A DNA stretch of 64,000 bases, taken from Nitrospirota bacterium (GTDB lineage Bacteria > Nitrospinota_A > UBA7883 > JACRGQ01). The notes under the pieces were generated by a model that had not been told where the DNA came from, did not search any database, and saw only the letters and a list, made by a program, of their open reading frames with translations. Positions within the stretch are counted from its first letter, which is position 1, and each line of letters begins with the position of its first letter. The stretch is from contig JAJRYD010000029.1 in assembly GCA_024275955.1 (NCBI GenBank), positions 4,500 to 68,499 of the forward strand, written 5' to 3'. Positions 1 through 64,000 of this stretch are shown here, one piece after another. Both the position numbers and the translations under genes were made by a program.

Positions 1-1451
1 CTAAAATAAAGAGCGTAATTATTGCGACTCTTGGTGAGCTTGGCGACCCTGAGTCGGCTAGGAAGCTGGTACGGCTGATTAGCGACGATGATATTGTGGT
101 TCGGCAGATGGTTATCGAGGCGGTAGAGAAAACCGCCGATACATCTATCGTGGACGACGTGATTTATCTCGTAAAGGATTCTGGTGATGTTAATGTGCGC
201 AGAGCCGGAGTAGAGATATTGCAAAATATTAAGGACCCTAAAGCTACGGCGGTACTGATAAAGGGGATGCGTGATTCCGACTGGTGGGTGAGGGAAATCT
301 CTACAGATGCTCTTACCACGATGAAATCGGAAGACCTTACCTCCAAGATACAGGAGCTTTTTAAAAGTGACGACGAAAACGTGCGGCGGGCGGCTGTCGA
401 ATTTTTTAAGCGTATGCCGGATGAGTCTACGTTTGAGCCGCTTTTAACCCTGCTAAAAGATGACGACTGGTGGGTGAGGGAAAAAGCGGTAGAAGCTCTT
501 GGCGAACTTAAGGATGAGCGGGCCGTTGATGAAATAATTCTGCTCATTGATGACCCTGATGTCCGGTGGGTGGTTCCAAAGGCGTTGGCAAATATCGGAG
601 GCTTGAAGTCGATAACTTTTCTTACCGATTTTCTACAAGACCCGGACAGAGCGGTAAGGCTTGCCGCTCTTGAGGGGCTGGGGAGGATAAAGGATAAGAA
701 TACGCTTAAGACTATAAAAGCCTGCGTAAAAGATTCTGATTCGGATATACGAAATAAGGCTCTGGAGATAATAAAGGAGATGACCGGCCGCGCTGTGAAA
801 GCAAGCGATATTATAGCGGAACAGGAGCGTCAGGAATGGTCGGGCGGGAGTACCGTGATGTCGGCATACGTTCCAGATAAGCCGCAGATACTCGTTGAAG
901 CTATTTTAGTGCTGGATCTTTGTAATTCTACAGAGATAGGGGTGAATTTTGGTGATGACTTTGCGCTAAAGATTACCTCTCGTCTTGTTGAGCTGACAAA
1001 GCCGATAGCTACAAGGCATCGGGTAAGGTTTACAAAAAGCACGGGCGATGGATATCTTATGACGTTTGGCGAGTTAAAAGGCTCTCTGGAGTTTGCCAAA
1101 GCTATTTCTATAGCGATTACCCAAAGCAATTCCAAGGTTCCGGCAAATGAAATGATAGACATTAGAATTGCCATTAACTTTGGCGAAACAAGAGTCGATA
1201 CCAAGGGGGATAGGCTTGGTACGGCGGTGAACAAGACCTTCCGCGTTGAAGGGCTTAAAGGGGAGGATATTATCGAAGATGAAGGCGGTATGACCCCTGA
1301 TGAACTACCAGCGGTAAATCGAACGCTGATAACTGAGGCTGTACACGAGGCGCTGGACAAGTGCGACGGCTTCTTGTCTAAGTATGTGGGGCTTTTTGAC
1401 CTGAAAGGCATTTCCGGCAGGCACAGAATATATCAAATGGTATCTGATTAA
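1..1451 (+). CDS. HEAT-repeat (PBS-lyase type) protein with a C-terminal class III nucleotidyl (adenylyl/guanylyl) cyclase domain. The 5' end lies upstream of the window.
   Basis: The open frame runs from base 3 with no stop. It contains repeated HEAT-like units (DSDWWVRE..A..AL twice). The C-terminus carries cyclase catalytic motifs: LVLDLCNST (metal-binding Asp), KSTGDGYLMTF, IRIAINFGETRV and GTAVNKTFRVEG. The gene ends with TAA at 1449-1451. Confidence 0.75.
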   Translation, partial: KIKSVIIATLGELGDPESARKLVRLISDDDIVVRQMVIEAVEKTADTSIVDDVIYLVKDSGDVNVRRAGVEILQNIKDPKATAVLIKGMRDSDWWVREISTDALTTMKSEDLTSKIQELFKSDDENVRRAAVEFFKRMPDESTFEPLLTLLKDDDWWVREKAVEALGELKDERAVDEIILLIDDPDVRWVVPKALANIGGLKSITFLTDFLQDPDRAVRLAALEGLGRIKDKNTLKTIKACVKDSDSDIRNKALEIIKEMTGRAVKASDIIAEQERQEWSGGSTVMSAYVPDKPQILVEAILVLDLCNSTEIGVNFGDDFALKITSRLVELTKPIATRHRVRFTKSTGDGYLMTFGELKGSLEFAKAISIAITQSNSKVPANEMIDIRIAINFGETRVDTKGDRLGTAVNKTFRVEGLKGEDIIEDEGGMTPDELPAVNRTLITEAVHEALDKCDGFLSKYVGLFDLKGISGRHRIYQMVSD

Positions 1452-1463
1452 AGGGAGGCGGTC

Positions 1464-1925
1464 TTGGACAAGACAAGAAATATTTTGGTTGAGATGATAA
1501 AAGGTTTACCGTTTTTTGACGGGTTTGAAGATGATGATATAAGAAAGCTTACAACCTACATGAGTTTACGGCAGGTTCCAGAGGGGGATGTGCTGTTTGA
1601 AGAGGGCGACATTGGCGACTACCTCTTTTTCATAATTGAAGGGGTCGTCGAAATAATACTGGGCGGGGAAAGCCACGGCAATAAAGTTATCGCCTCGGTG
1701 TCGGCTGGTGCATCGGTGGGCGAGATGTCTCTTATCGACAGTTATGAAAGATCGGCAACCGTTCGGGCCGCTACTGACCTTGAAATACTAATTCTTACTA
1801 AAACAAGGTTTGACAGAGTAATTAAAGAAACTCCAGATATCGGCGTAAAGGTATTGATGGGATTGGCAAGTAATATCAGCGGCCGTCTTCGCACTTCTCA
1901 AGGACGCTATAGGGATCTTGTTTGA
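1464..1925 (+). CDS. Cyclic-nucleotide-binding (cNMP/CAP-effector) domain protein
   Basis: Motifs FEEGDIGDYLFFIIEGVVEI and GEMSLID..RSATVRA are typical of a cNMP-binding beta-roll. The start codon is TTG, preceded by a strong SD (AGGGAGG) 5 nt upstream. The gene sits directly downstream of the cyclase. Confidence 0.8.
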   Translation: MDKTRNILVEMIKGLPFFDGFEDDDIRKLTTYMSLRQVPEGDVLFEEGDIGDYLFFIIEGVVEIILGGESHGNKVIASVSAGASVGEMSLIDSYERSATVRAATDLEILILTKTRFDRVIKETPDIGVKVLMGLASNISGRLRTSQGRYRDLV

Positions 1926-1930
1926 GATAG

Positions 1931-3121
1931 ATGAAAGAAAAAAGAGCTAATCTAGGGGTGTTGCCGTTTTTATTGCTTTGCGGCATCGTTGCCTTTGTTG
2001 GGCGTGGCGATACACTCGCGGAAGATTCTGGCCTATCCGGGCAATGGATAAACTCCCACTGGTTCCACCCGCTTCCGCCCATGGGCAAAAAGCCTACGGG
2101 CTTTTCGGATCTCGAAGCTTCGCTGATACCAAAGGATTGCGGTGAATGCCATGAAAAGCAGTATAGCGACTGGTCTGCTTCACGGCACTCAAAATCTATG
2201 GGGAATGGCGTTGTCGGACAGTTTCATCCGCCGTGGATAGATGACAAAATGAGAGTGAGCTGTCAGGAATGCCACGCGCCTTTGTATGAGCAAAACCCTG
2301 TCGTGGTCGCTGGCGGGGAGATAGTTAAGAACAGGCTTTATAAAAAGGATGTCGCGTCATACGGTGTTTCGTGCGCCGTATGCCATGTCCGAAAGCATGT
2401 AAGGTATGGCCCGATACCAAGAAAATTACAGGATCCAGATACGCCGCATAACGGGTTTATCGAGAAAAATGATTTTAACAGCTCCGAATTTTGCAAACCT
2501 TGCCATCAGTTCAACCCTAACGGCAGGTCGCTAAACGGAAAGCTTATGCAAGATACCTATGAACAATGGAAGCGGTCGCCTGCCGCCAAAGAGGGGAAGG
2601 TTTGCGCTTCTTGTCATATGCCGGACAGGAAGCATATTTTTCAGGGAGTACACCACGAACAGATGGTTAACGAAGGGCTTTCGGTAGATTTGGAAAGAGG
2701 GGCCGAGTACGCGACTCTTTCGGTTAAAAATACTGGGGTTGGGCATAAATTTCCGACATATGTCACCCCAAAGGTTGTGGTTTCGGGAAAGGTCATAAAT
2801 CTCGACGGAAAGGCTGTAGATGGAACCCTAAAGGAGTATTACATTCAATGGAGTGTTTCGCTAGATTTAAGTGAGGAGTATTTTGATACAAGGCTCGACC
2901 CAGACGAAACGCTTAAGGCGTACTTCAAGTTTCCTATGGAGCATTCCGGTAATATATTCGAGATAGATATCAGAGTTTACCCAGATGAATTCTACAGGCG
3001 GTTTTATGAGGCTATGATAGCAAATCCTCCAAAGGGGGTAGATGTTCCCATGCTTAAAAAAGCGCTAAAAGAAGTAAAGAGTTCGGATTTCTCTGTCTAC
3101 AACCGGCGAGTCGCGTTTTAG
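1931..3121 (+). CDS. Multihaem c-type cytochrome, periplasmic, with five CxxCH motifs
   Basis: It has an N-terminal signal-peptide-like hydrophobic segment. The haem-binding motifs are CGECH, CQECH, CAVCH, CKPCH and CASCH. Confidence 0.8.
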   Translation: MKEKRANLGVLPFLLLCGIVAFVGRGDTLAEDSGLSGQWINSHWFHPLPPMGKKPTGFSDLEASLIPKDCGECHEKQYSDWSASRHSKSMGNGVVGQFHPPWIDDKMRVSCQECHAPLYEQNPVVVAGGEIVKNRLYKKDVASYGVSCAVCHVRKHVRYGPIPRKLQDPDTPHNGFIEKNDFNSSEFCKPCHQFNPNGRSLNGKLMQDTYEQWKRSPAAKEGKVCASCHMPDRKHIFQGVHHEQMVNEGLSVDLERGAEYATLSVKNTGVGHKFPTYVTPKVVVSGKVINLDGKAVDGTLKEYYIQWSVSLDLSEEYFDTRLDPDETLKAYFKFPMEHSGNIFEIDIRVYPDEFYRRFYEAMIANPPKGVDVPMLKKALKEVKSSDFSVYNRRVAF

Positions 3122-3254
3122 TATTAAGCTGTTGATTTTTTTCTGCTCATGGTGCCTGTTAGGTTGCCGCGAGGCGAACCGTCTGGCAACTGTCTTGTTA
3201 CATCATAATCATCGTCACTTGGTTATTTTTTTTGGTAAGTCGATACCGCAATAA

Positions 3255-3384
3255 GGGGACTGTTTTCAAAAGAGTTTTTTGAGCATTTTAAGGGGAAGTT
3301 TATTTTCTAACTTCTTAAAAATAGAATCGTTAGAGATTGGCAATTTGTAGCAAAACCAAGATTGTCTTATTTGCCAACAGCCCC
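3255..3384 (+). repeat. Copy A of a roughly 130-nt conserved intergenic element (candidate structured small RNA or MITE-like repeat)
   Basis: It is near-identical to 58403..58531 on the same strand. The core reads aaaagagttttttRagcattttaagggRaagtttattttctaacttcttaaaaatag...gattggYaatttgtagcaaaaccaagattgtcttatt. A closing helix pairs GGGGaCTGTT at the 5' end with AACAGCCCC at the 3' end. The element lies in a 739-nt intergenic gap. Confidence 0.5.
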
Positions 3385-3517
3385 GCAAGGTGTGGCTATC
3401 GTGCTTTTGATGAGGCTGTTAAACTTAAAATGCTAATAAGGTTAGATATTTTCAAGCTTGGCCTGCTTTTTTGTTTTTAAGCCCTACCTGCTAGTAAGTG
3501 CAAAGGATTCGTCTCAG

Positions 3518-3546
3518 CCTTCCGGCGGAAGGTCTGTTGTTTTTGG
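3518..3546 (+). terminator. Possible intrinsic terminator: hairpin CCTTCC-ggc-GGAAGG followed by a T-rich tract
   Basis: A 6-bp GC-rich stem with a 3-nt loop is followed by tctgttgtttttgg. It lies about 135 nt downstream of repeat copy A, inside a spurious 77-aa ORF. Confidence 0.3.
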
Positions 3547-3859
3547 CAAATAGTTCACCTTTCGCATATTGCTGTGGCTGTAATTTTCATTGCAATGAAC
3601 AAGCTTTCGTATCGCTGTTTTCTGGCGGTGCTGTGCGCCTATCCTTGGCACCGATAGCCGGTGATGGAGCTAACGCAATTACTCGGCTTAAAAAGAGCTG
3701 GAGCCTATGTTACAATGCCGGATTAAGCTAGCAATACGGCATGGGGGAATGCTGGGGAGCGCGCTTGTTTCTAGTTCGGTAGAGAATATTTTATATCTTT
3801 TAGATATTTCTGCCGGCGTCAAAAATAAAATAAGCCTTGAAGGGCGGGGGTAGGAGCTG

Positions 3860-4735
3860 ATGGAGCTGAAAAACGAAGACTTTCTTGAACTAAAAAACTA
3901 TATACACAAAACGTGCGGCATACATATCAATGAGAGCAAGAAATATCTTGTACAGCAAAGGTTATCGCCTGTGGCGCAATCGCTGGGGCTTGAATCGTTT
4001 AGAAAACTTATACAAAAACTGGAGAACGATTCTGCCTTGGGAGAGAGGATAGTAGAAAGCATAACCACGAATGAAACAAGTTTTTTTAGAGATGACCATC
4101 CTTTTGGCACTTTTGGGACGATGATTCTTCCAAAGCTTGGAGAGCTGATACGCAAGAGAAAAGAGCGTCAGAATAATATGGAAGGGCCGAAAGTGAACCT
4201 ATGGTGCGCCGCGTCGTCAACAGGTCAGGAGCCTTATAGCCTTTCTATGCTGATAAGCGAGTACGTCGATTCGAATAAATATAACGGCATCTCTATAGAC
4301 GATTTTTCAATACTCGCGACAGATATTTCGTCTGAGGTTTTGTCTCAGGCTATATCTGGAGAGTATTCGAACTTGGAGGTAAGACGCGGCCTTTCAGACG
4401 AGAGAAAAAAGAAATATTTTATCAAGAGAGAACCTGACGGATGGATTCTTAGCGGAGCAATTAGAGGCATGGTCGATTTTAGAAAAATAAACCTCGCTGA
4501 AAGTTTCACAACGCTTGGCCGGTTTGATGTCATTATTTGCAGAAATGTTTTGATCTATTTTGACGACCATACTAAAGGTAGAATTTTTAGTCAATTTAGG
4601 AAGATGCTGTCTGACGATGGTTTGCTTGTTCTTGGAGCGTGCGAAAATGTCCGCCTGCTTACTGACGAATTTGAATCTTTTACACATGGGCAGACAATAA
4701 TGTATAGGCCAAAAACATCTAAGGCTCCTCGGTGA
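3860..4735 (+). CDS. cheR: Chemotaxis protein methyltransferase CheR (solitary copy)
   Basis: It carries the CheR N-terminal all-alpha domain and the SAM methyltransferase domain, with SFFRDDHPF and VWCAASSTGQEPYSL motifs. Confidence 0.85.
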   Translation: MELKNEDFLELKNYIHKTCGIHINESKKYLVQQRLSPVAQSLGLESFRKLIQKLENDSALGERIVESITTNETSFFRDDHPFGTFGTMILPKLGELIRKRKERQNNMEGPKVNLWCAASSTGQEPYSLSMLISEYVDSNKYNGISIDDFSILATDISSEVLSQAISGEYSNLEVRRGLSDERKKKYFIKREPDGWILSGAIRGMVDFRKINLAESFTTLGRFDVIICRNVLIYFDDHTKGRIFSQFRKMLSDDGLLVLGACENVRLLTDEFESFTHGQTIMYRPKTSKAPR

Positions 4736-4973
4736 ACGCAGGGTGGAGCCGATATAACTGAGCTGGTAGACCTAGGGGAAAGTAAAACGAGTAACGTCAG
4801 TGGTGCTAAGTTTATAGACGCGAGAGCGGTTAATGCTTTAATCGAGTCGACTAAAAATGCCCTTACCACGGCCTGTTAGACGGCACCAGTGTGGTACGGA
4901 AGACGATAGTTGAGATATTTTCCCTGCTAGTGATGTTGCGTAAGCGGCGCGATGAGGAAGGCCGCCTTGTTCT

Positions 4974-5777
4974 TTACGGCTCAGGTTTATCTGTTTTCTC
5001 TATTTCCGAGGTTGCGGGTGGGGCGGTTTTATCGAACCGTGCCAATTTGCTTTTAACCCATGTAAACGGGCCCGACCCCGCGTAGATTAACGCGACAAGA
5101 AAAAGCATCAGTTCTGGCAGTACGGCGATAACATAAATAAAAAGTACGGTAAATACCAGAAAACTAAAAGTTTTTCTCTTCTCGAACTCGAATTTTTTAA
5201 ACGACGCGTATTTAAGATTGCTAATCATCAGAAAGGCAAGAGCGTAGACAGTAGCGACGATAATAACCGGATGCAGTTTTTCTATTACAAAAAACTCCTT
5301 CGTGAGAATAACCATAGACGCTATAAGCCCGGCGGCGGCCGGAATCGGCAGGCCTATAAACCTGTTGCCGGCAGTGATGGTGGAGCTGTGCGTATTGAAG
5401 CGGGCAAGCCTAAGCGCGCCGCAGATAACGTAGAGAAACGCCGCCATCCAGCCGACCCTTCCATAAGGCTGGAGTACCCACGAATAGACAAGAAAAGCGG
5501 GAGCGATGCCGAACGACATAAGGTCGGCAAGCGAGTCGTACTCCATTCCGAAATGCGATGTGGAGTTGGTAAGCCTTGCTACTTTGCCATCTAAAAAGTC
5601 GAAAAAACCGGCTAGTATTATCAGGTACGCCGCGTTCAGGTACTCGCCATTGAAGACCGATATAAGAGCATAGAACCCGCAGAAAAATCCAAAAGTAGTT
5701 ATTAGGGACGGCAGTAGGAACACCCCTTTCCTAAGCTTTTGCTTTACGGTAAGCATTGTTCCTTCATTGTCAGCCAT
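4974..5777 (-). CDS. pssA: CDP-diacylglycerol--serine O-phosphatidyltransferase (CDP-alcohol phosphatidyltransferase family)
   Basis: It has the motif FFDFLDGKVAR...G...D..AD and multiple transmembrane segments. It lies downstream of psd in the same orientation. Confidence 0.8.
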   Translation of the reverse strand: MADNEGTMLTVKQKLRKGVFLLPSLITTFGFFCGFYALISVFNGEYLNAAYLIILAGFFDFLDGKVARLTNSTSHFGMEYDSLADLMSFGIAPAFLVYSWVLQPYGRVGWMAAFLYVICGALRLARFNTHSSTITAGNRFIGLPIPAAAGLIASMVILTKEFFVIEKLHPVIIVATVYALAFLMISNLKYASFKKFEFEKRKTFSFLVFTVLFIYVIAVLPELMLFLVALIYAGSGPFTWVKSKLARFDKTAPPATSEIEKTDKPEP

Positions 5778-5814
5778 CGGTCGATATTAACACTAAATGC
5801 CTCTAAATTGGCAG

Positions 5815-6444
5815 TTAGTCCTTCATATGGGCGATTATGGATGAGCCGCCATGCACCTTGTCTTTTAGTTTAACATCGACCGTAGCTGTGGCGGGCAATG
5901 TTACATCCATCCGTGATCCAAAGCGTATTAGGCCGTATCGTTCGCCTTTTACCGCTTCGTCTCCCTCCAGCGTATTGCATACTATACGACGGGCGATTAG
6001 CCCTACAATCTGCTTTACGGTAACTTTTCCATAAGCAGAGTTTATCGTAATCACAGAGCGGGAATTTTCTTCCGATGCCATATGGTTGAACGCCGCAAGG
6101 AATTTACCGTCTATCATCTCTTTTTTAATCACTTTTCCCGATATAGGGTAGCGGTTTATATGCACGTTGAAGATGCTAAGAAAAATGGAAATTCTTATTC
6201 TTTTTTCATTGGTGGTGTCGTCGAACCAGTCACGGTCTATCTTTACCACCACCCCATCAGCGGGAGATACCACGGCGTTCGGCTCGTTGGTGATTTTGCG
6301 GTACGGGTCGCGAAAAAAGAACAGTACAAAAAGCGCGAGCGAGAAAACTATTCCAGCCGCTGGCTTTTGTTCTGCGAAGTATAGCCCACCTGCCAGCCCG
6401 AGTAGCGGCAGGAAGAACATCCACGCGTCTCTTGCGACACTCAT
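5815..6444 (-). CDS. psd: Phosphatidylserine decarboxylase proenzyme (short form)
   Basis: A GSRMD-like self-cleavage site (FGSRMDV) is present near the C-terminus. It forms an operon with pssA. Confidence 0.75.
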   Translation of the reverse strand: MSVARDAWMFFLPLLGLAGGLYFAEQKPAAGIVFSLALFVLFFFRDPYRKITNEPNAVVSPADGVVVKIDRDWFDDTTNEKRIRISIFLSIFNVHINRYPISGKVIKKEMIDGKFLAAFNHMASEENSRSVITINSAYGKVTVKQIVGLIARRIVCNTLEGDEAVKGERYGLIRFGSRMDVTLPATATVDVKLKDKVHGGSSIIAHMKD

Positions 6445-6448
6445 AAAG

Positions 6449-7459
6449 CTAGTCTTTAATCTTTTTGCCGATCCAAGGCATCATCGACCGGAGCTTTTCT
6501 CCAACTTTTTCGATTGAGTGTTCGGCATCTTCTTTGATGCGCGCGTCCATCACAGGCCTTCCATTCTTATTCTCCGCCATCCACTCGTCAGCGAACTGCC
6601 CACTCTGAATTTCAGCCAGAATTTTTTTCATCTCTTTTCTCGTCTCTTGGGTGATGATTCTTTTCCCTCGCGTAACATCGCCGTATTCGGCGGTGTCGGA
6701 TATCGAGTAGCGCATGTTGGCGATGCCGCCTTCGAAGATGAGGTCGACTATAAGTTTTGTTTCGTGCAGACATTCGAAGTATGCTATTTCCGGCTGGTAT
6801 CCGGCTTCGACCAGCGTGTCGTATCCAGCGCGGATAAGCTCCGACAGCCCGCCGCAGAGAACCGACTGCTCGCCAAAGAGGTCTGTTTCTGTCTCTTCTT
6901 TAAAAGTGGTTTCTATAACGCCGCCGCGGGTACAGCCTATAGCCTGTGCGTACGCGAGGCCTACCTGCTTGCCGCTACCGGTAGCATCTTGGTTTACCGC
7001 TATAAGGCCCGGCACGCCGCCGCCTTCGGTGAATTGTCTTCGTACAAGATGTCCCGGGCCTTTTGGCGCTACCATGAACACGTCGATATCTTTTGGCGGG
7101 ACGATTTTATTGAAGTGTATTGAAAACCCATGAGCGAATGCAAGAGCGTTTCCCTTTTCCAGGTTTGGAGCGATGTCGCTTTCGTACAGGCTCGGCTGTA
7201 TATGGTCGGGAACCAGCATCATTATAACTTCTGCCTTTTTTGCCGCATCGGCAAACGAGAACGTTTCTATCCCTGCGTCGTTCGCTATTTTATTGAACTT
7301 GCTCTCAGGCCTAAGCCCAACGATTACGTTGATGCCGCTGTCTTTCATGTTTAGCGAATGCGCGTGTCCCTGCGAGCCAAAGCCCATTACAGCGACAGTT
7401 TTCCCTTGTAAATATTTTATGTCGGCATCTTTTTCGTAGTACATGGTAGCCATTATCAT
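6449..7459 (-). CDS. ilvC: Ketol-acid reductoisomerase
   Basis: The N-terminus carries a Rossmann [17 protein letters not shown] motif and the protein has the IlvC C-terminal domain. It is the last gene of the ilvB-ilvN-ilvC operon. Confidence 0.95.
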
Positions 7460-7485
7460 TTCCCCTTTTCTAATGCAGGTAGATA

Positions 7486-8007
7486 CTACCTGCCGTTATT
7501 TTTATCTTTGTTGTTTTTTTCAGTAAGCATCTTCGAGCCTCGCGAGAGAGCGATCTTTCCGGTACGAGCGACCTCCTTTAGGCCAAGCGGTTTGATGATT
7601 TCCAGAAAAGCATCTATCTTCCCGTCGGAACCTGTCACCTCTATCGTATAGGCTTTTGGAGAGACATCTACAATCCTACCCCTAAATATGTCGGTTATAC
7701 GCAGTATCTCCGCGCGGTTTTTCTCCGTAGCGCTAACCTTTACCAGCATCAATTCACGGTCTACGAACTCCTCGGCGGTAACATCACGCACCTTTATAAC
7801 GTCTATCAGCTTATTAAGCTGTTTGTTTATCTGCTCGACGATTTTGTCGTCGCCTCTTGTTACGATGGTCATTCTAGAAACCGCAGGGTCTTCTGTTTCT
7901 CCAACGGTAAGCGATTCGATGTTGAACCCACGGCCGGAAAAAAGACCCGACACGCGGGAAAGGACGCCAAACCTGTTTTCAACCAGTATTGTTATTGTAT
8001 GTTTCAT
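7486..8007 (-). CDS. ilvN: Acetolactate synthase small (regulatory) subunit with an ACT domain
   Basis: It has an N-terminal ACT domain ([29 protein letters not shown]). It sits between ilvB and ilvC. Confidence 0.9.
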
Positions 8008-8010
8008 CTT

Positions 8011-9705
8011 TCAAGCCAACATCATATCTTTAACGGTTTTCCCCGCCGGTACCATAGGAAAAACATTTTCGCTCGGGTCGCAGACAAACTCCATAAATAC
8101 CGGCTTGTTAACGGAGAGCCCCTTTTTAATTACACTTTTTACTTCGGAGGTTTTGGTAGCTCTAAGGCCTACCGCGCCGTATGCCTCTGCCAGCTTTACG
8201 AAGTCTGGGTAATTAGGCATTATGCTGGAGGAATACCTCTTGCCGTGGAAGAACTCCTGCCACTGCCGAACCATGCCTAGTGTTCCATTATTAAGGATAG
8301 CTACCTTGACGTTAAGCCCATTCTCGATAGCGGTTGCCAGCTCCTGTATGTTCATCTGTATGCTTCCATCTCCGGCTATGCATATAACCAGTCTTTTTTG
8401 GTCGGCCGCCTGAGCGCCAAGCGCCGCTGGGAAACCAAACCCCATAGTCCCAAGCCCGCCGGAGGAGAGAAATGTCCTCGGCTCGGTGAAGCTGAGGAAC
8501 TGCGCCGCCCACATTTGCGCCTGTCCTACTTCTGTCGAGTAGATAGGGCTTTTGTCTTTCGCAAATTCATCTATAGCTTCGATAACCTGCTGAGGTTTTA
8601 TCTTTCCATCTTTTTTTGCCGGTTTGTATTTAAGCGGGTATCTTTTTTTCCATTCGGCTATCTGGGTAAGCCAGTCCTTATGTTTCTCTTTCCAGCCGGT
8701 TTTGTCTTTTTGAACATGCTGGTTTAGCTTTTTCATTATGTCCAAGAGGTCGCCGACCACAGGTATATCGGCGGAAACATTTTTGCCTATTGAGCCGGGG
8801 TCGATATCTACATGGACAACTTTACTGCTAGGCGAAAACTGATCCAGCTTTCCGGTAACTCTGTCGTCGAAACGGGAGCCGAGTGCTAAAAGCAGATCTG
8901 TCTCGTGGACAGCCATGTTTGCCGAATAGGTGCCGTGCATGCCGAGCATTCCAAGCGAGATTGCGTTATCGCTTGGGAAAGCGCCCATTCCCATAAGTGT
9001 GGTGGTGACAGGTATTTTGGTCTTCATCGCGAACTTATAAAGCTCTTTGCCGGCGTTGGCCGTTATCATTCCGCCGCCGATATAAAGCACAGGCTTCGAG
9101 GCCGATTTTATAGCCTGAAAAGCTTTTTTAATCTGTGCAGGGTGGCCTTCGTAAGTAGGGTGATAGCTTCTTATAGAAACGCTTTTGGGGTACGAGAAGT
9201 CGGCCGTAGCTAGAAGGACGTTTTTGGGCAAATCTATTAGCACAGGTCCTGGCTTTCCGGTGGTCGCTATGTATAGGCCTTCCTTAATCGTCTTCGCTAA
9301 GTCGCGGACATCCCTAACTAAAAATGAATGTTTTGTACATGGTCTGGTTATTCCTATTATATCGGCCTCTTGGAAAGCGTCGTTTCCTATCATCTCTACA
9401 TTTACCTGTCCGGTAAATACAAGGAGAGGTATTGAGTCCATATAGGCGTTGGCTATGCCTGTAACTGTGTTCGTAGCTCCCGGCCCGCTTGTTACAACGC
9501 AGATGCCGCACCTGCCTGTCGCCCGGGAATAACCATCCGCCATATGAACGGCACCTTGCTCGTGCCGTACGCGCAGATGCTTAAGCTTGGACTTGTACAG
9601 CGCGTCGTAAAGCGGAAGCACAGCTCCTCCGGGGTAGCCGAATATTAGGTCAACCCCTTCTTTTAGAAGGCTTTCCACGAAAATTTGCGCGCCAGAGAGC
9701 TTCAT
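8011..9705 (-). CDS. ilvB: Acetolactate synthase large (catalytic) subunit, thiamine-pyrophosphate dependent
   Basis: TPP-enzyme N-terminal, middle and C-terminal domains are present, with a GDG..QMN TPP-binding motif. Confidence 0.95.
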   Translation of the reverse strand: MKLSGAQIFVESLLKEGVDLIFGYPGGAVLPLYDALYKSKLKHLRVRHEQGAVHMADGYSRATGRCGICVVTSGPGATNTVTGIANAYMDSIPLLVFTGQVNVEMIGNDAFQEADIIGITRPCTKHSFLVRDVRDLAKTIKEGLYIATTGKPGPVLIDLPKNVLLATADFSYPKSVSIRSYHPTYEGHPAQIKKAFQAIKSASKPVLYIGGGMITANAGKELYKFAMKTKIPVTTTLMGMGAFPSDNAISLGMLGMHGTYSANMAVHETDLLLALGSRFDDRVTGKLDQFSPSSKVVHVDIDPGSIGKNVSADIPVVGDLLDIMKKLNQHVQKDKTGWKEKHKDWLTQIAEWKKRYPLKYKPAKKDGKIKPQQVIEAIDEFAKDKSPIYSTEVGQAQMWAAQFLSFTEPRTFLSSGGLGTMGFGFPAALGAQAADQKRLVICIAGDGSIQMNIQELATAIENGLNVKVAILNNGTLGMVRQWQEFFHGKRYSSSIMPNYPDFVKLAEAYGAVGLRATKTSEVKSVIKKGLSVNKPVFMEFVCDPSENVFPMVPAGKTVKDMMLA

Positions 9706-9728
9706 CTTTATCCTCGTTAAAAACGGAA

Positions 9729-9758
9729 GATTCTACCACATTTACGGCCGATTACCCA
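9729..9758 (-). promoter_or_regulatory. Putative sigma-70 promoter for the ilvBNC operon
   Basis: On the minus strand there is a TTGGGT -35 (9753-9758), an 18-nt spacer, and an extended -10 TGgTAGAAT (-10 at 9729-9734), about 25 nt upstream of the ilvB start. Confidence 0.35.
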
Positions 9759-9819
9759 AATCATGTTTTTACATGACAGGTTGGGAAAAAACTGTTTCAT
9801 TCTGCTATTATGATTTCCT

Positions 9820-10386
9820 ATGGGTCGGCTTAATTTATCTAACTTGCAGAAAGACGAGCGGATTTTGGCAAAGGTTCTTCTTAAAAACGACATTGTGGGC
9901 GAGGCGAGCCTTCAGCAGTATATGGACTTTAATAAGATACATGATGAGGTTGGCAAAGAATTTTTAGGCAAGATACTTATTCGGCTTGGCTACATCACCG
10001 AGGCCGACCTTGATCGGTACATACTTGAAAAGGAGAAGCCATACCTTGAGTTTTGCGAACTGCTTGTGAAGGATGGTTTTATAAAACCGGAGCAGTTTCA
10101 AGAGGTCAAAAGACGGCACGAAAGCGAAGGGCAGGATGTTTTGACGGCTGTCTCCGATATGAACATAATGACCAGAGATACGTTTGTGCGGAGCTTCAAT
10201 AATAAAATGTTCGGTTTAAGGCTTGGGGAATGGCTGAAGTTGAGCCAGAAAGTTACAGACGAGCAGATAGAAAAAGCCCGTGACGCACAAAAAGTTTACA
10301 CTCTTTCCGCTTACCTCATTCACAAGGGGCTTTGTTCCAAAGCGGTAATTGAGCAGGTAGAAGAAAAGATAGCGTTGGCTACATAA
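9820..10386 (+). CDS. Small protein built of tandem GspE-N/MshEN-like repeats (paralogue A); candidate c-di-GMP-binding adaptor
   Basis: It contains repeats such as LAKVLLKNDIVGEASLQQYM and FLGKILIRLGYITEADLDRYILEK, plus three further copies. These fit the MshEN/T2SSE_N pattern (R)LGxxLLxxGLLxxxxLxxxLxxQ. No ATPase domain is present. Confidence 0.5.
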   Translation: MGRLNLSNLQKDERILAKVLLKNDIVGEASLQQYMDFNKIHDEVGKEFLGKILIRLGYITEADLDRYILEKEKPYLEFCELLVKDGFIKPEQFQEVKRRHESEGQDVLTAVSDMNIMTRDTFVRSFNNKMFGLRLGEWLKLSQKVTDEQIEKARDAQKVYTLSAYLIHKGLCSKAVIEQVEEKIALAT

Positions 10387-10411
10387 ATTCTTATATAAGT
10401 GCGGAACGTTT

Positions 10412-11023
10412 GTGAACGAGTGCCGGGGGAATATTGAGATAAGTGGGGGAGTTATAAACGTGGCTGATCTGGATTTTGACGCGCTGGAAACAAAAGAAAA
10501 AAACCTAGCCAAAGTTCTATTAAAGAACAACCTGATGACCGAAGAGGTCTTTGGCAAATACCTTAAATTTAAAGAAGAGTGTGACGATATGGGCAAGCAG
10601 TCGCTTTGGAAAGTCCTTTTGCGTCTTGAGTATCTTACTCAAGGTGACCTAGATGAATATATTGAGGAGAGGAAAGAGCCGTACATACAGTTCTGCAAGA
10701 CGCTGGTTAACGACGGCTTTATGGAGCAGGAGCAGTGGGAGGCGGTTCAAGAGCAATGCAAGAACGGTAAAGAGATAGTGATGGCTTTGAGTGATGAGAA
10801 TGTAATGACGAGAGATAACTTTTTGCGTAGTTTTATACGTCATACAGGCGAGCCGAGATTGAGCGAATGGCTGGTTAGTAAAGCCAAGCTGACCGCTGAA
10901 CAGCTAAAGAACGCTAAAAAGCTTCAGCGCGAGTGCCGGTTATCCGATTTTTTAATTCAGCATGGTTTTTGCAAAGAGAATGTCGTGAGGAAGGTCGAGG
11001 AAAAGATAGCCGCCGTCAGCTAG
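10412..11023 (+). CDS. Paralogue B of the GspE-N/MshEN-like repeat protein
   Basis: It is colinear with paralogue A (LAKVLLKNNLMTEEVFGKYL.., LLRLEYLTQGDLDEYIEE.., ..KVEEKIAAVS). The two form a tandem duplication 26 nt apart. Confidence 0.5.
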   Translation: MNECRGNIEISGGVINVADLDFDALETKEKNLAKVLLKNNLMTEEVFGKYLKFKEECDDMGKQSLWKVLLRLEYLTQGDLDEYIEERKEPYIQFCKTLVNDGFMEQEQWEAVQEQCKNGKEIVMALSDENVMTRDNFLRSFIRHTGEPRLSEWLVSKAKLTAEQLKNAKKLQRECRLSDFLIQHGFCKENVVRKVEEKIAAVS

Positions 11024-11918
11024 TTTTTACCGCCTTCATAATAGCTTCTACTGCCGTTTCCGTCGCCCATATCCCAAGGCTGTTTATGTCGGCTTTCTTT
11101 CTTCCTGTCGAAACCGTAAAAAGAGTATCACCATCGTAGAGCGTGCGCGATGGGCTGGCGGTTTTTGCTATTGCGTCGCTTGCCATCATCGCCACACGCT
11201 TTGCCTGCGAACCAGTTAAAAGCGCGTCGGTAACGATTATACCAATGGTGGTGTTTCCCATCGGTTTTTTTGCCATTGTGCCGCTTGTAAAAGGTATTGT
11301 TTTGCCGTTTGCGTCGGTCGCGCCGGCGATTGTTGCTCCGTTTGACGGGTTGACGATATTTCCATAAGAGTTTACCGCTATGGCAACCGCCATGTTTATA
11401 TTTTTAAACTTACGGGTAACGACGGAAAAGCCTCCTTTAGCGCCTGCATATTTTTTCGACCACTTGCCGACGGTAGCTCCGGTGCCGGCTCCGATATTGC
11501 CGGAAGATGGGGAGCTATAAGCGGCTTTTTGGCACGCTCTGTAGCCTTGTTTCGATGTTGGGGCAGATCTTTTTCCAACGCTTCTGTCGTAAATTACTGC
11601 CGCGGGAACGATCGGGATTTTATCTTTTCCTACGGCGAATCCTACCTGCTTTTCATCAAGGAACCGCATCACTCCATCGGCCGCGGCAAGGCCGAACGAG
11701 CTTCCGCCGGTTAGGAGTATCGCGTTGATATGTTCTACGAGGCAGGTTGGTTCTAGTAGGTCGGTTTCTCTCGTGCCGGGTGCTCCGCCGGAGGTATGAA
11801 CGCCGCATATTGACGGCCTGTCGAACAGGAGTACTGTGCATCCGGTGAGGGTGGTTTTGTTGGTGTAATGTCCTACTTTCGCGCCAAGCTGTTCGAGAGA
11901 TACTTTGTCTATACTCAT
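11016..11918 (-). CDS. Peptidase S58 (DmpA / L-aminopeptidase-D-esterase) family protein
   Basis: The N-terminus reads KVGHYTNKTTLTGCTVLLF...GGAPGTRETDLL and the C-terminal half reads IGIIVTDA, both typical of DmpA/P1 peptidases. Confidence 0.7.
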   Translation of the reverse strand: MSIDKVSLEQLGAKVGHYTNKTTLTGCTVLLFDRPSICGVHTSGGAPGTRETDLLEPTCLVEHINAILLTGGSSFGLAAADGVMRFLDEKQVGFAVGKDKIPIVPAAVIYDRSVGKRSAPTSKQGYRACQKAAYSSPSSGNIGAGTGATVGKWSKKYAGAKGGFSVVTRKFKNINMAVAIAVNSYGNIVNPSNGATIAGATDANGKTIPFTSGTMAKKPMGNTTIGIIVTDALLTGSQAKRVAMMASDAIAKTASPSRTLYDGDTLFTVSTGRKKADINSLGIWATETAVEAIMKAVKTS

Positions 11919-11921
11919 CTT

Positions 11922-13091
11922 CTAAAGAAACTCTACGGTAACGATAGCGATATCGTCCTGTTCATCATTTTGATTCCAAAACGATTCCACATCGGCGACT
12001 ATTTCATCAGTCATTTCCTGCGCCGTTTTTTGCCGTTCTGCTTTTACAAGTTTCGCAAGACGCTCAATGCCGTATTGGTTTCCTTCACTGTTGGAGGCTT
12101 CGTAAACGCCGTCGCTAAAAAGCACCAGCTTATCGCCTTTTTGGAAATTTACGGTTTCTTCTTCAAAAAATGCGTTGCCGTTATCAAATATTCCGATAAG
12201 CGAACCGGTACTCTTTAGAACTCCGGGAGCGTTATCGCGTTTCCCGACAAGGTATGGCGGAGGGTGGCCGGCGGTTACATATGTAAGCTCGTTTTTAGAA
12301 AAGTCCGCAATGCCGAAAAAGCAGGTAACAAAATGTGTCTCCGGTGTCATCTTTGTAAGTTTTGCGTTAAGGCGTAAGGCAAGTTCCCGTGGTGTCGGGT
12401 AGTCTAAGCTTTCGCTCTGTATAAGCGCCTTGAGTAGCGCCATAATGAGCGCCGCCGCCGGGCCGTGGCCTGCTACATCGGCCAGCACGAAAGCGGTTCT
12501 ATCTTTTCCATATTCAAAGACATCATACATATCCCCGCCGATATTAGTAGCGGCTTTGTAATGGGCGGCGATACCGCAGTTTTTAAAATTGCTAAGATGT
12601 TCCTCGGAAGGAAGCATATCTCTTTGGACTATTTCGGCCACCCGCAGGTCCATCTGCATCTGATCCTGCTGTTTCTTTACTTTTTTCAGCAGTTTCATAT
12701 TGTCGTCATGCAGATGTTTTAACCGTAGCATTGATTTAACGCGGGCAATTAGTTCGTTTTCGTCAAACGGTTTTGTCAGGTATTCCAGCGCTCCTTCTTC
12801 CAGCCCGCGAATAACATCGCCTGATTCCCTTCTCTTTGCCGTTATAAGAATTATAGGAATATGGGCGGAACGCTCCATATTGCGGATACTGCGGCTCGCT
12901 TCAAACCCGTCCATTTTCGGCATCATTATATCCATCAATATAAGGTCTATATCGTTATTCTTGACAGCCTCTACAGCCTCTAGGCCGTTAGTGGCAGGAA
13001 CGGTTACGAAGCTGTGGTTTTTGAGGATTACCTCAAGGAGGAAAATATTATCTAAATCGTCGTCTACTATTAGAATGTTGGAATTTTTCAT
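11922..13091 (-). CDS. Response regulator with receiver domain fused to a PP2C/SpoIIE-type Ser/Thr phosphatase (RsbU-like)
   Basis: The REC domain shows ILIVDDD...LILMDIMMPKMDGFE...LTKPF. The PP2C domain shows GDMYDVF..LADVAGHGPAAALIMA. Confidence 0.8.
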   Translation of the reverse strand: MKNSNILIVDDDLDNIFLLEVILKNHSFVTVPATNGLEAVEAVKNNDIDLILMDIMMPKMDGFEASRSIRNMERSAHIPIILITAKRRESGDVIRGLEEGALEYLTKPFDENELIARVKSMLRLKHLHDDNMKLLKKVKKQQDQMQMDLRVAEIVQRDMLPSEEHLSNFKNCGIAAHYKAATNIGGDMYDVFEYGKDRTAFVLADVAGHGPAAALIMALLKALIQSESLDYPTPRELALRLNAKLTKMTPETHFVTCFFGIADFSKNELTYVTAGHPPPYLVGKRDNAPGVLKSTGSLIGIFDNGNAFFEEETVNFQKGDKLVLFSDGVYEASNSEGNQYGIERLAKLVKAERQKTAQEMTDEIVADVESFWNQNDEQDDIAIVTVEFL

Positions 13092-13152
13092 TTTTGCCTT
13101 AATTTTTGAGTCTTGTATCTTTTGGTTATTCTAAACTGCAATTACCTGAATT

Positions 13153-13662
13153 TTGCCGGAAAAATTGTCGGGACTACCAATTCATCATTTTTTTGGTAGA
13201 ATCGCTGTTATGAGCTGGCGTTTGGTTTTTAGAGAAAATATTGCCGTTCCATTGGAATGGCGTGTAAACGGCTTTGAGATGATCGACAGCATGGAAAAGT
13301 TTGTAGCACCGGTAAAGGACCTGCTTTATGATGAAGAGGCCGAAAAGATACGCTACGTTATAGCTACTATGGGAGGCGGTATAGGAATAAGGGGAAAAGA
13401 CCTTGTTATTCCCCTAGCTATGATTTCCGATGGCGGAAGCGGAACTCTGGTGGTAAATTCAACAGCCGAACATATGTCGGAAGCGCCGATGGTGGAAAAT
13501 ATAGAGAACCCAGACCGCGATTTTGAAGAAAAGATGTTTCGGCACTATGGTGTGAAACCGTACTGGGAGGAAGAGGCTGAACTGGAAGAACTTGGTGAAA
13601 AGGAAAAACTAAAAGCACCTCCTGATGTAGGCACTCCGACAATGGAAAAAGATGACAACTAG
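13153..13662 (+). CDS. PRC-barrel domain protein; start uncertain
   Basis: The core YVIATMGGGIGIRGKDLVIPLAMIS resembles the PRC beta-barrel. The C-terminus is acidic. Several internal Met residues could be the true start. Confidence 0.4.
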   Translation: MPEKLSGLPIHHFFGRIAVMSWRLVFRENIAVPLEWRVNGFEMIDSMEKFVAPVKDLLYDEEAEKIRYVIATMGGGIGIRGKDLVIPLAMISDGGSGTLVVNSTAEHMSEAPMVENIENPDRDFEEKMFRHYGVKPYWEEEAELEELGEKEKLKAPPDVGTPTMEKDDN

Positions 13663-14689
13663 CCAAGAAGAATCAATTTCGGTAAAAGACAGAGCTTTTT
13701 ACCTTTTAATCGCCGTCGGGGTGGCAGTTAGCGTTCTTACCGAGCTGGAAAAGGTTTCACCTTTCGTAAAACAGCTTTGCGGGGGCGATACCGGCGGATG
13801 TGCCAAGGTGGGAGCTTCTGAATATTCAAGCCTGCTCGGGGTTCCGCTAGGGTATTGGGGGGTTCTTTCCTACATAGTTCTTCTACTGCTATACAGGTAC
13901 CGGCGCAATTTTTCCGTAATTTTCGTTTCCGTAATGATGGGTGCCGAAATTTACTTCGTTTACCTTCAATACGCCGTAATAAAGTCTTTTTGCATGCTTT
14001 GCATGGCGAATTTTGCTGTTGTCGCCATTCTCACTTTGCTACTTTTTGTTACCGCGTTAACCAAAGAGAAGCAGGATAGCTTTAGGGTGGTAGGGGCTGT
14101 CGTTCTCCTCGTTACATTTTTTGCTTTCTTTATTCCGCTAGAGTTAAAGCTACAGGACAGGCAGTCCGGCGAAACGGCTAAGAGGGTAGAGTCTATTACA
14201 AGCTTTGGCGATTCATCGTCGCCTTACAGGCTGGAGATATTTACCGACTATATGTGTTCGCACTGCGCGCACTACGAGGAGACGGTAAAAAGAATTATAG
14301 AGCAGTACCCTGAGATATATATAGTCTTTAGGGATGTTATCTTCGATCCGAAATCGCTTACGCCTATGGCGGTTGCCTACACAGGGTCGGTAGCTTATTA
14401 CGAAGGGCAGAAAGAGTACGTCAAAAGACGGTTCGAAACTTTTGAAAACCAGAAAGATATTTACAACTACCTTGCCCCGCGTTTCAAGCTTATCCCTAAA
14501 GACGACGAGATGCGCGCGGCTATAAAAAAGAAACTGGATGAAGACGCAGAACAGGCCGAAAAGCTTGGGATACATGCCACCCCGACGACGGTAATCATCT
14601 CTAACGGGAAACGGCAAGATATGATAAGCGGCTATATTGATTTTCATAAGCTAAAGCCAAAGCTGGAAAAGCTTTTGGGCCGTCAGTAG
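13652..14689 (+). CDS. Vitamin K epoxide reductase (VKOR) membrane domain fused to a DsbA-like thioredoxin domain
   Basis: The N-terminal half has multiple transmembrane helices and a CGGDTGGC plus CMLC cysteine pair. The C-terminal half has a thioredoxin-fold CSHC active site (FTDYMCSHCAHYEE). Confidence 0.75.
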   Translation: MTTSQEESISVKDRAFYLLIAVGVAVSVLTELEKVSPFVKQLCGGDTGGCAKVGASEYSSLLGVPLGYWGVLSYIVLLLLYRYRRNFSVIFVSVMMGAEIYFVYLQYAVIKSFCMLCMANFAVVAILTLLLFVTALTKEKQDSFRVVGAVVLLVTFFAFFIPLELKLQDRQSGETAKRVESITSFGDSSSPYRLEIFTDYMCSHCAHYEETVKRIIEQYPEIYIVFRDVIFDPKSLTPMAVAYTGSVAYYEGQKEYVKRRFETFENQKDIYNYLAPRFKLIPKDDEMRAAIKKKLDEDAEQAEKLGIHATPTTVIISNGKRQDMISGYIDFHKLKPKLEKLLGRQ

Positions 14690-14699
14690 AGCATTAGGA

Positions 14700-16874
14700 A
14701 TGACCGGCACCCCGCTTAACGAAAAGCAGGCCGAAGCTGTCGCTCATGGCGATGGTCCGGCGCTTATCCTTTCTGGAGCCGGTTCCGGCAAGACAAGAGT
14801 TATAACCAGCAGGGCGGTAAGGCTTATCTCCGATGGTGTCGCGCCGTGGTCGGTATTTTGCGTTACCTTCACAAACAAAGCGGCGGGCGAGATGCGCCAT
14901 CGTATATCTTCCATGCTCGATATAGACGCCACAAATCTATGGATATCGACCTTTCACTCATCCTGTCTGCGGATACTAAAAGATGAATACCGAAATGCCG
15001 GCTACCAGTCGATGCCGACTGTCTTTGACGCCGTTGACCAAAAGTCGCTGGTGAAAGGGATAATAAGGGGCATGGGAAGGACAGACGCGGAACTGCCGCA
15101 CCGCAAATGTTTGTCGGTAATAAGCCGCTACAAAAACGATATGAAAGGGCCGGAACATCTAGCGTCGGAAGATAGCTACCCGCAAGCGAAAGAGACAGCG
15201 GAAGTTTTTCAGCAGTATCAGGAAGCGTTGATAAAGAATAATGCCGTAGATTTTGACGACCTTATGCTTGTTGTTATAAGGCTTTTTAAATCGCGCGAAG
15301 ATGTTTTGGGAAAGTACCGTGAACGGTTCAGATATATCATGGTAGATGAGTTTCAGGATACCAACATGGTGCAGTACAGCCTTATACGACTGCTTGTTGG
15401 GGAAAAGAAGAACATCTTCGTGGTGGGTGATGACGACCAGTCGATATACCGATGGCGCGGGGCGCGGATAGGCAACATATTAGGCTTTGAAAAAGATTTT
15501 CCAAACTGCAAGGTAGTGAAACTTGAGGAGAATTACAGGTCTACCAAAAATATTCTCAAAAGCGCGTACGAGGTCGTGAAAAATATTCATGGCCGTAAAG
15601 AAAAAGAGCTATGGACCAAGTCGGGAGATGGGAGCTTGGTAACTATCTTTACAGGCGAGACGGAAATTGACGAGGTGGAGTTCGTGGTGGGAGAAATTAT
15701 CCGTAGAGTGAAAGATGGCGGGGCAAATTACGGAGAGTTTGCCGTTTTTTACAGGACGAACGCCCAGTCGCGCGTATTCGAGGAATCGCTCAACAGAAAC
15801 AGGGTGCCGTACCGGATGTACGGAGGCTTAAAGTTCTACAGCCGAAAAGAGATAAAGGACGCTCTTTCTTACTTTCGGCTTGGGGTTAATGAGATGGACG
15901 AGGTAGCCTTTTTGCGGGCTATCTCATCTCCTCCAAGAGGTATCGGCCCCGCGGCGCTTTCGAAGCTAAAAGGGTACTGCGTAGAGAAGAATGTTTCTCT
16001 GCTTGCGGCATGCGGCGCCGAAGATAACGGCATAGCAGGTACGGCTGGGAAAAAACTTCTGGATTTTTTTGAGATTATTAAAAAGATAAAAATGAACGCC
16101 CCCGTAAAGCCTGCCGGAGAGCTTATCGAAATGGTTCTAGAGGGGAGCAGGTTTATAGACTATCTTTTAGATAAGCGGACAGCTCAGGATAACGCGAGAG
16201 TGGAAAACCTTAAAGAGCTGGTCTCGGCCCCACACAAGGAGGAACTGCTAACGGAATTTATAGAGAGGGTCGCGCTTCAGGCAGAGGCCGACCTTGTGGA
16301 AGATAGCGGTGAAAATGTTTCGCTTATGACTCTTCATGTTTCGAAAGGTTTGGAATTTAATTCTGTTTTTATGGTCGGCATGGAGGAGAATCTCTTTCCC
16401 CACTTTAATTCTATGGATAGCATTGAAGAGCTGGAGGAGGAGAGGCGGCTTTGCTATGTGGGGATGACCCGCGCGCGGAATAGACTGTATATGACCAACG
16501 CCTCCACAAGAAAGATGTACGGGCAGTTTTCGATGAACGAGCCTTCGCCGTTCTTGACTGATATTCCAGAAGAAATTATCGAAAGAAAACGCTCCCCCAA
16601 AAAACAGTTTGCCGGTAGCTCCAGCCAAAGCTCTGGGTACCGTTCTAGCTACAGCTCTGGGCAGGGCTTTAAAAAGCGTGAACAGCGTTCGGCTTCCGGG
16701 TTTGGTGCTTCTGTCGGCGTTTTCTCGCCGGGAAAAGAGGTGAAGCACCGTATATTTGGCAAAGGCGTTATAAAAAAATGCGAAGGGGCTGGAGACGAAA
16801 CGAAGCTTACGATACTTTTTCGGCATGCCGGAATGAAAAAGCTTAAAAGCAGGTTCGTGGAGCTAGTAGCATAA
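14700..16874 (+). CDS. UvrD/PcrA/Rep-family ATP-dependent DNA helicase (SF1)
   Basis: It has a Walker A (ILSGAGSGKTRVIT), a DExx motif (MVDEFQDTN) and a VGDDDQSIYRWRGA motif. The C-terminal tail is low-complexity and S/G-rich. Confidence 0.9.
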   Translation: MTGTPLNEKQAEAVAHGDGPALILSGAGSGKTRVITSRAVRLISDGVAPWSVFCVTFTNKAAGEMRHRISSMLDIDATNLWISTFHSSCLRILKDEYRNAGYQSMPTVFDAVDQKSLVKGIIRGMGRTDAELPHRKCLSVISRYKNDMKGPEHLASEDSYPQAKETAEVFQQYQEALIKNNAVDFDDLMLVVIRLFKSREDVLGKYRERFRYIMVDEFQDTNMVQYSLIRLLVGEKKNIFVVGDDDQSIYRWRGARIGNILGFEKDFPNCKVVKLEENYRSTKNILKSAYEVVKNIHGRKEKELWTKSGDGSLVTIFTGETEIDEVEFVVGEIIRRVKDGGANYGEFAVFYRTNAQSRVFEESLNRNRVPYRMYGGLKFYSRKEIKDALSYFRLGVNEMDEVAFLRAISSPPRGIGPAALSKLKGYCVEKNVSLLAACGAEDNGIAGTAGKKLLDFFEIIKKIKMNAPVKPAGELIEMVLEGSRFIDYLLDKRTAQDNARVENLKELVSAPHKEELLTEFIERVALQAEADLVEDSGENVSLMTLHVSKGLEFNSVFMVGMEENLFPHFNSMDSIEELEEERRLCYVGMTRARNRLYMTNASTRKMYGQFSMNEPSPFLTDIPEEIIERKRSPKKQFAGSSSQSSGYRSSYSSGQGFKKREQRSASGFGASVGVFSPGKEVKHRIFGKGVIKKCEGAGDETKLTILFRHAGMKKLKSRFVELVA

Positions 16875-16884
16875 GCGGGGTCTG

Positions 16885-17736
16885 ATGCGTTTATTGTCGC
16901 TGATACTAAAGGATATTCGGATAGAGCATACGCTCTTTGCTATGCCGTTTGCCGTTATGAGTGCCTTTATAGCGTCTGGCGGGCTTCCGGCCGGCAGGGA
17001 AATTATGCTTCTTTTGCTTGCGCTTGTTTTCGCAAGGAGCGCGGCGATGGCGTTTAACAGGCTTGTCGATGCCAAATTCGACATGACCAACCCGAGGACA
17101 GAGGGCAGGCCGCTTGCTTCCGGCAAAGCAGGGGTTAAAAGCTATCTTATATTCGTTGTCGTAATGTCGGTTTGCTTTATCGTTACGGCAAAGTCTTTAA
17201 ACGAGCTGGCATATTTCCTTTCTCCTCTCGCGCTACTTATAGTTTTTTTCTACTCGCTTACCAAAAGGTTCACCGCCTACTCGCATTTCTTTTTGGGCTT
17301 CGCGTTGGCGCTCTCCCCTGTGGGGGCATGGGTCGCCATAACGGGAGAGATAGGAACCGAGTCTCTTTTGCTTGGTCTTGCGGTAATCTTCTGGCTTGCA
17401 GGGCTCGATATTATCTACTCGTGCCAAGATGTCGCGCACGATAAGGAATTAGGGCTGTACTCGATACCGTCACGGTTTGGCGTAAAGAAAGCTCTTTTCT
17501 ACTCGTCGCTCTCTCATCTGGTGATGGTTGCTTTTTTGATATTTCTCTTTGGCATCACTCCGCGTCTCGGGCCGATTTTTCTTTTAGGCCTCGCTTTTAC
17601 CTCTGCCTTTCTCTGGTACGAGCATAGCCTTGTAAAGCCTAACGACCTGCGGAAAGTAAACAGCGCCTTTTTTAACGTGAACGGAATAATATCGGTGGGG
17701 CTTATGGTCTTTGTGATAGCGGACATGCTTTTATGA
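16885..17736 (+). CDS. UbiA-family aromatic prenyltransferase (4-hydroxybenzoate polyprenyltransferase/MqnP-like)
   Basis: It carries the motif ARSAAMAFNRLVDAKFD, a second Asp-rich motif (CQDVAHDKELG), and about eight transmembrane segments. Confidence 0.75.
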   Translation: MRLLSLILKDIRIEHTLFAMPFAVMSAFIASGGLPAGREIMLLLLALVFARSAAMAFNRLVDAKFDMTNPRTEGRPLASGKAGVKSYLIFVVVMSVCFIVTAKSLNELAYFLSPLALLIVFFYSLTKRFTAYSHFFLGFALALSPVGAWVAITGEIGTESLLLGLAVIFWLAGLDIIYSCQDVAHDKELGLYSIPSRFGVKKALFYSSLSHLVMVAFLIFLFGITPRLGPIFLLGLAFTSAFLWYEHSLVKPNDLRKVNSAFFNVNGIISVGLMVFVIADMLL

Positions 17737-18464
17737 CGGAAACTAACGGGAAAGATAAAAGAGAAGGACACCGCAAAAGGCTTAGAGAAAAGTTTTTAGA
17801 GCATGGCCTTGAAAAGTTTACCGACGAGGAGATAGTCGAGCTGTTGCTGACTCTTGCTACGCCGAGGAAAGACTGCAAGCAGGCGGCAAGGGAGGCATTA
17901 AAAACTTTTGGAACGCTCCGCAACGTGCTGGAGGCCGACCTCGATTCGTTGACGGAGATAAAAGATATAGGCCCTTCCAACGCTTTTGGCATTAAGTTTA
18001 TCCATCAGGTTACGAAAAAGTTTCTGCGCGACAGAATGATAGAGAAAAGGGCGTTTCATTCTTCCGATGACCTTCTTGACTATCTTAACCACTCTATGAG
18101 GTCGCTTAAGAGAGAGGTTTTTCAGATTATATATCTTGACGCGGTTGACAGGATAATTGACGAAGAAATCATAGCAGTAGGCACGGCGACGGAGGTGCCG
18201 GTCAGCCCCCAGCAGATAGTCGAGCGGGCGGTAAAGCGCGGCGCGGCGAATATTATGATAGCGCACAACCATCCGGGCGGCGAGGCGGAACCTTCGGAGG
18301 ACGATAAGGCTATGACGCGCGAAACGGTTTTTGTCTGCGGCATGATGAAGCTAAAGCTAAGGGAGCATGCGATTGTCGCTCCGCGCGGCCACTTTAGTTT
18401 TTCAAAGGAAGGTCTTATCGCCGAGTATGAGCATCAGCTCCGCAAGGTGCAAAAGAAGATTTAA
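17733..18464 (+). CDS. radC: RadC-like JAB/MPN domain protein (UPF0758)
   Basis: It has a helix-hairpin-helix N-terminus and a JAMM motif (HNHPGGEAEPSEDD). It overlaps the upstream gene by 4 nt. Confidence 0.8.
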   Translation: MTETNGKDKREGHRKRLREKFLEHGLEKFTDEEIVELLLTLATPRKDCKQAAREALKTFGTLRNVLEADLDSLTEIKDIGPSNAFGIKFIHQVTKKFLRDRMIEKRAFHSSDDLLDYLNHSMRSLKREVFQIIYLDAVDRIIDEEIIAVGTATEVPVSPQQIVERAVKRGAANIMIAHNHPGGEAEPSEDDKAMTRETVFVCGMMKLKLREHAIVAPRGHFSFSKEGLIAEYEHQLRKVQKKI

Positions 18465-19351
18465 CAAGTAGAGCTATCAGTTGTCTGCCTGATTTTTTCA
18501 GGTAGGGCAGGTAGGTCTTTTTCAGTCAGCAGGGCTAATCTAGCTTTTGGGGCGAAGGCATATCTTCCGACCCTTCTGATTGATAGTTTTATAAAGTCTT
18601 CCATCCATTTTTCTTCTCCAACCCCGAAGTCTCTTTTTGGATTTGCTTTTCTGGAGGTTTCTTCGTTTCCGACGACTGATGTGAGATACCCAAAGTCATT
18701 TAAAATGGTGAGGCTTATTTTAAATTTTCTGCTTGCTTTGCATCGGTTCTGTCGGTGGTGATCTTCCGCAATATCTTTGTTCTCGCAACTTTTTTTGTCG
18801 CATTTGCAGATATCACTGGCTTCTTTTTCCAAAATGGTTAGGCAGGTATAGCCGATATCGGTTAGGCGGGCACTCCCTTTTTTATAAGTTTCGAGTAGTT
18901 TAAGCATTATTCTTACTGTCGAAGAGAATTGGAATTTTTCAGGTGGTGAAGGGTAAGCTCCTGCTTGAATATTCCGCGACATTGGGCATTCTGCTGAGAC
19001 CGGCCGCCTCGTATACTGATGGGCTAAACTGCCATCGGCTCTCTCTTTTAGAATGCCGGCATTTTTATATTTAAATCTTGTCCCATAAAGATTATGTTTC
19101 AAAATGATTTCAGCTTCCCACGCTAGTACAAAATCTTTAACATGCGACTTGGCTTCCTCGATATCTTTAAAATATTTTTTGTCTTTGAATTGTATTGTCA
19201 ATTTTCCGTCGGTATGAGCTTCGTCTGTTTGTTCTAGGATGGCTGTAAAGTCTTCGTATTCCTTTATGATAGGTTCTGGATTGTCGAAAAGCATTGGGGA
19301 TGGTGTTAGCAGGCTGTACGTAAGCTTCTCGACATAAATAGTTTCAGCCAT
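18461..19351 (-). CDS. Hypothetical protein with a Cys cluster, encoded immediately downstream of hicB-hicA
   Basis: The 296-aa ORF has no recognisable domain. A Cys cluster (CKCDKKSCENK...C) is present. Its start codon abuts the hicA stop with no gap. It looks AT-richer than the flanks. Confidence 0.45.
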   Translation of the reverse strand: MAETIYVEKLTYSLLTPSPMLFDNPEPIIKEYEDFTAILEQTDEAHTDGKLTIQFKDKKYFKDIEEAKSHVKDFVLAWEAEIILKHNLYGTRFKYKNAGILKERADGSLAHQYTRRPVSAECPMSRNIQAGAYPSPPEKFQFSSTVRIMLKLLETYKKGSARLTDIGYTCLTILEKEASDICKCDKKSCENKDIAEDHHRQNRCKASRKFKISLTILNDFGYLTSVVGNEETSRKANPKRDFGVGEEKWMEDFIKLSIRRVGRYAFAPKARLALLTEKDLPALPEKIRQTTDSSTC

Positions 19352-19576
19352 TTATTTACAGTTTTCCAAAAACTGTTCCGTTGTTAGGCCTGCTCTGGAA
19401 ATCAATGCCCTTAAGGTACCCCTTGCGACTGTTTGATGGTTTGGTACCGAAAGTGTGGCTATATGGCCATCTTTGGTGAGGATAATATGCGAACCTCTTT
19501 GGCGTACTACCTGCCATCCGAGCCTTTCGAATGCTTTTACTATTTTCTTGGGTCGTAAAAGCGGAAGGGGCGGCAA
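19352..19576 (-). CDS. hicA: HicA-family mRNA interferase toxin (YcfA-like)
   Basis: The 74-aa protein carries RGSHIILTKDGHIATLSVPNH, which fits the HicA signature (GSH....G....vP.H). Confidence 0.8.
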   Translation of the reverse strand: MPPLPLLRPKKIVKAFERLGWQVVRQRGSHIILTKDGHIATLSVPNHQTVARGTLRALISRAGLTTEQFLENCK

Positions 19577-19783
19577 CTAAGCGGGGATCTCTATGTCGCG
19601 TGTAGTTACTGTTGGCGACATTCCCTGCTCTTCGCGTGCGGCAATACATTCTTTTGCCGCTTCCATAATGTTTTTCATTGCTTCATCCATTGTTTTGCCC
19701 TGTGATATGCAACCGGGAATAGACGGACATTCGGCGATGAATATTCCATCCTCGTCTGTAACAATAGTAACCTGCAGTTTCAT
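19577..19783 (-). CDS. hicB: HicB-family antitoxin (UPF0150 N-domain only); the start is taken at the internal Met of the 96-aa ORF
   Basis: MKLQVTIVTDEDGIFIAECPSIPGCISQGKTMDEAMKNIMEAAKECI matches the HicB/UPF0150 fold signature. The stop abuts the hicA start. Confidence 0.7.
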   Translation of the reverse strand: MKLQVTIVTDEDGIFIAECPSIPGCISQGKTMDEAMKNIMEAAKECIAAREEQGMSPTVTTRDIEIPA

Positions 19784-19823
19784 AAAAGCTCCAATATCGT
19801 ACAGTTTATGAACCTCTTGTAGC

Positions 19824-21134
19824 CTACCTCTTGTCCATAGGTATGTAGCTTCTTGTTGCCGCTCCATCGTACAGCTGTCTCGGCCTGCCGATTACCCGTT
19901 TGGGGTCTTGTATCATTTCCGCCCATTGCGCCATCCAGCCGACCATCCTGCCCATAGTAAAGACTACGGTAAACATGTTGACCGGAATTCTTATCGCCTT
20001 GTAGGTTATGCCGGAGTAGAAGTCTACATTAGGGAAAAGCTTTCTCTCAACGAAGTAATCGTCTTTCATCGCTATCTCTTCCAGCCGTAGGGCTATCTCT
20101 AACAGCGGGTCGTTGCCGTCGGTTTTTTCTATTATGTCTCTCGACATTTTTTTGATAAGTTTCGCGCGTGGGTCGTAGTTTTTGTAAACCCTATGTCCAA
20201 AACCCATCAGGCGGAAGGAATCGTCTTTGTTTTTTGCTTTGTCTATAAATTTAGGGATGTTTTTCACGTCGCCTATCTCTTCCAGCATAGTGAGTACAGC
20301 CTCGTTTGCTCCGCCGTGCGCCGGCCCCCAAAGCGCGCCGACACCTGCCGAAGCGGCCGCGAACGGGTTTGCTTCCGAAGAGCCGGCAAGCCGTACCGTC
20401 GATGTCGATGCGTTTTGCTCGTGGTCGGCATGGAGAATAAGTATAAGGTCTAGCGCTTTTGCATGTAGCGGGTCTACCTCGTACTTTTCGGCAGGTACAG
20501 AGAACATCATATGGAGGAAGTTCTCCGCGTAGCCTAGTTTGTTATCGGGGTAGTTGATAGGCTGTCCTATAGAGTATTTGTAGGCCGCCGCCGCTATCGT
20601 TGTTATTTTTGCTATCAGCCTGTGCGCCGAAATTTCCTGATGTTTCGGGTTATGTATCTCTAGCGAGTCGTGGTAAAAGGCGCTAAGCGCGCCGACCATG
20701 CCGACCATGATAGCCATAGGGTGGGCATCGCGCCTGAATCCGGCTAGGAATGATTTGAAGCCTTCGTGTACCATCGAGTGGCGGGTGATGATGCCGGCGA
20801 ATTTGTCGTACTCCTCTTTTGCGGGCAACTCTCCGTGGAGAAGAAGGTAGCAGACCTCTAGATAGTTGCTTTTTTCTGCCAGCTCTTCGATGCCGTATCC
20901 ACGATAGAGGAGTATTCCTTTTTCGCCGTCTATGAAAGTTATCTTGCTTTTGCAACTGGCGGTTGACTTAAAGCCGGGGTCGTATGTGAATATCCCCATT
21001 TTTGAGTAGAGCGTGCGTATATCAGCCACGGATGGGCCGTGAGTGGGGTGCAAGAGAGGAAATTCCTCGCTGGCGCCTGTGGCATTGTTGGTGATTGTTA
21101 TACTCTCTTTTCCCATTATCGCCTCCTTAAACAA
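19824..21134 (-). CDS. gltA: Citrate synthase
   Basis: It has the citrate synthase fold signature ([14 protein letters not shown]) and catalytic His/Asp residues. Confidence 0.95.
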
Positions 21135-21237
21135 ATTAAGACCACTACGACGGGCTGATTTCGCGTTTCTCGACTGACTTCATTCTAGTACGTTTTTGCG
21201 ATATCGCCTAGTATACCGTCGGCCTATTTTGCATAGG

Positions 21238-21266
21238 TTGACGGTTTGGGCTATTTGCAGTATCTT
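21238..21266 (+). promoter_or_regulatory. Putative sigma-70 promoter upstream of the DAHP synthase gene
   Basis: A TTGACG -35 (21238-21243) is followed by a 17-nt spacer and a TATCTT -10 (21261-21266), about 45 nt upstream of the start. Confidence 0.35.
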
Positions 21267-21311
21267 CGTAAATTAGCTTAATATTTTCCTCTTATTGGAG
21301 AGATGTAGAGA

Positions 21312-22328
21312 ATGATTGTTGTTATGAAGCCGGAAGCCCCGCAAGAGGCTGTAGATGAAGTAGTTAAAATTATTAAGGATATCGGTTATACCCCGCATCT
21401 CCTTGCTGGAGAGATACAGACGGTGATTGCTGCTGTTGGAGATGGAAGGGAAAAATCAAGGATCGAATCAATGGAATCGCTAAAGCATGTGGAAAAGGTA
21501 GTTCCTATCTTGAAGCCTTACAAGCTTACCTCGCGCGAGACGACACCTGCCGACAGTATAATCAAGGTAAGGGATGTGGAGATAGGCGGAAAGCATATCG
21601 CCGTGATGGCTGGCCCTTGTTCTGTTGAAGGAGAGGATCAGATTATCGGGGTAGCGAAGTCTGTCAAGGAGGCTGGAGCGAACATCCTTCGTGGCGGAGC
21701 TTTTAAGCCAAGAACCTCTCCATATTCCTTTCAAGGGATGGCTGAGGATGGTTTAAAGCTTCTTGAGAAGGCAAGAAACGAGACAGGCTTGCCTATAGTA
21801 ACCGAGGTACTCAACCCACGAGATCTGGAGTTGATATGCAAATATACCGATATCGTCCAGATAGGCGCGCGGAATATGCAGAACTTTTCGCTTCTAAAGG
21901 AAGTTGGGCTTATAGATAAGCCGATTCTTCTCAAAAGAGGCTTGGCAAACACTATAGACGAGTGGCTTATGTCTGCCGAATATATACTTGCTGGCGGAAA
22001 CCGGCAGGTAATCTTGTGCGAGAGAGGCATAAGGACATTTGAGACAGCAACAAGGAACACCCTAGATTTAAGCGCGGTGCCTGTTGTTAAGAGCAAAACT
22101 CATCTGCCGGTCATTATAGATCCTTCGCATGGTACCGGCTATTGGCAGTATGTGGGAGACCTTGCCAAGGCGGCTGTTGCTGTTGGCGCGGACGGCCTTA
22201 TGATAGAGGTTCATAACCAGCCGGAGATTGCGTTTTCGGATGGCGCGCAGTCGTTAAAGCCTAAAAAGTTTGCCACTCTTATGGACGAGCTGAGACCTAT
22301 TGCCAAGGCGGTAGGCAGGACTATTTAG
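21312..22328 (+). CDS. 3-deoxy-7-phosphoheptulonate (DAHP) synthase, class I-beta, with an N-terminal ferredoxin-like regulatory domain
   Basis: The N-terminal domain of about 70 aa (MIVVMKPEAP..IGYTPHLL..IAAVGD) is followed by a KDO8P/DAHP synthase TIM barrel (GGAFKPRTSPYSFQG, KRGLANT, IIDPSH). Confidence 0.85.
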   Translation: MIVVMKPEAPQEAVDEVVKIIKDIGYTPHLLAGEIQTVIAAVGDGREKSRIESMESLKHVEKVVPILKPYKLTSRETTPADSIIKVRDVEIGGKHIAVMAGPCSVEGEDQIIGVAKSVKEAGANILRGGAFKPRTSPYSFQGMAEDGLKLLEKARNETGLPIVTEVLNPRDLELICKYTDIVQIGARNMQNFSLLKEVGLIDKPILLKRGLANTIDEWLMSAEYILAGGNRQVILCERGIRTFETATRNTLDLSAVPVVKSKTHLPVIIDPSHGTGYWQYVGDLAKAAVAVGADGLMIEVHNQPEIAFSDGAQSLKPKKFATLMDELRPIAKAVGRTI

Positions 22329-22359
22329 TATGGGTAACCTTGCCTAGCCTAAAAAGCTT

Positions 22360-24243
22360 TTGATGGAAGTCTCCCGGGTATTTGAGCCGGGGGGGCTACT
22401 CTCCCAGTCTCTTGAAGATTACGAGCCTCGGTCAGAACAGATAAAAATGGCAGAGGCTGTGAGCATCGCTATTGATTCCTGCCGAATGCTTGTTGTTGAA
22501 GCTGGAACCGGAACAGGTAAAACGCTTGCCTATCTTGTTCCGGCAATTCTAAGCGACCGGCAGGTTGTCATCTCTACAGCTACGAAGAACCTTCAAGAGC
22601 AGGTTTTTTTTAAAGATATTCCATACCTCAAAAAGCATCTTGGGGTAGATTTTTCCGCTATGATGATGAAGGGTCGTTCCAACTATCTTTGCCCCCATAG
22701 GCTCGATAAGTTTTTACAAGGGAGCATGTTTACCAACGCTTCCGAGAAGAGACTGCTTGATAAAATTTTCAAGTGGTCCCAAAAAACAAAGACAGGCGAT
22801 AAGGCGGAACTTTTAGACCTTCCTGAGGGTAGCAGGCTATGGAGCCAGATATGTTCCACGCCAGATTTTTGCGACGGTTTAAAGTGTCCCCGCCAGACCG
22901 ACTGCTTTATCTCCAAGTTAAGAAAACAGTCGGAGGAATCGCAAATTATTGTTGTAAACCACCACCTCTTTTTTGCAGATTTGGCAATCAGGGATAAAGG
23001 ATTTACCGGAGTTTTGCCCGATTACGATGTGGCGATCTTTGACGAAGCGCATCAAGTGGAAGAGACGGCATCGCAGTACTTCGGTTTTTCAGTTACAAGC
23101 CATCGGATGGATGACCTTGTGCGGGATACGGTAAAGGAAGTTGACAAGCTTAAAAGCAAGGGCGAATTGATAAAGGATATAGACAACCTTGACACAAGGA
23201 TCAAAAATTTCTTTTACGGTTTTCATAAGGAAAGCGACAACAGGTTCAGCCTTTCCGAATTTCCTTTCGATATGGAGTCGGCCGAAATAGTTCTTACCTC
23301 TTTACTTGCCGTTGAGTCTAAGCTTTCTTCTTTAAAAAAGAGCGATGATACGCTCAAAGCTCTTGCATCCAGATATCTGATCATACATGACGAACTTGCG
23401 CGGCTTATAGCGTGTGAGGGGAGCGATTATATTTTCTGGGGCGAGACCAGAGGTAAATCGGTTTTCCTTTATGCTTCTAGTATTGATGTTTCTCCGATGC
23501 TAAAGAAGAGCCTTTACAGCAGATGCACCACGCTGTTTACCTCTGCCACACTCGCTTCTGCGGGCGAATTTGACTACTTTCGGTCGCGGCTCGGGCTAGA
23601 GGAGACAGACACGCTTCTTTTACCTTCACCTTTCGATTTTGAAAAACAGGTGAGCATTTATATCCCGAAACTGCCGGAGCCTAGCAGTGCCGCTTTTCTC
23701 GACGGTCTTTTAGATGAATCGCTAAAAGTGATTAATCTTGTAAAGGGTAAGACGCTTTTTCTTTTTACATCTTTTAGGAATATGCATGAGGTGAGAAGAA
23801 GGCTGGAGGGCAGACTGAAGTTTTCGATATTAACTCAAGGGGAGGCGCCGAGGCATATTTTGCTAGAGCAGTTTAGGAACGATATAGATTCGGTTTTACT
23901 CGCTACATCGAGCTTTTGGCAAGGCGTCGATGTGAGAGGGGAGGCACTCAGCTGTCTGATTATAGATAGGCTTCCTTTTGCTTCGCCGGGTGATCCTGTC
24001 ATGTCGGCCAGAATTGAAAGAATAGAGAAAAACGGCGGCAACCCGTTTCGCGACTATCAGCTTCCTTTTGCAGTGCTACTGCTCAAACAGGGACTCGGGA
24101 GGCTTATTAGGCACCGTAATGACAAAGGGATAATAATGATTGCTGACAATAGAATTACGACCAAGCGGTACGGCAAGAGCTTTCTCAAGTCGTTGCCGCC
24201 GGCACCTATAGTCAGCAGGTTTGAAGAGCTTGCTTGGGGCTAG
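22360..24243 (+). CDS. dinG: DinG/Rad3(XPD)-family ATP-dependent DNA helicase with an Fe-S cluster
   Basis: It has a Walker A (EAGTGTGKTLAYLVP), a DEAH motif (FDEAHQVEE), four Cys in the Fe-S region (CPHR...CSTPDFC..CP), and helicase C-terminal motifs. Confidence 0.85.
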   Translation: MMEVSRVFEPGGLLSQSLEDYEPRSEQIKMAEAVSIAIDSCRMLVVEAGTGTGKTLAYLVPAILSDRQVVISTATKNLQEQVFFKDIPYLKKHLGVDFSAMMMKGRSNYLCPHRLDKFLQGSMFTNASEKRLLDKIFKWSQKTKTGDKAELLDLPEGSRLWSQICSTPDFCDGLKCPRQTDCFISKLRKQSEESQIIVVNHHLFFADLAIRDKGFTGVLPDYDVAIFDEAHQVEETASQYFGFSVTSHRMDDLVRDTVKEVDKLKSKGELIKDIDNLDTRIKNFFYGFHKESDNRFSLSEFPFDMESAEIVLTSLLAVESKLSSLKKSDDTLKALASRYLIIHDELARLIACEGSDYIFWGETRGKSVFLYASSIDVSPMLKKSLYSRCTTLFTSATLASAGEFDYFRSRLGLEETDTLLLPSPFDFEKQVSIYIPKLPEPSSAAFLDGLLDESLKVINLVKGKTLFLFTSFRNMHEVRRRLEGRLKFSILTQGEAPRHILLEQFRNDIDSVLLATSSFWQGVDVRGEALSCLIIDRLPFASPGDPVMSARIERIEKNGGNPFRDYQLPFAVLLLKQGLGRLIRHRNDKGIIMIADNRITTKRYGKSFLKSLPPAPIVSRFEELAWG

Positions 24244-24384
24244 TTTTGCTCCATCCCTGTAAATTAAAGTAATATATATAAATTTTTCAACTATTCCGGC
24301 CTGATATAAGGTAAACTCGTGGGCTGACGGGGATTTCCACTTTGGAGTTTAACTTACTGAAAATATAGCGTATTTGGGGTCTGA

Positions 24385-25242
24385 ATGAGCATTGAAAGAG
24401 CGGATGTAGTTAGTCAAATAGACAAGCTTCCGGCCTTTAACGCTACTGTGGCAAAGGTGATACAACTTTCAAACGATCCAAAATCCCAGCCGAAAGACCT
24501 TGTTCACGCAATCAGTATCGACCCTATATTGACGGCCGAGATTTTAAAGCTAATTAACTCCGCCTATTTCGGCGTTGCGACTCAGGTTGTTTCCCTTCAG
24601 CGGGCTGTGGTTATGCTTGGGTTGAACACTGTAAAAAATCTTGCTCTCAGCTCGTCTCTTATCTCCAATATAAAGATGCGCAACAACTTTCAATGGTTCA
24701 CCAGTGACGAGTTTTGGGAACATTCTCTTGGAACTGCTGTAGGTGCCAAGTTGGTGGCGGCTAGCAGGTCTGTGCCTATTGCGGAAAGGGAGGAATATTT
24801 TATCGCCGGACTGCTTCACGATATGGGTAAAATCGTATTTGTGCAGTATCATCACGAGGAGTATGCGAGAATTATGGATCCTGATTTCAGGCCTGGAGAA
24901 AGAAAGTCTAACCTAGAGGTGGAATCGTTTGGCGTGAATCATGCCGAGCTTGGCGGCCTTATGACCGAAAGCTGGAAGCTTCCCCAATCGCTTTGCGACT
25001 CAATAAAGGAGCATCACAGGCCGAGTTTTAACGGCGATTCGTCTGATATTGTAAAGGCGGCGGTGAGTCTTTCGGATTTTGTTTGCAATAAAAGACAGCT
25101 TGGGATAAAAAGCTATGTAGGGATGGAAGAGCCCGACCCGATGGTATGGGAGGTTCTTTCGCTTGATGAAGGCGACGTGGATGGCCTGTTTGCTAACCTT
25201 GACAAGGAAGTCGAGAAAGCAAAGGTCTTTTTAAGGCAGTAG
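24385..25242 (+). CDS. HDOD domain protein (HD-related output domain)
   Basis: It shows the HDOD core: LP..P.V..KVIQL..DP......LV..I..DP.LTAEILKL(I)NSAYFG...V.SLQRAV..LG. A degenerate HD motif (LLHDMGK) is also present. Confidence 0.8.
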   Translation: MSIERADVVSQIDKLPAFNATVAKVIQLSNDPKSQPKDLVHAISIDPILTAEILKLINSAYFGVATQVVSLQRAVVMLGLNTVKNLALSSSLISNIKMRNNFQWFTSDEFWEHSLGTAVGAKLVAASRSVPIAEREEYFIAGLLHDMGKIVFVQYHHEEYARIMDPDFRPGERKSNLEVESFGVNHAELGGLMTESWKLPQSLCDSIKEHHRPSFNGDSSDIVKAAVSLSDFVCNKRQLGIKSYVGMEEPDPMVWEVLSLDEGDVDGLFANLDKEVEKAKVFLRQ

Positions 25243-25248
25243 GTTTGT

Positions 25249-26130
25249 ATGAAGCTTAGGTTTTGGGGAGTAAGAGGTTCTGTACCTACTCCGGGTCCTG
25301 ATACGGTTTATTTTGGCGGCAATACCTCTTGCCTACAGCTTACGGATAGCGATGAGCCTGTGGTAGTACTCGACGCGGGGACTGGAATAAGAGGTATCGG
25401 CCTAGACCTTGTAAGCAAGCATCCAGATAAAAAGGAAATACATCTCCTCTTTTCGCATACTCACTGGGATCATATTCAAGGGCTTCCGTTTTTCGCTCCG
25501 CTTTACATTCCGGGCTACAGTATTGACATTTATGGGCCGGTTCATTATGAAAAATCTCTCGAAGAGATACTCGACCGGCAGATGGAGTATACCTACTTTC
25601 CTGTTCGTGTGGCGGAGCTTCAGGCCAAAATCACATATCACGAATTGAAAGAGGAAGATTTTTCAATCGGAGGCTACAACTGCGCCTCAAAATATCTCAA
25701 TCATCCGGTGCTTTGTCTCGGATACAGGTTCAAAAAAGAGGGCAAATCGGTAATCTACTGCACCGACCACGAGCCTTATTACAACTACCTCGGCGAAGAT
25801 GATACAGGTGAGGAAATGGGGGCGATAATAGAAGAGCAAAACGGCCGTCTTGAAGATTTTGTTCGCGGTGCGGACCTCCTTGTGATGGATTCGCAATACA
25901 CAGAGGGAGAATACCGATCGCACCTCGGGTGGGGGCATAGCACCACAAAGCATACCATCGACCTTGTGCTGAAAACCGGCGTGAAGCGTTGTTCGCTTTT
26001 TCATCACGACCCCGACAGGAAAGACGATGACGAAAAGAAAATTATAGAGGGACTCCAAAAGCACCTTGATGAATCTCCAGACCTGATTGATATCTTCGGA
26101 GCTAGGGAAGGCATGGAAATTGACATTTAA
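25249..26130 (+). CDS. Metallo-beta-lactamase-fold hydrolase
   Basis: The HxHxDH motif (FSHTHWDHIQG) is present with downstream His/Asp ligands. Confidence 0.75.
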   Translation: MKLRFWGVRGSVPTPGPDTVYFGGNTSCLQLTDSDEPVVVLDAGTGIRGIGLDLVSKHPDKKEIHLLFSHTHWDHIQGLPFFAPLYIPGYSIDIYGPVHYEKSLEEILDRQMEYTYFPVRVAELQAKITYHELKEEDFSIGGYNCASKYLNHPVLCLGYRFKKEGKSVIYCTDHEPYYNYLGEDDTGEEMGAIIEEQNGRLEDFVRGADLLVMDSQYTEGEYRSHLGWGHSTTKHTIDLVLKTGVKRCSLFHHDPDRKDDDEKKIIEGLQKHLDESPDLIDIFGAREGMEIDI

Positions 26131-26149
26131 TTTTTTCGACTAGATTTTT

Positions 26150-26815
26150 ATGGCGTCGAATTTTAAAAGCGACCTGAGGAATCTTTTTTTCGCAGGCCTT
26201 CTCGTAACTCTGCCTCTGGTATTTACGGTATTTCTTCTTCATTTTCTTTTTGTCAGCCTTGACAACCTGCTTGGCCCCGGTGTCGCTATTCTTTTGAATA
26301 AGGTTGGCTACAATATAGACCCAGCTTTTAGGCTTCCAGGGTTAGGCATAGTCGCGCTTGTATTGCTGGTGCTTCTTGTGGGGATATTTGCCAGAAATAT
26401 ACTTGGCGAAAAGATAGTAAGCCTTTACGAGTCGATTCTTGTGCGAATACCATTCGCGAAAAGTATCTATGTAGGTGCCAAGCAGATTGTGGAGACTTTT
26501 GGTAAATCTATGGGCGATAAGTTTAACAAAGTGGTAATGATAGAATACCCGCGAAAAGGGATTTACGCGCTTGCTTTTACCACAAGCAAATCTTCCGGCG
26601 AGGTGGTGCGCAAAACAGGCAAGGAGATGACTAATGTTTTTCTTCCAACCACTCCTAATCCTACCTCCGGTTTTTTTCTGCTCATCCCGAATGAAGAGAT
26701 AATCGATCTTGATATGTCCGTGGAGGCCGGCATAAAGATGATTATTTCAGGCGGGCTGGTTACACCGCCCAACGGCGCAAAAGGGGAGCCGGAGAAGATT
26801 AAAAATGGCCAATGA
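26150..26815 (+). CDS. DUF502-family membrane protein
   Basis: It has two N-terminal transmembrane helices and a conserved C-terminal FLPTTPNPTSGF motif. Confidence 0.7.
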   Translation: MASNFKSDLRNLFFAGLLVTLPLVFTVFLLHFLFVSLDNLLGPGVAILLNKVGYNIDPAFRLPGLGIVALVLLVLLVGIFARNILGEKIVSLYESILVRIPFAKSIYVGAKQIVETFGKSMGDKFNKVVMIEYPRKGIYALAFTTSKSSGEVVRKTGKEMTNVFLPTTPNPTSGFFLLIPNEEIIDLDMSVEAGIKMIISGGLVTPPNGAKGEPEKIKNGQ

Positions 26816-27155
26816 ACCGGAATTCGATAACAGAATTATTGAAAAACCTCTCACAAAAGACGAGCTTGAGAAGATGGCTAAAGGCCACAACGGAACAATA
26901 AAGCTAGTGGCAGATATTCAAAGGGAAAGAGTTGCCGCCGGCGCCAAGTGGCATAGCGGTTTGCGTAATCTTTTGGTCGCTGAAGGCTCAAATCCTGACG
27001 ATTGCTGGGGCGCCAAAATTGATATCAATTCAGGCGGGATAGTCTACGAATCGCAGATAAATAAAGAAAAACCGCAGCACAATGCGGTGGAGATAAAAGA
27101 CGACGCGGTTAGAAAAAAAATGAAGCTGTTTATAGAAAGGTTTTTCGTGCCTTAA
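26805..27155 (+). CDS. Hypothetical small protein
   Basis: It overlaps the DUF502 gene by 11 nt. I recognise no motifs. Confidence 0.35.
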   Translation: MANEPEFDNRIIEKPLTKDELEKMAKGHNGTIKLVADIQRERVAAGAKWHSGLRNLLVAEGSNPDDCWGAKIDINSGGIVYESQINKEKPQHNAVEIKDDAVRKKMKLFIERFFVP

Positions 27156-27368
27156 GAGACTGTTTTCCAAGCTTGACAGATGTAACCGAGCGGAAAAGGC
27201 AGGCGACAGAAAATACCGCCGCGGAAAAAATGATATGCAGTTTGGCGATACTTGCGATCCTACCGAGCGGTAGTGCAGAAAGGATGCTTATCACTTTGCG
27301 GCGGGGTAGTCTTACTGCCTGCTTTCTTAGAGGAATTGCAAGTTTGTCTGGCATCTCTTTCAAATACC

Positions 27369-27530
27369 TCAAAGTTTTAAATCAATCCTGCCTGAGCTTG
27401 ATTTGGTACTGAAAATTTCCTTGGCCATCTTGGATGCTATCTCTCTCGACTTGACCTTGTATTTTTTGTCGGCTATCTCTTTGCGGAACTTCTCGACCAG
27501 CTCCTTGCGTATTCCGCTTACCGGCGGCAC
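27369..27530 (-). CDS. flgM: FlgM-like anti-sigma-28 factor, 53 aa. This small gene is absent from the six-frame ORF track.
   Basis: The minus-strand ORF has a GTG start. It translates to VPPVSGIRKELVEKFRKEIADKKYKVKSREIASKMAKEIFSTKSSSGRIDLKL, which closely follows the FlgM C-terminal domain (for example B. subtilis ..[32 protein letters not shown]). A GGAGGG SD lies 7 nt upstream of the GTG. A sigma-28 -10-like CCGATAA lies about 70 nt upstream. Confidence 0.6.
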   Translation of the reverse strand: MPPVSGIRKELVEKFRKEIADKKYKVKSREIASKMAKEIFSTKSSSGRIDLKL

Positions 27531-27770
27531 TTAATTTCCCTCCAAAAAGAGATATCCCGGCAGGTTTTTACCTAATTCATCCAATACTTGCATAGATTTC
27601 TTATCGGGATTGCAGATATTTTTCATAAGGGTATAGTGATATAGGCTTTTAAAACAGCAAGTTAAGGCATTCTTCTGTGCTGGTTTTTCTGTTTTTCTTT
27701 TTTTGGAACGAGGTTTGCTCCTATCTTTGTTAAGTATAAAATATATAAGAACTTAAAACTGGATAGTGAT

Positions 27771-30700
27771 TTGACAAGAGAAAACAGTATCGACCCAGAT
27801 AGATATACAACCGGGCCGCCATCTTTAAACTCTGGCGGGCCTAGCGTTGTATCGGTCACAGGTACGGCTGGAGGAGCCGGGAAAACTACGTTGGCACTTT
27901 GCTCGGGGATAGCTGTAGCTTCGGCCGGGCATAGGGTGCTGGTGGTCGATTTAGGTTATTCCGGCGGCCGAATGCTTTCCCTGCTTGGGATGAGCCAGCC
28001 AGACCGAAACCTTCACAACTATTTTAAGAGATCCAAAACGCTTGAAGAGGTAATTATTTCGACCACTGTTCCGCACCTCTCTTTAATTCACGGTGGGGCA
28101 ATCTTGACCGATAGCTTTCAGGGAAAGCTTACCCGCATAAACCTTTTGAGGAACCTGAGGAAACTTCCGTTCGAGTTTATTTTTCTAGATCTCGGCATGT
28201 TGTGGAACAGCCAGAGGTCGGGGCTGTTTGCCTCATCGGATTACCGTATCGTAGTCGGCACGGAGGAAGAATCTACCTCCAGCGCGGTAGTACAGCTGGT
28301 TTCTTCTAACCTATTTTCAGAACTGGGTGACTATCCAAAGCTTACGAGAGAAGATAGGGAAAGCCTCGACGCTATTGAAAACAGATTTGCCTATAACCCA
28401 GATTTTTCCGTTTTGGGTGGTCAGTTGAAGGAGCAGGTACCACCACTAAAGGAAGAGTGGGAAAAGCTGTTTTCCGGCTATGAGGTAAATATTTTTTTAA
28501 ATAAGGTTTCCTCTCTTGATTACTTTAGGTTCTTAAAAATAGGCTACGAAGAATGTTTTAGAAATGCCTCGCTTAGCGGCTACCGCTTGCTACCGATTCC
28601 GAACTGTCTTTCATTTCCAGAAGATCTTTCCGCAATTTTGAACAGCTCGTTTTTTGCCGCTTGCCGCGGGTGGATTGTAGACCTTTTGGGGCTTGGTGGC
28701 AGGGAAAACGAAGATATTGAAGTGATTTTTTCTTCGGCGCAAGAGCTTTTAAAGGGCGGCCGCGTTTCGGCCGAAATTGCCGGTAAGCCTGTTGTAAAAA
28801 ACTTTGGGAACGAAGTGGAAAAAATTGACCGTGAGATGGAGCTGGTTCGCGCGGAGAAATTTGAAGCGGTCAACCGTGCTGTTGAAAAGAGTATGTTCGA
28901 TCGTAAAAAAGAGGCATCGCATAAACTTGAACTGGAAGCGGAAGAAAAGCGGTATGCCCTTAATGACGAAGTCGAAAACCAGAGGCGCAGATTTCAGCTT
29001 GAGATGGAGAGGGAAGCCGACATCCTAAGAGCCGAAAGAGACGCAAAACTCTCTATGGAGTTCAACGAGAAATCGGCACAATTTACCGAAGAGCTTTCCT
29101 TGATACGCGCGAGCAGGATAAAGGATATGGAAAGCCAGCTGGAGAAATATTATCCAAGCGCTAGAGCCGCCTTTGAAAACGAGATGAAGATGAAAAGAAA
29201 AAGGCGGGAGATGGAGATTGAAGACGAACTTCGCCTGCTGAAGAAAAAACGGTTAAGCAAAATCGAAAATGAGCTGGCGGTAGAAGTAGATAAGGTTCGT
29301 GAAATGATATGGCAGGAACTTGAAACAAAACGCGAAACGAGAATGTCTCAGATTGACGACAGAATCCACCAGTACAGAGAGGAAAAACGCAAAGAGGTGG
29401 ATAATGAGTTTAAGAAAAAGAAAAGTTTTCAGATCTCTAAACTTGACAAAGAGATAAGCGTTCGAAGGGAGAACCTTCTTATGGATATCTTTAAGGAAGT
29501 GATGGAGACTACGTCACTTTTAGATGAAGAAGAATATCAAAGAAAGGCGAAGCTACAAAGCCGCCTAAACGCGGAACTTTCAGAAGAGAGAGAGGCGGCG
29601 AAAGCGCGAATGCGCAAGGAAGTAGATAACTACCGCGACGAAAAGACGGCTGAAATTCTAAATCAGATAAGCGCGTTTAAAAAAGAAAAGATGGAAATGT
29701 TCAAAGGAGAGGTAGACGAACTTCGCGAAAGGCTTAAGGAAGAGGCGACCGAAGAGGCAGAAGATGTACGAAAAAAGATAATAAGTAAAACTTCCGCGAT
29801 TCTGAATAGAGAACGTATTGAACGGATGGAGAAAGTAGATAGAGAAATTCGTGCAATAAGAACATCTAGAGAGTTGTCGCTCGACAAGGAGATGACAAAG
29901 CTTGAAGACAAAATGAGAGGGGAAGTACACCACAGGATTATCGAAGAGGAAAAAAGGCTTGTCTCTATGCTTGAAAAAACCTTTTCAGACAGAAAGAAGG
30001 AAAAGGAAAATATACTGCGCGGCTTTCTAAAAACCGAACGGACAAAGAAAATTACCGAGCTCAATGATGATGTTAAAAAATTAAAACAGACAATGCTGGA
30101 AAATATTTCCAGTGAGATGGAGGTTGTTAAGGCTCTTCAGGTTGAGAATGTCGAAACAGAGGTTACCAGTATAAGGGAGGCGCGGCACAAAGAACTTGAA
30201 AAGGGCCTGCAGGATGAAATAAGAGAGAGGACAAGAGCTATCTCTTACGCGATTCGCGGCAAGGAATCTAAGCTTCGCACTGAAATGGCGGAGGGGGTAT
30301 CTAATGAGGAGGTGCGGTTGCGGGCGTTGATACATGAAAACCTGAAAGTAGAATCGAACGAACTGCGCAGAAAGATGCTAAGCAAACTGGCTAGTCAGGA
30401 AGACGAGCTGAGAACGCAAAGCAGGGTTGAAGTTGATAATGAAAAAAGCCGGAGGATGGACGAGCTGGAAAGAGAAATTGATTTGAAGAAAAGAGATGGC
30501 GCCGAACTGCTTGAAGGCTGGAACAGTAGGAAGAAAGCGGAGATGCTTCGCGATGTTATAGCTGGTATTAGTGAGGAGGAAAAGCTAAGGCGCGAGCTTA
30601 TGTCCTCGGAATTAGAGTACGAGATGAAAAACGAAAGGCGCAAACGGATGATTCGATTACAGCGGCTGGAGGAAGAAGAAAGAAAAAAGCTAAAGTTGCT

Positions 30701-31151
30701 TATCGAGCGAAGCAGGCTGTCCGCGACCAGCAAAATCAAGAAAATAGCACGCGAAGAATATCTCCGGCGGCTCGACTCGATGCAAGAGGAATTTAAGATG
30801 GAGAGGGAGAGCCGGCTTGAACTATTGATAAGGGATATTGACTCTGAAAAGAAAATTCAAATGAGCCGTATAGGTGAGACGATTTTAAGGAAAAAGGAAG
30901 ATGCTCTTTTAGAGCTTGAAAACGAGCTAATCGGGGTTAGGGCTAAAAAGCTGTCTGAGGTAGAAAGATATGTGGAAACTCAAGAAAGGAAAGTAGATGA
31001 AAGGCTCGACAAAAGATATTCCGAGCTTTTAAGGAAAAAAGATGAGTGGGTAGATTTTGAGGCGAGAAAGACAGCTATTAAAGCCAAGGAAAGATTGCAC
31101 GAGGAGCTTGAATCTGAAAAAGAGCGCTGGCTTCAGGGATACCTTGCGTAA
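27771..31151 (+). CDS. Giant protein (1126 aa): N-terminal ParA/MinD-superfamily P-loop ATPase-like domain fused to about 850 aa of continuous E/K/R-rich coiled coil
   Basis: The start codon is TTG. The P-loop reads VVSVTGTAGGAGKTTLAL followed by VLVVDLG, which is the ParA/MinD architecture but without the deviant-Walker-A signature lysine. Residues from about 330 to 1126 are heptad-like ERxxKE repeats. The gene ends at TAA 31149-31151, and the frame continues into 31185..31676. Confidence 0.7.
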   Translation: MTRENSIDPDRYTTGPPSLNSGGPSVVSVTGTAGGAGKTTLALCSGIAVASAGHRVLVVDLGYSGGRMLSLLGMSQPDRNLHNYFKRSKTLEEVIISTTVPHLSLIHGGAILTDSFQGKLTRINLLRNLRKLPFEFIFLDLGMLWNSQRSGLFASSDYRIVVGTEEESTSSAVVQLVSSNLFSELGDYPKLTREDRESLDAIENRFAYNPDFSVLGGQLKEQVPPLKEEWEKLFSGYEVNIFLNKVSSLDYFRFLKIGYEECFRNASLSGYRLLPIPNCLSFPEDLSAILNSSFFAACRGWIVDLLGLGGRENEDIEVIFSSAQELLKGGRVSAEIAGKPVVKNFGNEVEKIDREMELVRAEKFEAVNRAVEKSMFDRKKEASHKLELEAEEKRYALNDEVENQRRRFQLEMEREADILRAERDAKLSMEFNEKSAQFTEELSLIRASRIKDMESQLEKYYPSARAAFENEMKMKRKRREMEIEDELRLLKKKRLSKIENELAVEVDKVREMIWQELETKRETRMSQIDDRIHQYREEKRKEVDNEFKKKKSFQISKLDKEISVRRENLLMDIFKEVMETTSLLDEEEYQRKAKLQSRLNAELSEEREAAKARMRKEVDNYRDEKTAEILNQISAFKKEKMEMFKGEVDELRERLKEEATEEAEDVRKKIISKTSAILNRERIERMEKVDREIRAIRTSRELSLDKEMTKLEDKMRGEVHHRIIEEEKRLVSMLEKTFSDRKKEKENILRGFLKTERTKKITELNDDVKKLKQTMLENISSEMEVVKALQVENVETEVTSIREARHKELEKGLQDEIRERTRAISYAIRGKESKLRTEMAEGVSNEEVRLRALIHENLKVESNELRRKMLSKLASQEDELRTQSRVEVDNEKSRRMDELEREIDLKKRDGAELLEGWNSRKKAEMLRDVIAGISEEEKLRRELMSSELEYEMKNERRKRMIRLQRLEEEERKKLKLLIERSRLSATSKIKKIAREEYLRRLDSMQEEFKMERESRLELLIRDIDSEKKIQMSRIGETILRKKEDALLELENELIGVRAKKLSEVERYVETQERKVDERLDKRYSELLRKKDEWVDFEARKTAIKAKERLHEELESEKERWLQGYLA

Positions 31152-31184
31152 AGTAATTTAGAGAAAGAGCATCTTCGCTCCAAG

Positions 31185-31676
31185 ATGCTGGAAGAGATTA
31201 AAGACGAAAAGAAGAAAATGCTCGCGGAGGCTATGGAGTCGGTCGACATTGAGAGAGAAAAACGCTTTCTGGAGATAACGGAAAGCCTGCATGGTGAAAG
31301 CAGAAAGGAGCGAGAGTCTCTCTATAAGAAGCTGGAGCTTTGGGAGCTGGAGCGCAAAGGCGAGATAGAGAGTGAGCTTGACGAGGAAAAAGAAAAACGG
31401 CTTGAAGCTTTTGAAAGAGAAATGCAGATAGAGCGCAACAGAAAAATGGAGCAGATGCGTGTCGAGATTAAGACCGAGGAGTATTCCAAACGGCAGGAGA
31501 TACTTTCTGAAATAATGCAGAGAAAGTCGGAGCTTGATAACTTTTATCAGAATGAGAAAAAGAAATATCTTGAAAGACTGCAAGATGAAATTTTAAAGGA
31601 AGGACAAAAGGGTAGAGCGCCGGAAATTCTTCAAGACGAGATCGAAAGGCTTCAACGCAAATGGCGGATGAACTGA
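31185..31676 (+). CDS. Coiled-coil protein (163 aa), in the same frame as the giant upstream gene and separated from it only by one TAA plus 33 nt with no stop
   Basis: It has the same E/K/R-rich heptad composition (ERKGEIESELDEEKEKRLEAFEREMQIERNRKMEQ). It may be the C-terminal continuation of 27771..31151, disrupted by a nonsense codon. Confidence 0.5.
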   Translation: MLEEIKDEKKKMLAEAMESVDIEREKRFLEITESLHGESRKERESLYKKLELWELERKGEIESELDEEKEKRLEAFEREMQIERNRKMEQMRVEIKTEEYSKRQEILSEIMQRKSELDNFYQNEKKKYLERLQDEILKEGQKGRAPEILQDEIERLQRKWRMN

Positions 31677-32162
31677 CCGGCAATAGGCCACGGATAGGCA
31701 AGGTATTCGGCTCTTAATCTTTAGACGGCAATATCTTAGAGAACCTGCGCTCAGCTCGCTTATGATCGAGTTTGCCAAGAAGGATGCCGGAAATAATGTA
31801 AACGGGCAGTTACACAGAATTATTTACAGGGTCTTTTTTTGTCGTACATTTTTAGTTTTTATAAACTTCTGTTTTTGCCTTTAGGCGCGCGTACGCAGGC
31901 AGTTCGTTAATTTTTCGCAAAACTACCCCTCCAGTTCCCCGCCTGCGGTCTCTACCGTTTTGACAGCCACTAGGAGTTTTCTTAAATTTTTTTTGCGTCT
32001 CTCTTGAGTTGATAGAGAAGTGAACCTCTTGCTCCTTATTTTTAAACCGTACGACAATGCAGACGGTAATGAGTTTACAAGCGTATTTTCAGTTATTTAT
32101 TCTTTAAAGCGACTTTAAGTGATTGCCTGTAAATAGTCGTCGTGGTAATGTAACTCCCTTAT

Positions 32163-33032
32163 TTGGAACTGATTTTCAACCTAAACGGTGGAGTTTTTGT
32201 GAACTTTACGAACGACATTGACGAACTAAAAGAGATATCCCGCAGGATGCGGATTGACATACTTAAGATGCTCCATAAATCTGGTTCTGGGCATCCTGGC
32301 GGGTCGCTTTCCTGCGTAGACTTTCTGGTCGCTCTTTATTTTTCCAAGCTGGACCACTCTCCTGCTAGAGGTAAAAGAGATAAGCGCGACAAATTTGTCC
32401 TCTCCAAGGGGCATGCGGCACCTGCCCTTTATTCCGTTTTAGCCGAGGCCGGGTATTTTGACAAGGACGAACTCTGGACACTCCGGCAACTCAAAAGTTC
32501 GCTCAGCGGCCACCCACACGCTCTTTCTACCCCCGGTGTCGAGATAACAACCGGCTCGCTTGGTCAGGGGCTTTCGCAGGCAAACGGCATAGCGCTGGCC
32601 GATAGGCTAAACGGCCACGATTCCAATGTTTACTGCGTTATTGGCGATGGCGAAAACCAAGAAGGGCAGATATGGGAAGCGGCGATGACAGCGGCTCATT
32701 ACAAGCTTGGGGGGATGATTGTGTTTCTCGATAATAACGACCTGCAGATTGATGGTCATCTGCGTGATGTTATGAGCATATACCCGATAAAGGAGAAGTG
32801 GGAAGCTTTTGGCTGGCACCTAGAGGAGATAGACGGCCACGACTTTGGGCAGATATTCGAGGCTATTGAGAACGCAAAGAAGGAGAAGGAAAAGCCTTCG
32901 CTGATATGGGGACATACAGTGAAAGGTAAAGGCGTTTCCTTTATGGAAGGCTTGGCGAAATGGCATGGCGTGGTGCCAAGCGATGAAGAACTAAAAACAG
33001 CTCTTAAAGAGCTTGCGCCGGCGGGGAAATAG
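32163..33032 (+). CDS. Transketolase, N-terminal (TPP-binding PP domain) subunit of a split transketolase
   Basis: Motifs GHPGGSLS, VIGDGENQEGQIWEA and LDNNDLQIDG are present. It is followed 2 nt later by the C-terminal subunit in a different frame, which is the canonical split-tkt arrangement. Confidence 0.9.
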   Translation: MELIFNLNGGVFVNFTNDIDELKEISRRMRIDILKMLHKSGSGHPGGSLSCVDFLVALYFSKLDHSPARGKRDKRDKFVLSKGHAAPALYSVLAEAGYFDKDELWTLRQLKSSLSGHPHALSTPGVEITTGSLGQGLSQANGIALADRLNGHDSNVYCVIGDGENQEGQIWEAAMTAAHYKLGGMIVFLDNNDLQIDGHLRDVMSIYPIKEKWEAFGWHLEEIDGHDFGQIFEAIENAKKEKEKPSLIWGHTVKGKGVSFMEGLAKWHGVVPSDEELKTALKELAPAGK

Positions 33033-33034
33033 AG

Positions 33035-33985
33035 ATGGCAGAACAGTTGGCTCTTCGTGAATATTACGGCAAAACGATTGTCGAGCTTGGGGAAACCAAT
33101 AAAGATATTGTGGTGCTGGATGCCGATCTTTCCGGCTCTACCAAAACATCGATGTTCGCGAAAAAATTCCCTGACCGTTTTTTTAATATGGGGGTGGCCG
33201 AGCAGAATCTTATAGGCACAGCGTCTGGGCTGGCGGCTGGCGGCAAAATACCTTTTGCCTCTACCTTTTCCATTTTCGCGAGCGGCAGGGCGTGGGAGCA
33301 GGTAAGGCAGGCGGTATGTTATCCGAGACAGAATGTAAAGATAGTCGCCACTCATGGCGGTATTACCGTCGGGCCGGACGGCCCTTCGCATCAGGCGACG
33401 GAAGATGTTTCGCTCATGCGCTCGATACCTAATATGAACGTAGTAGTGCCGGCCGACGCATACGAGACAGCGGCGGCTGTAAGGAGAGCGGCTGAATATA
33501 ATGGGCCTGTTTTTATACGCCTCGCGCGCGGAAAATTTCCGGTAATTTATGACGAGTCTAAAACCTATTCGTTTGGGAAAGCCGATTTTCTAAAGAAAGG
33601 GAGCGGCCTTTCGATCATCGCGTGCGGGCTTATGGTAAGCATAGCGATGGAAGCGGCCGAGATCTTAGAAAATGACGGCGAGTCTGTCTCGGTTATTAAT
33701 ATGTCGAGCATTAAACCGCTGGACAAAGAGGCGGTTTTGACAGCGGCTCGGGAAACTGGAGCTATAGTAACAGCTGAAGAGCATTCCATAATAGGCGGGC
33801 TTGGCAGTGCGGTTGCGGAGACGGTTTGCGAGGATGAGCCTGTGCCTGTTGTAAGAGTCGGCGTTCGGGATATGTTCTGCTCTTCCGGTTCAGCAGAGGA
33901 ACTGCTTGAGTGCTATCATCTTGACAGCAAGTCGATAGTGGAAGCTGGGAGGAAGGCGCTTTCTCTTAAAAGGCCGACCGGCTAA
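33035..33985 (+). CDS. Transketolase, C-terminal (Pyr and C-terminal domain) subunit
   Basis: It has the transketolase pyrimidine-binding domain (FFNMGVAEQNLIGTASGLA) and the C-terminal domain. Confidence 0.9.
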   Translation: MAEQLALREYYGKTIVELGETNKDIVVLDADLSGSTKTSMFAKKFPDRFFNMGVAEQNLIGTASGLAAGGKIPFASTFSIFASGRAWEQVRQAVCYPRQNVKIVATHGGITVGPDGPSHQATEDVSLMRSIPNMNVVVPADAYETAAAVRRAAEYNGPVFIRLARGKFPVIYDESKTYSFGKADFLKKGSGLSIIACGLMVSIAMEAAEILENDGESVSVINMSSIKPLDKEAVLTAARETGAIVTAEEHSIIGGLGSAVAETVCEDEPVPVVRVGVRDMFCSSGSAEELLECYHLDSKSIVEAGRKALSLKRPTG

Positions 33986-34006
33986 ACCCTAAAATTGGAA
34001 TTGTAA

Positions 34007-34486
34007 ATGGGAGTAGCAGTCTATCCGGGAACTTTTGACCCTGTTACCAACGGGCATCTTGATTTGATTAACAGGAGTTTATCAGTTTTTGGAAAGGTAA
34101 TCGTCGCTGTTGCCGATAACAGCGGGAAAGGCCCGTTATTTACTGTTGATGAGAGGGTGGAGCTTGTGAGAGAATCTACAAAAGGTATTGCGGGTGTGGA
34201 GATTTTTTCCTTTAATAACCTCCTGACGGAGTTTTGTACTATGCATGGTGCTACGGTTGTAGTGCGTGGCCTGAGAGCTGTTTCCGACTTTGAGTACGAA
34301 TTACAGCTTAGCCAGATGAACCGAAAATTAAACGATAAAATAGAATCAGTTTTTTTGATGCCTAGCGAGGAGTACACTTTTCTAAGCTCCAAAATAATTA
34401 AAGAGGTAGCAAGCTTCGGCGGTGATGTTTCGAGCCTTGTGCCGTTGCCTGTAGAAGATGCGTTAAAGAGAAAGTTTGGCAGGTAA
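34007..34486 (+). CDS. coaD: Phosphopantetheine adenylyltransferase
   Basis: The N-terminus carries YPGTFDPVTNGHLDLI (the H/TxGH nucleotidyltransferase motif). Length is 159 aa. It ends with TAA. Confidence 0.95.
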   Translation: MGVAVYPGTFDPVTNGHLDLINRSLSVFGKVIVAVADNSGKGPLFTVDERVELVRESTKGIAGVEIFSFNNLLTEFCTMHGATVVVRGLRAVSDFEYELQLSQMNRKLNDKIESVFLMPSEEYTFLSSKIIKEVASFGGDVSSLVPLPVEDALKRKFGR

Positions 34487-34494
34487 AGAATAAG

Positions 34495-35685
34495 ATGAAA
34501 CTAGCAAAAAGAATGTCGTCTTTCGCCCCTTCGGCGACAATGGCAATAGGCGCTCTGGTTAATGAAAAGCGGAACGAAGGCAAAGATATTATCGGGTTTT
34601 CTGCTGGTGAGCCTGATTTCGACGTGCCTGACTTCGCAAAAGAGGCGGCGATAAAAGCGATAAGAGAGGGAAAGAACAAGTACACTCCTGTCGGCGGGCA
34701 TGACGTTCTCAAGGACGCGATAATTAACCATATAAAAAAAGAGACAGGTATTTCGTATACCAAAAAAGAGGTTATGGTCTCGCTTGGTGGCAAACATTCG
34801 CTTTATAACATTTCGCAGGTGCTTTTCGAAGAAGGCGACGAGGTTATTATTTTTGCTCCTTACTGGGTGAGCTACCCGGACCAGATAAAACTTGCCGGAG
34901 GCAAGCCGGTAATAATCAACTGTGCCGGAGAGAACGGATTTAATCCCGACCCTGATGAAATTACGGCAAAAATCACAGAAAAAACTAAAGGGATAATTCT
35001 AAATTCTCCAAGCAACCCGTCTGGCGGAGTTTTTACCGACGCAGTTGTAAGGAAGATAGCCGACCTTGTGGTTAAGCATAACCTTGTGCTTATATCCGAT
35101 GAAATATACGACAAAATAGTTTATGACGGGGTAAAACCGCTCGCGCCTATAACGATAAGCGAGGAGGTTAGAAAACGGACTCTGCTTGTGAACGGGTTTT
35201 CAAAAACATTTTCGATGACCGGCTGGAGGCTTGGGTATACTCTTGGGCCGCAGGATATAATTTCCGCGATGGTAAAGATACAGGGGCAGTCGACTTCTAA
35301 TCCTGTAACGCCTATGCAGTTTGGAGCGGCCGAAGCTCTTTGCGATTTTTCATTTTTAAGTGAGAGGGTGGAAACGTTTCGTGAAAGACGGGATATAATG
35401 GTGAAGGCTATGAATTTGCTGGACGGCGTTGAGTCTGTTTCTCCAAAGGGAGCGTTTTATCTTTTTCCAGATTTTTCAAAATGGATAGGTAAGACAGTTG
35501 ATGGTGAGAGAATAGATAACTCGCTTAAACTTACGGAGCTTTTAATAGAGAAGGCGCTTATAGCTCCGGTGCCAGGCTCTGCTTTCGGGATGGAAAACCA
35601 CCTTCGTTTTTCCTATGCCATGGATACAGAGCGGCTTAAAGAAGGGCTTGTCCGTCTTGCCGATTTTGCCAAACGTATGAGCTGA
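34495..35685 (+). CDS. Aspartate/aromatic aminotransferase, class I, PLP-dependent
   Basis: It has the fold-type I aminotransferase pattern, with LNSPSNPSGGVF and the PLP lysine in NGFSKTFSMTGWRLGY. Confidence 0.9.
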   Translation: MKLAKRMSSFAPSATMAIGALVNEKRNEGKDIIGFSAGEPDFDVPDFAKEAAIKAIREGKNKYTPVGGHDVLKDAIINHIKKETGISYTKKEVMVSLGGKHSLYNISQVLFEEGDEVIIFAPYWVSYPDQIKLAGGKPVIINCAGENGFNPDPDEITAKITEKTKGIILNSPSNPSGGVFTDAVVRKIADLVVKHNLVLISDEIYDKIVYDGVKPLAPITISEEVRKRTLLVNGFSKTFSMTGWRLGYTLGPQDIISAMVKIQGQSTSNPVTPMQFGAAEALCDFSFLSERVETFRERRDIMVKAMNLLDGVESVSPKGAFYLFPDFSKWIGKTVDGERIDNSLKLTELLIEKALIAPVPGSAFGMENHLRFSYAMDTERLKEGLVRLADFAKRMS

Positions 35686-35974
35686 TTTCCACTTTTCTCC
35701 GCAGAACTTTAACTCTCGCCTGAGTTTGGACTTTTATAGTTTAATATGTTGCTGAAATTTTGGCACCGGCAGGCTAGTGTATGTAATGAATAATTGCGTT
35801 TTAAGTATATCTAATACGCTTTTTCTTCTCATAGCTTATGCTGTTTTATAAAGCCTGTTTAGGCGGTTGGCTAGTTCTTGGCACAAGGGTATAATAATTT
35901 GCTAAATTAAGGTTGCTTTGCACTCCATCGCATGGCTTGAGGCGGTGATATGGCTGGCTGATTAAAGGGGATAT

Positions 35975-38101
35975 ATGGGGAAAGCTGAAGCAGGGAAGAT
36001 GCCGATAAAGGATATTCTTACCTCCAAGGTTGTATTTTGCGACCCAGATAGTCATCTTTCTGTTGCGGCCAACACCATGATAGAAAAGAAGATAAGTTCT
36101 CTTTTGGTAGTGGATGGCGATACGCCTATCGGCATAGTTACCGAGAGCAATCTGGTAAGAATGGCAAATGACGGCAGACCATTTGAGACGACCAAAGTGA
36201 AAGATGTAATGAGCAGTCCGCTTGTTACCGCTCATGGTGATCTCGATGTTTTTGACGCTTACCGTGTTATCTGTTCCAACGGTATTCGCCACATAGCGAT
36301 TGTCGATGACGACGGCAAGGCTGTTGGTATCGTGAGTTATACAAACATAATATCCGGCATGGGGCTGGCGCAGGGGATGGTGCGTAAAGTTTCCAAAATA
36401 ATGACAAAAAAGCCTTTGACCTGCTCCCCATCTGACAGCCTTAAAGAGGTAATATCCAAAATGGTTGAGGAAAATTTCAGCTATACCATTGCTATGAAAG
36501 AGCGGAAGCCTTTGGGGATTGTAAGCGAACGGGATGTAGCAAGGCTTCTAACCGAGAGGGCCGCTCTCGATAGGCTGACTGTGGCTGAGGTGATGAGCCA
36601 CCCTCTTTTATCTATCGACCCGAACATGCCTATTCAAGAGGCGGCGCGCTTAATGCGGGAGAGAAAACATAGACGGCTTGTGGTGACAAGCGGAAACGGG
36701 AACCTGTCTGGAGTGGTTTCTCAGGGCGATATTATCAAAGGAATGATGGAAGGCAGGTATATCCAATCGCTAAAAGATATCGTAATGAAAGAGGAGCAGG
36801 TTCTAAGCGCTTTTGAAGAGACTTTAATAAAGAAAACTATTTTTCTCGACAGCATGCTTAATTCGGCCAAAGACCTCGCGGTAATAGCTACCGATACTGA
36901 GATGCGGATCGTTTATTTTAATTCTGCGGCTGAAGATGTTTTTGGGTACAAGCTAAATCAGGTGATTGGTAAAACCGTCATGCAGATACATAGCAAAGAG
37001 AAAGACGGCAATTTTATGAATTTTGAGATGGCTATGAATCAGGTGAGGGAAGAAGGCGAATATAGCGTAATCATCGAGTTAAAAAGAGGCTGTGAAAAAA
37101 GAGTTGTCGGCTTGAGAATATCGCCGATTATTGATTACCGCGACAGGAAAAAGACTACTCAAGGGTTTATGCTGATGGGCAAGAATATAGAAGGGCGGAT
37201 GCGTAATGAGGACATACTAAGACAGCAGGAAGCAAAATGGCGTTCTCTTTTTGAGAGTTCCAAAGATGTTGTCTACATATCCGACCTTGACGGGAACCTG
37301 ATTGAAATGAACCAGACAGGCGCCGACCTTTTTGGCTATAAACAAGAAGAAATACTAAGCAAAAATATGAAAGAGTTTTACAAAAACCCTGAAGATAGAG
37401 ACGCATTCGTGGAAAAGATAAGAACTCACAAGTATGTGAAAGACCACGAGGCAGAACTTGTAAATAGAAAGGGAGAACTGATTTTTGCCCGCATTACCGC
37501 CGCTATCCAAAAAGACAAGGCGGGGAAAATCTCCGGCTATCAGGGGATAATAAGGGACGCTACGGAGCATAAGAAAAAAGAAGAAGCGATAAGCTTCCTT
37601 GCTTTCCACGACGCGCTTACATCACTGCCTAATAGACGCACGTTTGAAGATAGGCTCTCGAATACTCTTGAGCATGCCAAACGAACCAAAGAGACGGGGG
37701 CGGTGATGTTTATGGACCTAGACGGCTTCAAGGCGGTAAACGATAACCTTGGACACGATGTGGGAGACGCACTGCTTAAAAAGGTCGCGGAGATACTTAA
37801 CAGCTGTGTACGAGCGGAAGATACCGTGGCAAGATTCGGCGGAGACGAGTTTGTAATTCTGCTTCCGGTTGTAAGAAGTGTGAAAGATGCCGCTATGGTC
37901 GCCAACAAGGTGGTCGGTGCTATCAACCAGACCCAGAAGATAATGTGTAACGATCTGCTGGTAGGAATGAGTATTGGTATAGCACTCTTCCCTGATGACG
38001 GCCTTCAGCCCGACATACTTATCAAAAAGGCGGATAACGCGATGTATCTTGCCAAGCAGTCCGGCAAGAACTGCTATAAGGTTTATTCAGAAAACTTTTA
38101 A
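35975..38101 (+). CDS. Sensor diguanylate cyclase: four CBS domains, two PAS domains and a GGDEF domain
   Basis: Four CBS repeats (for example VTAHGDLDVFDAYRVICSNGIRHIAIVDDDGK) lie at the N-terminus. Two PAS domains follow. The C-terminal GGDEF domain has the intact active-site motif RFGGDEF and an RxxD-like I-site region. Confidence 0.85.
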   Translation: MGKAEAGKMPIKDILTSKVVFCDPDSHLSVAANTMIEKKISSLLVVDGDTPIGIVTESNLVRMANDGRPFETTKVKDVMSSPLVTAHGDLDVFDAYRVICSNGIRHIAIVDDDGKAVGIVSYTNIISGMGLAQGMVRKVSKIMTKKPLTCSPSDSLKEVISKMVEENFSYTIAMKERKPLGIVSERDVARLLTERAALDRLTVAEVMSHPLLSIDPNMPIQEAARLMRERKHRRLVVTSGNGNLSGVVSQGDIIKGMMEGRYIQSLKDIVMKEEQVLSAFEETLIKKTIFLDSMLNSAKDLAVIATDTEMRIVYFNSAAEDVFGYKLNQVIGKTVMQIHSKEKDGNFMNFEMAMNQVREEGEYSVIIELKRGCEKRVVGLRISPIIDYRDRKKTTQGFMLMGKNIEGRMRNEDILRQQEAKWRSLFESSKDVVYISDLDGNLIEMNQTGADLFGYKQEEILSKNMKEFYKNPEDRDAFVEKIRTHKYVKDHEAELVNRKGELIFARITAAIQKDKAGKISGYQGIIRDATEHKKKEEAISFLAFHDALTSLPNRRTFEDRLSNTLEHAKRTKETGAVMFMDLDGFKAVNDNLGHDVGDALLKKVAEILNSCVRAEDTVARFGGDEFVILLPVVRSVKDAAMVANKVVGAINQTQKIMCNDLLVGMSIGIALFPDDGLQPDILIKKADNAMYLAKQSGKNCYKVYSENF

Positions 38102-38133
38102 CAAGCCGGATTGCCCTTTCGCGGCAGACAGGC

Positions 38134-39057
38134 TCACGGTTTTTCCATGTTTCTTAGCCGTATAAGGAGCTTTGCGAAATCTTCCGGCTGTTCGGCCGTA
38201 AATGTCATCTCTTTTTTTGTTTTGGGATGTATGAGCCTTAGTTCCGCCGCATGGAGGGCGGGGCGGGATATAAGTTTTGTTCTGCGTTTTCCATATACCA
38301 TGTCGCCTAGTATCGGGTGGTTTATCGACGCGAGATGCACCCTTATCTGGTGCGTTCTGCCTGTCCGCAGTTTTACCTTTAGGAACGTAGCTTCTTCGTA
38401 GGTTTCAACCGTCTCAAAGTCCGTTACCGCCTCTTTAGGGGCATTGGTATTTACCGACATTTTTTTTCTATGCTGTGGGTGCCTGCCTATCGGCTTTTCT
38501 ATTCTGCCTTTTTCTTCCCGCATAACTCCGCGTACGACAGCTAGGTAGGCGCGTCCCATAGTATGTTTTGCAAGCTGTTCGCTAAGCGAGAGATGCGCCG
38601 TATCGTTTTTTGCTATCGCTATAAGGCCGGATGTCTCTTTGTCGAGACGATGCACGATGCCGGGGCGCAGTTCGCCGCCTATCCCGGAAAGGTTTTTACA
38701 ATGGTGCAAAAGAGCGTTTACCAGAGTGCCGGTCAAGTTTCCTTTGGCAGGATGAACCACCATCCCGACAGCCTTGTTGACGATTACGATGTCGCCATCT
38801 TCGTAAACGATATCAAGCGGTATATCTTCAGCTATCGTATCTACTGTCTGTGGAATTTCTGGAGCTATTTCGAATTTATCGCCGGCTTTGGTATGGCGGC
38901 TCGGCAGTACCGCCTTGCCGTTCATTAATATCTTTTTTTCCTTTATAAGGCGAGTAACTTTTACGCGTGTAAATTCCGAAAGCTCTCCCGCTAGGTAGCG
39001 GTCTACCCGTATATCTTCGTCCCCCTCCCGCACTACCACAGTTATCGTTTCTGCCAT
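38134..39057 (-). CDS. rluD: 23S rRNA pseudouridine synthase, RluA family (RluD-like) with an S4 domain
   Basis: I trimmed the start from the 367-aa ORF to the internal ATG at 39055-39057 (MAETITVV...). The protein has an S4 RNA-binding N-terminus and the catalytic motif HRLDKETSGLI. Confidence 0.85.
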   Translation of the reverse strand: MAETITVVVREGDEDIRVDRYLAGELSEFTRVKVTRLIKEKKILMNGKAVLPSRHTKAGDKFEIAPEIPQTVDTIAEDIPLDIVYEDGDIVIVNKAVGMVVHPAKGNLTGTLVNALLHHCKNLSGIGGELRPGIVHRLDKETSGLIAIAKNDTAHLSLSEQLAKHTMGRAYLAVVRGVMREEKGRIEKPIGRHPQHRKKMSVNTNAPKEAVTDFETVETYEEATFLKVKLRTGRTHQIRVHLASINHPILGDMVYGKRRTKLISRPALHAAELRLIHPKTKKEMTFTAEQPEDFAKLLIRLRNMEKP

Positions 39058-39538
39058 GGCGCTATAATACCGCTTATCGGAGGTTTGCTGATAAAGATTG
39101 TTTGCGGGGAGAGCCGAAAGCTCAATATATGATTTGAATTTGAAGGGTGGTGGCGATACCCAAAAGGTGATGATAGAGAGCATAAAAACAGGTATCACCA
39201 AAACAGTTGGGGCGATTAAACGAGAAAGAAGCATCAACAGTAACTAAGAACAGTCTTTGGCGGTAACGGTATGGAAAACCTGTTGGTGAATTTTCAAGGC
39301 TGTTGTTGTGAATTATTATTTGCAAGACGGGTGACGCTTTGGGGGGGAATAAAATTTTCTAATAAATAATGGTTTTAGGTTTTACGGTTTGTTTTTGCAG
39401 GTGCCGGTTTCTCTGCTTCTAAAGCTGTTATAAGGTGACGGTTTGAGCGTAAAAAACAGCTCTATAAATCTTTTTGATATCGGCTGAGCGGTTCTTTATT
39501 TTTAACAAAGTATTATTTTAGGTTTGGTTCTGGTATAG

Positions 39539-39564
39539 TTGCCCCTTAATTGCAGGGGGGGCAA
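39539..39564 (+). promoter_or_regulatory. Hairpin (TTGCCCC / 12-nt loop / GGGGCAA) that engulfs the SD and the first base of the start codon of the DUF59 gene
   Basis: The perfect 7-bp stem spans 39539-39545 and 39558-39564. The G-rich SD-like GGGGGGG lies in the loop and stem. The ATG is at 39564-39566. Confidence 0.3.
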
Positions 39565-39860
39565 TGCATAAGGAAGATATTTTAGATAGCCTTAAATCGG
39601 TTATCGACCCAGAACTCGGCATAAACATAGTCGATTTGGGTTTGATCTATAATGTTAATGTCAGCGGTAACGACGTTTTTGTTACGATGATGATGACTTC
39701 ACAGGCTTGCCCGATGGGAGACCTCCTTAAAATCGAAGTGGTTGATGCCATCAGGAAGATTTTTCCGTCCGCGGGAAAGGTAGAAGCAGTTCTTACGGTA
39801 GATCCGCCGTGGACAAACGAAATGATGTCGGGCGACGCAAGGAAACAGCTTGGACTCTAA
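39564..39860 (+). CDS. DUF59 / MIP18-family Fe-S cluster assembly protein (SufT/PaaD-like)
   Basis: It carries the motif LKSVIDPELGINIVDLGLIY...MTSQACPMG. Confidence 0.8.
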   Translation: MHKEDILDSLKSVIDPELGINIVDLGLIYNVNVSGNDVFVTMMMTSQACPMGDLLKIEVVDAIRKIFPSAGKVEAVLTVDPPWTNEMMSGDARKQLGL

Positions 39861-39868
39861 AGGTTTCG

Positions 39869-40954
39869 ATGTTCCTTTATAAAGTAAGGTTTCCTCTGCT
39901 TGCTGTCGGTCTGCTCTCGCTTATCGGCGCGCTCTACTCCGGCCTTATAAGGCTCGGTTTCGATCTGCCGTTTATACATTTCGATTTACCGGAGGCGCAT
40001 GGGCCTCTTATGATTGCCGCCTTTCTCGGTACCGTGATAGGGCTGGAAAGGGCTGTAGCGCTAGAGACACCGTGGGGTTATCTATCTCCGCTTCTTGCCG
40101 GTGTTGGCGGTCTGCTGGCATTGCTTGGTGTTTCTAACGGTGCGCCGCAGTTACTTATCTTTCTTTCGAGCATAGTTCTTATCTTGATGTATGCCGTAGT
40201 TCTAAAGCGGCAGTTAGAGTTTTTTAATGTCATCATGGCGCTTGGCGCTGTCTCTCTTTTTATCGGAAACCTTCTCTGGCTATCCGGCGAGCCTATATAC
40301 AACTTTGTGCTTTGGTGGGTAGCGTTTCTTGTGCTGACGATAGCGGGAGAGAGGCTGGAATTAAGCCGTGTGCTTAGCCATAGCAAAAATATTCTCTCTT
40401 TATTTTCTGTTGCTGTTGCTGTTTTTCTTTTAGGTATTGCGTTAGAGCGGTTCTTGCCCGGCATCGGTGTGCGGATAGCAGGCGTTGGTATGATTTTCAT
40501 TTCGCTCTGGCTACTCACCTTCGGTGTTGCAAGAGTTACGGTAAGGCAGAAAGGCCTTACACGGTATGTGGCTGTCTGTCTTTTGGCCGGCTACTTTTGG
40601 CTGATAATCGGCGGAGCTATAGCGGTAGTTGCCGGCGAGCTGGAGCCGGGCTTTGTGTACGACGCATTCTTGCACGCACTCTTTTTAGGCTTTACATTTA
40701 CCATGATTTTCGGGCATGCGCCGATAATCTTTCCGGCGGTATTGCGGATTCCTGTTCCGTATAGAGCCGGCTTTTATTCGCACCTTCTGCTTTTGCATGT
40801 TTCGCTTTCGCTTAGAGTAGGCGGCGATATCTTTGACCTTGACGAACTGCATGTATGGGGAGGGGTCGGCAACGTGGCGGCTCTTATACTATTTCTCGTC
40901 AACACAGTTTCATCGGTTGTAAGAGGTCTTCTGGCAAAACCTGCTAAGGGGTAA
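39869..40954 (+). CDS. Polytopic integral membrane protein of unknown function
   Basis: About ten hydrophobic helices are present. I placed the start at the ATG 8 nt after the DUF59 stop, because the longer ORF overlaps DUF59. Confidence 0.5.
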   Translation: MFLYKVRFPLLAVGLLSLIGALYSGLIRLGFDLPFIHFDLPEAHGPLMIAAFLGTVIGLERAVALETPWGYLSPLLAGVGGLLALLGVSNGAPQLLIFLSSIVLILMYAVVLKRQLEFFNVIMALGAVSLFIGNLLWLSGEPIYNFVLWWVAFLVLTIAGERLELSRVLSHSKNILSLFSVAVAVFLLGIALERFLPGIGVRIAGVGMIFISLWLLTFGVARVTVRQKGLTRYVAVCLLAGYFWLIIGGAIAVVAGELEPGFVYDAFLHALFLGFTFTMIFGHAPIIFPAVLRIPVPYRAGFYSHLLLLHVSLSLRVGGDIFDLDELHVWGGVGNVAALILFLVNTVSSVVRGLLAKPAKG

Positions 40955-41077
40955 AGGGGGGGCTGGTCTGCTTTGTTCGTTCATCCAGCTTCAAGCGGTA
41001 AGCTGGATTTTCTCTCATATTTGCTGATAAACTTACCGCGTGGCTGTTAAGGAAATAGTATAAGGGAATAAAGAAGT

Positions 41078-42331
41078 ATGAGCCAGAATTTACGACCGAT
41101 AATCGAGCGCTATAAAAAGGATGGGGAGGCTGTTTATAACACTTGGTTTGTAAATAACGACGAGCGTCTCAAAGCGTTTCGTTCTATTAGGAGAGGCGTG
41201 CAGGATGTTATACGGGATATAAAAGAGAAAAATTTTGGGAATGACTTTAAAGGCTCTTCACTGGAGTTTGTCTTAAACTGTATTACAGAGCAAAAACAGG
41301 TTTTCATCGGCGCTTCGCATCCGTTTTACTGGAAACCGAAATTACGCATTCCTGATATTTATGAAAATGAGGATAACAAAGCCGCATTTGGACAATTTCT
41401 GGAAAACTGCCATAATTCCATCAGTGAAGAACAAATCTTAAAGGAAATAATTTTACTTAATCAGCGTAAGATTAAAGGTCTTGGTCCGGCCGTGGCCAAC
41501 ATCTTGTATTTTCTGCACCCAACGATAATTCCGCCTTTCAACACAGCTATAGTGAACGGCTTCAATCGCCTTTTTAAAGAAAAAATAAGACTGGGGTCAT
41601 GGGATGAATATCGGAAAATGCGCGCTGTTATTATGCATACAAATGCCGCCTTCAAGAATGATTTATCGAGCGATCTGGGCGCAATTTCCGGGTTTTTGTT
41701 TGATATCGGTGTTGGAAAAATTCATATCGGTGATGAACATACGCTTTCAGAAAAAGAAAAAACCAAAATTGAAAAGATGGTTAAAAACCGTCACCGCAAG
41801 GTAGTGGCGGAAAATGAAGAGGAAGATATCCATACAGAGATGCAGTACCATCTCTTAAAGATTGGCAATTCACTTGGCTATGATGTTATTAGCGCCTCAA
41901 ACGATAGGGCAAAATGCCATAAGGGTAAAAGTTTTTCTTTTATAAGCCTACCAAGCTTTCCTAAATTAGATGTTGGTGTTGATAAAGATACATTCAAAAC
42001 TATAGCTTTGATTGACGCTGTCTGGTTTAAAAAAGGCTCGAACAACATTGTATGTGCGTTTGAAGTGGAAAAGAGTACTTCCATCTATTCAGGAATTTTA
42101 AGATTAAAAGATTTATTCTATACATTTCCTAATAACCGACCGACGCTTTACTTGGTTATTCCCGACAATAGGGAAAAAGAGGTGATGCTACAATTAAACC
42201 GGCCGGCAATCAAAAATGGCGAAGTTGAAGTACGCTATATATTATTTTCCGATTTGAAACTGCATTGTGATTCAATATGCAAACTTGGGGAAAATAAAGA
42301 GATTATGAAAAAAATAGCCAAGGGTCTGTAG
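41078..42331 (+). CDS. Hypothetical protein with a C-terminal PD-(D/E)xK nuclease-like motif; candidate stand-alone defence or restriction-type nuclease
   Basis: A D...ExK core is present (TIALIDAVWF...12 aa...CAFEVEKSTSI). The N-terminal part has an HhH-like IKGLGPAVANILYFLHP. The gene is monocistronic, between a membrane-protein gene and lgt. Its composition is visibly AT-richer than the neighbours. Confidence 0.4.
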   Translation: MSQNLRPIIERYKKDGEAVYNTWFVNNDERLKAFRSIRRGVQDVIRDIKEKNFGNDFKGSSLEFVLNCITEQKQVFIGASHPFYWKPKLRIPDIYENEDNKAAFGQFLENCHNSISEEQILKEIILLNQRKIKGLGPAVANILYFLHPTIIPPFNTAIVNGFNRLFKEKIRLGSWDEYRKMRAVIMHTNAAFKNDLSSDLGAISGFLFDIGVGKIHIGDEHTLSEKEKTKIEKMVKNRHRKVVAENEEEDIHTEMQYHLLKIGNSLGYDVISASNDRAKCHKGKSFSFISLPSFPKLDVGVDKDTFKTIALIDAVWFKKGSNNIVCAFEVEKSTSIYSGILRLKDLFYTFPNNRPTLYLVIPDNREKEVMLQLNRPAIKNGEVEVRYILFSDLKLHCDSICKLGENKEIMKKIAKGL

Positions 42332-42387
42332 GGAAGACAACATAAGGAAGGAGTATCCCTCGACATCGGTCTCCGTTTTTATAAAAC

Positions 42388-43164
42388 CTACCCCTCTGCT
42401 TCCTCATCATGCTTGCTCTTTGCCAAAAGTTTGGCATAAAGGGCGGAGGCTACGGCGAGGGCAACTATGGCAACAGCTTGCGAAGTGCTAAATGGGCCGA
42501 TAAAACCGCGAGGGTCTCCCCGATATATTTCTATAGTAAACCTGCCGATTGCGTAGAGAATCATCCATAGCAAAAATATCTGCCCTTTAAATTGTCTGAA
42601 CCGTCTTACAGATATCAAAATAAGAAAGATTACCAATTCGTTTAGCGCCATGTAGAGCTGGGTTGGGTGTAGCGGTACGTTTAGCGGCGCGAGCGACGCG
42701 GGGTGCGTAAAGATTACGCTCCATGCCACATCGCTGACATCGCCGTAACAGCATCCGGCGCCGAAACAGCCGAGCCTCCCAAACATATGCCCAAGTGCTA
42801 GGGCAGGGGCTATAATGTCTGCCATCTTCCATGCTTCTATATTATGTTTTCTTACAAACCAGATGCTTGTGACTACCGAGCCGATGAACCCGCCGTAAAA
42901 GACAAGCCCGCCCTCCCATACCATAAAAACTTTTAGCGGGTTATGGATGTAGCTTGGCCATTCTATAAGCACATACATAATGCGCGCGCCTACAAGCGCC
43001 GAGAGTACTATATAGAAAGCTAGGTCTAGTGCTTTTTCTGGGTCTTCGCCTTCGGTTTTTGCTCTGCTGGCCATAAGGAAAGAGGCGACGAGAAAGCCTG
43101 TGGCGGCCATAAGGCCGTATGAATAAAGTTTTAGCGGGCCAATCTCGAATATTACAGGTAACAT
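42388..43164 (-). CDS. lgt: Prolipoprotein diacylglyceryl transferase
   Basis: The N-terminus reads LPVIFEIGPLKLYSYGLM and the Lgt signature G..GN..N.E..G is present (GRLGCFGAGCCYG). Confidence 0.9.
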   Translation of the reverse strand: MLPVIFEIGPLKLYSYGLMAATGFLVASFLMASRAKTEGEDPEKALDLAFYIVLSALVGARIMYVLIEWPSYIHNPLKVFMVWEGGLVFYGGFIGSVVTSIWFVRKHNIEAWKMADIIAPALALGHMFGRLGCFGAGCCYGDVSDVAWSVIFTHPASLAPLNVPLHPTQLYMALNELVIFLILISVRRFRQFKGQIFLLWMILYAIGRFTIEIYRGDPRGFIGPFSTSQAVAIVALAVASALYAKLLAKSKHDEEAEG

Positions 43165-44111
43165 CAGGCTAATAGTATCTTGAGCGCGCCTGTTTTTCCA
43201 GCTTCTTCAAACGCCTTCAAACCTTTCTCCAGCCGATATGTTTTTTGTATAAGCTCTTTTACTTTTACCCCTTTTTGTTCCAGAAGGGCGATGCCTTGCT
43301 CGAACGAACCGCAACGGGAGCCGATTATCGAGATTTCGTCTACGATTATCTGGTTAAGGTCTACATACGGCTGTTCGGCAAGGGTAGACTTTATAACCAG
43401 CTTGCCTCTTGGCTTTATCCGCTCCATAGCGGTAAGGAACCCTTCCTTACTGCCTGTAGCTTCTATCACTACAGAATACTTTTTGTTTGGCAAAAGTTCG
43501 TCCGCTGTTTTGGTGGTGAGGTTGGCCATCTGTATCAGCTCCATCTTTTCCGGGTGTCTGCCGCAAAGCACTACGTCGGCTCTAAGGAACGCAAGAGACT
43601 GCGCTATAAGAAGCCCCAGCTTTCCGTCGCCCAGCACCAGCACATCGTTGTTGATTACCTTTACCTGCTCCGCCACGCGGAAAGCGGCCGATAGAGGTTC
43701 TATAAATACCGCCTCTTCGTCGCTTATGAAATCCGGCACTGTGTGTAGATTTTTTTCCGGCAGTGTCAGCTTTTCGGCGAATGCTCCGTCGCGCCCCAAG
43801 ATGCCGAGTACTGTTCTGTTCTGGCAGTGGTGCTCGTCGTCTATCCGGCATTCGGGGCATTCACCGCATCCGCAGTTTATATCGCCTACCACTCTGCCGC
43901 CGATGAGGGTTTTGTCGTCTGCGTCTTCCACTATGCCGACGAACTCGTGGCCGGGGACTCCTCTAAAGTTCATGTAACCTTTGGTAAGCTCCAGATCTGT
44001 TCTGCAGATGCCCCGCAGAGTGACTTTTATAAGCGCTTCGCCTTTTGCTCTTTGCGGTTCGGGCAGGTCTGTGCGGTATGTCAGTTTGCCGTCGTAGTAG
44101 ATTGCGTTCAT
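43164..44111 (-). CDS. Zinc-dependent alcohol/threonine-type dehydrogenase (MDR family)
   Basis: It has the catalytic Zn site GHEFVGIV, the structural Zn site CGCGECPECR, and a Rossmann VLVLGDGKLG motif. Confidence 0.85.
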   Translation of the reverse strand: MNAIYYDGKLTYRTDLPEPQRAKGEALIKVTLRGICRTDLELTKGYMNFRGVPGHEFVGIVEDADDKTLIGGRVVGDINCGCGECPECRIDDEHHCQNRTVLGILGRDGAFAEKLTLPEKNLHTVPDFISDEEAVFIEPLSAAFRVAEQVKVINNDVLVLGDGKLGLLIAQSLAFLRADVVLCGRHPEKMELIQMANLTTKTADELLPNKKYSVVIEATGSKEGFLTAMERIKPRGKLVIKSTLAEQPYVDLNQIIVDEISIIGSRCGSFEQGIALLEQKGVKVKELIQKTYRLEKGLKAFEEAGKTGALKILLA

Positions 44112-44120
44112 TATGTTTTC

Positions 44121-44867
44121 CTATTTGATGGAGTATGTTTTGAACCTGCTAAGGGCGACATCCATACGCACATCGGAATAGGTTTTCGGTGTGCCGATAT
44201 CTGCCCAGTAGCCTGTATGGTTGTAAGTATATATAGGTTTGCCGGTTTCTACCAGCTTGGGGTAAACTTCTGTAGAGATATCTACCCTCCTGCCTGCCGG
44301 TATGTAGTCAAAAATTTCTGCTGAGAAGATAGCTACTCCGGTAAACATTTTCTGCTTTGGCTCTACGTTACCGGCTTTGTAGCCCGGCATGGTGGTATCT
44401 AAAAAGCGCGCCAGCCTGCCGTTTGTATCTGCCGCCAAAGTTCCTATCTTGCCGGGGTTTGGGTTGTCCCGCAGTGCCAGTGTCGCTACCGCGCTGTTTG
44501 ATTCGTGGATTTTTAGCATTTCGTCGAGGTTTATGTCGTGCAGTATGTCGCTGTTTATAACGGCAAAAGTGGAGCCTGCAAGAAAGCTCTCGGCGCCTTT
44601 TATGCCGCCCGCGGTACCCATAATCTCCTCTTCCTCTACTATATGGAGTGTAACCTTATCCCTCACCCCCCAAGAAAGTTCCTTTAGTATCAAGTGGCGG
44701 AGGTGGTGGATATTTATCGCGATATCTTTTATGCCGTAGTGCGTAAGGTAGCCTATGCTGTTTCTTATCATGTTGGTTGTGCCTATGGAGAAGAGCGGTT
44801 TTGGCAATCTGTCGGTTTCTGGTCTTAGACGTATGCCGTAACCGGCGGCGAGAATCATTCCTTTCAT
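44121..44867 (-). CDS. Sugar-phosphate nucleotidyltransferase (NTP-transferase domain)
   Basis: The N-terminus reads MILAAGYGIRLRPETDRLPKPL, a G-x-G-x-R-L motif. Confidence 0.8.
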   Translation of the reverse strand: MKGMILAAGYGIRLRPETDRLPKPLFSIGTTNMIRNSIGYLTHYGIKDIAINIHHLRHLILKELSWGVRDKVTLHIVEEEEIMGTAGGIKGAESFLAGSTFAVINSDILHDINLDEMLKIHESNSAVATLALRDNPNPGKIGTLAADTNGRLARFLDTTMPGYKAGNVEPKQKMFTGVAIFSAEIFDYIPAGRRVDISTEVYPKLVETGKPIYTYNHTGYWADIGTPKTYSDVRMDVALSRFKTYSIK

Positions 44868-44879
44868 CTAACCTTCTTA

Positions 44880-45563
44880 TTGAATACTGTTTTAAGAAGC
44901 GGTAGCATACCGCATGCTTCATTTAGATGGAAGGGGGATAGGGTGGACTTGATATCTTCCGGCAAGGCGGGGCAGGCCGAGGTGGAGCTGATAGCGATAA
45001 CGCCCAATGCCGATAGGGTTATCGAAAATGCCGGTCGTACCTGCTACCTTTCTCACGATAAAATAAACGAAGAGTCGTCCCGCAAGTTCATAAGAATGCT
45101 TATAAAAAGCGGTCATACTTCGGTTCTGGAGCATGCGTCGGCCACGTTTCGGATAAAAGGCGGCTCAAGGGCTTTTACGCATCAGATAGTAAGACACCGG
45201 ATTGCCTCTTTTTCCCAACAGTCGCAGAGGTATGTAGACGAAAGTGGTTTTGCGTTTATGATACCGCCCTCAATTGCCGAGAATGACGAGGCGAAAACAC
45301 TTTATGACAGGCATCTAAAGCAAAGCCAAGAAGTTTACCAAAAGCTCAAAGCGATGAAGATACGAAAAGAAGATGCCCGCTATGTACTCCCAAACGCTGT
45401 TACCTCCGAAATTGTGGTTTCTGCCAATTTTCGTGAATGGCGGCACCTTATTGGCCTTAGGGTCGATAAATCAGCACAATGGGAGATTAGAGAGATATGC
45501 TCCGAAATATTGCGTCAGCTTTTTGCCCAAGTTCCGCCTATTTTTGAAGATATGCTTGAATGA
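44880..45563 (+). CDS. thyX: Flavin-dependent thymidylate synthase
   Basis: The ThyX signature RHRIASFSQQSQRY (RHRxxSxxxxSxR) is present. The annotated start is only 12 nt from the divergent neighbour's start, so the true start may be an internal GTG or TTG. Confidence 0.85.
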   Translation: MNTVLRSGSIPHASFRWKGDRVDLISSGKAGQAEVELIAITPNADRVIENAGRTCYLSHDKINEESSRKFIRMLIKSGHTSVLEHASATFRIKGGSRAFTHQIVRHRIASFSQQSQRYVDESGFAFMIPPSIAENDEAKTLYDRHLKQSQEVYQKLKAMKIRKEDARYVLPNAVTSEIVVSANFREWRHLIGLRVDKSAQWEIREICSEILRQLFAQVPPIFEDMLE

Positions 45564-45704
45564 GCATCTTCAAATCAATAGTATAAAGGGTAGGTTCATT
45601 TGTTGGCTTTACCGTAGGCTTGCCTTGCCTCTGGTTTTGGCCTGTGCAAATGGTCTGTCCTATTCTCGCGCGCTAGGCCGGTTTTTTGTGGGGTAAGAAT
45701 TGTA

Positions 45705-47975
45705 GTGTCCGCCCAAATAATTGAAAAACTCGATAAGCTCGCTATGCACCTTATGATGATAGACGAGTATCTTGGCGATCTTTTGCAGACCTCTGAAGCT
45801 AGTAGCATGGCTGACGAAGTTAAGGTACTGCTCGCCTCTACAGAACCACTCCAGCTTGTCGGTATTTTTGATGGAGTTTCTCAGCTGTTCGAAAAATTTC
45901 TGCTCGATTCCAGCTCCGGTAAAGGCCCTGACGCAATAAGACTTACTAATGAAGGGATAAATATTGTCAAAGATGTGCTTGGCGGAACCTCCGCTTTTGA
46001 GGACGTAAAAGATAAGTTCAATGCTCTTATCGGAGAGTTTAAGTCGGTTTTCGAAATTGAAGTTGAGGTTTTCCCTGTAGGGTCTGGCAGTGTGCCGCCT
46101 GCGCCGAAAAAGCCGGTAGAAACAGTGCCTCCTAAAGAGGAAGCCAAAGCAGATGGTGAAGGTAAGCGTACAGAGCTGGTTCTTCTGGACGAAAACGATG
46201 TCGAAATTTTCGATGGTTTTCTTGAGGAATCTTCTGAAAGTTTAGGAAAGGTGGAGGATTACCTTATCGAGCTTGAAGAAGACGCGAAGAATATGGAGAT
46301 AGTAAACTCTCTGTTTCGGATTTTTCACAGCCTTAAAGGCGCGGCCGGTTTTCTTGGTATGACCGAGGTAAACTTTCTTTGCCACCAGACCGAAAACATG
46401 CTGGATCAGGCCCGCAAGTCTATGCTCGATATTGATGCCGAGGTAATAGACATACTTCTTGCTTCAAAGGATTTGCTTGAAAAGGGGCTTCATTTTCTTC
46501 ACGACTTACTTAGCGAAGGAAGGGAAAAGCTTCCTAACTTTAGGGGAGAGTGCGACCCACTTGATGTTAAGCCGATAGTGGAGCTTATCGACAGGAAGCT
46601 TTACCTCGCTTCTATGGAAGATGATGACGATACGGGGCCTCCGAAGCTTGGACAGATTTTAGTAGAGCAAAAAGCGGTTTCCCCCGCGAAGCTGGAAGCG
46701 GCGCTGACCCAAAAATCGAAGCCTGTTGGTGAAGTTCTTGTCGAGATGGGGGTTCCAAGAAAAGATGTAGATAAAGCTGTTGCCACACAAGGCGCGAAAA
46801 AGAAAGAGTTCAAATCCTCCTCTGTCAAAGTAGACACTTCTAAGCTGAACATTTTGCTGGACCTTGTGGGTGAGCTTGTTATTTCGCAGTCGATTATTTC
46901 GCAGAATAAGGCTCTTGCCTCAGACACGAACGCGCGGCTTTCTAAGGATATTTCGGAGATGGCCAAAATTACCGACGGGATACAGGATCATATAATGAGC
47001 CTTAGAATGGTGCCGTTAAAGCAGACTTTCGGCAAAATGAATAGGCTGGTAAGAGACCTTTCTAGGAAAACCAATAAGCGTGTAACTCTTGAAGTAGATG
47101 GGGAAGATACCGAAATAGATAAAACCATAGTAGACCAGCTAAACGACCCGCTTGTGCATATCCTTCGGAATTCGGTTGATCACGGCATAGACACTGTGGA
47201 GGAGAGAATCGCCGCCGGCAAAAGCCCCGAAGGTACCGTTACCTTAAGCGCTTACCACAAAGGCGGTAACGTCGTAATAGAAATCAAGGACGACGGGAGA
47301 GGCTTGAACCTTGCGAAGCTGAAGGCAAAAGGTGTTGAAAAAGGCTTTTTTACCTAAGACGGAGAATACAGTGATGAGGAGCTTATAGAGGTAATCTTCA
47401 GGCCGGGGCTTTCTACCCACGCGGTAGCGACAGACCTTTCTGGCCGAGGTGTCGGTATGGATGTGGTGAGGAGAAATGTCGATAGCCTTGGCGGGCGTGT
47501 GGAAGTTCAGACGGTTTTGGGGGAAGGTAGCACCTTTCTTATCAGGCTTCCTCTTACGATGGCTATCGTCGATGGTATGTTAGTGCAGGTTGGAAGCGAG
47601 AGATATATAATCCCTACCATATCAATCAGCGAGTCTATAAGGCCAAAAGCGGAGCAGTTTACGAGGGTTATTGGAAAGGGCGAGATGCTCAATGTAAGGG
47701 GAGAGATGATACAGCTGGTACGCCTGCACGATCTTTTTGGAATACAAAACGGAGATAAGGATATTTCCGAAAGTCTTGTTATAATTGTCAACACTGATAA
47801 CGACAAAAGAGGTCTTTTGGTAGATGATCTGTTGGGCCAGCAACAGGTGGTGATTAAAAACCTCGACAAACGGTTGCAGGGGATAAAAGGTTTTTCAGGC
47901 AGTTCCATACTGGGTGACGGGCTTGTTGGCCTTATCCTTGATATCGGCGGTATTTTTAAGTTGGCTTCTTCGTGA
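45705..47975 (+). pseudogene. cheA: Chemotaxis histidine kinase CheA (copy 1) interrupted by a single in-frame TAA at 47355-47357
   Basis: ORFs 45705..47357 and 47457..47975 are in the same frame, with no other stop between them. The join (..EKGFFT*DGEYSDEELIEVIFRPGLST..GRGVGMDVV) aligns with the intact paralogue (..EKGVLNQAQGSAMSDEEVFNLIFHPGFST..GRGVGMDVV). Domains present are a roughly 170-aa N-terminal extension, P1 Hpt (FHSLKGAAG), P3, P4 HATPase (HILRNSVDHGID) and P5 CheW-like. Confidence 0.7.
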
Positions 47976-48043
47976 ACTGCTTTGGTGTATAATGGAGCGG
48001 ATTCGGGTTTCTCTAGGATTGATAGTTTTGTTAGGAGGTAGAG

Positions 48044-48577
48044 ATGGAAGAATTAGCTGACACTAATAAGTCGTCGGTAGAAACGGCAAATGCCAAAATA
48101 CAGTCCTCCGATGCTAATAGTCAGGAGGGGAAGTATCTTACCTTTGTTCTGTCTGACGAGGAATATGGGCTGGAAATTTTAAAAGTCCGTGAAATTATTA
48201 GTGTTATGGAAATCACTGAGGTGCCTCAGGTACCAGACTATATAAAAGGTGTCATCAATCTTAGGGGCAGGGTTATCCCTGTTATAGACCTCAGGCTGAA
48301 GTTTGGGATGCCGGCGATAGAGTATACCCGTGAGACCTGCATAATCGTGGTAAATGTACTTGATATTCTTCTTGGAATTGTTGTTGATACCGTTGCGGAG
48401 GTGTTGGATATCTCGTCGGCAGATATCGACCCATCTCCGGCTTTTGGAGGTTCTGTCGATACCGACTTTATTCTTGGTATGGGGAAGGTGAAGGGAAAAG
48501 TTAAGATACTTCTCGATATTGACAGAGTACTGTCTGTAGCCGAATTGGAAACGGTAAGGCAGGCCGATTCTACTTAG
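48044..48577 (+). CDS. cheW: Chemotaxis coupling protein CheW
   Basis: It is a single CheW-like domain (YLTFVLSDEEYGLEILKVREI...VINLRGRVIPVIDLR). Confidence 0.9.
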   Translation: MEELADTNKSSVETANAKIQSSDANSQEGKYLTFVLSDEEYGLEILKVREIISVMEITEVPQVPDYIKGVINLRGRVIPVIDLRLKFGMPAIEYTRETCIIVVNVLDILLGIVVDTVAEVLDISSADIDPSPAFGGSVDTDFILGMGKVKGKVKILLDIDRVLSVAELETVRQADST

Positions 48578-48705
48578 GCATAGAATACTGTTTTTAGGTG
48601 ACGGCAAGGCTCTTTTGTCGAGAAGGTCGGGTTTGTCGTTGTTTTCATGCTGTAAAGCCGGGTTCGTTGAGCTTTGCTTTAAGCGAGTAGAAATTAAATT
48701 ATAAA

Positions 48706-49581
48706 ATGAGTCTTTTTTCGTCAGCAACAGGTGGTCATCTGAAAGCAGAATTAAAAGATCTTACTGATGAAGACTTTGATCTTTTCCGCCGTCTCATTTA
48801 CGAACAGTCCGGTATTTCACTAAATGATACCAAGAAGGAACTGCTACGCACAAGGCTCCGCTCCAGGCTGATAAGGGAGGGGTATAGGTCGTACAGGGAG
48901 TACTACAGCTTTATAAAAAAAGACCAGACAGGCAATGCGATAGTGCCTCTGCTTGATGACATTTCGACGAACCTCACTTCGTTTTTTCGGGAAATAAACC
49001 ATTTCAGTTTTCTTGATACCGTTATCCCCAAGATGATAGCCGAAAAGGAAAAGAAGCGCGACAGCACTTTTCGTATATGGAGTGCCGGCTGTTCGTCGGG
49101 GGAGGAGGTCTACTCACTTCTTTTTACGATGCAGGCTCATTTAAAGAACAAAAAACCGGAGTGGAACCTTAAGATGCTCGCTACCGATATTTCGACAGAT
49201 ATACTCCAAAAAGCTAGCAACGGACTCTACGATGTAAAACGAGTGGACGCAGTGCCGCCGTATATGGTTAAGAAATATTTTGTAAAAGAGCTTGGCCCTA
49301 AAGGCAGAGAGATGATGCGTATCAAGCCGGAATATAGGCAGATTGTTACTTTCCGAAGATTTAACCTAATGACAGAAAACTTTCCATTTAAGCATCAGTT
49401 CGACTATATTTTCTGCCGCAATGTTATGATCTACTTCGATAAGCCGACACAGGAGGTTCTGGTGTCCAAATATCACAAACTTTTAAAGCCCAACGGATAC
49501 CTTTTTATCGGGCATTCTGAGAGCCTGACAGGGCTTAATCATAGTTTTAGGTACGCCCAGCCTACGATTTACCAAAAATAG
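48706..49581 (+). CDS. cheR: Chemotaxis methyltransferase CheR (second copy)
   Basis: It has the CheR N-terminal domain and the SAM-binding domain (IWSAGCSSGEEVYSL). Confidence 0.9.
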   Translation: MSLFSSATGGHLKAELKDLTDEDFDLFRRLIYEQSGISLNDTKKELLRTRLRSRLIREGYRSYREYYSFIKKDQTGNAIVPLLDDISTNLTSFFREINHFSFLDTVIPKMIAEKEKKRDSTFRIWSAGCSSGEEVYSLLFTMQAHLKNKKPEWNLKMLATDISTDILQKASNGLYDVKRVDAVPPYMVKKYFVKELGPKGREMMRIKPEYRQIVTFRRFNLMTENFPFKHQFDYIFCRNVMIYFDKPTQEVLVSKYHKLLKPNGYLFIGHSESLTGLNHSFRYAQPTIYQK

Positions 49582-49862
49582 AAGCATGGGATACAAGTTG
49601 CGCGAAATACGGAATTTTCATCTGGAAGCTATCGCTTCTCTATTTTTAAAGTGTAAAGATTTTTTCCAATATTATATAAATAATCATAGTTCAATAGTGG
49701 TTATGATTGCTAGAATGACTGACCGATAGGTTTACTTAAGATATAATTTTAGAAGTATGGGTGCCTTTGACAGTTAGCTGGAAAGGACGGATTGTAGCTA
49801 AGTATAAATGTTTAAAAACTCTTTGTTAAATTTGTTGCAAAGTATCGCTGGGGAGTCTTGGT

Positions 49863-51908
49863 ATGACTGATATGGATCCTGAAATATTTCGGGAATATAT
49901 GTCGGAAGTGTTCGAGTCGCTTGAAGGGCTTGACGAAAAGTTTGTCGCCCTCGAAACGAATCCAGATGACCTGAATATAGTAGATTCCATTTTTAGACCT
50001 GTTCACAGCATTAAAGGCAGTTCCGCCTTTTTTAAGCTCGATCATATTACCGGCTTTTCTCATAAACTGGAGAACCTCCTTGATGATATCAGGAAGGAAA
50101 AACGGTCTATCAACCCAACGATTATAGATGCCCTTCTCAAGGGTACCGATTTTCTTATGGAGATGTTCAAAAGGCTTGCCTCTGGCGACATGAAGGTTGA
50201 GCTTCTTCCAGATGAAAAGGACTTTATAGAGAATCTGGATGATAACCTTTCTAAAGGCGATGATAAAGCGCCAAAGACCTTTAACAGCCACCTCGACAAT
50301 ATAGACGACGCTGTCAACAGTCTTCGTGAAAGCGGTAGAGATGCCGAACTTTTAGACAAAATCTCCAAAAGCCTGTCGGTTGTCCGAAGGCTGGCGAGCG
50401 ATAAGGGGCAGGTAATAATGATAGGAGAGATTGACAGCATGCTTGGAGATGGGGCTATGCCTCAAATTGGAGTATTGGGCGACCTTCTTGTTGAACCGGA
50501 TGAGCTTCCCAAGGTAGAAAAGCTTGGCGACATTCTTGTAGGCAGTGGAGAGGTAGACAAAGAGGCTCTGGAAATGGCTCTTGCCAATAAAGAACCGGAT
50601 CAAATGGTTGGTGACGCTCTGGTAGAGCAAGGCGTAGCGACGGAGGAACAGGTAGGCAAAGCTATTGACAAGCAGAAGAAGGAGAAGGAGGAGCAGAGGA
50701 TCGCCAAACTGAGCATGACGATGCAAAAGACGATGCGCATAGACGAAGAGAAAGTCGATGAGTTTATGGAGCAGATTGGCGAGCTGGTAATCATTTCGGA
50801 AGTGTTCAACTATCTTGATAAAAGACTTAGCTCTATGGATGGAGCCGAGGTTATTTCTAAAGAATTTAAGAACGCGAACATGAATTTTTCGGAATTGACG
50901 CTAAGGCTACAGCATGGGCTGTCGGAAGTGCGGAAGGTAGCTATCAAAGGGATATTCCAGAAAATTCCACGAATAGTGCGCGATATCGCCACCGCAATCG
51001 GGAAAGATGTAGAAGTTATTACCGAGGGAGACGGTATTATGCTCGATAAAAGCCTTGCCGAGAAACTTGAAAGCCCTGTTATCCATATGGTCCGTAACTC
51101 TGTGGATCATGGCGTAGAAACACCGGATATACGAAAGGCGGCCGGCAAACCGGAAAGAGGCACGGTTCGGATTAAGGGCGAAATAATAGGTGAGACACTG
51201 CATATAACCCTTCACGACGACGGGGCTGGGCTTAATCGGGAAAAGCTTATCGCAAAGGCTATAGAAAAAGGGGTTCTAAATCAGGCTCAGGGTAGCGCGA
51301 TGTCGGACGAAGAGGTGTTTAACCTTATTTTCCATCCCGGCTTTTCCACTGCGGCAAAGGTAACGGATATCTCCGGTCGTGGTGTTGGGATGGATGTGGT
51401 TAGACGGGCTATCGACGATACCAAAGGGAAAATATCTATCCAATCCAAGCTGGGTGAGGGGTCGACCTTTACCATATCGGTTCCGATTTCCACTACGCTG
51501 GTGACTATAAACGGCCTGATTGTCGCCATAGGAGAGAGTAAGTTTATATTCCCTGTCGAGGATGTAAAGGAATCGCTAAGGCCGACCGGCGAAGAGGTCT
51601 TCTCGATTAAAGACAGTATAGAGATGGTCAATATAAGAGGAGATATATATCCCCTTATCAGGCTTCACCAAAAGTTTTCAATCGAAACCGATGTCACCAA
51701 ACCACAGGATGGCGTTTGCCTGATAATTGAAAAAAATGGAAACCGATGCTGTGTCTTGACCGACGCTATAGTGGAGCAACAGAATGTGGTGTTGAAGGAT
51801 CTTGGAGTTATTTTTCAGCGGGTAAAGTCTATTATGGGCGGAGCTATTCTGGGCGACGGTTCCATAGGACTTGTTATGAATGTAGAAGGGTTAATGGGGG
51901 AGGGGTAG
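49863..51908 (+). CDS. cheA: Chemotaxis histidine kinase CheA (copy 2, intact)
   Basis: Domains present are P1 Hpt (VHSIKGSSAF), P3 dimerisation, P4 HATPase (HMVRNSVDHGVE...GRGVGMDVV) and P5 CheW-like. Confidence 0.9.
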   Translation: MTDMDPEIFREYMSEVFESLEGLDEKFVALETNPDDLNIVDSIFRPVHSIKGSSAFFKLDHITGFSHKLENLLDDIRKEKRSINPTIIDALLKGTDFLMEMFKRLASGDMKVELLPDEKDFIENLDDNLSKGDDKAPKTFNSHLDNIDDAVNSLRESGRDAELLDKISKSLSVVRRLASDKGQVIMIGEIDSMLGDGAMPQIGVLGDLLVEPDELPKVEKLGDILVGSGEVDKEALEMALANKEPDQMVGDALVEQGVATEEQVGKAIDKQKKEKEEQRIAKLSMTMQKTMRIDEEKVDEFMEQIGELVIISEVFNYLDKRLSSMDGAEVISKEFKNANMNFSELTLRLQHGLSEVRKVAIKGIFQKIPRIVRDIATAIGKDVEVITEGDGIMLDKSLAEKLESPVIHMVRNSVDHGVETPDIRKAAGKPERGTVRIKGEIIGETLHITLHDDGAGLNREKLIAKAIEKGVLNQAQGSAMSDEEVFNLIFHPGFSTAAKVTDISGRGVGMDVVRRAIDDTKGKISIQSKLGEGSTFTISVPISTTLVTINGLIVAIGESKFIFPVEDVKESLRPTGEEVFSIKDSIEMVNIRGDIYPLIRLHQKFSIETDVTKPQDGVCLIIEKNGNRCCVLTDAIVEQQNVVLKDLGVIFQRVKSIMGGAILGDGSIGLVMNVEGLMGEG

Positions 51909-52871
51909 ATGGCATCTTCCGCGGCGATGGACGCTTTTTTTGAGGAAAGCGATTCTCATATAGAGATAGCAGAAGCGGCACTGCTTGAACTAGAGAAAAA
52001 TAAAGCCGACGCAGATACGATTAATGAGCTGTTTAGGGCGATTCATAGCATCAAAGGGAATGCCGGTCTTGTAGGGCTTACCGAAATACATGCGGCGGCT
52101 ACGGAAATGGAGACTATCCTCGACAGAATAAGAAGCGGCAAGGAAACTGTGTCGGATGAAGATAGGGATAGGCTTTTCGATGATATCGACTTGATTAAAA
52201 GCATGGTGAATAGCGCGAAAAATGATTTGGGGGTAGAAACTGAATCTGCGGTAACAGCGGGAGAGACCTCTACCCCTGATGCCGCAAAACCTGCTGATGA
52301 AACAGTAGCGCGTGCTGGTTCAGCTCCTACTTCCGCCCCTGTGGGAAAGCCTGACAAGGCGGTCAAAGTAACAGCTAAGAGCAAAGCTCTAGCTAGTGAA
52401 GGCGGAGGAACTGACGATATCCAAAAAAAGACGGTATCGTACCTCACCTTCTTTCTCGGCAAGGAGCAATATGGATTTATTATTGGTGATGTGCGTGAGA
52501 TTATTATAAAGAAAGATATAACTATAGTGCCGAACTCCAAGGAGTTTGTCGCCGGGGTAATGAACCTGCGGGGGGTGGTTATTCCTGTCGTAGACGCAAG
52601 GAAGAGGCTCGGGTTTTCCGAGCGTGGCGACCGGCCAAAAGAGGAGAATATAGTTGTCGTGGAGAATGACGGGTTGTCTACCGGAGTTCTTGTTGATATG
52701 GTAGATGATATACTAAAGCTTGAGCCGGATATGATTGTTTCCGCGGATAAGGCTCTGGGCGGTCTTAGAGACAGCAGTAAATTTATAGGTGGTCTTGGTA
52801 AAGCTGGGAAAAGTACAATTATGCTTATAGAGACATCTTCTTTTTGTGACTCCAACGAAGAGTTTTTTTAA
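51909..52871 (+). CDS. Hpt-CheW hybrid protein (CheA-like P1 domain, Ala/Thr/Pro-rich linker, CheW domain; no kinase domain)
   Basis: The N-terminal Hpt reads FRAIHSIKGNAGLVGL with a phosphorylatable His. A low-complexity linker follows. The C-terminal CheW domain reads YLTFFLGKEQYGFIIGDVREI...VMNLRGVVIPVVDAR. The start codon directly abuts the cheA2 stop. Confidence 0.8.
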   Translation: MASSAAMDAFFEESDSHIEIAEAALLELEKNKADADTINELFRAIHSIKGNAGLVGLTEIHAAATEMETILDRIRSGKETVSDEDRDRLFDDIDLIKSMVNSAKNDLGVETESAVTAGETSTPDAAKPADETVARAGSAPTSAPVGKPDKAVKVTAKSKALASEGGGTDDIQKKTVSYLTFFLGKEQYGFIIGDVREIIIKKDITIVPNSKEFVAGVMNLRGVVIPVVDARKRLGFSERGDRPKEENIVVVENDGLSTGVLVDMVDDILKLEPDMIVSADKALGGLRDSSKFIGGLGKAGKSTIMLIETSSFCDSNEEFF

Positions 52872-52876
52872 CTTAA

Positions 52877-53920
52877 ATGTCAAAAATCAAAGTTCTTATA
52901 GTCGATGATTCTGCCGTAGTGCGGAATATACTTGCCGAGGCGCTTTCCAAAGATTCTGAGATAGAGGTGGTTGGCACCGCTACTGACCCGTATGCCGCCC
53001 GCGACAAAATTGTAAAACTTAATCCCGATGTTTTGACACTCGATGTCGAAATGCCGCGCATGGACGGCATTACATTTTTAAAAAAACTTATGCATTCCAA
53101 GCCTATGCCGGTGGTTATGGTAAGCTCCCTTACGCAGTCGGGTGCCGACACCACAATGGCGGCGATGGAAGCAGGTGCCGTGGAGATTGTCGCCAAACCG
53201 GCGATAGATCTTCATAGAGGGCTCAACGACATGGTTGTTGAGATTGTCGATAAGGTTAAGGCCGCCTCCAAGGTGAAAATGGATGTGTATACGCAAAGGT
53301 TATCTGCCGTAAAAAAAGCGGCGCCGAAGGTGCTTAGCTCCGCAATGATAAAAACTACCGACAAGATTATTTCTATTGGAGCTTCTACCGGCGGAACAGA
53401 AGCTTTAAGAGAGGTTTTGATGCAGATGCCTTCCAACTCTCCTGGAATCTGCATAGTACAGCATATGCCAGCGGGCTTTACCAAAGCTTTTTCAGATAGG
53501 CTAAACGGGTTGTGCCAGCTTGTAATAAAGGAAGCAGAGAATAACGACACCGTTATACCGGGGAGGGTTCTTATCGCTCCCGGGCATAGCCATATGCTCC
53601 TTAAAAGAAGCGGTGCCAGATATTATGTGGAAGTGAAAGACGGCCCATTAGTGATGAGACACAAACCGTCCGTGGAGGTACTTTTCAATTCCACCGCGAA
53701 ATATGCCGGCGCCAACTCTATAGGTGTGATACTTACAGGTATGGGGGGGGATGGTTCATCCGGCATGCTGGAGATGAAAAAGTCTGGAGCGCATACGATA
53801 GCGCAGGACGAAAAGTCGTGCGTTGTGTTTGGGATGCCAAAGGAAGCTATCAAACTCGGTGGAGTAAACGACATCATTTCGCTGGATAAAATTCCATCAG
53901 CAATACTTAAATCTCTCTAG
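52877..53920 (+). CDS. cheB: Chemotaxis response regulator protein-glutamate methylesterase CheB
   Basis: A REC domain (VLIVDDSAVVR...LTLDVEMPRMDG) precedes a CheB methylesterase domain (GASTGGTEAL, HMPAGFTKAF, GMGGDGSSG). Confidence 0.9.
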   Translation: MSKIKVLIVDDSAVVRNILAEALSKDSEIEVVGTATDPYAARDKIVKLNPDVLTLDVEMPRMDGITFLKKLMHSKPMPVVMVSSLTQSGADTTMAAMEAGAVEIVAKPAIDLHRGLNDMVVEIVDKVKAASKVKMDVYTQRLSAVKKAAPKVLSSAMIKTTDKIISIGASTGGTEALREVLMQMPSNSPGICIVQHMPAGFTKAFSDRLNGLCQLVIKEAENNDTVIPGRVLIAPGHSHMLLKRSGARYYVEVKDGPLVMRHKPSVEVLFNSTAKYAGANSIGVILTGMGGDGSSGMLEMKKSGAHTIAQDEKSCVVFGMPKEAIKLGGVNDIISLDKIPSAILKSL

Positions 53921-54041
53921 CGGCAGAACTTCTTCTCAAACGCCTGTTTTTAGGCTTATAGATTTATCTGGTTTTAAAATTGGGATATAATCCGGTGATG
54001 GTAAACCATCTATTGATAAGGGACAACAAAAAGGGGGCGAT

Positions 54042-55397
54042 TTGGGAATAAAACTTCTTTTTGCCGATGACTCTGAAACGATGCGGAAAGTTATAAAGCT
54101 TACCCTAGAAAACGAAGGGATAGACCTTAGTGTCGTTAGCGATGGGCAGGAAGCGATTAAGGCGGTTTATGAGGCAAAGCCCGATATTGTTGTCGCGGAT
54201 ATATCTATGCCGGAAATAAACGGATTTGAGCTTTGCGCGCGGATAAAAGGTTCTCCTGAGACAAAAGATATTTCGGTTGTTCTTATTTCTGGAGAGCTTG
54301 AGAATTATGATGACGTGAGGGGTGGCTCAGTTGGAGCCGATGGACACCTGACTAAGCCGTTTAAATCTAAAGAGTTTGTTGCCGCTATTAAGAGCTTTGT
54401 GGAAAAAAAGGGGACGGCAGAGGCTTTGCCCGCCGAACAGGTGGACGAAAGCAAAGCTACCACAGCTCCTTTTGATTCCAGAAAAATTCTCACACTTACA
54501 GCTTCGCAGGGCGTTTCGCCTATGGCTGGTCAAATTATGCAGACCGACGATGAACTAGAGATTATCGAAGACGACATAGGCTTGGACGATGACCTTTACG
54601 AGGAGCTGGACGATGACGAGATGCTTATCACTCCCAACGATGTTAAAGACGAACCGCCGGGGGGTTTCTCTAGTTCTGTCTTGAGTTCCGGCAGTATGGA
54701 GAACGAGCCTCTTGATAATGACGAAATAGTTAAGGACGGTTCGTCTGCTTTGGAGGATATGCTGGTCGATGAAATTTCTGCCGAGACGGGCTTTGCCCCT
54801 TCGAACGCTCACTCTTTGGCATATAGCTTTGAGAGTGAAATAAAAGAGACGCTTCTTGATGATGACGAAATTGATTCTATCGTGAAGGAGCCTTTAGGAT
54901 CCAATCCGCTTCTTGGCAGGTCGAGTATTGAATCTTCCGGGAGTGCGGATGAGTACGATGTAGAGTCTCTCTGGGACTCGTTAAAGGACAAACATAATGC
55001 CGAGGAAGTTACAAAAGCTGTCGATGAGGCGGCGCACCGCAAGATAAGTACCGCACTTGACATCAGCGGTTCTGTGCCTGTTTCGGAGGCAGACGCGGAG
55101 CCGGACTCTTTACGGGAATCTGTAGAGGAGAGCGTGAAAGAGTTTATCGAAAAGCAGGGGAAAGAAGTTTTAGAGGAGATTATCGCGAAGTCTGTAGAGG
55201 ATAACGTAAAGCTTGTTATCGAGAGAGAGCTTGAAAGGTCGATTCGCGAAGAGGTAGCAAAGCTTGTAGGAGATAGTTTTGAGGCGGCTATGCCGGAGCT
55301 TATCGAATCTGTAAAAGGTATGATATCCGGGCTTGCACCTGGGATGGCGGCTGAAATCGCAAAAAAAACGGCAGGGCGAATAAAAAAAGAGGATTAA
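54042..55397 (+). CDS. CheY-like receiver domain with a roughly 330-aa acidic, low-complexity C-terminal extension
   Basis: The REC domain spans residues 1-120 (LLFADDSETMRK...VVADISMPEINGFE...LTKPF). The rest is D/E/S-rich and predicted disordered. Confidence 0.75.
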   Translation: MGIKLLFADDSETMRKVIKLTLENEGIDLSVVSDGQEAIKAVYEAKPDIVVADISMPEINGFELCARIKGSPETKDISVVLISGELENYDDVRGGSVGADGHLTKPFKSKEFVAAIKSFVEKKGTAEALPAEQVDESKATTAPFDSRKILTLTASQGVSPMAGQIMQTDDELEIIEDDIGLDDDLYEELDDDEMLITPNDVKDEPPGGFSSSVLSSGSMENEPLDNDEIVKDGSSALEDMLVDEISAETGFAPSNAHSLAYSFESEIKETLLDDDEIDSIVKEPLGSNPLLGRSSIESSGSADEYDVESLWDSLKDKHNAEEVTKAVDEAAHRKISTALDISGSVPVSEADAEPDSLRESVEESVKEFIEKQGKEVLEEIIAKSVEDNVKLVIERELERSIREEVAKLVGDSFEAAMPELIESVKGMISGLAPGMAAEIAKKTAGRIKKED

Positions 55398-55464
55398 GAG
55401 CTCTTCGACTGTTGTAGAATCGTGGTTTCTTATTTATCCAACATTTTAATTATTCAGGAAAGTT

Positions 55465-58098
55465 TTGAGTAAGCACGAGTTAAGCAAAAGATACGACCCA
55501 AAAGAGGTAGGCAGACGCTGGTATAAGTACTGGCTTGAAAAAGGATACTTCAAAGCGGATGATAACTCAGAGCGTCCTCCGTTTACCATAGTAATCCCCC
55601 CGCCTAACGTAACAGGCTCTTTGCATCTTGGTCACGCGCTCGATAACACATTGCAGGATATTCTCATCCGCTATAAAAGGATGAGCGGCTTTAATACCCT
55701 CTGGATGCCGGGGACAGACCATGCAGGTATAGCTACCCAGAACGTCGTTGAAAAACAGCTCGCCTTAGAAGGTACCGACCGCCACGCGCTGGGACGGGAA
55801 AAATTCGTGGAGCGTGTGTGGGAATGGAAGGAGCAGTACGGCGGAAAAATTATTGAACAGCTAAAAGAGCTTGGCGCGTCGTGCGACTGGGATAGGCAAA
55901 GGTTTACTCTGGATGAACAGCTTTCCAAAGCTGTTCGTGAGGTGTTCGTCAAGCTTTACGAAGAAGGGCTTATATACAGGGCTAAGTATATAACCAATTG
56001 GTGTCCGCGGTGTCATACAGCTCTTTCCGATCTTGAAGTTGAGTATCAAGACAGACACGGGCATCTATATGAGATTGAATACCATCTGTCAGATGGAAGC
56101 GGCTCGCTTATAGTCGCCACTACAAGGCCAGAGACTATGCTTGGCGACAGTGCCGTTGCGGTAAACCCCGAAGACGAAAGATATAAACCGTTCGTAGGCA
56201 AAAAAGTAAAACTGCCGCTTACCGATAGAGAAATTCCTGTAATAGAAGATTCTTATGTAGCGGTCGATTTTGGTACCGGTGCGCTGAAGATAACACCGGC
56301 ACACGACCCTAACGATTTCGAGATAGGCAAACGCCACGGCCTAGAGCAGATTAAGGTAATAGGCGACGATGGGCGGATGGTAAATGTTTCCGATAACTAT
56401 CTTGGGCTTAGCCGTGAAGAGTGCCGAAAAAGAATAGTGGAAGAGCTCAAAGAGCAGGGCTTTCTTAAAAGTATGAAAAAACATATTCATGCCGTTGGCG
56501 ACTGTTATAGGTGCAAGACGGTAATAGAGCCTAACCTTAGCATGCAGTGGTTTGTTAAAGCAAAACCGCTTGCGAAGAGAGCGGCGAAAGCGGTTAGGGA
56601 CGGCGAGATGGAGTTTGTCCCGAAAACATGGGAGAACACCTACTTCGAGTGGATGGACAACATCCGCGACTGGTGCATAAGCCGTCAGATTTGGTGGGGG
56701 CATAGGATACCGGCATGGTACTGCGATGACTGCGGCGAGGTGACGGTATCGCTTGATGAGGTTGTTCAATGTTATAAATGCAAAAGCAGAAAGATAACGC
56801 AGGAAAGCGACGTGCTTGATACATGGTTCTCTTCCGGTCTCTGGCCTTTTTCGACCCTCGGCTGGCCGGAAAAAACCAAAGCACTAGAGACCTTCTATCC
56901 GACATCGGTGCTGGTAACAGGGTTCGATATCATCTTCTTCTGGGTGGCGAGGATGATGATGATGGGCCTGAAGTTTATGGATAAGGCTCCTTTCTCAAAA
57001 GTTTACATCCACGCGCTTGTGAGAGACGCTAAAGGGAAAAAGATGAGCAAGTCTAAGGGAAACGTAATAGACCCGCTCGAGCTTATGTACAAATACGGTG
57101 CCGACTCTCTGCGGTTTACCATGTGCGCGCTTGAGTCGCAGGGGCGTGACATACGGATGTCGGAAAAGAGAATAGAAGGGTACCGCAACTTTGTAAACAA
57201 GCTTTGGAACGCGTCTCGCTTTGTGCTTATGAACCTCGGTGAGAACGAGAAGGTAAAAGATATTTCGGAAATAAAGCTGGATGTAACCGATAGGTGGATA
57301 CTCAGTCGACTGCAAAAGACCGCCTTTCAGGCTAACAATGCTTTGGATAAATTTAGATTTAACGATCTTGCCAACATACTCTACTCGTTTACATGGAACG
57401 AGTTTTGCGATTGGTATATAGAATTTCAAAAGACACGGCTTCAGTCCAGCGAAAAGGAAGATTCGCTTGCTGTATTGGTTTACGTTCTCGACAAGCTATT
57501 GAAGCTGTTACACCCGATAATGCCTTTTGTAACGGAAGAGATTTACCAAAAGCTTCCCGGCCACGGCGAGTCGATAATGGTTGAGGAGTACCCAACGCGT
57601 GACGAAAAATTTCTGGATGAAACGGCCGAAGCCGAGATGAAACTGGTGATGGAGGTTTTGACTTCGGCGAGGACTATAAGGTCGGAATTAAAAATTCCGC
57701 CTGATAACAAACTGGTAGCAAAGCTTAAATGTGAGACAGAGGAAATAGCAGGCAAGGTAAGCGCGCATGCCGATTCGATACGCTTTCTAGCAAAACTTTC
57801 TTCGCTCGATATCTCTGTCGAAATGGAGCGTCCGCCGACATCGGCGACAGCGGTAATGGACGATCTTGAGGTCTATATCCCGCTTGGTGGAATAATAGAT
57901 ATAGACGAAGAGAAGGCGAGGCTTGAAAAGGAGATTGCCAAAGCGGAAAAAGATATAAAGTTTTTTGAAAAGAAATTCTCAAATGAGAATTTTGTGAAAA
58001 ACGCTCCAAAAGAGGTTCTCGAAAAGGATATGTCCCGCAACGAAGAGCTTAAACGCCTTTTAGTAGGGCTTCGCGACTCGGTATCATGGCTTTCATAA
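55465..58098 (+). CDS. valS: Valine--tRNA ligase
   Basis: The class I HIGH motif (PNVTGSLHLGHA) and KMSKS motif (KMSKSKGN) are present, with a C-terminal coiled coil. Length is 877 aa. Confidence 0.97.
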   Translation: MSKHELSKRYDPKEVGRRWYKYWLEKGYFKADDNSERPPFTIVIPPPNVTGSLHLGHALDNTLQDILIRYKRMSGFNTLWMPGTDHAGIATQNVVEKQLALEGTDRHALGREKFVERVWEWKEQYGGKIIEQLKELGASCDWDRQRFTLDEQLSKAVREVFVKLYEEGLIYRAKYITNWCPRCHTALSDLEVEYQDRHGHLYEIEYHLSDGSGSLIVATTRPETMLGDSAVAVNPEDERYKPFVGKKVKLPLTDREIPVIEDSYVAVDFGTGALKITPAHDPNDFEIGKRHGLEQIKVIGDDGRMVNVSDNYLGLSREECRKRIVEELKEQGFLKSMKKHIHAVGDCYRCKTVIEPNLSMQWFVKAKPLAKRAAKAVRDGEMEFVPKTWENTYFEWMDNIRDWCISRQIWWGHRIPAWYCDDCGEVTVSLDEVVQCYKCKSRKITQESDVLDTWFSSGLWPFSTLGWPEKTKALETFYPTSVLVTGFDIIFFWVARMMMMGLKFMDKAPFSKVYIHALVRDAKGKKMSKSKGNVIDPLELMYKYGADSLRFTMCALESQGRDIRMSEKRIEGYRNFVNKLWNASRFVLMNLGENEKVKDISEIKLDVTDRWILSRLQKTAFQANNALDKFRFNDLANILYSFTWNEFCDWYIEFQKTRLQSSEKEDSLAVLVYVLDKLLKLLHPIMPFVTEEIYQKLPGHGESIMVEEYPTRDEKFLDETAEAEMKLVMEVLTSARTIRSELKIPPDNKLVAKLKCETEEIAGKVSAHADSIRFLAKLSSLDISVEMERPPTSATAVMDDLEVYIPLGGIIDIDEEKARLEKEIAKAEKDIKFFEKKFSNENFVKNAPKEVLEKDMSRNEELKRLLVGLRDSVSWLS

Positions 58099-58402
58099 AA
58101 CCTTCCTAGCCTTTATGTATCTTTAAGAGCTGGTATCTGGCGGTGTCAGCAGGCTAAACGATAATGTTCACACGGGAGCCGATTTCCGACATCTCCGCAG
58201 ACTTTCGTATATCCTGCGTTTCCTGCACTCTGTCGCGCTCCGCCTGTGTGACAGCGTAATTGTCCTTAAGGGCTATCTCTTTGGTTGGCGTGGTTACAGG
58301 CTGGGGAAATTCTGTATGTCCCGATATAGCTTCTGGCATCCTTACCTCATCTTTACCTTAGCTCGATTTTATACTTTTTGCAGGGATATTCAAAGCATTA
58401 TA

Positions 58403-58531
58403 GGGGCTGTTGGCAAAAGAGTTTTTTAAGCATTTTAAGGGAAAGTTTATTTTCTAACTTCTTAAAAATAGAGCCTTTGGAGATTGGTAATTTGTAGCAA
58501 AACCAAGATTGTCTTATTCGGCAACAGCCCC
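58403..58531 (+). repeat. Copy B of the roughly 130-nt conserved intergenic element (candidate structured small RNA or MITE-like repeat)
   Basis: It is near-identical to 3255..3384. Its closing helix is a perfect 10 bp (5' GGGGCTGTTG pairing with 3' CAACAGCCCC). It lies in the 676-nt gap between valS and bamD. Confidence 0.5.
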
Positions 58532-58762
58532 ATTATAGGGTGCCGGCATCTAAGATAGAATCTGAACGCAAGAGTGCAGGCCTCTTTTTATCTGGTTGTG
58601 GCTGGTGACAGCTTGATGCCGGAGATTCCTTTTTAACAGCTCTGCCGGATACGATAGTGGAGAGATAATTTTTTTTGTTAAATGCAAAAAGTCGTGTTTG
58701 CCGTTTGGGGAAAACTGCCTTTTGCTTTTGCTGGAGGCCAGTGCTACCGCTGGCGGGGCGAG

Positions 58763-58786
58763 ACAGCTTTGGCTTAGCTGTTTTTT
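58763..58786 (+). terminator. Rho-independent terminator on the plus strand (ACAGCT-ttggctt-AGCTGT followed by TTTTTT), overlapping the bamD stop codon
   Basis: A perfect 6-bp palindromic stem with a 7-nt loop is followed by a T6 run on the plus strand. The bamD stop at 58774-58776 lies inside the hairpin. Confidence 0.4.
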
Positions 58787-59541
58787 AGTTTTTTTAGCTC
58801 TTCAAGTGCCGCTTTTGCCTGTAATGCCTCTTTTGTTTCGGCAAAGTTTTCTACGATTCTCTGAAAAGTGTTTCTCGCTTTGCTGAACGCTTCTTCTTTC
58901 ATGTACGATTTGCCTTTTAAAAGAAGCGCTTTTGGTGCGTAACGGCTTTTTGGATGTTTTGCTACAAACTCCTCTGCTCTCGATATGCAGGAGACAAAGC
59001 TGTCTATCTGATAATAAAACTCGATTATGTAGATATCCTTTCGGGATATCATGTCGGTCAGCTCTGCTATCTTACTTTTAGCAAAAGGGATTGCTGAATG
59101 ATCAGGGTATTTTATTATAAATTGTTCGAACAGATCTTTCGCTTTTTGAGCCGGTGTTTGATCTCTAGGTATTTTTCCCAGCGACTGATAATGGCTCATC
59201 GCTTTGTAGAAAAGGGCATGGTCAGTGGTGGATGTCATCGGGTAGAGTTCGACAAAGCTCTCGTAGGACGTTTCGGACATTTCATACTCTTTGTTCATGT
59301 AGTATGAATCGGCTACTCCAAGCAGAGCGTGAACCTGAAAAGGGCTGTCTGGAAATTCGTCCAAAATCTGCTTGTAATACTTCCTGGATAGATCGTACTT
59401 ACCGTTGGTGAAGCGGTAGTTGGCATCGTTAAAAAGCTCCAGTTCTTTTTTTACGATGTCATCAGTTTTGCACCCGGAAAGGAAAAGTACCGCGGTGCAG
59501 GCTACGGCGGCGATTTGGATTTTGGGCAAAATCTTTTTCAT
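58774..59541 (-). CDS. bamD: Outer-membrane protein assembly factor BamD-like TPR lipoprotein
   Basis: A lipoprotein signal with a lipobox (LFLSGC) is followed by TPR repeats. The size and architecture match BamD/YfiO. Confidence 0.65.
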   Translation of the reverse strand: MKKILPKIQIAAVACTAVLFLSGCKTDDIVKKELELFNDANYRFTNGKYDLSRKYYKQILDEFPDSPFQVHALLGVADSYYMNKEYEMSETSYESFVELYPMTSTTDHALFYKAMSHYQSLGKIPRDQTPAQKAKDLFEQFIIKYPDHSAIPFAKSKIAELTDMISRKDIYIIEFYYQIDSFVSCISRAEEFVAKHPKSRYAPKALLLKGKSYMKEEAFSKARNTFQRIVENFAETKEALQAKAALEELKKLKNS

Positions 59542-59643
59542 AGCGGTACAGTCTAACCTGTAATCGGTTTTTGGTGTAGAAGAGAAATATGTTTTTTGTT
59601 TTTATGCAGATAATAGGCTTTTTAGAGGTAAAATTGACCGCTT

Positions 59644-61017
59644 ATGCGTATAAGACAGGGTATAGCTTGGGCTAGGCTTCAGGTATCCGAAGCGATGGTA
59701 TTGCTGTTCGTTGGGGTAATATCAGCTGGGACATTGCTTTTGCTTTTGCCTGTTTCCCGCCTAAAGCCTATCTCCTTTGTCGATGCTGTTTTTACGGCGA
59801 CATCCGCGACTTGCGTTACAGGACTTCTTACCATTAACGTCGCTGAAAATTTTACACTTTTCGGGCAGGCGGTAATACTGGTGCTTATACAGTTTGGGGG
59901 GCTTGGCATAATATTCGTCTCAACTATCTTTATGCTTGTGCTTGGAAGGGCTGTTTCGTACCGCGACTCGGCAATGGTTTACAGTAGCTTTAGCACATCG
60001 CACAGTATAAATTTTGAAAAGCTCATTTACTCTATTCTGGTACTCGTATTCGGTTTTGAACTGCTTGGAACCATCCTTCTTACATCGGCATGGTACGGAG
60101 AGTACGGTTTTAAGATAGCTTTTTTTACAGCACTTTTTCATTCGATATCGGCATTTTGCAACGCCGGTATTTCTATTCTTCCAGAAGGGCTTAAAGGTTT
60201 TGACAGCCGTCCATTCGTCGACACCATAGTTATGATGCAAATAGCTTTCGGGGCAACAGGTTTTTTTGTCTTTAGAGAACTTTACGAACGGTTCAAGTAC
60301 CAATCAGTCAAAAGGCGGGTATGGTCGCTTCAGTCTAGGCTTATGATGCTATATACCGCAATCTTTGTTATTGCCGGAACCATCGGTTTTTTGTTTTTTG
60401 AATACCACAACACTCTTTCCCAGATGCCTTTTGGGCAGAAAATAATGAATTCCCTTTTTCATTCTATATCCGGGCGCACTGCCGGTTTTTCCAATCTTGA
60501 TGTCGGCGAGTTTAACCCGACTACTCTTTATATGTTTATCATATTCATGTTCATAGGCGGCGCTCCCGGGTCGGTCGCCGGCGGAATAAAAATAACTACG
60601 TTCGCTGTGTTAATCGGTCTTGCGGTTTCCCGCTATAAGGGCAACGAGCATGTTAATATTTTTAACCACACTATACCGGAGACGATAGTTTCAAGGTCTA
60701 TCTCCATTGTGTTCATATCATTCGCGGTTGTGACGGTGTTCCTGTTTCTTCTGCTTATAACGGAAGGGAGTAACCCTGCCTTTAGTAGCGGCAGGCATGG
60801 AGCGTTTCTTGATATTCTTTTTGAAACGGTGTCGGCCAACGGAACGGTAGGATTAAGCACCGGCATAACTTCGTCGCTTTCCGTTACCGGGAAATGGCTT
60901 GTAATACTTCTTATGCTTATAGGCAGGCTGGGGCCGCTTACAGTAGCTATGGCAGTTGGAAGCAGAAGGAGAACAGCAAGGTATAAGTTGTCGGAAGAAA
61001 GCGTTATGGTAGGATAA
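59644..61017 (+). CDS. trkH: TrkH/KtrB-family potassium transporter membrane subunit
   Basis: Several selectivity-filter-like glycine motifs are present (TGLLT, GGLGI, NAGIS, GGAPGS, TVGLST) within repeated M1-P-M2 units. Confidence 0.85.
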   Translation: MRIRQGIAWARLQVSEAMVLLFVGVISAGTLLLLLPVSRLKPISFVDAVFTATSATCVTGLLTINVAENFTLFGQAVILVLIQFGGLGIIFVSTIFMLVLGRAVSYRDSAMVYSSFSTSHSINFEKLIYSILVLVFGFELLGTILLTSAWYGEYGFKIAFFTALFHSISAFCNAGISILPEGLKGFDSRPFVDTIVMMQIAFGATGFFVFRELYERFKYQSVKRRVWSLQSRLMMLYTAIFVIAGTIGFLFFEYHNTLSQMPFGQKIMNSLFHSISGRTAGFSNLDVGEFNPTTLYMFIIFMFIGGAPGSVAGGIKITTFAVLIGLAVSRYKGNEHVNIFNHTIPETIVSRSISIVFISFAVVTVFLFLLLITEGSNPAFSSGRHGAFLDILFETVSANGTVGLSTGITSSLSVTGKWLVILLMLIGRLGPLTVAMAVGSRRRTARYKLSEESVMVG

Positions 61018-61118
61018 CGTCTTTCGGTTGATGGTTCCTATCTATTTGAAAATAGTATAGTTAAAATTTCGTATTTTCGTCAATTTTCGGTTTGCCACAC
61101 ACGCAATTTTTTCTATGG

Positions 61119-62372
61119 TTATTTCGCCCGTTTTTGGCGCATATTCAATATCGTGGTTTTCCGGGCCACGTCTATTTCTGGGGCATATACACTATCGATC
61201 ATTCCCTTCGTGTTCCCCAATATGGAGGCGGTATCGGATGAGCTCACCCCTGCATTTTTTAGCTGCTGTGCCATTGAGTGACGGACAAAAACATTAAGCG
61301 TTACTGTTGGATAACCGGCTTTAGTTGCCGCATCTTTGTATATTGCCCCTAGGATTGGGTGGGTGTATGGAGTCCGTTCCCCTTTTTTACAGTGCTTGGT
61401 AGTTCTTTTGGCCTTGTACTGGAAGATGTAGCTAGAAGGGCCAGCATTGGGGATGAGTGTCATTGAATCTCGTACTGCCTTCATCACCTTTGCAGATAAA
61501 GGGAACTCTAACCCCGCTTTGTCCTGGTCTTTCGGGAAATCTTTATAGCTCTCAATGCCGCTGGTGTTGAAGGCTCCGCTCAATATGTGTACCTGCTGTT
61601 TAAAATTAACGTCCTTAATCTTCACCGCTCTAGCTTCGTTCATTCGTCGACTTGTACCTTCTAGGAAGATAAAAATATGTATATCTTCTTCGGGGATGTG
61701 ATGCAATATCTCTGCTTGCTGATCCCCGTTTAAACCTTTTTTTCTTTTCTTCTGGACTCTCACTGAAGGCTTGGGTACAGGGGCCACGATATCGCCTCTT
61801 TTGTATGCCCAGTTAAGCACCTGCATAAGGTTGTCAATAATCTTCTTTTTAAAAGAATCTTTAAAATACTCCTGCTTACTGTGCTTTTTTCGCAACGTGC
61901 CTAGATGTTCTTTGAAATCTTCAAGAAGGGGGTAGCTTATATCCGCAACATCATATTTATCTAAAAACGAAAGATATGTATTTATCGTAGCTTCCTTATG
62001 CTGGTAACTGCCGATAGACAGCCAGCCATCAGAACCGGGCTTCAATTCCGTTCTGGCCTTCATCTTTTCTAAATAGAAAATCTTGTAGTTTACAAACTTG
62101 TACTTATTTCGCTGGCCACTTTCCCATTTCTTGGGATTAAAGGAGCCATCACTGATTTGAGACACAAGCAATTGTTTCTCGGACACCGCTTTTAAAAGAG
62201 ATAGCGTATCTCCATCACGGTCGTGGTATCTCTCTATAGACACCTTTTCGCGTCTCCACCGCCCCCGAATACGAATATAGACCTTGTTGGGGATTGTAAA
62301 GATGGTCGAGACGAATTTTAAAAAGAAGACTCTGATTATCACGCTCTTTTGCCTGCATAAAATCACTCGCAT
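61119..62372 (-). CDS. Tyrosine-type site-specific recombinase/integrase (phage integrase family); start uncertain
   Basis: The C-terminal catalytic region includes ..R..., H.LRHS.A..L and a terminal Tyr (VRHSMAQQLKNAGVS...SVYAPE). The N-terminus has a SAM-like domain. No adjacent tRNA is visible. Confidence 0.75.
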   Translation of the reverse strand: MRVILCRQKSVIIRVFFLKFVSTIFTIPNKVYIRIRGRWRREKVSIERYHDRDGDTLSLLKAVSEKQLLVSQISDGSFNPKKWESGQRNKYKFVNYKIFYLEKMKARTELKPGSDGWLSIGSYQHKEATINTYLSFLDKYDVADISYPLLEDFKEHLGTLRKKHSKQEYFKDSFKKKIIDNLMQVLNWAYKRGDIVAPVPKPSVRVQKKRKKGLNGDQQAEILHHIPEEDIHIFIFLEGTSRRMNEARAVKIKDVNFKQQVHILSGAFNTSGIESYKDFPKDQDKAGLEFPLSAKVMKAVRDSMTLIPNAGPSSYIFQYKAKRTTKHCKKGERTPYTHPILGAIYKDAATKAGYPTVTLNVFVRHSMAQQLKNAGVSSSDTASILGNTKGMIDSVYAPEIDVARKTTILNMRQKRAK

Positions 62373-62653
62373 TTTTTGGGAAGTTCTGTGGAGGCAAGTA
62401 CAAGCCCCAGCTTTTTAAGGTGAATCGCTCATTCCTTGCAATTATAACAGGCTGAATTCACACTTTAAATCAATACCTATAGGGGTAATAGAGCTTTTCA
62501 GGGACGACTAGTTAAGCTACCAGATTTCTAGGCTGTCCAAAAGCTGTGGGCATTTCTCGGCATTAGATATTTCGCGACACTTGGGCTTACCGCAGGCGGC
62601 AACTGCGCGTCGGCTAGAAGCATATTTTCTGCCAGTGAGGGCTGTTGTGGTTG

Positions 62654-63997
62654 TTAAGCGTGGGTGAGGCGGAGCAGTTCTTCCAGTGTGGTCTCTCCCT
62701 TTATCAGCAGTTTGGCGGCGTTTTGCTGAAGGGTTGTCATTCCCGCCTTTATAGCTTTTGCTCTTATCGTTTCTTCTTCTGTTTTGCCGTCTATAAGCGC
62801 TCGGATGTTGTCAGTCATCTCTAGCAGTTCGTGTATGCCTGTTCTGCCGTAGTAGCCGGTTTTCCGGCATTTTTCACAGCCTGTTCCCTTAAAGAATTTT
62901 AGACCGCTGTCGCTTTTAATGCCGACAGCTGTTAACGCCTCTTCCGGGTAGTTCGCTGGTTTTTTGCAATCATTGCAGACAACCCGTATAAGCCGTTGCG
63001 ACAAGATGCCGTTTAACGCTGTTTTCATAAGAAACGGGTCTATGCCTAAATCGTACAGCCTAGTGAGTGACGAGACGGTGTCGTTCGTATGCAGGGTTGA
63101 TATTACCATATGTCCGGTTAGCGCCGCCTGCACCGCGTTCTCTGCTGTTTCGGGGTCGCGTATTTCGCCTATCATTATTATGTCTGGGTCTTGTCTTAGT
63201 ATAGCCCTTAGGGCATGAGCGAATGTAAGCTCTATCGACGGCTGTACGCCGAGCTGATTAAACTCCGGCACTACCATCTCTATAGGGTCTTCTATCGTTA
63301 CGATATTTTTTTCTGCTGAGCTTAGGAACTTGAGCGAGGAGTATAGCGTGCTGGTTTTGCCGGAACCTGTAGGGCCTGTTACCAGCACTACCCCGTACGG
63401 TTTTTTAAGAAGCGTTTTATAACGGCTAAGCTCACGCGCGGGGAAGCCGAGCGAATCGAGGTCGCGGTATGCCATTTCGTAATCGAAGATACGCACCACC
63501 ACCTTTTCGCCGAACGCGACAGGGAGAACCGATACGCGCATCTCCACCTCTTTTTCGTTGTGGCTTATTTTAATTCTTCCATCCTGCGGGCGGCGCTTTT
63601 CGGAGATGTCCATTCTGGCGAGCAGTTTAATTCTCGATACGATAGCGGAGTGTACAGCTTTTGGGAACCTGTATGTGTCGATAAGCATTCCATCTATACG
63701 GTTGCGCACTATTGTTTCGCCTCTTTTTGGTTCTATATGTATATCGCTGGAGCGGATGTTAAGCGCGTCGCGGAAAAGCGAGTCGACCGCGTTTTGAATA
63801 TGCTTGTCGGTGGAAGATACTTCCGCCTCGGATCTTATGTGGGCCAGCTGTTCAAGGTTGCCGAGGTCTACCGAAAGGCCGGTTACGTCGTCTTCCGCCT
63901 GTTGCATCGTTTTGCTGAACGAGAAGAACTGGTTTATTATTTTCTCTATGTCGGTTCTAGTGGAGATGACGAGGTCTATCTTCATTCCTGAAACCAT
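62654..63997 (-). CDS. GspE/PilB-family secretion/pilus assembly ATPase (type II secretion or type IV pilus)
   Basis: It has a Walker A (LVTGPTGSGKTST), Asp-box and His-box motifs, and a tetracysteine Zn motif (CNDCKK...CEKCRKTGY). The N-terminus lies at the window edge and may be truncated. Confidence 0.8.
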   Translation of the reverse strand: MVSGMKIDLVISTRTDIEKIINQFFSFSKTMQQAEDDVTGLSVDLGNLEQLAHIRSEAEVSSTDKHIQNAVDSLFRDALNIRSSDIHIEPKRGETIVRNRIDGMLIDTYRFPKAVHSAIVSRIKLLARMDISEKRRPQDGRIKISHNEKEVEMRVSVLPVAFGEKVVVRIFDYEMAYRDLDSLGFPARELSRYKTLLKKPYGVVLVTGPTGSGKTSTLYSSLKFLSSAEKNIVTIEDPIEMVVPEFNQLGVQPSIELTFAHALRAILRQDPDIIMIGEIRDPETAENAVQAALTGHMVISTLHTNDTVSSLTRLYDLGIDPFLMKTALNGILSQRLIRVVCNDCKKPANYPEEALTAVGIKSDSGLKFFKGTGCEKCRKTGYYGRTGIHELLEMTDNIRALIDGKTEEETIRAKAIKAGMTTLQQNAAKLLIKGETTLEELLRLTHA

Positions 63998-64000
63998 TTT

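Follow-up and report, generated by a model that had tools for sequence, protein, structure and literature searches.

A 130-base repeat in two intergenic spacers is probably a miniature inverted-repeat element

A repeat of about 130 bases that occurs twice in the DNA analysed here is most probably a miniature inverted-repeat element (MITE), that is, a piece of ordinary selfish DNA rather than a novel gene for a structured RNA. The DNA in question is a single stretch of 64,000 nucleotides, called the window in what follows. MITEs are non-coding derivatives of insertion sequences that have kept only the terminal inverted repeats recognised by a transposase. Their sizes range from 50 to 500 bp (review PMC10969869). 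The repeat is 129-130 bp long and carries no transposase gene, it is bounded by terminal inverted repeats, and a target-site duplication is found at one of the two copies that can be read. What is new is a MITE family member in a poorly sampled lineage; the MITE as a kind of element is known.

Copy A lies at 3255-3384 (130 bp, 34.6% G+C) and copy B at 58403-58531 (129 bp, 36.4% G+C). Both are recognised by their 91% identity to each other, and neither is assigned a strand of its own. Relative to one another they are direct repeats on the same strand, 55 kb apart. Once the single extra A of copy A is removed, the two copies differ by 11 substitutions, which corresponds to 91.5% identity, or 90.8% if the gap is counted; BLASTN aligns them with E = 5e-48. 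An earlier note on this DNA had reported a near-identical recurrence at 58403-58531 on the same strand, and its coordinates prove to be right, with 91% identity over 129-130 nt.

The pair is the sole long repeat of the window, and a BLASTN search down to word size 7 found no third copy within the 64 kb. Similarity between the copies ends at GC-rich terminal inverted repeats, whose consensus is GGGGCTGTTGGCAAA. Outside the element no homology between the two spacers was found, in agreement with the earlier statement that the sequences flanking the helix are unrelated. The element is AT-rich, at 35-36% G+C against 46% for the whole window.

The ends of the element can be read most clearly in copy B. 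Its left terminal inverted repeat (58403-58417, plus strand) is GGGGCTGTTGGCAAA, the family consensus, and the same 15-mer is found in inverted orientation at the right end of copy A (3370-3384, minus strand), the reverse complement of which is again GGGGCTGTTGGCAAA. The right terminal inverted repeat of copy B (58517-58531, minus strand) has the reverse complement GGGGCTGTTGCCGAA. The two ends of copy B form a perfect 10-bp inverted repeat, GGGGCTGTTG/CAACAGCCCC, and match at 13 of 15 positions when the arms are extended. No other 129-nt segment of the window has a perfect 10-bp terminal inverted repeat. The left end of copy A (3255-3270, plus strand) is a variant, GGGGACTGTTTTCAAA, with one extra A and with TT replacing GG. 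Its ends form the same stem as those of copy B over 9 bp with a 1-nt bulge (GGGGACTGTT/AACAGCCCC). The GC-rich closing helix of 9-10 bp that had been described around both copies is therefore real, with 10 perfect base pairs in copy B and a 1-nt bulge in copy A.

Copy B is also flanked by a short direct repeat. The hexamer ATTATA is read from the sequence at 58397-58402, immediately to the left of the element, and again at 58532-58537, immediately to its right, and is a candidate target-site duplication. Of 63,828 window positions, 55 have a 129-nt segment with an exact 6-nt repeat on both sides (0.09%; 8.6e-4 per position). The match runs on as GGG if the first three G of the element are counted. 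The direct repeat might then be read as 8-9 bp (ATTATAGG(G)), a length that would fit IS1016; this reading was rejected, as it requires asymmetric ends. No target-site duplication was found around copy A.

These features can be placed in a simple model of insertion, based on the mechanism reviewed for elements of this kind (PMC10969869). A transposase encoded elsewhere in the genome and supplied in trans would bind and pair both ends of the element. The element would be inserted at a staggered cut in the target, and repair of the stagger would leave a short direct repeat, ATTATA in the case of copy B. Neutral drift after insertion may then have erased the duplication around copy A and turned its left arm into the variant seen now.

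Two short stretches near copy A resemble ends of the element. At 3412-3436, with no strand assigned, GAGGCTGTTAAAC is similar to an element end and is followed by CTTAAAATGCTAA, the reverse complement of positions 3281-3292 in copy A; this possible fragment of a related element is uncertain, and neither its inverted-repeat match nor its 13-mer of the element interior is significant by itself. At 3534-3553 on the plus strand, CTGTTGTTTTTGGCAAATAG may be a solo end-like fragment, also uncertain. It agrees with 3368-3377 at 10 of 10 positions, overlaps a hairpin noted earlier as a terminator, and is likewise not significant by itself. Both fragments may be debris of older insertions of related elements.

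The repeat can be read in a different way, as a structured small RNA gene in two paralogous copies, the GGGG...CCCC helix being the closing stem of a functional fold. In its favour, the two copies share an orientation and an intergenic position. Their predicted folds are also somewhat more stable than those of shuffled sequences: the z-scores are -2.1 and -1.6 for the plus strand, -3.1 and -3.05 for the minus strand (z -1.6 to -3.1 overall). Most of this stability comes from the terminal inverted repeat, so a hairpin is formed on either strand, as expected of a DNA palindrome.

Of the 12 differences between the copies, 5 lie in the 15-nt terminal arms, namely 4 of the substitutions and the one indel, and pairing is broken there. 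A hairpin GAAGTT/AACTTC shows a G-to-A change without compensation. The covariation check with RNAalifold proposed in the earlier note returned compensatory changes in 0 of 37 plus-strand pairs and 0 of 36 minus-strand pairs, a comparison of two sequences that has no statistical power.

Known RNA families and expression signals were searched for as well. Rfam 15 gave no match at the gathering threshold in the whole window, not even a tRNA, and in both spacers it gave chance-level noise only at E up to 10. The earlier statement that the repeat belongs to no known RNA family therefore stands at the gathering score. Within the conserved unit no sigma-70-like promoter was found, and no run of T follows the closing stem on either strand. 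A sigma-54 promoter was considered at TTGGCAATTTGTAGCA and rejected: the GG-to-GC spacing is one base short of the consensus, and copy B has GGTA.

A small RNA gene would not be expected to carry a flanking direct repeat, and more diverged copies of the element, described below, contain frame-shifting indels. The terminators cited in favour of a transcript sit in non-homologous flanks. With two sequences compared, nothing points to a structured RNA; the small-RNA reading is not supported and must be considered very improbable. A closing stem and core that are both conserved are what the inverted repeats of a transposon would look like if read as RNA. Thus, of the two possibilities named in the earlier note, structured RNA or MITE, the second is retained on the inverted repeats, the 6-bp duplication of copy B, the AT-rich non-coding sequence, the further copies and the shared ends and length, and the first finds no support, there being no Rfam match, no compensatory pairs (0) and no promoter or U-tract.

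The setting of the two copies is shown by the genes around them. Copy A lies in a spacer of 738 nt (3122-3859) between a multiheme cytochrome c gene (1931-3121, plus strand) and cheR (3860-4735, plus strand). Copy B lies in a spacer of 675 nt (58099-58773) between valS (55465-58098, plus strand) and bamD (58774-59541, minus strand). Both spacers are among the longest of the window, where most genes are less than 150 nt apart, and the earlier description of unusually long intergenic regions of about 700 nt is accurate. Copy A starts 134 nt past the stop codon of the cytochrome gene and copy B 305 nt past that of valS. The neighbouring genes of the two copies are unrelated.

Probable intrinsic terminators had also been placed 135-230 nt downstream of each copy. 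Terminator-like hairpins do exist at 3517-3539 and 58760-58784, 133 and 229 nt away. They are not more frequent than in shuffled sequence (2 sites against 1.2 +/- 1.1, and 1 against 1.5 +/- 1.1), their distances differ, and the flanks in which they lie are not homologous. Where valS and bamD converge, the second hairpin overlaps the bamD stop codon. The terminator-like hairpins are not part of the element.

Information about the second spacer can be obtained from a syntenic relative (L008), in which the order response regulator, valS, bamD is kept. The valS-bamD gap measures 31 nt there against 675 nt here, in a relative whose BamD is only 52% identical, a distance too great for a true empty-site comparison. 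Because the gap is only 31 nt in the relative, the valS-bamD spacer of the window is regarded as lineage-specific extra DNA. The element is absent from this relative and from a second one, L009.

The same spacer may hold a 61-aa open reading frame on the minus strand (58154-58339; MPEAISGHTEFPQPV...). It has a purine-rich stretch for ribosome binding and, right next to copy B, a promoter-like site (58393-58366). The frame sits in the spacer DNA that is missing between valS and bamD of L008. No match to it was found in Pfam or NCBIfam. An inverted match between this frame and 51117-51161, a stretch inside cheA, was dismissed as chance.

Other long stretches of the window without an open reading frame of at least 150 aa are found at 26816-27770 (955 nt), 39238-39808 (571 nt), 31677-32162 (486 nt) and 19352-19823 (472 nt). 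The window also carries cheA, cheW-like, cheR and multiheme cytochrome genes. Among 5.8 billion proteins the closest non-identical BamD shares 52% identity, and the best match with a name, from a Nitrospinota MAG, shares 46%. This DNA seems to come from a motile, respiratory bacterium that is poorly sampled.

The element may also be a MITE that has been co-opted. It would then act in the 3' or 5' UTR of its neighbours (cytochrome/cheR, valS) as a hairpin that affects mRNA stability, termination or expression. Correia, ERIC and RUP elements are reported to have such effects. In support, each copy follows a plus-strand gene, at 134 and 305 nt and in the same orientation, a long hairpin would form in any read-through transcript, and the left half is the best conserved over all four copies known. 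On the other side, two copies are uninformative about orientation bias, and a search of the element gave no promoter or terminator signal. Co-option is in any case compatible with the main explanation and does not offer a different origin. An effect of the hairpin on transcripts of neighbouring genes is possible, if speculative, and co-option as an account of the repeat is unlikely.

Further copies were sought through proteins that gene finders call in error. The only open frame of the element is on the minus strand and comprises 40-43 codons; it is not kept in frame in diverged copies. Its translation was used as bait for spurious gene calls, first in a word-indexed search and then in an exhaustive HMM search. 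The word-indexed protein search returned P0025 (53 aa, on an NCBI contig of 95,149 bp), and the exhaustive search returned P0025 again together with P0026 (70 aa, on an NCBI contig of 7,029 bp). Both contigs differ from the contig of 108,116 bp that carries the bamD of the window.

In tblastn, P0025 and P0026 each match both window copies only by switching frame part-way. This indicates that they are relatives at the DNA level, with indels and lower identity, and not a conserved peptide. The ends of the element are recognisable in them. Back-translation of P0026 gives ATG-GGG-CTG-TTG-CCG-AAT, which equals the right end of copy B, and the C-terminus of P0025, ...TTT-TGG-AAA-CAG-TCN, equals GACTGTTT, the left-end form of copy A. 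Over all four copies the left half of the element is the part best conserved. The family would thus have at least four copies at graded divergence, two of them read as DNA and two deduced from proteins, on contigs that possibly belong to other genomes.

Nucleotide searches added no further members. A scan of the genome collection for one 20-mer common to both copies gave 7 matches, all of them chance matches of 20-21 nt, and no relatives of the element were found in the plasmid, phage and E. coli collections. With blastn, none of 5,426 complete E. coli genomes matched the element, which thus shows no similarity to ERIC/IRU or other E. coli repeats.

Being palindromic and intergenic, the element might instead belong to another class of repeat, such as REP/BIME units, integron attC sites, palindrome-associated elements of IS200/IS605 type or duplicated regulatory regions. 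A REP unit measures 20-40 nt, against 130 nt here with a non-palindromic core. An attC site begins with RYYYAAC and ends with GTTRRRY; in the element this order is reversed, with GTTG on the left and CAAC on the right. IS200/IS605 derivatives are without terminal inverted repeats and target duplications, both of which are present here. A duplicated operator or promoter is unlikely because the genes flanking the two copies are unrelated. Taken together, these classes are a highly improbable source of the repeat.

A MITE depends on a transposase made elsewhere. Neither the window nor any fetched locus was found to hold a transposase gene flanked by matching ends, and a motif of IS1595 type, adapted from the catalytic signature of ISApl4 (H.N..E..W), was absent from the six-frame translation of the window and of the fetched loci. 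A degenerate 17-nt pattern, GGGGCTGTTGRMAAAAG, was found at 23 loci in viral contigs, 0 of which have an inverted partner; in most of them the pattern seems to occur within ordinary sequence.

Elements with the same ends are found in metagenomes. A scan with the pattern GGGGCTGTTG-N98-122-CAACAGCCCC gave at least 120 loci (L010-L129) with 121 elements. Among the matches listed, these fall into 65 clusters whose interiors are mutually unrelated, and none is similar in its interior to the window element. End positions 11-15, which the query does not force, are 63-75% A in the cluster representatives listed, giving a shared end GGGGCTGTTGAAAAA(G/C), and conservation across the clusters listed stops at about position 18. 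An exact 5-bp duplication flanks 31 of the 121 elements and a 4-bp duplication 11 of the 121, again among the matches listed; for 5 bp about 0.1% is expected. Rfam found no family in 20 metagenomic loci with related elements, save for one unrelated tRNA.

The window ends have the same 10-mer and an A-rich continuation, GGGGCTGTTG-GC-AAAAG, and one metagenomic variant (L047, GGGGCTGTTGCCGAAAT) matches the right arm of copy B at 15 of its first 16 positions. What links the window element to the metagenomic ones is 10-16 nt at the ends, together with length. On this reading the end type of the window element is widespread among short mobile elements, which strengthens the transposon explanation.

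Pairs of end-like sequences 500-5000 bp apart in the at least 120 metagenomic loci were considered as a possible autonomous partner. They proved to be neighbouring MITEs and not insertion sequences. Matches of one metagenomic representative to plasmids were likewise rejected as relatives, since they arise only through an unrelated interior hairpin motif. This motif, GAGATTGCTTCG...CGCAATGAC or GTCATTCTGAGCGCAGCGAAGAATC, is often carried in the interiors (L029:3797-3925 and many others). It occurs 19 times on a megaplasmid of Novosphingobium resinovorum and also on plasmids of Methylosinus, Halomonas and Aulosira, and no feature is annotated beneath it.

One cluster of 142-nt elements with the same 10-mer (GGGGCTGTTGACAATTC...; L012, L018, L030, L045, L046, L051, L103 and L111) has TA on both sides in 5 of its 8 members. 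TA flanks are typical of insertion of the IS630/mariner type. Since duplications of different length (5 bp, 4 bp and TA) occur with the same 10-mer, the 10-mer alone does not define one transposase family.

The targets of the metagenomic elements have features of their own. Many elements with 5-bp duplications sit centrally in palindromes (for instance L035:5180-5335, L073:1487-1645, L070, L057, L097 and L104). A semi-palindromic target recurs, ..TAATAGGGG|ACAGT|C(A/C)CCTATTA.., and other elements (L035, L073 and L128) lie in loops of unrelated hairpins. Outside the duplication, the two flanks of the matches listed show more complementarity than shuffled pairs do (4.2 against 2.6 of 9 positions). 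Either a preference for hairpin loops as targets or nesting inside another repeat family may be responsible.

The lengths of these elements are not evenly distributed. Among the matches listed there are peaks near 120, 130-131 and 139 nt, while lengths of 125-128 or 133-137 nt are uncommon. The two window copies (129 and 130 nt) coincide with the main peak of these matches. When each of the 65 clusters listed is counted once, the periodicity has a Rayleigh R of 0.52 at a period of 9.75-10 nt, a value reached by 0 of 3,000 randomisations. Steps of about 10 nt, or one helical turn, suggest, speculatively, a torsional or helical-phase constraint on the pairing of the ends of very short transposons. 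A comparable length dependence has reportedly been seen in very short derivatives of IS50.

No paper containing the end sequence, and so no published description or name for it, was found in the literature, where ISApl4, discussed below, was the one relevant find; ISfinder lies outside that search and may already catalogue the ends. A tentative and rather doubtful extension of the MITE reading would make the window element one branch of a large, apparently unnamed superfamily. Its members would share ends of GGGGCTGTTG followed by an A-run, mostly 5-bp duplications and lengths of about 120, 130 and 140 nt, would occur in many environments, and would be moved by a transposase that is possibly a relative of IS1016/IS1595 with an atypical stagger.

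Annotation. The repeat is better annotated as a MITE than pursued as a regulatory RNA. As a MITE it helps to explain two unusually long spacers in a tightly packed genome, and it marks past activity of a transposase in a poorly sampled lineage. The metagenomic set, with its shared termini, target duplications and 10-nt periodicity, could interest students of end pairing in short transposons.

One close likeness is to the metagenomic elements of the form GGGGCTGTTG(A)5(G/C)...CAACAGCCCC, which have an identical terminal 10-mer, an A-rich continuation, a modal length of 129-131 nt and short target duplications. They differ from the window element in their unrelated interiors; in addition, GC separates GTTG from the A-run in the window element, whose duplication is 6 bp against their 5 bp.

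A second comparison can be made with the IS1016 subgroup. Duplications of IS1016 type are 7-9 bp long, typically 8 bp. A member of this subgroup, which is part of the IS1595 family, is ISApl4; its inverted repeat is GGGGCTGTACTAGA, and its direct repeats are AT-rich and 8 bp long (PMC12561309). The first 8 nt of the window element, GGGGCTGT, agree with the ISApl4 inverted repeat at 8 of 8 positions; its ends begin with GGGGCTG, and its target duplication is AT-rich too. However, the ends diverge after position 8, and the duplication length of 7-9 bp does not fit: with symmetric ends the repeat of copy B is 6 bp, and most of the metagenomic look-alikes have 5 bp. Judged from those first 8 nt, an enzyme like that of IS1016/IS1595 would be a lead and not a finding.

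Ends of the Tn3 family, some 38 bp long, start with GGGG, have an inner TAAG at positions 35-38 and are associated with duplications of 5 bp. Tn3-derived TIMEs thus resemble the element in the GGGG start and resemble its metagenomic look-alikes in the 5-bp duplications. Unlike in these TIMEs, TAAG is present in the left ends only (positions 35-38 in copy A, 34-37 in copy B) and in neither right end, and the duplication of copy B is 6 bp. A TAAG starting at position 35 was seen in 1 of 130 ends of cluster representatives among the matches listed. The element therefore does not fit a Tn3-derived TIME with GGGG/TAAG ends of about 38 bp and a 5-bp duplication. The element is filed as a MITE without an assigned parent family.

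Among MITEs, target duplications vary. Those of the Correia and RUP elements are TA and those of MITEAba12 are 9 bp, against 6 bp here, the named families being compared by description only. In other respects the element resembles the bacterial MITEs described in a review, namely Correia/NEMIS of Neisseria, RUP of Streptococcus pneumoniae, MITEAba12, Nezha and Chunjie (PMC10969869). It shares with them its size, its inverted repeats, its direct repeat, its AT-rich sequence without a transposase, its intergenic position, apparently its several dispersed copies, and its potential to form a long hairpin.

Follow-up and report, generated by a model that had tools for sequence, protein, structure and literature searches.

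Within the 64,000-nucleotide stretch of DNA analyzed here (the window), two short neighbouring genes, hereafter p1 and p2, raise the question of whether proteins built only from MshEN-type helical repeats are small c-di-GMP receptors or adaptors, as the original prediction proposed.

Tandem organisation of p1 and p2

The p1 gene, which encodes a stand-alone triple MshEN_N-like protein, is an ATG-initiated open reading frame of 188 aa located at 9820..10386 on the forward strand. Its divergent tandem paralogue p2 lies on the same strand, in a maximal open reading frame of 203 aa (10412..11023). The two products share 43% identity over 185 aa (E 4e-53), confirming that the genes are adjacent, colinear paralogues. 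A Shine-Dalgarno-like GGGGGAG (10445..10451, forward strand) is found 8 nt upstream of an in-frame GTG at position 10460, and the p2 N-terminus read from this codon, MADLDFDALETKEK, lines up with the N-termini of the related proteins described below. This GTG is most likely the true start, which would give a p2 protein of 187 rather than 203 aa.

p1 and p2 are probably co-transcribed as a small operon of their own. A scan of the locus for promoters and terminators gave nothing above shuffled expectation, and at Rfam gathering scores no family was detected within the 64-kb window and no riboswitch near the two genes. A role in defence was rejected because PADLOC returned no match for p1, and p2 matched only Cas2_II, twice and weakly (about 20 residues; E 0.0036 and 0.014).

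Six helix-turn-helix units form three modules

MshEN_N is a 53-residue module made of paired 24-residue motifs with a spacer of about 5 residues. Six such 24-residue helix-turn-helix units, rather than the approximately five repeats counted earlier, were delineated in each of p1 and p2, corresponding to three MshEN_N modules: A (U1+U2), B (U3+U4) and C (U5+U6). The successive spacers between the units are 9, 5, 5, 4 and 3 residues long. The AlphaFold2 model of p1 (pLDDT 91.3) is all-helical without strands, and its 11 helices coincide with the six units. These span residues 15-184 of 188, the chain ending 4 residues past U6, and Pfam and NCBIfam show no ATPase or other output domain in either protein, in agreement with the initial description; the C-terminal T2SSE ATPase domain of GspE, PilB and MshE, in particular, is absent.

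Homology to MshEN_N

Both proteins score above the cutoff (38 bits) of the NCBIfam model NF053729, with 63.1 bits for p1 and 49.4 bits for p2. All family members tested pass this cutoff, seven relatives scoring between 39 and 75 bits. When the family profile was searched against the PDB, it matched PilF (E 1.5e-11), PilB (8e-8) and MshE (5HTL, 4.6e-4), and the matches with E below 1e-3 were exclusively proteins bearing MshEN or GSPII domains. In the 5HTL alignment, residues 46-99 of the profile correspond to MshE 7-60. The internal repeat was also recovered, module A aligning to module C with an hhalign probability of 91% (E 9e-7), and the family aligns unit for unit, over 167 columns, with P0090, a canonical (MshEN_N)3 protein of 190 aa (hhalign 97.6%, E 3e-12). 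Together, these results show that p1 and p2 are homologous to the MshEN_N module and that the similarity goes beyond chance; homology and architecture are both demonstrated by the analyses made here.

The T2SSE_N label first given to the repeats was not upheld. PF05157 is matched by none of the 17 family members at E ≤ 1, nor by p1 or p2 at E ≤ 10, and no MshEN_C/T2SSE_N1 part is present. Weak matches to two other Pfam models were obtained: DUF4388 (PF14332) was hit by 9 of the 17 members, with a best E of 2.8e-5, and FumaraseC_C by 11, with a best E of 2.5e-7. In p1 and p2 the DUF4388 scores are 16.1 and 16.8 bits against a gathering threshold of 25, and they concern model positions 34-85 of 122. 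These sub-threshold hairpin similarities were taken as motif-level noise.

At the structural level, a Foldseek search of the PDB with the whole p1 chain gave nothing significant. Module A was then modelled in isolation as four helices with moderate confidence (pLDDT 67.9) and compared with 350,542 PDB chains. The top four matches were 5HTL, in first position, and three PilF GSPII-B structures, with TMq of 0.46-0.47 and rmsd of 4.1-4.7 Å at non-significant E values of 2.3-4.6.

A small family of stand-alone arrays

p1 and p2 are members of a small family without a name as yet, whose soluble proteins of about 188 aa fall into about 17 clusters and come, among others, from Nitrospirae and Nitrospinota MAGs. 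The family was found by an exhaustive HMMER profile search; word-indexed homologue searches with p1 and p2 as queries each recovered the query alone. Its members share the signature GKxYLG, FC, IMT[KR]D, [RK]LGEWL, DYL and KVKEK, of which FC and IMT[KR]D are located in module B. In one relative, P0017, the array is joined to a MinD/ParA-type ATPase. A 7-sequence family alignment used as the query for related loci returned two loci. The p1/p2 locus itself shows synteny with a Nitrospirae MAG, which suggests a Nitrospirota-like origin.

The stand-alone organisation had been regarded as unusual, a view that other domain-only proteins contradict. An (MshEN_N)2 protein, cce_1044 of Cyanothece, is catalogued in Supplementary Table 4 of Wang et al. 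2016 (PMC5013675), and metagenomes contain many proteins that are nothing but canonical MshEN_N arrays, among them (MshEN_N)3 proteins of about 190 aa that align end to end with the family. A literature search found no functional or binding study of any stand-alone MshEN_N array. The p1/p2 family is a degenerate version of an already described module, in an architecture that is likewise known.

The signature glycine is kept in two of the six units

The units of p1 (all on the forward strand) differ in how closely they follow the motif that binds c-di-GMP. U1, motif I of module A (aa 15-38, ILAKVLL..., 9862..9933), has Ala instead of Gly at position 3. U2 (aa 48-71, FLGKILIRLGYITEADLDRYILEK, 9961..10032) is the best-preserved half-site of this module: it agrees with the relaxed motif at 10 of 11 key positions and aligns to R9-L10-G11 of MshE in 5HTL. 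In module B, formed by U3 and U4 (aa 77-100 and 106-129, 10048..10206), both signature glycines are replaced. U5 (aa 134-157, RLGEWLKLSQKVTDEQIEKARDAQ, 10219..10290) serves as motif I of module C and is close to canonical, pairing with the first motif of PilF and PilB in the alignments; it is followed by a degenerate motif II, U6 (aa 161-184, TLSAYLIHKGL..., 10300..10371).

The same pattern extends to the family. Among the 17 members, position 3 is Ala in U1 (16/17), Gly in U2 (16/17), C/L/M/V in U3, V/I/A/L in U4, Gly in U5 (16/17), and in U6 Glu in nine, Ala in four, Ser in two and Thr in one. The two glycines, G50 and G136, are kept in all 15 members other than p1 and p2. Trp138 in U5 is nearly invariant, G45-K46 beside U2 is invariant, and the hydrophobic-cluster positions of module A are all intact. 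A c-di-GMP receptor of the MshEN_N type is expected to have (R/K/L)-L-G at the start of each motif of a doublet, together with the LxxxLxxQ hydrophobic cluster. No doublet here carries (R/K/L)-L-G in both motifs, as Gly is confined to U2 and U5 and these two units belong to separate doublets. Likewise, no unit in the 17 members matches the relaxed published motif in full; about 90% of distant canonical hits have at least one that does. Since the signature glycine is present in only two of the six units and replaced in the other four, no module has a complete binding site, with both halves of the canonical c-di-GMP pocket.

p2 goes further. Its U2 (SLWKVLLRLEYLTQGDLDEYIEER, 10601..10672, forward strand) begins with S-L-W, having lost both the position-1 aromatic residue and the Gly, and in each of its U5 and U6 (RLSEWL... 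and RLSDFL..., 10856..11008, forward strand) Ser takes the place of the Gly. p2 is the sole member of the 17 with G50 changed to W and G136 to S. Instead of one consensus repeat per protein, p1 has two near-consensus units (FLG... and RLG...) and p2 has no LG unit at all (SLW, RLS).

Genome context

A c-di-GMP-related genome region had also been proposed. The genes are indeed present in the window, namely a GGDEF gene (35975-38101, about 25 kb from p1/p2), an HDOD gene (24385-25242, about 13 kb) and a PilB-like gene (62654-63997, about 52 kb), but they are 13-52 kb away with housekeeping genes in between, and the proposed context was not supported. No c-di-GMP gene adjoins p1/p2, and apart from lineage synteny the related loci share no conserved partner. 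One distant family member adjoins an HD-GYP gene and another a flagellar motor cluster. As an in-genome control, the CheA encoded at 49863-51908 contains a canonical doublet, KLG...(5 aa)...VG..., and passes the NF053729 cutoff.

Adaptors or receptors?

In our view p1 and p2 are degenerate (MshEN_N)3 proteins, small adaptors without a canonical c-di-GMP site, a reading to which we assign a probability of roughly 0.6. The family would descend from canonical stand-alone (MshEN_N)3 c-di-GMP receptors, the ligand-contacting glycine having been replaced in four of the six units. Published variants bear on such replacements. In MshE, G11L and G40I abolish c-di-GMP binding; XpsE has lost binding, with changes including G11V and G40L; GSPII-A of Thermus thermophilus PilF (RLG... 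plus SLA...) shows no c-di-GMP binding; and the lack of binding by PilB_3 of D. geothermalis was put down chiefly to G40E. A canonical site needs two intact motifs per four-helix bundle, and because at most one per bundle has the glycine here, a c-di-GMP receptor function of p1 and p2 is doubtful. Judging from sequence together with these mutants and natural variants, canonical binding is predicted to be absent from both proteins. p1 would show at best weak or non-canonical guanine-nucleotide binding, at [Y/F]LG in U2 and [R/K]LGEW in U5, and p2, with both remaining glycines gone, is a predicted non-binder.

The loss of most ligand-contact residues makes small adaptors more likely than classical receptors. 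p1 and p2 would most likely be cytoplasmic adaptors or scaffolds whose output is protein-protein interaction, a role that we infer only by analogy. The precedent would be two ATPases, XpsE and Xanthomonas PilB, with their degenerate MshEN_N (ND0) domains; ND0 of X. citri PilB is without the motifs, and the N-terminal fragment PilB12-163, which contains it, binds the protein PilZ. The fusion in P0017 recalls MshEN_N-AAA_31, an architecture already on record, and is in line with partner binding. Candidate partners would be MinD/ParA-type ATPases, one of which is encoded in the window at 27771-31151, the neighbouring S58 peptidase and the REC-SpoIIE phosphatase.

Several observations count against degenerate adaptors and favour p1 and its family being genuine small c-di-GMP receptors or adaptors, which would bind through module A and/or C and signal to a partner. 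G50 and G136 are kept although the fold does without them (V and L in XpsE), and their conservation, with that of G45-K46 and W138, suggests that a ligand-type constraint persists at U2 and U5. The Ala at position 3 of U1 is the mildest possible replacement of Gly. The hydrophobic cluster of module A is intact. The MshEN_N of an Aeromonas CheA still binds (2.6 µM) with four substitutions. The high-affinity binder PilF GSPII-B (KD 6 nM) has Leu at position 1, so that this position tolerates hydrophobic residues, and in MshE the MshEN_N on its own, without the C-terminal sub-domain, binds at 0.35 µM. The above-cutoff model NF053729 is named a c-di-GMP-binding domain, and two distant members have the HD-GYP or flagellar neighbours mentioned above. 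We nevertheless consider this possibility rather unlikely: no module has the position-3 Gly in both motifs, the G11L, G40I, G40E and SLA-type second-motif changes all go with loss of binding, the relaxed motif is matched in none of the 17 members, p2 is without any signature glycine, and the locus has neither an adjacent c-di-GMP gene nor a riboswitch.

The divergent copy p2

In the degenerate-adaptor reading, p2 would be a divergent extra copy seen in this genome alone. It is a singleton, with no relative closer than about 44% identity among 5.8 billion proteins. A six-frame sweep with the family HMM found a single copy at 13 of 13 related loci, and a second copy sought in the 870-bp gap of loci L010/L011 yielded short repeat-like ORFs alone. 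These findings, together with the loss of both conserved glycines in p2 alone and a stop codon lying in an 8-bp overlap with the convergent gene for the S58 peptidase, would suit a decaying or redundant duplicate heading for a pseudogene. Such a fate is improbable, as the frame is intact over 187-203 codons and preceded by a good Shine-Dalgarno sequence at GTG 10460. Among the 21 best-conserved columns of the family, p2 differs in only 3, including G50W and G136S (p1 in none), it scores 237.6 bits on the family HMM besides passing NF053729, and in a neighbour-joining tree it groups with P0003 (bootstrap 72%) instead of forming a long orphan branch. p1 joins both at 37%, and the tree does not date the duplication.

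Distinctly improbable is the suggestion that the half-sites of U2 ([Y/F]LG with the invariant G-K) and U5 ([R/K]LGEW), although in different bundles, meet in the folded protein as one pocket split between modules that would take c-di-GMP or another guanine nucleotide. Such a pocket would be a novel way to construct an MshEN-type site. p2, having lost both half-sites together, would then be a ligand-blind paralogue competing or pairing with p1. Finally, that the likeness to MshEN_N merely reflects generic helix-turn-helix (GxhTxEEh) hairpins of another family, such as PATAN/DUF4388 or a FumaraseC_C-like one, is highly improbable: the weak Pfam matches and the lack of a significant whole-chain Foldseek match speak for it, but the matches in p1 and p2 are below gathering and cover 26-57 residues, while a curated MshE-related model passes its cutoff, the PDB matches below 1e-3 all bear MshEN, the family aligns end to end with a canonical (MshEN_N)3 protein, and the four best structural neighbours of isolated module A, not significant as they are, all belong to MshEN/GSPII.

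Implications for receptor annotation

Two c-di-GMP receptor modules are widespread, MshEN being one of them, and in genome censuses the number of receptors is taken from domain hits. As the present family lies above a "c-di-GMP-binding" cutoff without a complete site, receptor numbers would probably be inflated where annotation goes by the domain name. p1 and p2 constitute a natural mutant pair, with the glycines kept in one and lost in the other. If p1 does bind nucleotide, one half-site per bundle, or a split site, would suffice and the definition of the motif would widen; otherwise, this is an ordinary uncharacterised small protein family of Nitrospirae- and Nitrospinota-type genomes.

Comparison with known systems

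The closest structural reference is the MshEN_N of Vibrio cholerae MshE (5HTL; Wang et al. 2016, PMC5013675), which is likewise composed of paired 24-residue helix-turn-helix units. MshE contains a single doublet in which each motif has RLG, and MshEN_C and the ATPase come after it, whereas p1 and p2 consist of three doublets alone. Moreover, MshE G40 aligns to Cys, Leu or Met in the p1/p2 family, which keeps Gly in U2 and U5 alone.

The stand-alone arrays cce_1044, P0090 and P0033 resemble p1 and p2 in being domain-only; P0090 and P0033 also match them in length (about 190 aa) and in the six-unit layout. These canonical arrays have hG in essentially every unit, in contrast to two of six in the p1/p2 family, which is also set apart by its own sequence signature.

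PilF GSPII-A, PilB_3, XpsE and PilB ND0 offer a parallel for the degeneration itself: the fold is kept and signature residues are substituted (Gly to Ala, Glu, Val or Leu), leaving a good motif beside a bad one, or none. For the first three the loss of binding was measured, X. citri PilB ND0 being counted here for its missing motifs. Unlike p1 and p2, which are free-standing and have the module three times, these degenerate domains sit at the N-terminus of large ATPases of secretion or pilus systems.

Functionally, the PilZ-type proteins YcgR and MapZ are stand-alone c-di-GMP adaptors with established ligand binding. p1 and p2 would resemble them as small proteins without enzymatic output that act through partner proteins; they differ in having an unrelated fold and in that their own ligand binding is doubtful.

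Tandem paralogues in a conserved gene neighbourhood

Two neighbouring ORFs lie on the forward strand, p1 (9820-10386, ATG start, 188 aa) and p2 (maximal ORF 10412-11023, GTG start, 203 aa). Since their products are 43% identical across 185 residues (E 4e-53), they are true paralogues, adjacent and colinear as had been proposed. No ribosome-binding site was found before the p2 GTG at 10412. A Shine-Dalgarno-like GGGGGAG (10445-10451, +) stands 8 nt upstream of an in-frame GTG at 10460, and from that GTG p2 is 187 aa long, which fits the family, with an N-terminus (MADLDFDAL...) that aligns with p1 and all relatives. This spacing and register suggest that GTG 10460 is probably the real start and that the annotated one is wrong.

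Upstream of p1, ilvB-ilvN-ilvC lie on the opposite strand; a convergent Peptidase_S58 gene downstream of p2 overlaps its stop codon by 8 bp and is followed by genes for a REC-SpoIIE phosphatase, a PRC-barrel protein and a VKOR-DsbA fusion. This order, from ilvBNC through the family gene to VKOR-DsbA, is repeated in close relatives; in distant ones it breaks up and the family gene has as neighbours variously DAHP synthase and carbonic anhydrase, motAB-fliLMNO and a short-chain dehydrogenase, HDOD, HD-GYP or a sigma-54 activator. No partner gene is conserved across close and distant loci. Rfam gave no riboswitch or other family upstream of p1/p2, and the only PADLOC matches, two weak ones to Cas2_II, came from p2, with none from p1. 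The GGDEF, HDOD and GspE/PilB genes to which the pair had been linked do exist (CBS-PAS-GGDEF, 35975-38101; HDOD, 24385-25242; PilB-like, 62654-63997, running off the window end) but lie 13-52 kb from it. Elsewhere, 96-3121 and 3860-4735 (+) encode a HEAT-repeat protein, a stand-alone cNMP-binding protein, a multihaem cytochrome (MtrC/c554-like) and then a lone CheR, a signalling and redox cluster with no relation to p1/p2. Four ORFs had no Pfam match at E <= 1e-5: 39809-40954 (+, 381 aa), 41078-42331 (+, 417 aa), 18461-19351 (-, 296 aa) and 31185-31676 (+, 163 aa).

A small family of MshEN_N-type proteins

Word-indexed homologue searches with p1 and p2 returned the queries alone. An exhaustive HMMER search of 1.84 billion representatives gave 98 matches, 15 of them full-length relatives (178-201 aa, 21-45% identity), called "hypothetical protein" where named by their sources; a Nitrospinota MAG is the source of one protein and a Nitrospirae MAG that of one locus. 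The conserved signature is G-K-x-[Y/F]-L-G, F-C, I-M-T-[K/R]-D, [R/K]-L-G-E-W-L, D-Y-L and K-V-K-E-K. The sole multidomain member found, P0017 (L005 726-2747, GCA_054033575.1), has 673 aa: a MinD/ParA-type ATPase is fused through a low-complexity linker of ~250 aa to a triple module of the family type at the C-terminus. This fusion lends interest to a 1126-aa ParA/MinD-like P-loop protein in the window (27771-31151, +), whose domain occupies N-terminal residues 26-175, with no domain recognised in the other ~950 residues.

At the level of sequence, the MshEN similarity of p1 and p2 is real and confined to the N-terminal sub-domain, MshEN_N. The T2SSE_N repeats originally predicted were not recovered, as Pfam PF05157 was absent from p1, p2 and all 17 family members. 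NF053729 (NCBIfam; "cyclic di-GMP-binding domain, MshE-related", 53 positions, cutoff 38) detected p1 (63.1 bits), p2 (49.4 bits) and each relative tested. Against all PDB sequences, the family profile significantly matched only MshEN-bearing proteins, namely T. thermophilus PilF (1.5e-11), Geobacter PilB (8e-8, 9e-7) and V. cholerae MshE 5HTL (4.6e-4), where family positions 46-99 cover the c-di-GMP site (MshE 7-60). Pfam FumaraseC_C also matched 11/17 members weakly (best E 2.5e-7; p1 U1 region, p2 residues 28-53 in the family alignment), a local "hhxxxxhTxEEF" helical-hairpin likeness by which automatic annotation could be misled.

A motif scan found six units of 24 residues per protein instead of the five or so first counted; in p1 these are U1-U6 at residues 15-38, 48-71, 77-100, 106-129, 134-157 and 161-184, with spacers of 9, 5, 5, 4 and 3 residues. 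The family profile aligned end to end (167 columns, 97.6%, E 3e-12) with metagenomic P0090, whose 190 aa comprise three canonical MshEN_N doublets, and this alignment gives the pairing U1+U2, U3+U4 and U5+U6 (modules A, B and C). Modules A and C also aligned to each other (hhalign 91%, E 9e-7). The AlphaFold2 model of p1, built from the 17-sequence alignment, is all-helical (pLDDT 91.3, pTM 0.69), its 11 helices tracking the units and a long helix (61-84) spanning U2 to U3. Predicted alone, module A reached only moderate confidence (pLDDT 67.9), a hint that the modules may lean on one another. Foldseek was uninformative with the whole chain against the PDB; with module A (350,542 PDB chains) its top four hits were MshE 5HTL and three c-di-GMP-bound PilF GSPII-B structures, at non-significant E values of 2.3-4.6 (TM ~0.46, rmsd 4.1-4.7 A).

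Incomplete c-di-GMP motifs

MshE binds c-di-GMP with one 24-residue motif per GMP half, and both motifs of a four-helix bundle cooperate; the position-3 glycine contacts guanine through its backbone, and G11L or G40I abolishes binding. Position 3 in the family is Ala in U1 (16/17), Gly in U2 and U5 (16/17 each), Cys/Leu/Met/Val in U3, Val/Ile/Ala/Leu in U4, and Glu (9), Ala (4), Ser (2) or Thr (1) in U6. Across the 17 members, no doublet carries the glycine twice and no unit fits Wang's relaxed motif in full; ~90% of the more distant, canonical matches contain at least one unit that does. Non-binding precedents are PilF GSPII-A (RLG... with SLA...), D. geothermalis PilB_3 (attributed chiefly to G40E) and XpsE (G11V, G40L and other changes); in the same direction, X. 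citri PilB ND0 lacks the motifs, and the N-terminal PilB fragment that includes it binds PilZ.

That p1 at least is a true c-di-GMP receptor is the main rival reading, and an unlikely one. Residual binding is favoured by several points: position 1 tolerates hydrophobic residues, given Leu in the 6 nM binder GSPII-B; four substitutions leave a CheA MshEN_N able to bind at 2.6 uM; module A retains its whole hydrophobic cluster; and G50 and G136 are kept in 15/15 other members at sites where the fold does not require glycine. Weighed against these, the missing second glycines and the precedents make canonical binding by p1 possible but unlikely, and by p2 very unlikely. The best explanation, to which we give a probability of about 0.6, is that both would be degenerate stand-alone (MshEN_N)3 adaptors.

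Among the 21 most conserved columns of the family, p1 shows no departure; p2 shows three, two of them at the very glycines that the family otherwise keeps (G50 to W, G136 to S), and the aromatic residue at position 1 of U2 is missing from p2 as well. A six-frame sweep with the family HMM found the gene once per locus in 13 related loci; only this window has it twice. No second copy was present in the ~870-bp uncalled gap between the family gene and the S58 peptidase gene at L010 (4292-5162) and L011 (1996-2866). The repeated short ORF fragments of this gap (e.g. MNHPCIPSLGA...QGG... twice) suggest a small repeat or mobile element. Neighbour joining placed p2 with P0003 (72% bootstrap) and did not date the duplication. 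p2 has an unbroken frame behind a good ribosome-binding site; we infer that it is more likely a functional if divergent copy, blind to the ligand, than a pseudogene.

Within the window, a better candidate c-di-GMP receptor than p1 or p2 is an intact CheA (49863-51908, +). Between its Hpt and dimerisation domains (residues 220-271, ~50520-50675) it carries a canonical MshEN_N doublet, EKLGDILVGSGEVDKEALEMALANK-EPDQM-VGDALVEQGVATEEQVGKAIDKQ (NF053729, 40.1 bits, cutoff 38), an architecture that bound c-di-GMP at 2.6 uM in Aeromonas (Wang 2016, PMC5013675). A second CheA appears split into ORFs 45705-47357 (Hpt, H-kinase_dim, start of HATPase_c) and 47457-47975 (from mid-HATPase_c, CheW), both +, which could reflect a frameshift, pseudogene or assembly error; residues 314-362 of the first hold a sub-threshold MshEN_N-like insert (33.8 bits).

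Comparison with known MshEN_N proteins

Overall, the original observation was partly confirmed and its interpretation partly supported. The stand-alone organisation is less unusual than supposed: MshEN_N-only architectures, including (MshEN_N)2 cce_1044, were catalogued in 2016 (Wang 2016, PMC5013675), and many of the distant HMMER matches are pure canonical arrays (120-400 aa). We found no assay of the catalogued MshEN_N-only proteins in the literature. MshEN domains that are degenerate and do not bind are likewise known from other proteins. The family joins a stand-alone array with degeneracy, two traits each already known; what is new, modestly, is an unnamed, narrowly distributed sub-family with both traits and a signature of its own, together with a tandem copy in this genome that lacks the last glycines.

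Follow-up and report, generated by a model that had tools for sequence, protein, structure and literature searches.

A hicBA module and a gene of an unnamed protein family share a small insert between gltA and radC in a Nitrospirota bacterium

When a gene directly abuts a toxin-antitoxin pair, it may be a component of that system or simply lie beside it. This question is raised by a 64,000-nucleotide stretch from a Nitrospirota bacterium (GCA_024275955.1, JAJRYD010000029.1:4500-68499), the whole of which is referred to here as the window. It carries a hicB-hicA pair followed, without an intervening nucleotide, by an uncharacterised open reading frame of 296 codons (ORF296). An earlier note on the sequence had suggested that ORF296 may be a novel partner of the HicAB module and that the neighbouring radC gene marks a mobile island.

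The arrangement described in that note was confirmed. All three genes lie stop-to-start on the minus strand with zero-nucleotide gaps: hicB (19577..19783; ATG at 19783, TAG at 19577), hicA (19352..19576; TTG at 19576, TAA at 19352) and ORF296 (18461..19351; ATG at 19351, TAA at 18461). The hicB TAG immediately precedes the hicA TTG in the same frame, and the hicA TAA immediately precedes the ORF296 ATG. This second junction is not a start-codon artefact, since ORF296 and the other proteins of its family match residue for residue at their N-termini. Upstream lies the citrate synthase gene gltA (19824..21116, minus strand; 430 aa, as in database entries; Pfam Citrate_synt, 1.6e-141), its TAG stop 40 nt ahead of the hicB ATG. 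Downstream, radC (17733..18464, plus strand) is convergent with ORF296, their stops overlapping by 4 nt (TTAA), and itself overlaps ubiA by ATGA.

The gltA and radC genes are also convergent neighbours in three metagenomic contigs (L163, L167 and L168), probably from Nitrospinota, with gltA genes 80-84% identical to that of the window; the closest gltA relative (84%) is labelled as a Nitrospinota bacterium MAG. The radC genes of L163 and L168 are 71-72% identical to that of the window, as is a 41-aa fragment in L167 (71%), and L163 retains the ubiA-radC synteny. Neither hicB, hicA nor ORF296 is present in the gltA-radC region of these contigs, where the spacers are 132, about 8 and about 650 nt long, the longest carrying repeats. 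The spacer of L163 forms a strong G+C-rich hairpin (z = -3.1) that is not present in the window. As the two flanking genes are convergent without the three genes in the relatives, the island corresponds to an insertion of ~1.36 kb at 18465..19823 (genes on the minus strand), supported by junction alignments, and it occupies the place of their short spacer. The radC gene lies outside this insert and, contrary to the earlier suggestion, neither marks the island nor belongs to it. It is a full-length housekeeping form that scores above the cut-offs of the NF000642 equivalog (185.3 bits; cut-off 180) and TIGR00608 (183.9; cut-off 133.85), has the UPF0758_N, HhH and RadC JAB domains of Pfam, overlaps ubiA, and stands beside gltA in all three insert-free relatives.

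The impression of a higher A+T content than in the adjacent citrate synthase gene was borne out, and it holds for both flanks. The G+C content of 18465..19823 is 0.425, and that of ORF296 is 0.409 (within the lowest 3.4% of windows of equal size), compared with 0.503 for gltA and 0.493 for radC, while GC3 in the cassette is 0.38-0.44 against 0.56-0.60 in the flanks. Such an atypical composition is consistent with acquisition and, because it deviates, favours gain of the cassette here over its loss in the relatives. The insert contains only hicB, hicA and ORF296, with no integrase or transposase gene and no terminal inverted or direct repeats or target-site duplication bracketing it, and there are no tRNA genes anywhere in the 64-kb window. 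The segment thus lacks the marks of a transposon, an IS, an integrative element or an integron cassette. As a small, deviant insert between conserved housekeeping genes, with a toxin-antitoxin pair and an uncharacterised gene, the segment is like the islets and islands of bacterial defence, but with three genes it is very small, the mobility genes, tRNA genes and bracketing repeats looked for are all missing, and its defence role is putative.

The hicBA pair itself is genuine. The 74-aa HicA matches HicA_toxin over nearly the whole profile (PF07927, positions 2-58 of 58; 2.7e-18, 66.2 bits, cut-off 27) as well as PHROG 353, toxin (4e-10). The 68-aa HicB matches HicB_lk_antitox at positions 3-56 of 123, the N-terminal half only (PF15919; 1.8e-7, 31.8 bits, cut-off 27), and PHROG 497, HicB-like (9.4e-9); a UPF0150 match of 24.7 bits falls slightly under its cut-off of 27.3. 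HicB thus has only a partial RNase H-like domain, as the earlier note had recognised, and terminates 10-12 residues past it. Pfam finds no HTH or RHH DNA-binding domain, and the C-terminal domain of the classical Classes 3 and 4 is missing. For hicA, TTG 19576 is the likely start: no other in-frame start codon precedes the HicA domain, and the plasmid homologues have 74-76 aa. The conserved catalytic histidine of HicA proteins sits in a G-x-H or G-S-H loop; a G-S-H motif occurs at residues 28-30 (RQRGSHIIL, His30), assigned by eye without structural alignment, and RNase activity is predicted.

In Class 2 hicBA modules, hicB precedes hicA, HicB has 63-103 codons and no DNA-binding domain, HicA has 60-85, and the genes are closely linked or overlapping (Gerdes 2024, mBio 15:e03293-23; PMC10865869). 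The same source notes no experimental work on this class, and hicA genes are reported there as frequent in defence islands. With the same gene order, a 68-aa HicB lacking a DNA-binding domain, a 74-aa HicA and abutting genes, the pair in the window is, judged by sequence, a compact Class 2 module, an already known type. It differs in having a co-directional third gene stop-to-start with hicA, and none of the 14 hicBA contexts in the text of PMC10865869 is described as tricistronic. The closest annotated examples, on Rippkaea orientalis pP880101 and Desulfosarcina ovata Do28_1, have HicB proteins of 68-69 aa and are plain two-gene units without a co-directional third gene. One of the two shares the zero-gap, in-frame junction.

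Zero-gap coupling had been singled out in the earlier note, yet such junctions, or overlapping ones, are common in bacterial operons and usual in compact hicBA modules, and those seen here are not above expectation. Within the cassette, a clear ribosome-binding site is seen only ahead of hicB, a GGAG read from the sequence 5 nt upstream of the ATG (19789..19792, minus strand), with no comparable Shine-Dalgarno motif ahead of hicA or ORF296. For this reason, termination-reinitiation coupling is the probable mode of translation for hicA and ORF296. A search for promoter-like or terminator-like sites between gltA, hicB, hicA and ORF296 gave nothing above chance, and the three cassette genes are probably co-transcribed. 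Given the zero gap and the missing Shine-Dalgarno motif, expression of ORF296 would depend on translation of hicA, which could reflect a functional link.

ORF296 had been described as lacking recognisable domains. This holds in that it has no match in Pfam, NCBIfam, PADLOC or PHROGs, but it is no orphan protein. In a full HMMER scan, 662 representatives reached E ≤ 1e-3, of which 185 also reached E ≤ 1e-10, with E-values down to 5.6e-20; they are ~260 aa long and share ~30% identity (best 36%, so no close relative). By alignment, ORF296 is an intact member of a widespread, conserved and unnamed family (representatives P0002-P0150). All invariant and near-invariant columns of a full-length alignment of 57 sequences are present in it, among them W78, YPxPP (133-137), Y168/C170/L171, R234-K235, E246/W249 and P281, and the motifs (M)AYFCLT, ARK, E..W and DLP recur in the end-to-end alignment. 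ORF296 has two inserts specific to its lineage, and one of them is a Cys-rich loop. The cysteine content remarked on earlier is therefore not a family trait: the C-x-C...C stretch (about aa 175-200) lies in this variable loop, and only C170 is conserved.

AlphaFold2 with the alignment gave a confident model (pLDDT 89.1, pTM 0.87), in which an N-terminal alpha/beta domain is followed by a helical C-terminal one; profile searches of PDB sequences found nothing, and Foldseek found no fold match among PDB or viral structures. No scanned family member matched Pfam (56 relatives), NCBIfam or PADLOC. In PADLOC-DB v2 no model matched ORF296, HicA, HicB or RadC at E ≤ 1, and a scan of 57 family members with a threshold of E ≤ 0.01 was likewise negative.

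The order of antitoxin, toxin and third gene, and their tight coupling, resemble those of toxin-antitoxin-chaperone (TAC) operons, which include HicAB-type members, and ORF296 might be taken for a dedicated antitoxin chaperone. The likeness is one of layout, three small co-directional genes with the toxin-antitoxin pair first. ORF296 is not SecB-like in sequence or fold: neither it nor 56 relatives has a SecB-like Pfam match, and no SecB is among the 50 Foldseek PDB matches listed. The 68-aa HicB has no C-terminal chaperone-addiction extension, nor do other loci link the family to toxin-antitoxin pairs. These points largely refute a TAC-like system, which is now hardly credible.

If ORF296 were a HicAB partner of another kind, the two might be expected to co-occur. 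HicA or HicB adjoined a family gene at none of 82 loci. When all ORFs of these loci were searched by phmmer with the HicA and HicB of the window, no HicA was found, and a single HicB-like ORF lay 5 kb from the family gene. Scanning 60 upstream neighbours, 56 downstream neighbours and 10 small upstream ORFs against Pfam listed neither protein; the summary tables of these scans give the 25 most frequent families and might conceal one HicA neighbour, against which the phmmer search and the per-protein table speak. The family is independent of HicAB in these loci, and ORF296 is most likely not a dedicated HicAB partner. Independence from hicAB among homologues was thus found, whereas the housekeeping annotation that the earlier note had named along with it was not: the relatives are annotated only as "hypothetical protein".

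Family genes have variable neighbours, and the only recurrences of a neighbour family come from near-identical duplicates of one locus. Most members are solitary or adjoin housekeeping or opposite-strand genes. Members are often found near or beside restriction-modification, SIR2-like, SLOG and TIR genes, in the manner of defence islands; nearby genes include Type ISP, MmeI, Eco57I, HsdM/S, TIR/ThsB-like, DUF4145, DUF3800 and DUF2971. N6_Mtase occurs within 5 kb of a family gene in up to 6/20 non-redundant long loci, a defence enrichment that is based on small numbers compared without a formal background control. Coupling to an upstream defence-type gene with a gap of zero or less was seen in four independent contexts, counting HicA of the window. 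In one (L149), a SIR2-like gene, the family gene and a DUF3800 gene follow each other with 4-nt overlaps on both sides. In another (L156/L159), the family gene overlaps an upstream SLOG cluster 2 gene by 7 nt, and in the last (L131/L143) it is coupled to an MmeI-like gene by a 4-nt overlap or a zero gap.

These couplings hint that the family may partner varied effectors, and ORF296 could on this account be a genuine third component, from a family of promiscuous sensors, regulators or adaptors appended downstream of different effectors and controlling their release or expression. Its helical C-terminal domain could then supply the regulation missing from Class 2 hicBA; for Class 1 and 2 modules, which lack a DNA-binding domain, Gerdes (PMC10865869) poses the mode of regulation as an open question. 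The C-terminal consensus R..AA..Y.I...VL..LG.LTS appears HTH-like by eye, but no HTH or other domain was detected in the family by Pfam, PDB profile search or Foldseek. With most members solitary, no recurring partner, and the family missing from the known and candidate defence models of PADLOC, a third component of this kind seems rather unlikely. A possible analogy is with Panacea/SocA, hyperpromiscuous antitoxin or accessory domains, as members of the ORF296 family also lie tightly downstream of unrelated effectors (HicA, SIR2-like, SLOG, MmeI-like). The family differs in being unrelated by sequence, with no SocA_Panacea match in Pfam, and in having mostly solitary members, and neutralisation by ORF296 is hypothetical. 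A still more specific proposal is unlikely: that the family is a new, uncatalogued conflict component with a fold outside the PDB, a coupled sensor or regulator shared by HicA, SIR2-like, SLOG and MmeI-type effectors, and that ORF296 would be the control element of the hicBA module in the window.

The solitary habit of most members, often near restriction-modification, TIR/ThsB-like, DUF4145, DUF3800 or DUF2971 genes, would also fit a protein of defence, abortive infection or another conflict system that acts alone and only shares a variable hotspot with hicBA; the differing spacers of the relatives point to such variability. Against this, no PADLOC model matched, the conserved columns hold no recognisable catalytic motif, and the family is missing from the phage collection and nearly so from plasmids (the sole copy, from Paludisphaera, is a solitary "hypothetical protein"), giving no independent link to mobile-element conflict. 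This explanation, which is improbable, overlaps the one preferred here and differs only in assigning a defence function.

The preferred explanation, held with moderate confidence, is an acquired islet in which a separate hicBA module and an independent cargo gene lie side by side, with no dedicated three-component system. In the host, probably a Nitrospinota-like bacterium, a horizontally acquired segment would have replaced a short hairpin-bearing spacer between the convergent gltA and radC genes. Transcription of the three genes would start at a weak promoter in the 3′ end of gltA or result from read-through of that gene, and their close packing would reflect operon compaction in a small islet. 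HicA would act as a small ribonuclease toxin with a dsRBD fold, neutralised through direct binding by HicB with its partial RNase H fold. The locus would then be a small acquired accessory or defence islet, and ORF296 most likely independent cargo, drawn from a two-domain family whose members are usually solitary and often lie in variable or defence-type neighbourhoods.

On the minus strand of the window the gene order is gltA, hicB, hicA and a 296 aa gene (ORF296), as read from the ORF table and the minus-strand sequence. The TAG stop of gltA (19826–19824) is followed by a 40 nt spacer carrying GGAG at 19792–19789, then by hicB (68 aa; ATG at 19783 to TAG at 19577), hicA (74 aa; TTG at 19576 to TAA at 19352) and ORF296 (ATG at 19351 to TAA at 18461). 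There are no intervening bases at either the hicB/hicA or the hicA/ORF296 junction, and hicB and hicA share a reading frame. The TTG is taken as the hicA start since it is the sole in-frame start codon before the HicA domain. On the plus strand, radC (17733–18464) is convergent with ORF296, and the two stop codons overlap in the tetranucleotide TTAA. The ORF table, sequence, Pfam matches and composition all agree, so the stop-to-start arrangement on the minus strand described in the earlier note is physically correct. The hicB TAG and hicA TTG are adjacent and in frame (19574–19579), so read-through of the stop codon would yield a HicB-HicA fusion; this hypothetical product would be like the Class 12 fusions of Gerdes (2024).

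The suggestion of a real hicB-hicA pair with an N-terminal-only HicB is supported by Pfam for both genes. HicA matches HicA_toxin (66.2 bits) and carries a G-S-H motif in which the histidine is residue 30, while the HicB match (31.8 bits) covers the N-terminal half of its profile. Judged by its sequence, the pair matches Class 2, the compact type of hicBA module (Gerdes, mBio 2024, PMC10865869), in each defining respect: hicB precedes hicA, HicB (68 aa) is without a DNA-binding domain, HicA is 74 aa long, and the two genes abut. Classes 1 and 2 are the most prevalent hicBA modules and, according to the same source, they have had no experimental analysis and their regulation is unresolved (PMC10865869). 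Homologous modules, both annotated as HicB and HicA, were found by tblastn on plasmids of Rippkaea orientalis and Desulfosarcina ovata; the Desulfosarcina pair shows the same zero-gap junction, and a co-directional third gene is absent from both plasmid modules.

The adjacent radC gene had been regarded as the mark of a mobile island but is a bystander. It is placed outside the island because it has all the domains of the housekeeping form (UPF0758_N, HhH and JAB in Pfam), scores above the NCBIfam equivalog cut-off (185.3 vs 180 bits), has a start codon overlapping the ubiA stop (ATGA), and lies next to gltA in relatives free of the insert. The closest citrate synthases to that of the window in the protein collection show 84, 82 and 80% identity, the first being labelled as from a Nitrospinota MAG. 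On the metagenomic contig of this closest relative (L163/L164) the order of a dinG-like helicase, DAHP synthase, gltA, radC, ubiA and uvrD is the same as in the window. The gltA-radC spacer is 132 nt on this contig, about 8 nt on a second (L167) and about 650 nt of non-coding, repeat-bearing DNA on a third (L168), and hicB, hicA and ORF296 were not found in any of the three by tblastn. The intergenic site holding the insert is variable across the lineage. The L168 spacer (1659–2310) contains two 65 nt direct repeats (91% alike) and a 40 nt imperfect inverted repeat. Between the convergent gltA and radC of L163, a strong G+C-rich hairpin (TCCCCTCCTTGCGCG...CGCATAAGGAGGGGA, 9320–9356, z = −3.1) is probably a bidirectional terminator; its counterpart is absent from the window. 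When genome contigs were scanned with the citrate synthase, the matches were all proteobacterial genes, none above 66% identity, and relatives of the source organism were not among them; an exact look-up of RadC gave no record. A more distant relative with different synteny (L170) carries, about 5.6 kb from gltA, a gene (8022–8798) with weak or faint precomputed matches to SocA_Panacea and HTH_19.

In junction alignments the extra DNA is bounded on one side directly behind the gltA stop codon and on the other at the stop of radC. Given these alignments and the relatives without the insert, the unit is an insertion of about 1.36 kb (18465–19823) at an intergenic site that is variable. The insert has no flanking repeats, and neither a tRNA nor an integrase or transposase marks it. 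The G+C content of ORF296 is 0.409, compared to 0.503 for gltA and 0.493 for radC, and GC3 is 0.38–0.44 in the segment as against 0.56–0.60 in the flanking genes, so the stretch is AT-richer than its flanks by both measures, as had been claimed. Within the 64 kb window, ORF296 ranks in the bottom 3.4% for G+C among windows of its size. The composition of the segment favours gain in the window over loss in three relatives. The lowest G+C of the 64 kb window (0.38–0.40 in 1359 nt windows) is found elsewhere, at about 40850–42400; this stretch spans two plus-strand ORFs (39809–40954 and 41078–42331) and may be another acquired segment.

No promoter- or terminator-like sites above shuffled expectation were detected between gltA, hicB, hicA, ORF296 and radC, and a clear Shine-Dalgarno sequence is present for hicB only. 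Read-through from gltA, or else a weak internal promoter, may account for transcription of the islet, and hicA and ORF296 would be translated by termination-reinitiation coupling. An 11 nt inverted repeat (19776–19786 and 19805–19815, 10 of 11 positions complementary) brackets the start codon of hicB and its Shine-Dalgarno sequence; a role as an RNA hairpin was rejected, the fold being no stabler than those of shuffled sequences (z = −0.5).

The earlier view that ORF296 has no recognisable domains stands insofar as there were no matches in Pfam, NCBIfam, PADLOC or PHROGs, but the protein belongs to a sizeable family. A word-index homology search returned only the query itself, the same search with the family profile only four proteins, and an exact look-up no record; the orphan status implied by the word-index search was rejected when HMMER, run exhaustively against 1.84 billion representatives, gave 662 relatives at E ≤ 1e-3 (185 at E ≤ 1e-10). 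Most are 250–270 aa long and align end to end at about 30% identity, and where source annotations are given they read "hypothetical protein". An alignment of 57 family sequences shows invariant W78 and R234-K235, near-invariant V7, L10 and Y12, a conserved YPxPP at 133–137, conserved Y168, C170 and L171 inside the motif (M)AYFCLT(V)LE, and conserved G228, E246, W249 and P281, the last inside TMxDLP. All of these features are retained in ORF296, whose start coincides exactly with that of the family and which differs from it by two inserts. One is a charged, Cys-containing stretch (about residues 175–200) in a variable loop, so the Cys-containing character, once thought distinctive, is not a family trait. 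N-terminal extensions of two representatives (P0068, P0083) look like mis-called starts, and the C-terminal extension of a third (P0029) has no Pfam match.

An alignment-based AlphaFold2 model of ORF296 (pLDDT 89.1, pTM 0.87) predicts two domains, an N-terminal alpha/beta domain (about residues 1–130) and a helical C-terminal domain (about residues 144–296); it replaced a single-sequence model, discarded at pLDDT 45. Foldseek searches of this model against PDB and BFVD gave no credible match (best TM-scores about 0.2), and the tetracycline destructases and flavin monooxygenases returned at that level were not accepted as matches. Searching PDB sequences with a profile likewise gave nothing credible, a dynein light chain (E = 0.38) being dismissed as a chance match, and no family member scanned matched Pfam, NCBIfam or PADLOC. 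The trio was also considered as a tripartite toxin-antitoxin-chaperone system with a SecB-like chaperone; this reading was rejected, a role of that kind for ORF296 being essentially excluded.

The proposal that ORF296 is a novel partner of the HicAB module was examined at 82 loci encoding family members; the metagenomic loci were retrieved with a single motif (MAYFCLTV), biasing the sample to that sub-branch of the family. With the HicA of the window as phmmer query, no HicA was found among all ORFs of at least 40 aa at these loci, and its HicB detected one HicB-like ORF, which lies at a distance of 5 kb from the family gene. Neither HicA nor HicB was among the Pfam families listed for 60 upstream and 56 downstream neighbours, or found in per-protein Pfam scans of ten small upstream ORFs. 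All-against-all BLAST revealed no recurrent partner family among the neighbours; the only repeats were near-identical copies of a locus recovered from more than one sample. The family occurs once in 72,556 plasmid records, as a solitary copy in Paludisphaera, and in none of 50,697 phage records. Since neighbours, plasmids and phages show no conserved association, the partnership is unsupported in that sense. The insert is probably an acquired islet, small and of accessory or defence type, consisting of a standard Class 2 hicBA and an unrelated cargo gene of an unnamed, widespread family.

Gene contexts of the family are mixed, and many are housekeeping, as in the window. Defence-type neighbours are frequent, and include Type ISP, MmeI and Eco57I enzymes, Type I HsdM and HsdS subunits, and TIR/ThsB-like, DUF4145, DUF3800 and DUF2971 proteins. 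Six genes within 5 kb of a family gene match N6_Mtase in 20 non-redundant long loci, which sets an upper bound of six on the loci concerned. Coupling of the family gene to a defence-type gene upstream, at a gap of zero or less, is seen in four independent settings: the window (HicA), L149 (1221–3969; a SIR2-like gene, with a DUF3800 gene overlapping downstream), L156/L159 (L156 834–2449; a SLOG cluster 2 gene) and L131/L143 (L131 3173–6768; an MmeI-like enzyme). The upstream overlaps in L149, L156 and L131 are 4–7 nt. The last three arrangements may be uncatalogued multi-gene conflict systems. Such tight coupling is suggestive but comes from small numbers in a one-motif sample with no background control, and the family is linked to defence only circumstantially. 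The main rival to the cargo reading makes the family a promiscuous partner, accessory or regulatory, of effectors as diverse as those above, HicA included. It accords with these four settings and not with the lack of any recurrent partner, and appears unlikely; a stand-alone defence function for ORF296 would suit the defence-type neighbours, and is more doubtful still.

The hicBA part is of a known kind and routine, one more compact Class 2 example, so that novelty is confined to the uncharacterised family, which tends to lie close to restriction-modification and other defence genes. Uncharacterised protein families are common in metagenomic data. The case is modestly useful in offering a clean before/after comparison, with a three-gene islet in place of a spacer that carries a probable terminator between the convergent housekeeping genes, and in bringing out a sizeable unnamed family (662 cluster representatives) with a confident predicted fold and no relatives in Pfam, NCBIfam, PADLOC, PDB or BFVD. 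Should the family turn out to act in defence, or as a promiscuous regulatory partner, it would be a new element for the defence-island repertoire, and would bear on the regulation of HicB antitoxins that are without a DNA-binding domain.

What the first reader, a model, noticed from the sequence alone, without database searches (positions are those of the whole stretch)
27771..31676. Giant ParA/MinD-like P-loop protein fused to about 850 aa of coiled coil, with an in-frame coiled-coil continuation
The first roughly 300 residues have ParA/MinD topology. The P-loop reads VTGTAGGAGKTT, so the deviant-Walker-A signature lysine is replaced by Ala. The rest of the protein is an uninterrupted E/K/R-rich heptad coiled coil. 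Translation appears to start at TTG. The downstream 163-aa ORF has the same composition and the same frame; only one TAA plus 33 stop-free nucleotides separate them. I do not recognise this architecture (ATPase plus myosin-like rod) as a described family. A divergent FlgM-like gene and the nearby chemotaxis clusters suggest a role in positioning flagella or chemoreceptor arrays, comparable to FlhG/MinD, ParC/PpfA or PomZ-type systems, possibly acting as a cytoskeletal scaffold.
Basis: partly seen in the sequence, partly recalled or inferred. Interest (0 to 1): 0.75.

Follow-up and report, generated by a model that had tools for sequence, protein, structure and literature searches.

The report
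MinD-like head on a 15-residue-repeat rod
The two reading frames are one rare, unannotated gene for a protein of about 1,300 residues: a degenerate MinD/FlhG-type nucleotide-binding head joined to a helical rod of about 140 nm whose hydrophobic pattern repeats every 15 residues rather than every 7, which would make it an unusually long right-handed coiled coil and a candidate new bacterial cytoskeletal or tether protein.

Summary
The two ORFs, the P-loop, the shared frame and the single TAA are all as described. Four relatives from metagenomes and MAGs (1,158-1,332 aa) align end to end with the fused 1,301-aa translation. The TAA falls inside homologous sequence, opposite D/E/A/E, and the 163-aa ORF carries the family's conserved C-terminus (…WRxN). 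So this is one gene with one in-frame stop, most simply GAA>TAA, either real or an assembly error.

The head (aa 1-330) folds as MinD/FlhG/ParA. The whole family lacks the signature lysine and the catalytic Asp of Walker A', but keeps GK[ST] and the Walker B Asp.

The rod is not a heptad coiled coil. In all five proteins the hydrophobic period is 3.75 (15/4). In the window there are 61 pentadecads in one fixed register from aa 374 to 1301, running across the TAA. Indels between relatives are 11, 56 or 75 residues, which preserves the phase.

No Pfam, NCBIfam, PDB or PADLOC family covers the rod, and homologues are annotated hypothetical.

The flagellar or chemoreceptor link is weak. A mini-FlgM neighbour is shared only with a syntenic lineage, and the che genes lie at least 14 kb away.

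Best reading: a homo-oligomeric right-handed coiled-coil tether with a nucleotide-binding docking head. The anatomy is solid; the function is inferred.

The parts
27735..27740 (+). TATAAA, a -10-like box 31-36 nt upstream of the TTG start
   Evidence: A TATAAT-like box lies 25-36 nt upstream of the start in L003/L005, L006 and L007, with a less clear ATAAT about 40 nt upstream in L002. It rests on consensus matching only and is not a shown promoter.
27771..31151 (+). ORF1, 1126 aa, TTG start: the head plus the first 778 aa of the rod, ending at the in-frame TAA
   Evidence: Collinear with P0005, P0031, P0008 and the L002 protein.
27771..28760 (+). MinD/FlhG/ParA-type P-loop head, aa 1-330
   Evidence: Pfam AAA_31 and CbiA above cut-off. 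Sequence search of the PDB gives FlhG 4rz3 at E 1e-7. AF2 model pLDDT 80. Foldseek top matches are FlhG, FleN, ParA, Soj and MinD.
27855..27890 (+). Walker A, VTGTAGGAGKTT: GKT is kept and the signature Lys is replaced by Ala33
   Evidence: Relatives have G, G, N or T at this position. Conventional relatives have K in at least 90%.
27936..27956 (+). Walker A'/switch I, VLVVDLG: Gly62 stands where FlhG has the catalytic Asp60
   Evidence: In the alignment to 4rz2 (LDMDIG) and to 4rz3, the D60A mutant (LDMAIG), Gly62 takes that position. The position is not conserved in the family: G, N, N, R, D.
28176..28196 (+). Walker B, FIFLDLG: Asp140 and Gly142 are invariant
28761..28814 (+). Linker, aa 331-348, between head and rod
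   Evidence: Modelled with low confidence (pLDDT below 50 for aa 335-345) and as non-helical. Length varies among relatives.
28815..31148 (+). Rod, part 1 (aa 349-1126): alpha-helical, with 15-residue repeats in one register from aa 374
   Evidence: AF2 predicts helix throughout apart from four breaks that are not conserved.
29196..29378 (+). Most conserved stretch of the rod (aa 476-536; ...ELAVEVDKVREMIWQELE...)
   Evidence: 21 invariant columns fall in aa 481-540 of the five-protein alignment. This motif was also used as the metagenome search pattern.
31149..31151 (+). In-frame TAA (codon 1127), in the Glu-preferring column 4 of the pentadecad
   Evidence: It aligns with D/E/A/E in the relatives. 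TAA is an ordinary stop codon here, used by 18 of 46 genes. GAA is the commonest of the codons counted in the gene (121).
31152..31184 (+). 11 stop-free in-frame codons (SNLEKEHLRSK) that join the two ORFs
   Evidence: Homologous to the relatives.
31185..31676 (+). ORF2, 163 aa: rod part 2 plus the conserved C-terminal helix
   Evidence: Same register (positions 2 and 13 of index mod 15 are 89% hydrophobic). Same conservation as before the stop: 71% against 71% at columns invariant in the relatives, and 33% against 33% identity.
31623..31673 (+). C-terminal element EILQDEIERLQRKWRMN, set off by the rod's only recurrent G/P columns (G in 3 of 5 proteins at aa 1281, P in 2 of 5 at aa 1284)
   Evidence: W1298, R1299 and N1301 are invariant. 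G/P columns.
27369..27530 (-). Divergent 53-aa mini-FlgM-like gene. It is a neighbour; it has not been shown to be part of the system.
   Evidence: Pfam FlgM 29.1 bits against a cut-off of 25. 70% identical to the L006 copy, and L009 encodes an equivalent 59-aa FlgM-like gene. Adjacent to the giant gene in L009, 8 kb away in L006, absent from L002 and L003.

Best explanation
Window 27771-31676 is a single gene for a cytoplasmic protein of about 1,301 aa. In this assembly it is interrupted by one TAA, most simply a GAA>TAA change that is either recent and real or a consensus error.

The protein has three parts:
1. A MinD/FlhG-fold P-loop head. It keeps the nucleotide-binding residues (GK[ST], Walker B Asp) but has lost the signature Lys and the Walker A' catalytic Asp. 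It probably binds nucleotide and turns it over slowly or not at all.
2. About 930 residues of unbroken alpha-helix carrying a 15-residue (15/4 = 3.75) hydrophobic repeat, that is, a right-handed pentadecad coiled coil about 135-140 nm long.
3. A conserved C-terminal helix ending in WRxN.

Inferred mechanism: the rods pair or bundle through the a/e seam into a stiff homo-oligomer. This holds the heads together at one end and presents the conserved C-terminal peptide about 140 nm away, so the protein acts as a cytoskeletal tether, spacer or filament. The head serves as a docking module that may be gated by nucleotide, not as a ParA-type oscillator. The conserved non-ATG start suggests low copy number.

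Shown: the gene structure, the fold class of the head, the motif losses, the periodicity, register and continuity of the rod, and the rarity of the family. Inferred: oligomerisation, handedness, nucleotide behaviour and cellular role.
For: One gene:
- End-to-end collinear alignment with P0005, P0031, P0008 and the L002 protein. The TAA lies opposite D/E/A/E, and the C-terminus of the 163-aa ORF is the family C-terminus.
- No loss of conservation after the stop.
- Register and phase are unchanged across it.
- TAA is the commonest ordinary stop codon in the window.

Head:
-.
- Motif losses hold across the family, whereas the conventional sister clade keeps K33, D62, N67 and H69 in at least 90% of sequences.

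Rod:
- Period 3.75 with z 13-18 and nothing at 3.5, in all five proteins.
- Autocorrelation peaks at 15, 30... 120 residues.
- Global coherent power 9.7-12.4, against a maximum of 1.7-2.7 in 300 shuffles.
- 61 rows of 15 residues, with column 1 hydrophobic in 74% and column 5 in 82%.
- Indels between relatives are 11, 11, 11, 56 and 75 aa, all of which preserve the phase.
- 0-2 Pro per rod of about 950 aa, and no conserved G/P column before aa 1281.
- A periodicity of 15/4 means right-handed supercoiling as pronounced as the left-handedness of heptad coils (PMC4786415).
- A heptad control behaves as expected.

Structural or adaptor role:
- The sister clade of the head is fused to MreB, RodZ-type HTH_25, DnaJ, TPR, PilZ and CheR modules.
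- The gene stands alone behind a conserved -10-like box, and no partner gene is conserved next to it.
Against: - There is no experimental or multimer-model evidence for oligomerisation or handedness.
- The full-length AF2 monomer model is poor (pLDDT 56.5) and shows four helix breaks.
- Only two of the four core positions per pentadecad are strongly hydrophobic, so the seam is sparse.
- Losing the signature Lys does not prove inactivity. Type 1 McdA lacks it and is highly active, probably using a distal Lys (PMC7182216). The head has two other invariant basic residues (K89, R130) whose role is unknown.
- Genomic context gives no direct clue to function.
- In this organism the protein may be truncated at residue 1126.
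Confidence: 0.5

Rival explanations
1. This is an FlhG/MinD-like positioning factor for flagella or chemoreceptor arrays. The head would act like FlhG at the pole or C-ring, and the rod would scaffold or space the structure.
For: FlhG and FleN are the top or near-top matches to the head, by sequence and by fold. A mini-FlgM gene is the divergent neighbour in the window and in L009. A FliN-like (FliMN_C) gene lies 1.4 kb upstream in L007. The window holds che genes.
Against: - With the family profile, the BY-kinase BceF outranks FlhG, so the head is generically MinD-like.
- All NCBIfam hits are far below their cut-offs.
- There is no DQAxxLR-type N-terminus.
- No flhF or other flagellar structural gene was found among the ORFs scanned in the window, about 55 of them.
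- The FlgM neighbour travels with a whole syntenic block (HDOD, Lactamase_B_2, DUF502) and is absent from L002 and L003/L005.
- The che cluster is at least 14 kb away.
- The sister clade of the head points to MreB and RodZ as much as to anything flagellar.
Confidence: 0.17
2. The TAA is genuine, and in this organism the gene is a recent pseudogene or makes a truncated 1126-aa protein that lacks the conserved C-terminus. The 163-aa ORF would be silent or weakly re-initiated.
For: The stop is in the sequence. All neighbouring proteins are found in the public protein collection from a 108-kb NCBI contig, but neither ORF product is, as would be expected if the locus had been flagged as disrupted. 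No good Shine-Dalgarno box precedes the ATG at 31185, and an 8-bp hairpin covers that ATG.
Against: There is no second lesion in the 174 downstream codons, and no drop in conservation or register, so any inactivation must be very recent. The absence from the collection could equally come from a different gene call or from masking. A single substitution is also what a consensus error or strain polymorphism would look like.
Confidence: 0.4
3. The stop is read through by design, or the gene is naturally split into two polypeptides that assemble through the rod.
For: The downstream part is fully conserved and in register. An ATG lies 33 nt after the stop. A hairpin lies 17 nt downstream of the TAA.
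Against: All four relatives encode one uninterrupted frame. From general knowledge, TAA is the stop least prone to readthrough. The hairpin is not significant (z -1.6). There is no ribosome-binding site before the ATG.
Confidence: 0.08
4. The tail is not a coiled coil. It is either a single charged alpha-helix (ER/K type) or a set of helices folded back into a compact bundle.
For: 49% of rod residues are charged. AF2 breaks the monomer helix at about aa 461, 581-586, 734-749 and 906-935. Only columns 1 and 5 are strongly hydrophobic.
Against: Opposite-charge pairs at i,i+4 are not enriched (z 1.4). 28% of residues are strongly hydrophobic, and they lie on one seam. One register holds over 880 residues, and the phase-preserving indels would not be needed in a folded bundle. 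The AF2 breaks carry no conserved G/P, and that model is low-confidence.
Confidence: 0.15

Closest known systems
FlhG/FleN and MinD (PDB 4rz2/4rz3, 5j1j, 1g3q, 3q9l)
   Same: Same fold and Pfam domains. P-loop GK[ST] and Walker B Asp are present. Among the best matches by sequence (E 1e-7 to 1e-11) and by Foldseek (E 4e-10).
   Different: No signature Lys. Gly stands at the catalytic Asp (FlhG D60). No FlhF-activating N-terminus. In place of a C-terminal amphipathic membrane helix there is a 950-aa rod. No flhF, minE or minC neighbour. All NCBIfam scores are 5-10 times below the cut-offs.
BY-kinase catalytic domains (BceF 6z0p, CapB, Wzc)
   Same: Best PDB hit of the family profile (E 7.5e-13). 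BY-kinases also have a Walker A without the signature Lys (general knowledge).
   Different: No DxDxR Walker A', no DxxP Walker B (FIFLDLG instead), no C-terminal tyrosine cluster, no transmembrane activator and no polysaccharide genes (sequence).
Type 1 McdA (Synechococcus elongatus), a ParA-type ATPase without the signature lysine
   Same: A precedent for a ParA/MinD-family member that lacks the signature Lys (PMC7182216).
   Different: McdA is a protein of about 250 aa that acts on the nucleoid with a separate coiled-coil partner (McdB), keeps Walker A', and is a very active ATPase. Here Walker A' is also degenerate and the coiled coil is fused in cis.
Pentadecad right-handed coiled coils (VASP tetramerisation domain; right-handed stalk segments of trimeric autotransporter adhesins)
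   Same: A 15-residue repeat with 3.75 residues per turn (PMC4786415; reference lists).
   Different: From memory, the known examples span tens of residues and are extracellular or eukaryotic. Here there are about 61 consecutive repeats (about 930 aa) in a cytoplasmic bacterial protein with an NTPase head.
Scy/FilP/crescentin-type bacterial coiled-coil cytoskeletal proteins
   Same: Very long, non-canonical coiled-coil rods that serve as structural elements. From memory, Scy/FilP use a hendecad-based 51-residue repeat; they appear (PMC9858780).
   Different: No sequence similarity. A different periodicity. None has a P-loop head.
SMC/MukB/Rad50, and kinesin or myosin, as 'NTPase head plus long coiled coil' machines
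   Same: The general plan: a nucleotide-binding head on a rod more than 100 nm long.
   Different: A different head class (ABC or motor fold, against SIMIBI MinD-like). Heptad rods. SMC rods fold back at a hinge so that the N- and C-terminal half-heads meet, whereas here the whole head is N-terminal and the C-terminus is a short peptide.

Membership tests
ParA/MinD (deviant Walker A) ATPases | MinD/ParA alpha/beta fold and Pfam CbiA/AAA_31 domain | tested here: met
ParA/MinD (deviant Walker A) ATPases | Signature lysine of KGGxxGK[ST] | tested here: not met
   The window has Ala33. The relatives have G, G, N and T. K is present in at least 90% of conventional relatives.
ParA/MinD (deviant Walker A) ATPases | Walker A'/switch I catalytic Asp (MinD D40, FlhG D60) | tested here: not met
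   Gly62 aligns with FlhG D60. The position is variable in the family.
ParA/MinD (deviant Walker A) ATPases | P-loop GK[ST] and Walker B Asp | tested here: met
   G37, K38, D140 and G142 are invariant.
ParA/MinD (deviant Walker A) ATPases | ATP-dependent sandwich dimer and partner-stimulated hydrolysis | not testable with these tools
   Needs biochemistry.
FlhG/FleN | N-terminal FlhF-activating motif (DQAxxLR) and a position beside flhF in a flagellar operon | tested here: not met
   The N-terminus reads MTRENSIDPDRYTTGPPSLNSGG. The neighbours are the FlgM-like gene, DUF5674, DUF502 and transketolase. The motif definition is taken from the abstract of 10.1101/2022.03.19.484964.
FlhG/FleN | C-terminal amphipathic membrane-targeting helix directly after the ATPase domain | tested here: inconclusive
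   The domain runs through a linker into the rod. No separate terminal helix exists at that point, and membrane binding was not assessable.
BY-kinases | Walker A' DxDxR, Walker B DxxP, C-terminal Tyr cluster | tested here: not met
   The sequence reads VDLGYSG, FLDLG and ...WRMN at the C-terminus.
Canonical heptad coiled coils (myosin-like or SMC-like rods) | Hydrophobic periodicity of 3.5 residues | tested here: not met
   z is -1 to -2.4 at 3.5 in all five proteins. The tropomyosin control gives z 7.9 at 3.5.
Pentadecad (15/4) right-handed coiled coils | Hydrophobic repeat of 15 residues over 4 turns, held in register | tested here: met
Pentadecad (15/4) right-handed coiled coils | Knobs-into-holes packing with right-handed supercoil in an oligomer | not testable with these tools
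   Only monomer prediction was available. It needs multimer modelling or a solved structure.
ER/K single alpha-helices | Dense i,i+4 E-K/R pairs and very few hydrophobic residues | tested here: not met
   The i,i+4 pairs give z 1.4, and 28% of residues are LIVMFWY.
Anti-phage defence ATPases / mobile elements | A match to a defence family, or a viral or mobile context | tested here: not met
   PADLOC gave no hit for the full protein and one insignificant hit for the head (E 0.004). No viral relatives. The chromosomal synteny is conserved.

The most novel reading that the evidence does not exclude
The family is a previously unrecognised kind of bacterial cytoskeletal element: a nucleotide-binding MinD-like head permanently attached to the longest continuous right-handed (pentadecad) coiled coil so far seen, about 60 repeats and about 140 nm. 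It would work as a fixed-length tether or ruler between whatever the head docks to and a partner bound by the conserved C-terminal WRxN peptide. Length would be adjusted in evolution only in steps of 3 or 4 helical turns.
Probability: 0.35. Interest if true: 0.85.

Novelty: new variant of a known kind. Interest (0 to 1): 0.68.

Why it matters
Coiled-coil specialists know 15/4 periodicity only from short segments (from memory). Five divergent natural proteins that keep about 60 pentadecads in one register, with indels limited to 11 or 15 residues or sums of these (56, 75), would be an unusual test bed for right-handed coiled-coil design and mechanics.

For bacterial cell biology, ParA/MinD ATPases normally act on coiled-coil partners in trans (McdB, PomX and the like). 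A fusion in cis, with catalytic residues lost, points to a different, static use of this switch domain. It comes from a poorly studied, probably Nitrospinota-related, uncultured lineage.

The finding also corrects the annotation. Two 'ORFs' and a 'BcsQ' label are in fact one gene of an unnamed family.

Tried and rejected
- Word-indexed homology searches with the head, the full alignment and the head alignment returned only ordinary MinD-like proteins, or nothing. The family was reached only through the exhaustive HMMER search and the metagenome pattern scan.
- The genome-contig scan gave one irrelevant Pelagibacter MinD.
- Exact look-ups of the window's own proteins in the gene-position index failed. 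The organism is therefore inferred only indirectly: the L002 transketolase clusters with a 'Nitrospinota bacterium' protein, and the window's neighbours are 61-72% identical to L002/L006.
- Rfam and tRNA scans of the window found nothing.
- No viral relatives and no significant defence-system match.
- PDB sequence searches of the rod found nothing.
- The full-length AF2 model is too poor to use for fold search, and the afdb50 library was unavailable.
- Promoter and terminator consensus scans around the gene were uninformative.
- The hairpin after the TAA is not significant.
- No sigma-28 promoter precedes the FlgM-like gene. There is only a common 7-mer, with 18 copies in the window.
- The apparent in-frame 31-aa ORF upstream of the FlgM-like gene is coincidental, because the L006 homologue is also a stand-alone 59-aa protein.
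- A literature search found no description of this architecture.

Full report
**1. What is in the sequence**

ORF 27771..31151 (+, 1126 aa, first possible start TTG) and ORF 31185..31676 (+, 163 aa) are real. They share a frame and are separated only by TAA (31149-31151) and 11 sense codons. The P-loop reads VTGTAGGAGKTT (27855-27890). Residues 346-1301 of the fused translation are 20% E, 12% K, 12% R, 0.2% P and 1.8% G.

**2. One gene, not two**

An exhaustive HMMER search of 1.84 billion representative proteins with the head found three proteins with the same architecture among its 150 best hits: P0005 (1298 aa), P0008 (1158 aa) and P0031 (1320 aa). A metagenome scan added an uninterrupted 1332-aa gene on L002.

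- All four align collinearly with the fused 1,301-aa window translation.
- The TAA column lies inside homologous sequence, opposite D/E/A/E.
- The 163-aa ORF ends with the family's conserved C-terminus...RLQ+xWRxN.
- At columns invariant in the four relatives, the window agrees at 71% both before and after the stop. Identity to each relative is the same on both sides.
- The 15-residue register runs straight through the stop.
- TAA is the commonest normal stop in the window (18 of 46 genes), and GAA is the commonest of the codons counted in the gene.

The simplest origin is therefore a single GAA>TAA change. Whether it is a real recent nonsense mutation or a consensus error cannot be decided here. 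Neither ORF product is in the public protein collection, although eight neighbouring proteins from the same 108-kb NCBI contig are.

**3. The start codon**

Relatives begin at the aligned position with TTG (L003/L005, L006; probably L002) or GTG (L007). L003, L006 and L007 have an AGGAG box in front. A TATAAT-like box lies 25-36 nt upstream in four loci, and a less clear ATAAT lies about 40 nt upstream in L002.

**4. The head**

- Pfam AAA_31 and CbiA pass their gathering scores. NCBIfam gives only far sub-threshold hits to BY-kinase, MinD, CpaE, ParA and BcsQ models.
- The best PDB sequence matches of the single protein are FlhG (4rz3/4rz2), archaeal MinD, CapB and FleN. With the family profile the order is BceF (a BY-kinase), FlhG, MinD, FleN.
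- An AF2 model built on a 52-sequence alignment (pLDDT 80.4, pTM 0.80) matches FlhG, FleN, ParA, Soj, MinD, McdA, HypB and BcsQ, all with probability 1.0.
- So the head is a generic MinD/ParA-fold domain, and it is degenerate. Ala33 replaces the signature Lys; the relatives have G, G, N and T there.
- Gly62 sits where FlhG has Asp60. This is visible because 4rz3 is the D60A mutant. The position is not conserved in the family.
- The conventional sister proteins keep K33, D62, N67 and H69 in at least 90% of sequences.
- GK[ST] and the Walker B Asp are invariant.
- FlhG D60A abolishes hydrolysis but still allows ATP binding (PMC7226244). I therefore infer nucleotide binding with little turnover.
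- One caveat: type 1 McdA lacks the signature Lys yet is very active, probably through a distal Lys (PMC7182216).

**5. The rod is pentadecad, not heptad**

- Local Fourier analysis of LIVMFWY positions gives z = 15.7 at period 3.75 and z = -1.6 at 3.5 in the window. The values are 13-18 and about -2 in the four relatives. A tropomyosin control peaks at 3.5 with nothing at 3.75.
- Autocorrelation peaks fall at 15, 30, 45 ... 120 residues, with side peaks at 15k+11.
- The phase of the 3.75 wave stays within about 0.8 residue from aa ~380 to 1260.
- Whole-rod coherent power is 12.4, against a maximum of 1.9 in 300 shuffles.
- Written in rows of 15 from aa 374, the window protein gives 61 rows in one register. 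Column 1 is hydrophobic in 74% of rows and column 5 in 82%. Columns 8/9 and 12/13 are partly hydrophobic. Columns 4 and 8 are acidic in about 52% of rows, and columns 9-13 are basic.
- The TAA occupies the Glu-preferring column 4.
- Indels between relatives within the rod are 11, 11, 11, 56 and 75 residues, that is, whole numbers of 3- or 4-turn units that keep the seam in phase.
- Each rod of about 950 aa has 0-2 prolines. No G/P column recurs before aa 1281, just ahead of the conserved terminal helix.
- Opposite-charge pairs at i,i+4 are not enriched, which argues against an ER/K single helix.
- A periodicity of 15/4 implies right-handed supercoiling as marked as the left-handedness of heptad coils (PMC4786415).
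- A continuous helix of aa 374-1301 would be about 139 nm long.
- The monomer AF2 model of ORF1 is poor (pLDDT 56.5). It predicts helix for aa 349-1125 with four breaks that are not conserved.

**6. Conservation**

The rod (28-50% pairwise identity) is more conserved than the head (21-36%). Two stretches stand out: aa 476-536 (...ELAVEVDKVREMIWQ[QE]LE...) and the last 70 residues. Even so, the protein evolves far faster than its syntenic neighbours, which are 61-72% identical between the window, L002 and L006.

**7. Context**

- Around the gene, the window encodes HDOD, Lactamase_B_2, DUF502, DUF5674, a divergent 53-aa FlgM-like gene, the giant gene, a split transketolase, an ORF at the position of the CTP_transf_like (CoaD-like) gene of L006, and an aminotransferase at the matching position.
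- L009 and L006 (the P0031 lineage) share this block. FlgM is adjacent in L009 and 8 kb away in L006.
- L002 shares only the downstream part.
- L007 has DksA-like, RpoZ, DUF1844 and FliN-like genes upstream.
- L005 and L008 show unrelated genes.
- No partner gene is conserved. No flagellar structural gene was found among the window ORFs scanned. The che cluster lies at 45.7-55.4 kb.
- The conventional sister clade of the head is a promiscuous module fused to MreB, RodZ-type HTH_25, DnaJ, TPR, PilZ, CheR or GYF domains. This fits an adaptor or localisation role in general.
- The lineage is probably Nitrospinota-related. This is inferred.

**8. Interpretation**

The anatomy is well supported. 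The function is inferred: a homo-oligomeric right-handed coiled-coil tether or filament, with a nucleotide-binding docking head at one end and a conserved peptide at the other. The flagellar or array-positioning idea remains possible but has only weak, lineage-confounded support. No described family covers the rod or the whole architecture. The only names given by sources are 'hypothetical protein' and 'BcsQ'.

**9. Verdict**

This is a real feature. It is a new architectural variant within the ParA/MinD superfamily, with an exceptional pentadecad rod. Interest 0.68.

Noticed in passing
window 27369-27530 (-); L006 1975-2154 (-); L009 4116-4295 (-): These are 'mini-FlgM' genes of 53-59 aa, about half the usual FlgM length by my recollection. 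The window copy passes the Pfam FlgM cut-off at 29.1 bits. The L006 copy passes only marginally (25.6 against 25) and is 70% identical to the window copy; L009 carries an equivalent 59-aa FlgM-like gene. All sit directly after the DUF502 gene. An apparent in-frame 31-aa ORF upstream in the window is coincidental.
   Followed up: partly
window 27601-27607 (-): A CCGATAA 7-mer, resembling a sigma-28 -10 element, lies upstream of the FlgM-like gene. No TAAA-N14-17 partner is present, and the 7-mer occurs 18 times in the window, so it is not evidence for a sigma-28 promoter.
   Followed up: yes
window 27735-27740; L003, L005, L006, L007 (25-36 nt upstream of the start); L002 (about 40 nt): A TATAAT-like box and a non-ATG start codon (TTG four times, GTG once) recur upstream of the giant gene in every lineage. 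This suggests an own promoter and weak translation initiation.
   Followed up: partly
window 31168-31189: An 8-bp hairpin (AGCATCTT-CGCTCC-AAGATGCT) lies between the TAA and the ATG of the 163-aa ORF, and covers that ATG. The folding z-score is -1.6, which is not significant.
   Followed up: yes
window 31677-32162: A 486-nt stretch without a plausible ORF lies between the giant gene and the split transketolase. It has no Rfam match at gathering threshold.
   Followed up: partly
window 45705-55397 and 3860-4735: A chemotaxis cluster with three Hpt-bearing CheA-like ORFs (one with a truncated HATPase domain, one made of Hpt plus CheW only), two CheW, CheR, CheB and a response regulator. A second CheR sits beside a multihaem cytochrome and a HEAT-repeat protein at the start of the window.
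   Followed up: no
P0006, P0009, P0071, P0098, P0020, P0028, P0011, P0037, P0013; L011 363-1953: The conventional MinD-like clade closest to the head (GGGKGGVGKS ... GGANLH) is fused to, or followed by, RodZ-type HTH_25, MreB, TPR, PilZ, CheR, DnaJ or GYF modules. It is an unnamed, modular MinD subfamily: all NCBIfam hits fall below their cut-offs.
   Followed up: partly
L003 431, L005 480, L008 30: In three listed independent assemblies the P0008-type gene starts within 30-480 nt of a contig end. This suggests a repeat or mobile element just upstream that breaks assemblies.
   Followed up: no
L006 2407-9871: An 8-kb insertion separates the FlgM-like gene from the giant gene in L006, compared with L009. 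It holds two methyltransferases, a GT9 glycosyltransferase, two radical-SAM/B12 genes and a 531-aa gene of unknown function.
   Followed up: no
window 61119-62372 (-), 62654-63997 (-): A phage-type integrase gene lies next to a T2SSE/PilB-type secretion ATPase at the end of the window. This may be the edge of an integrated element.
   Followed up: no
window 9820-11023, 18461-19351 (-), 39809-42331: Five ORFs of 188-417 aa have no Pfam match at the thresholds used.
   Followed up: no
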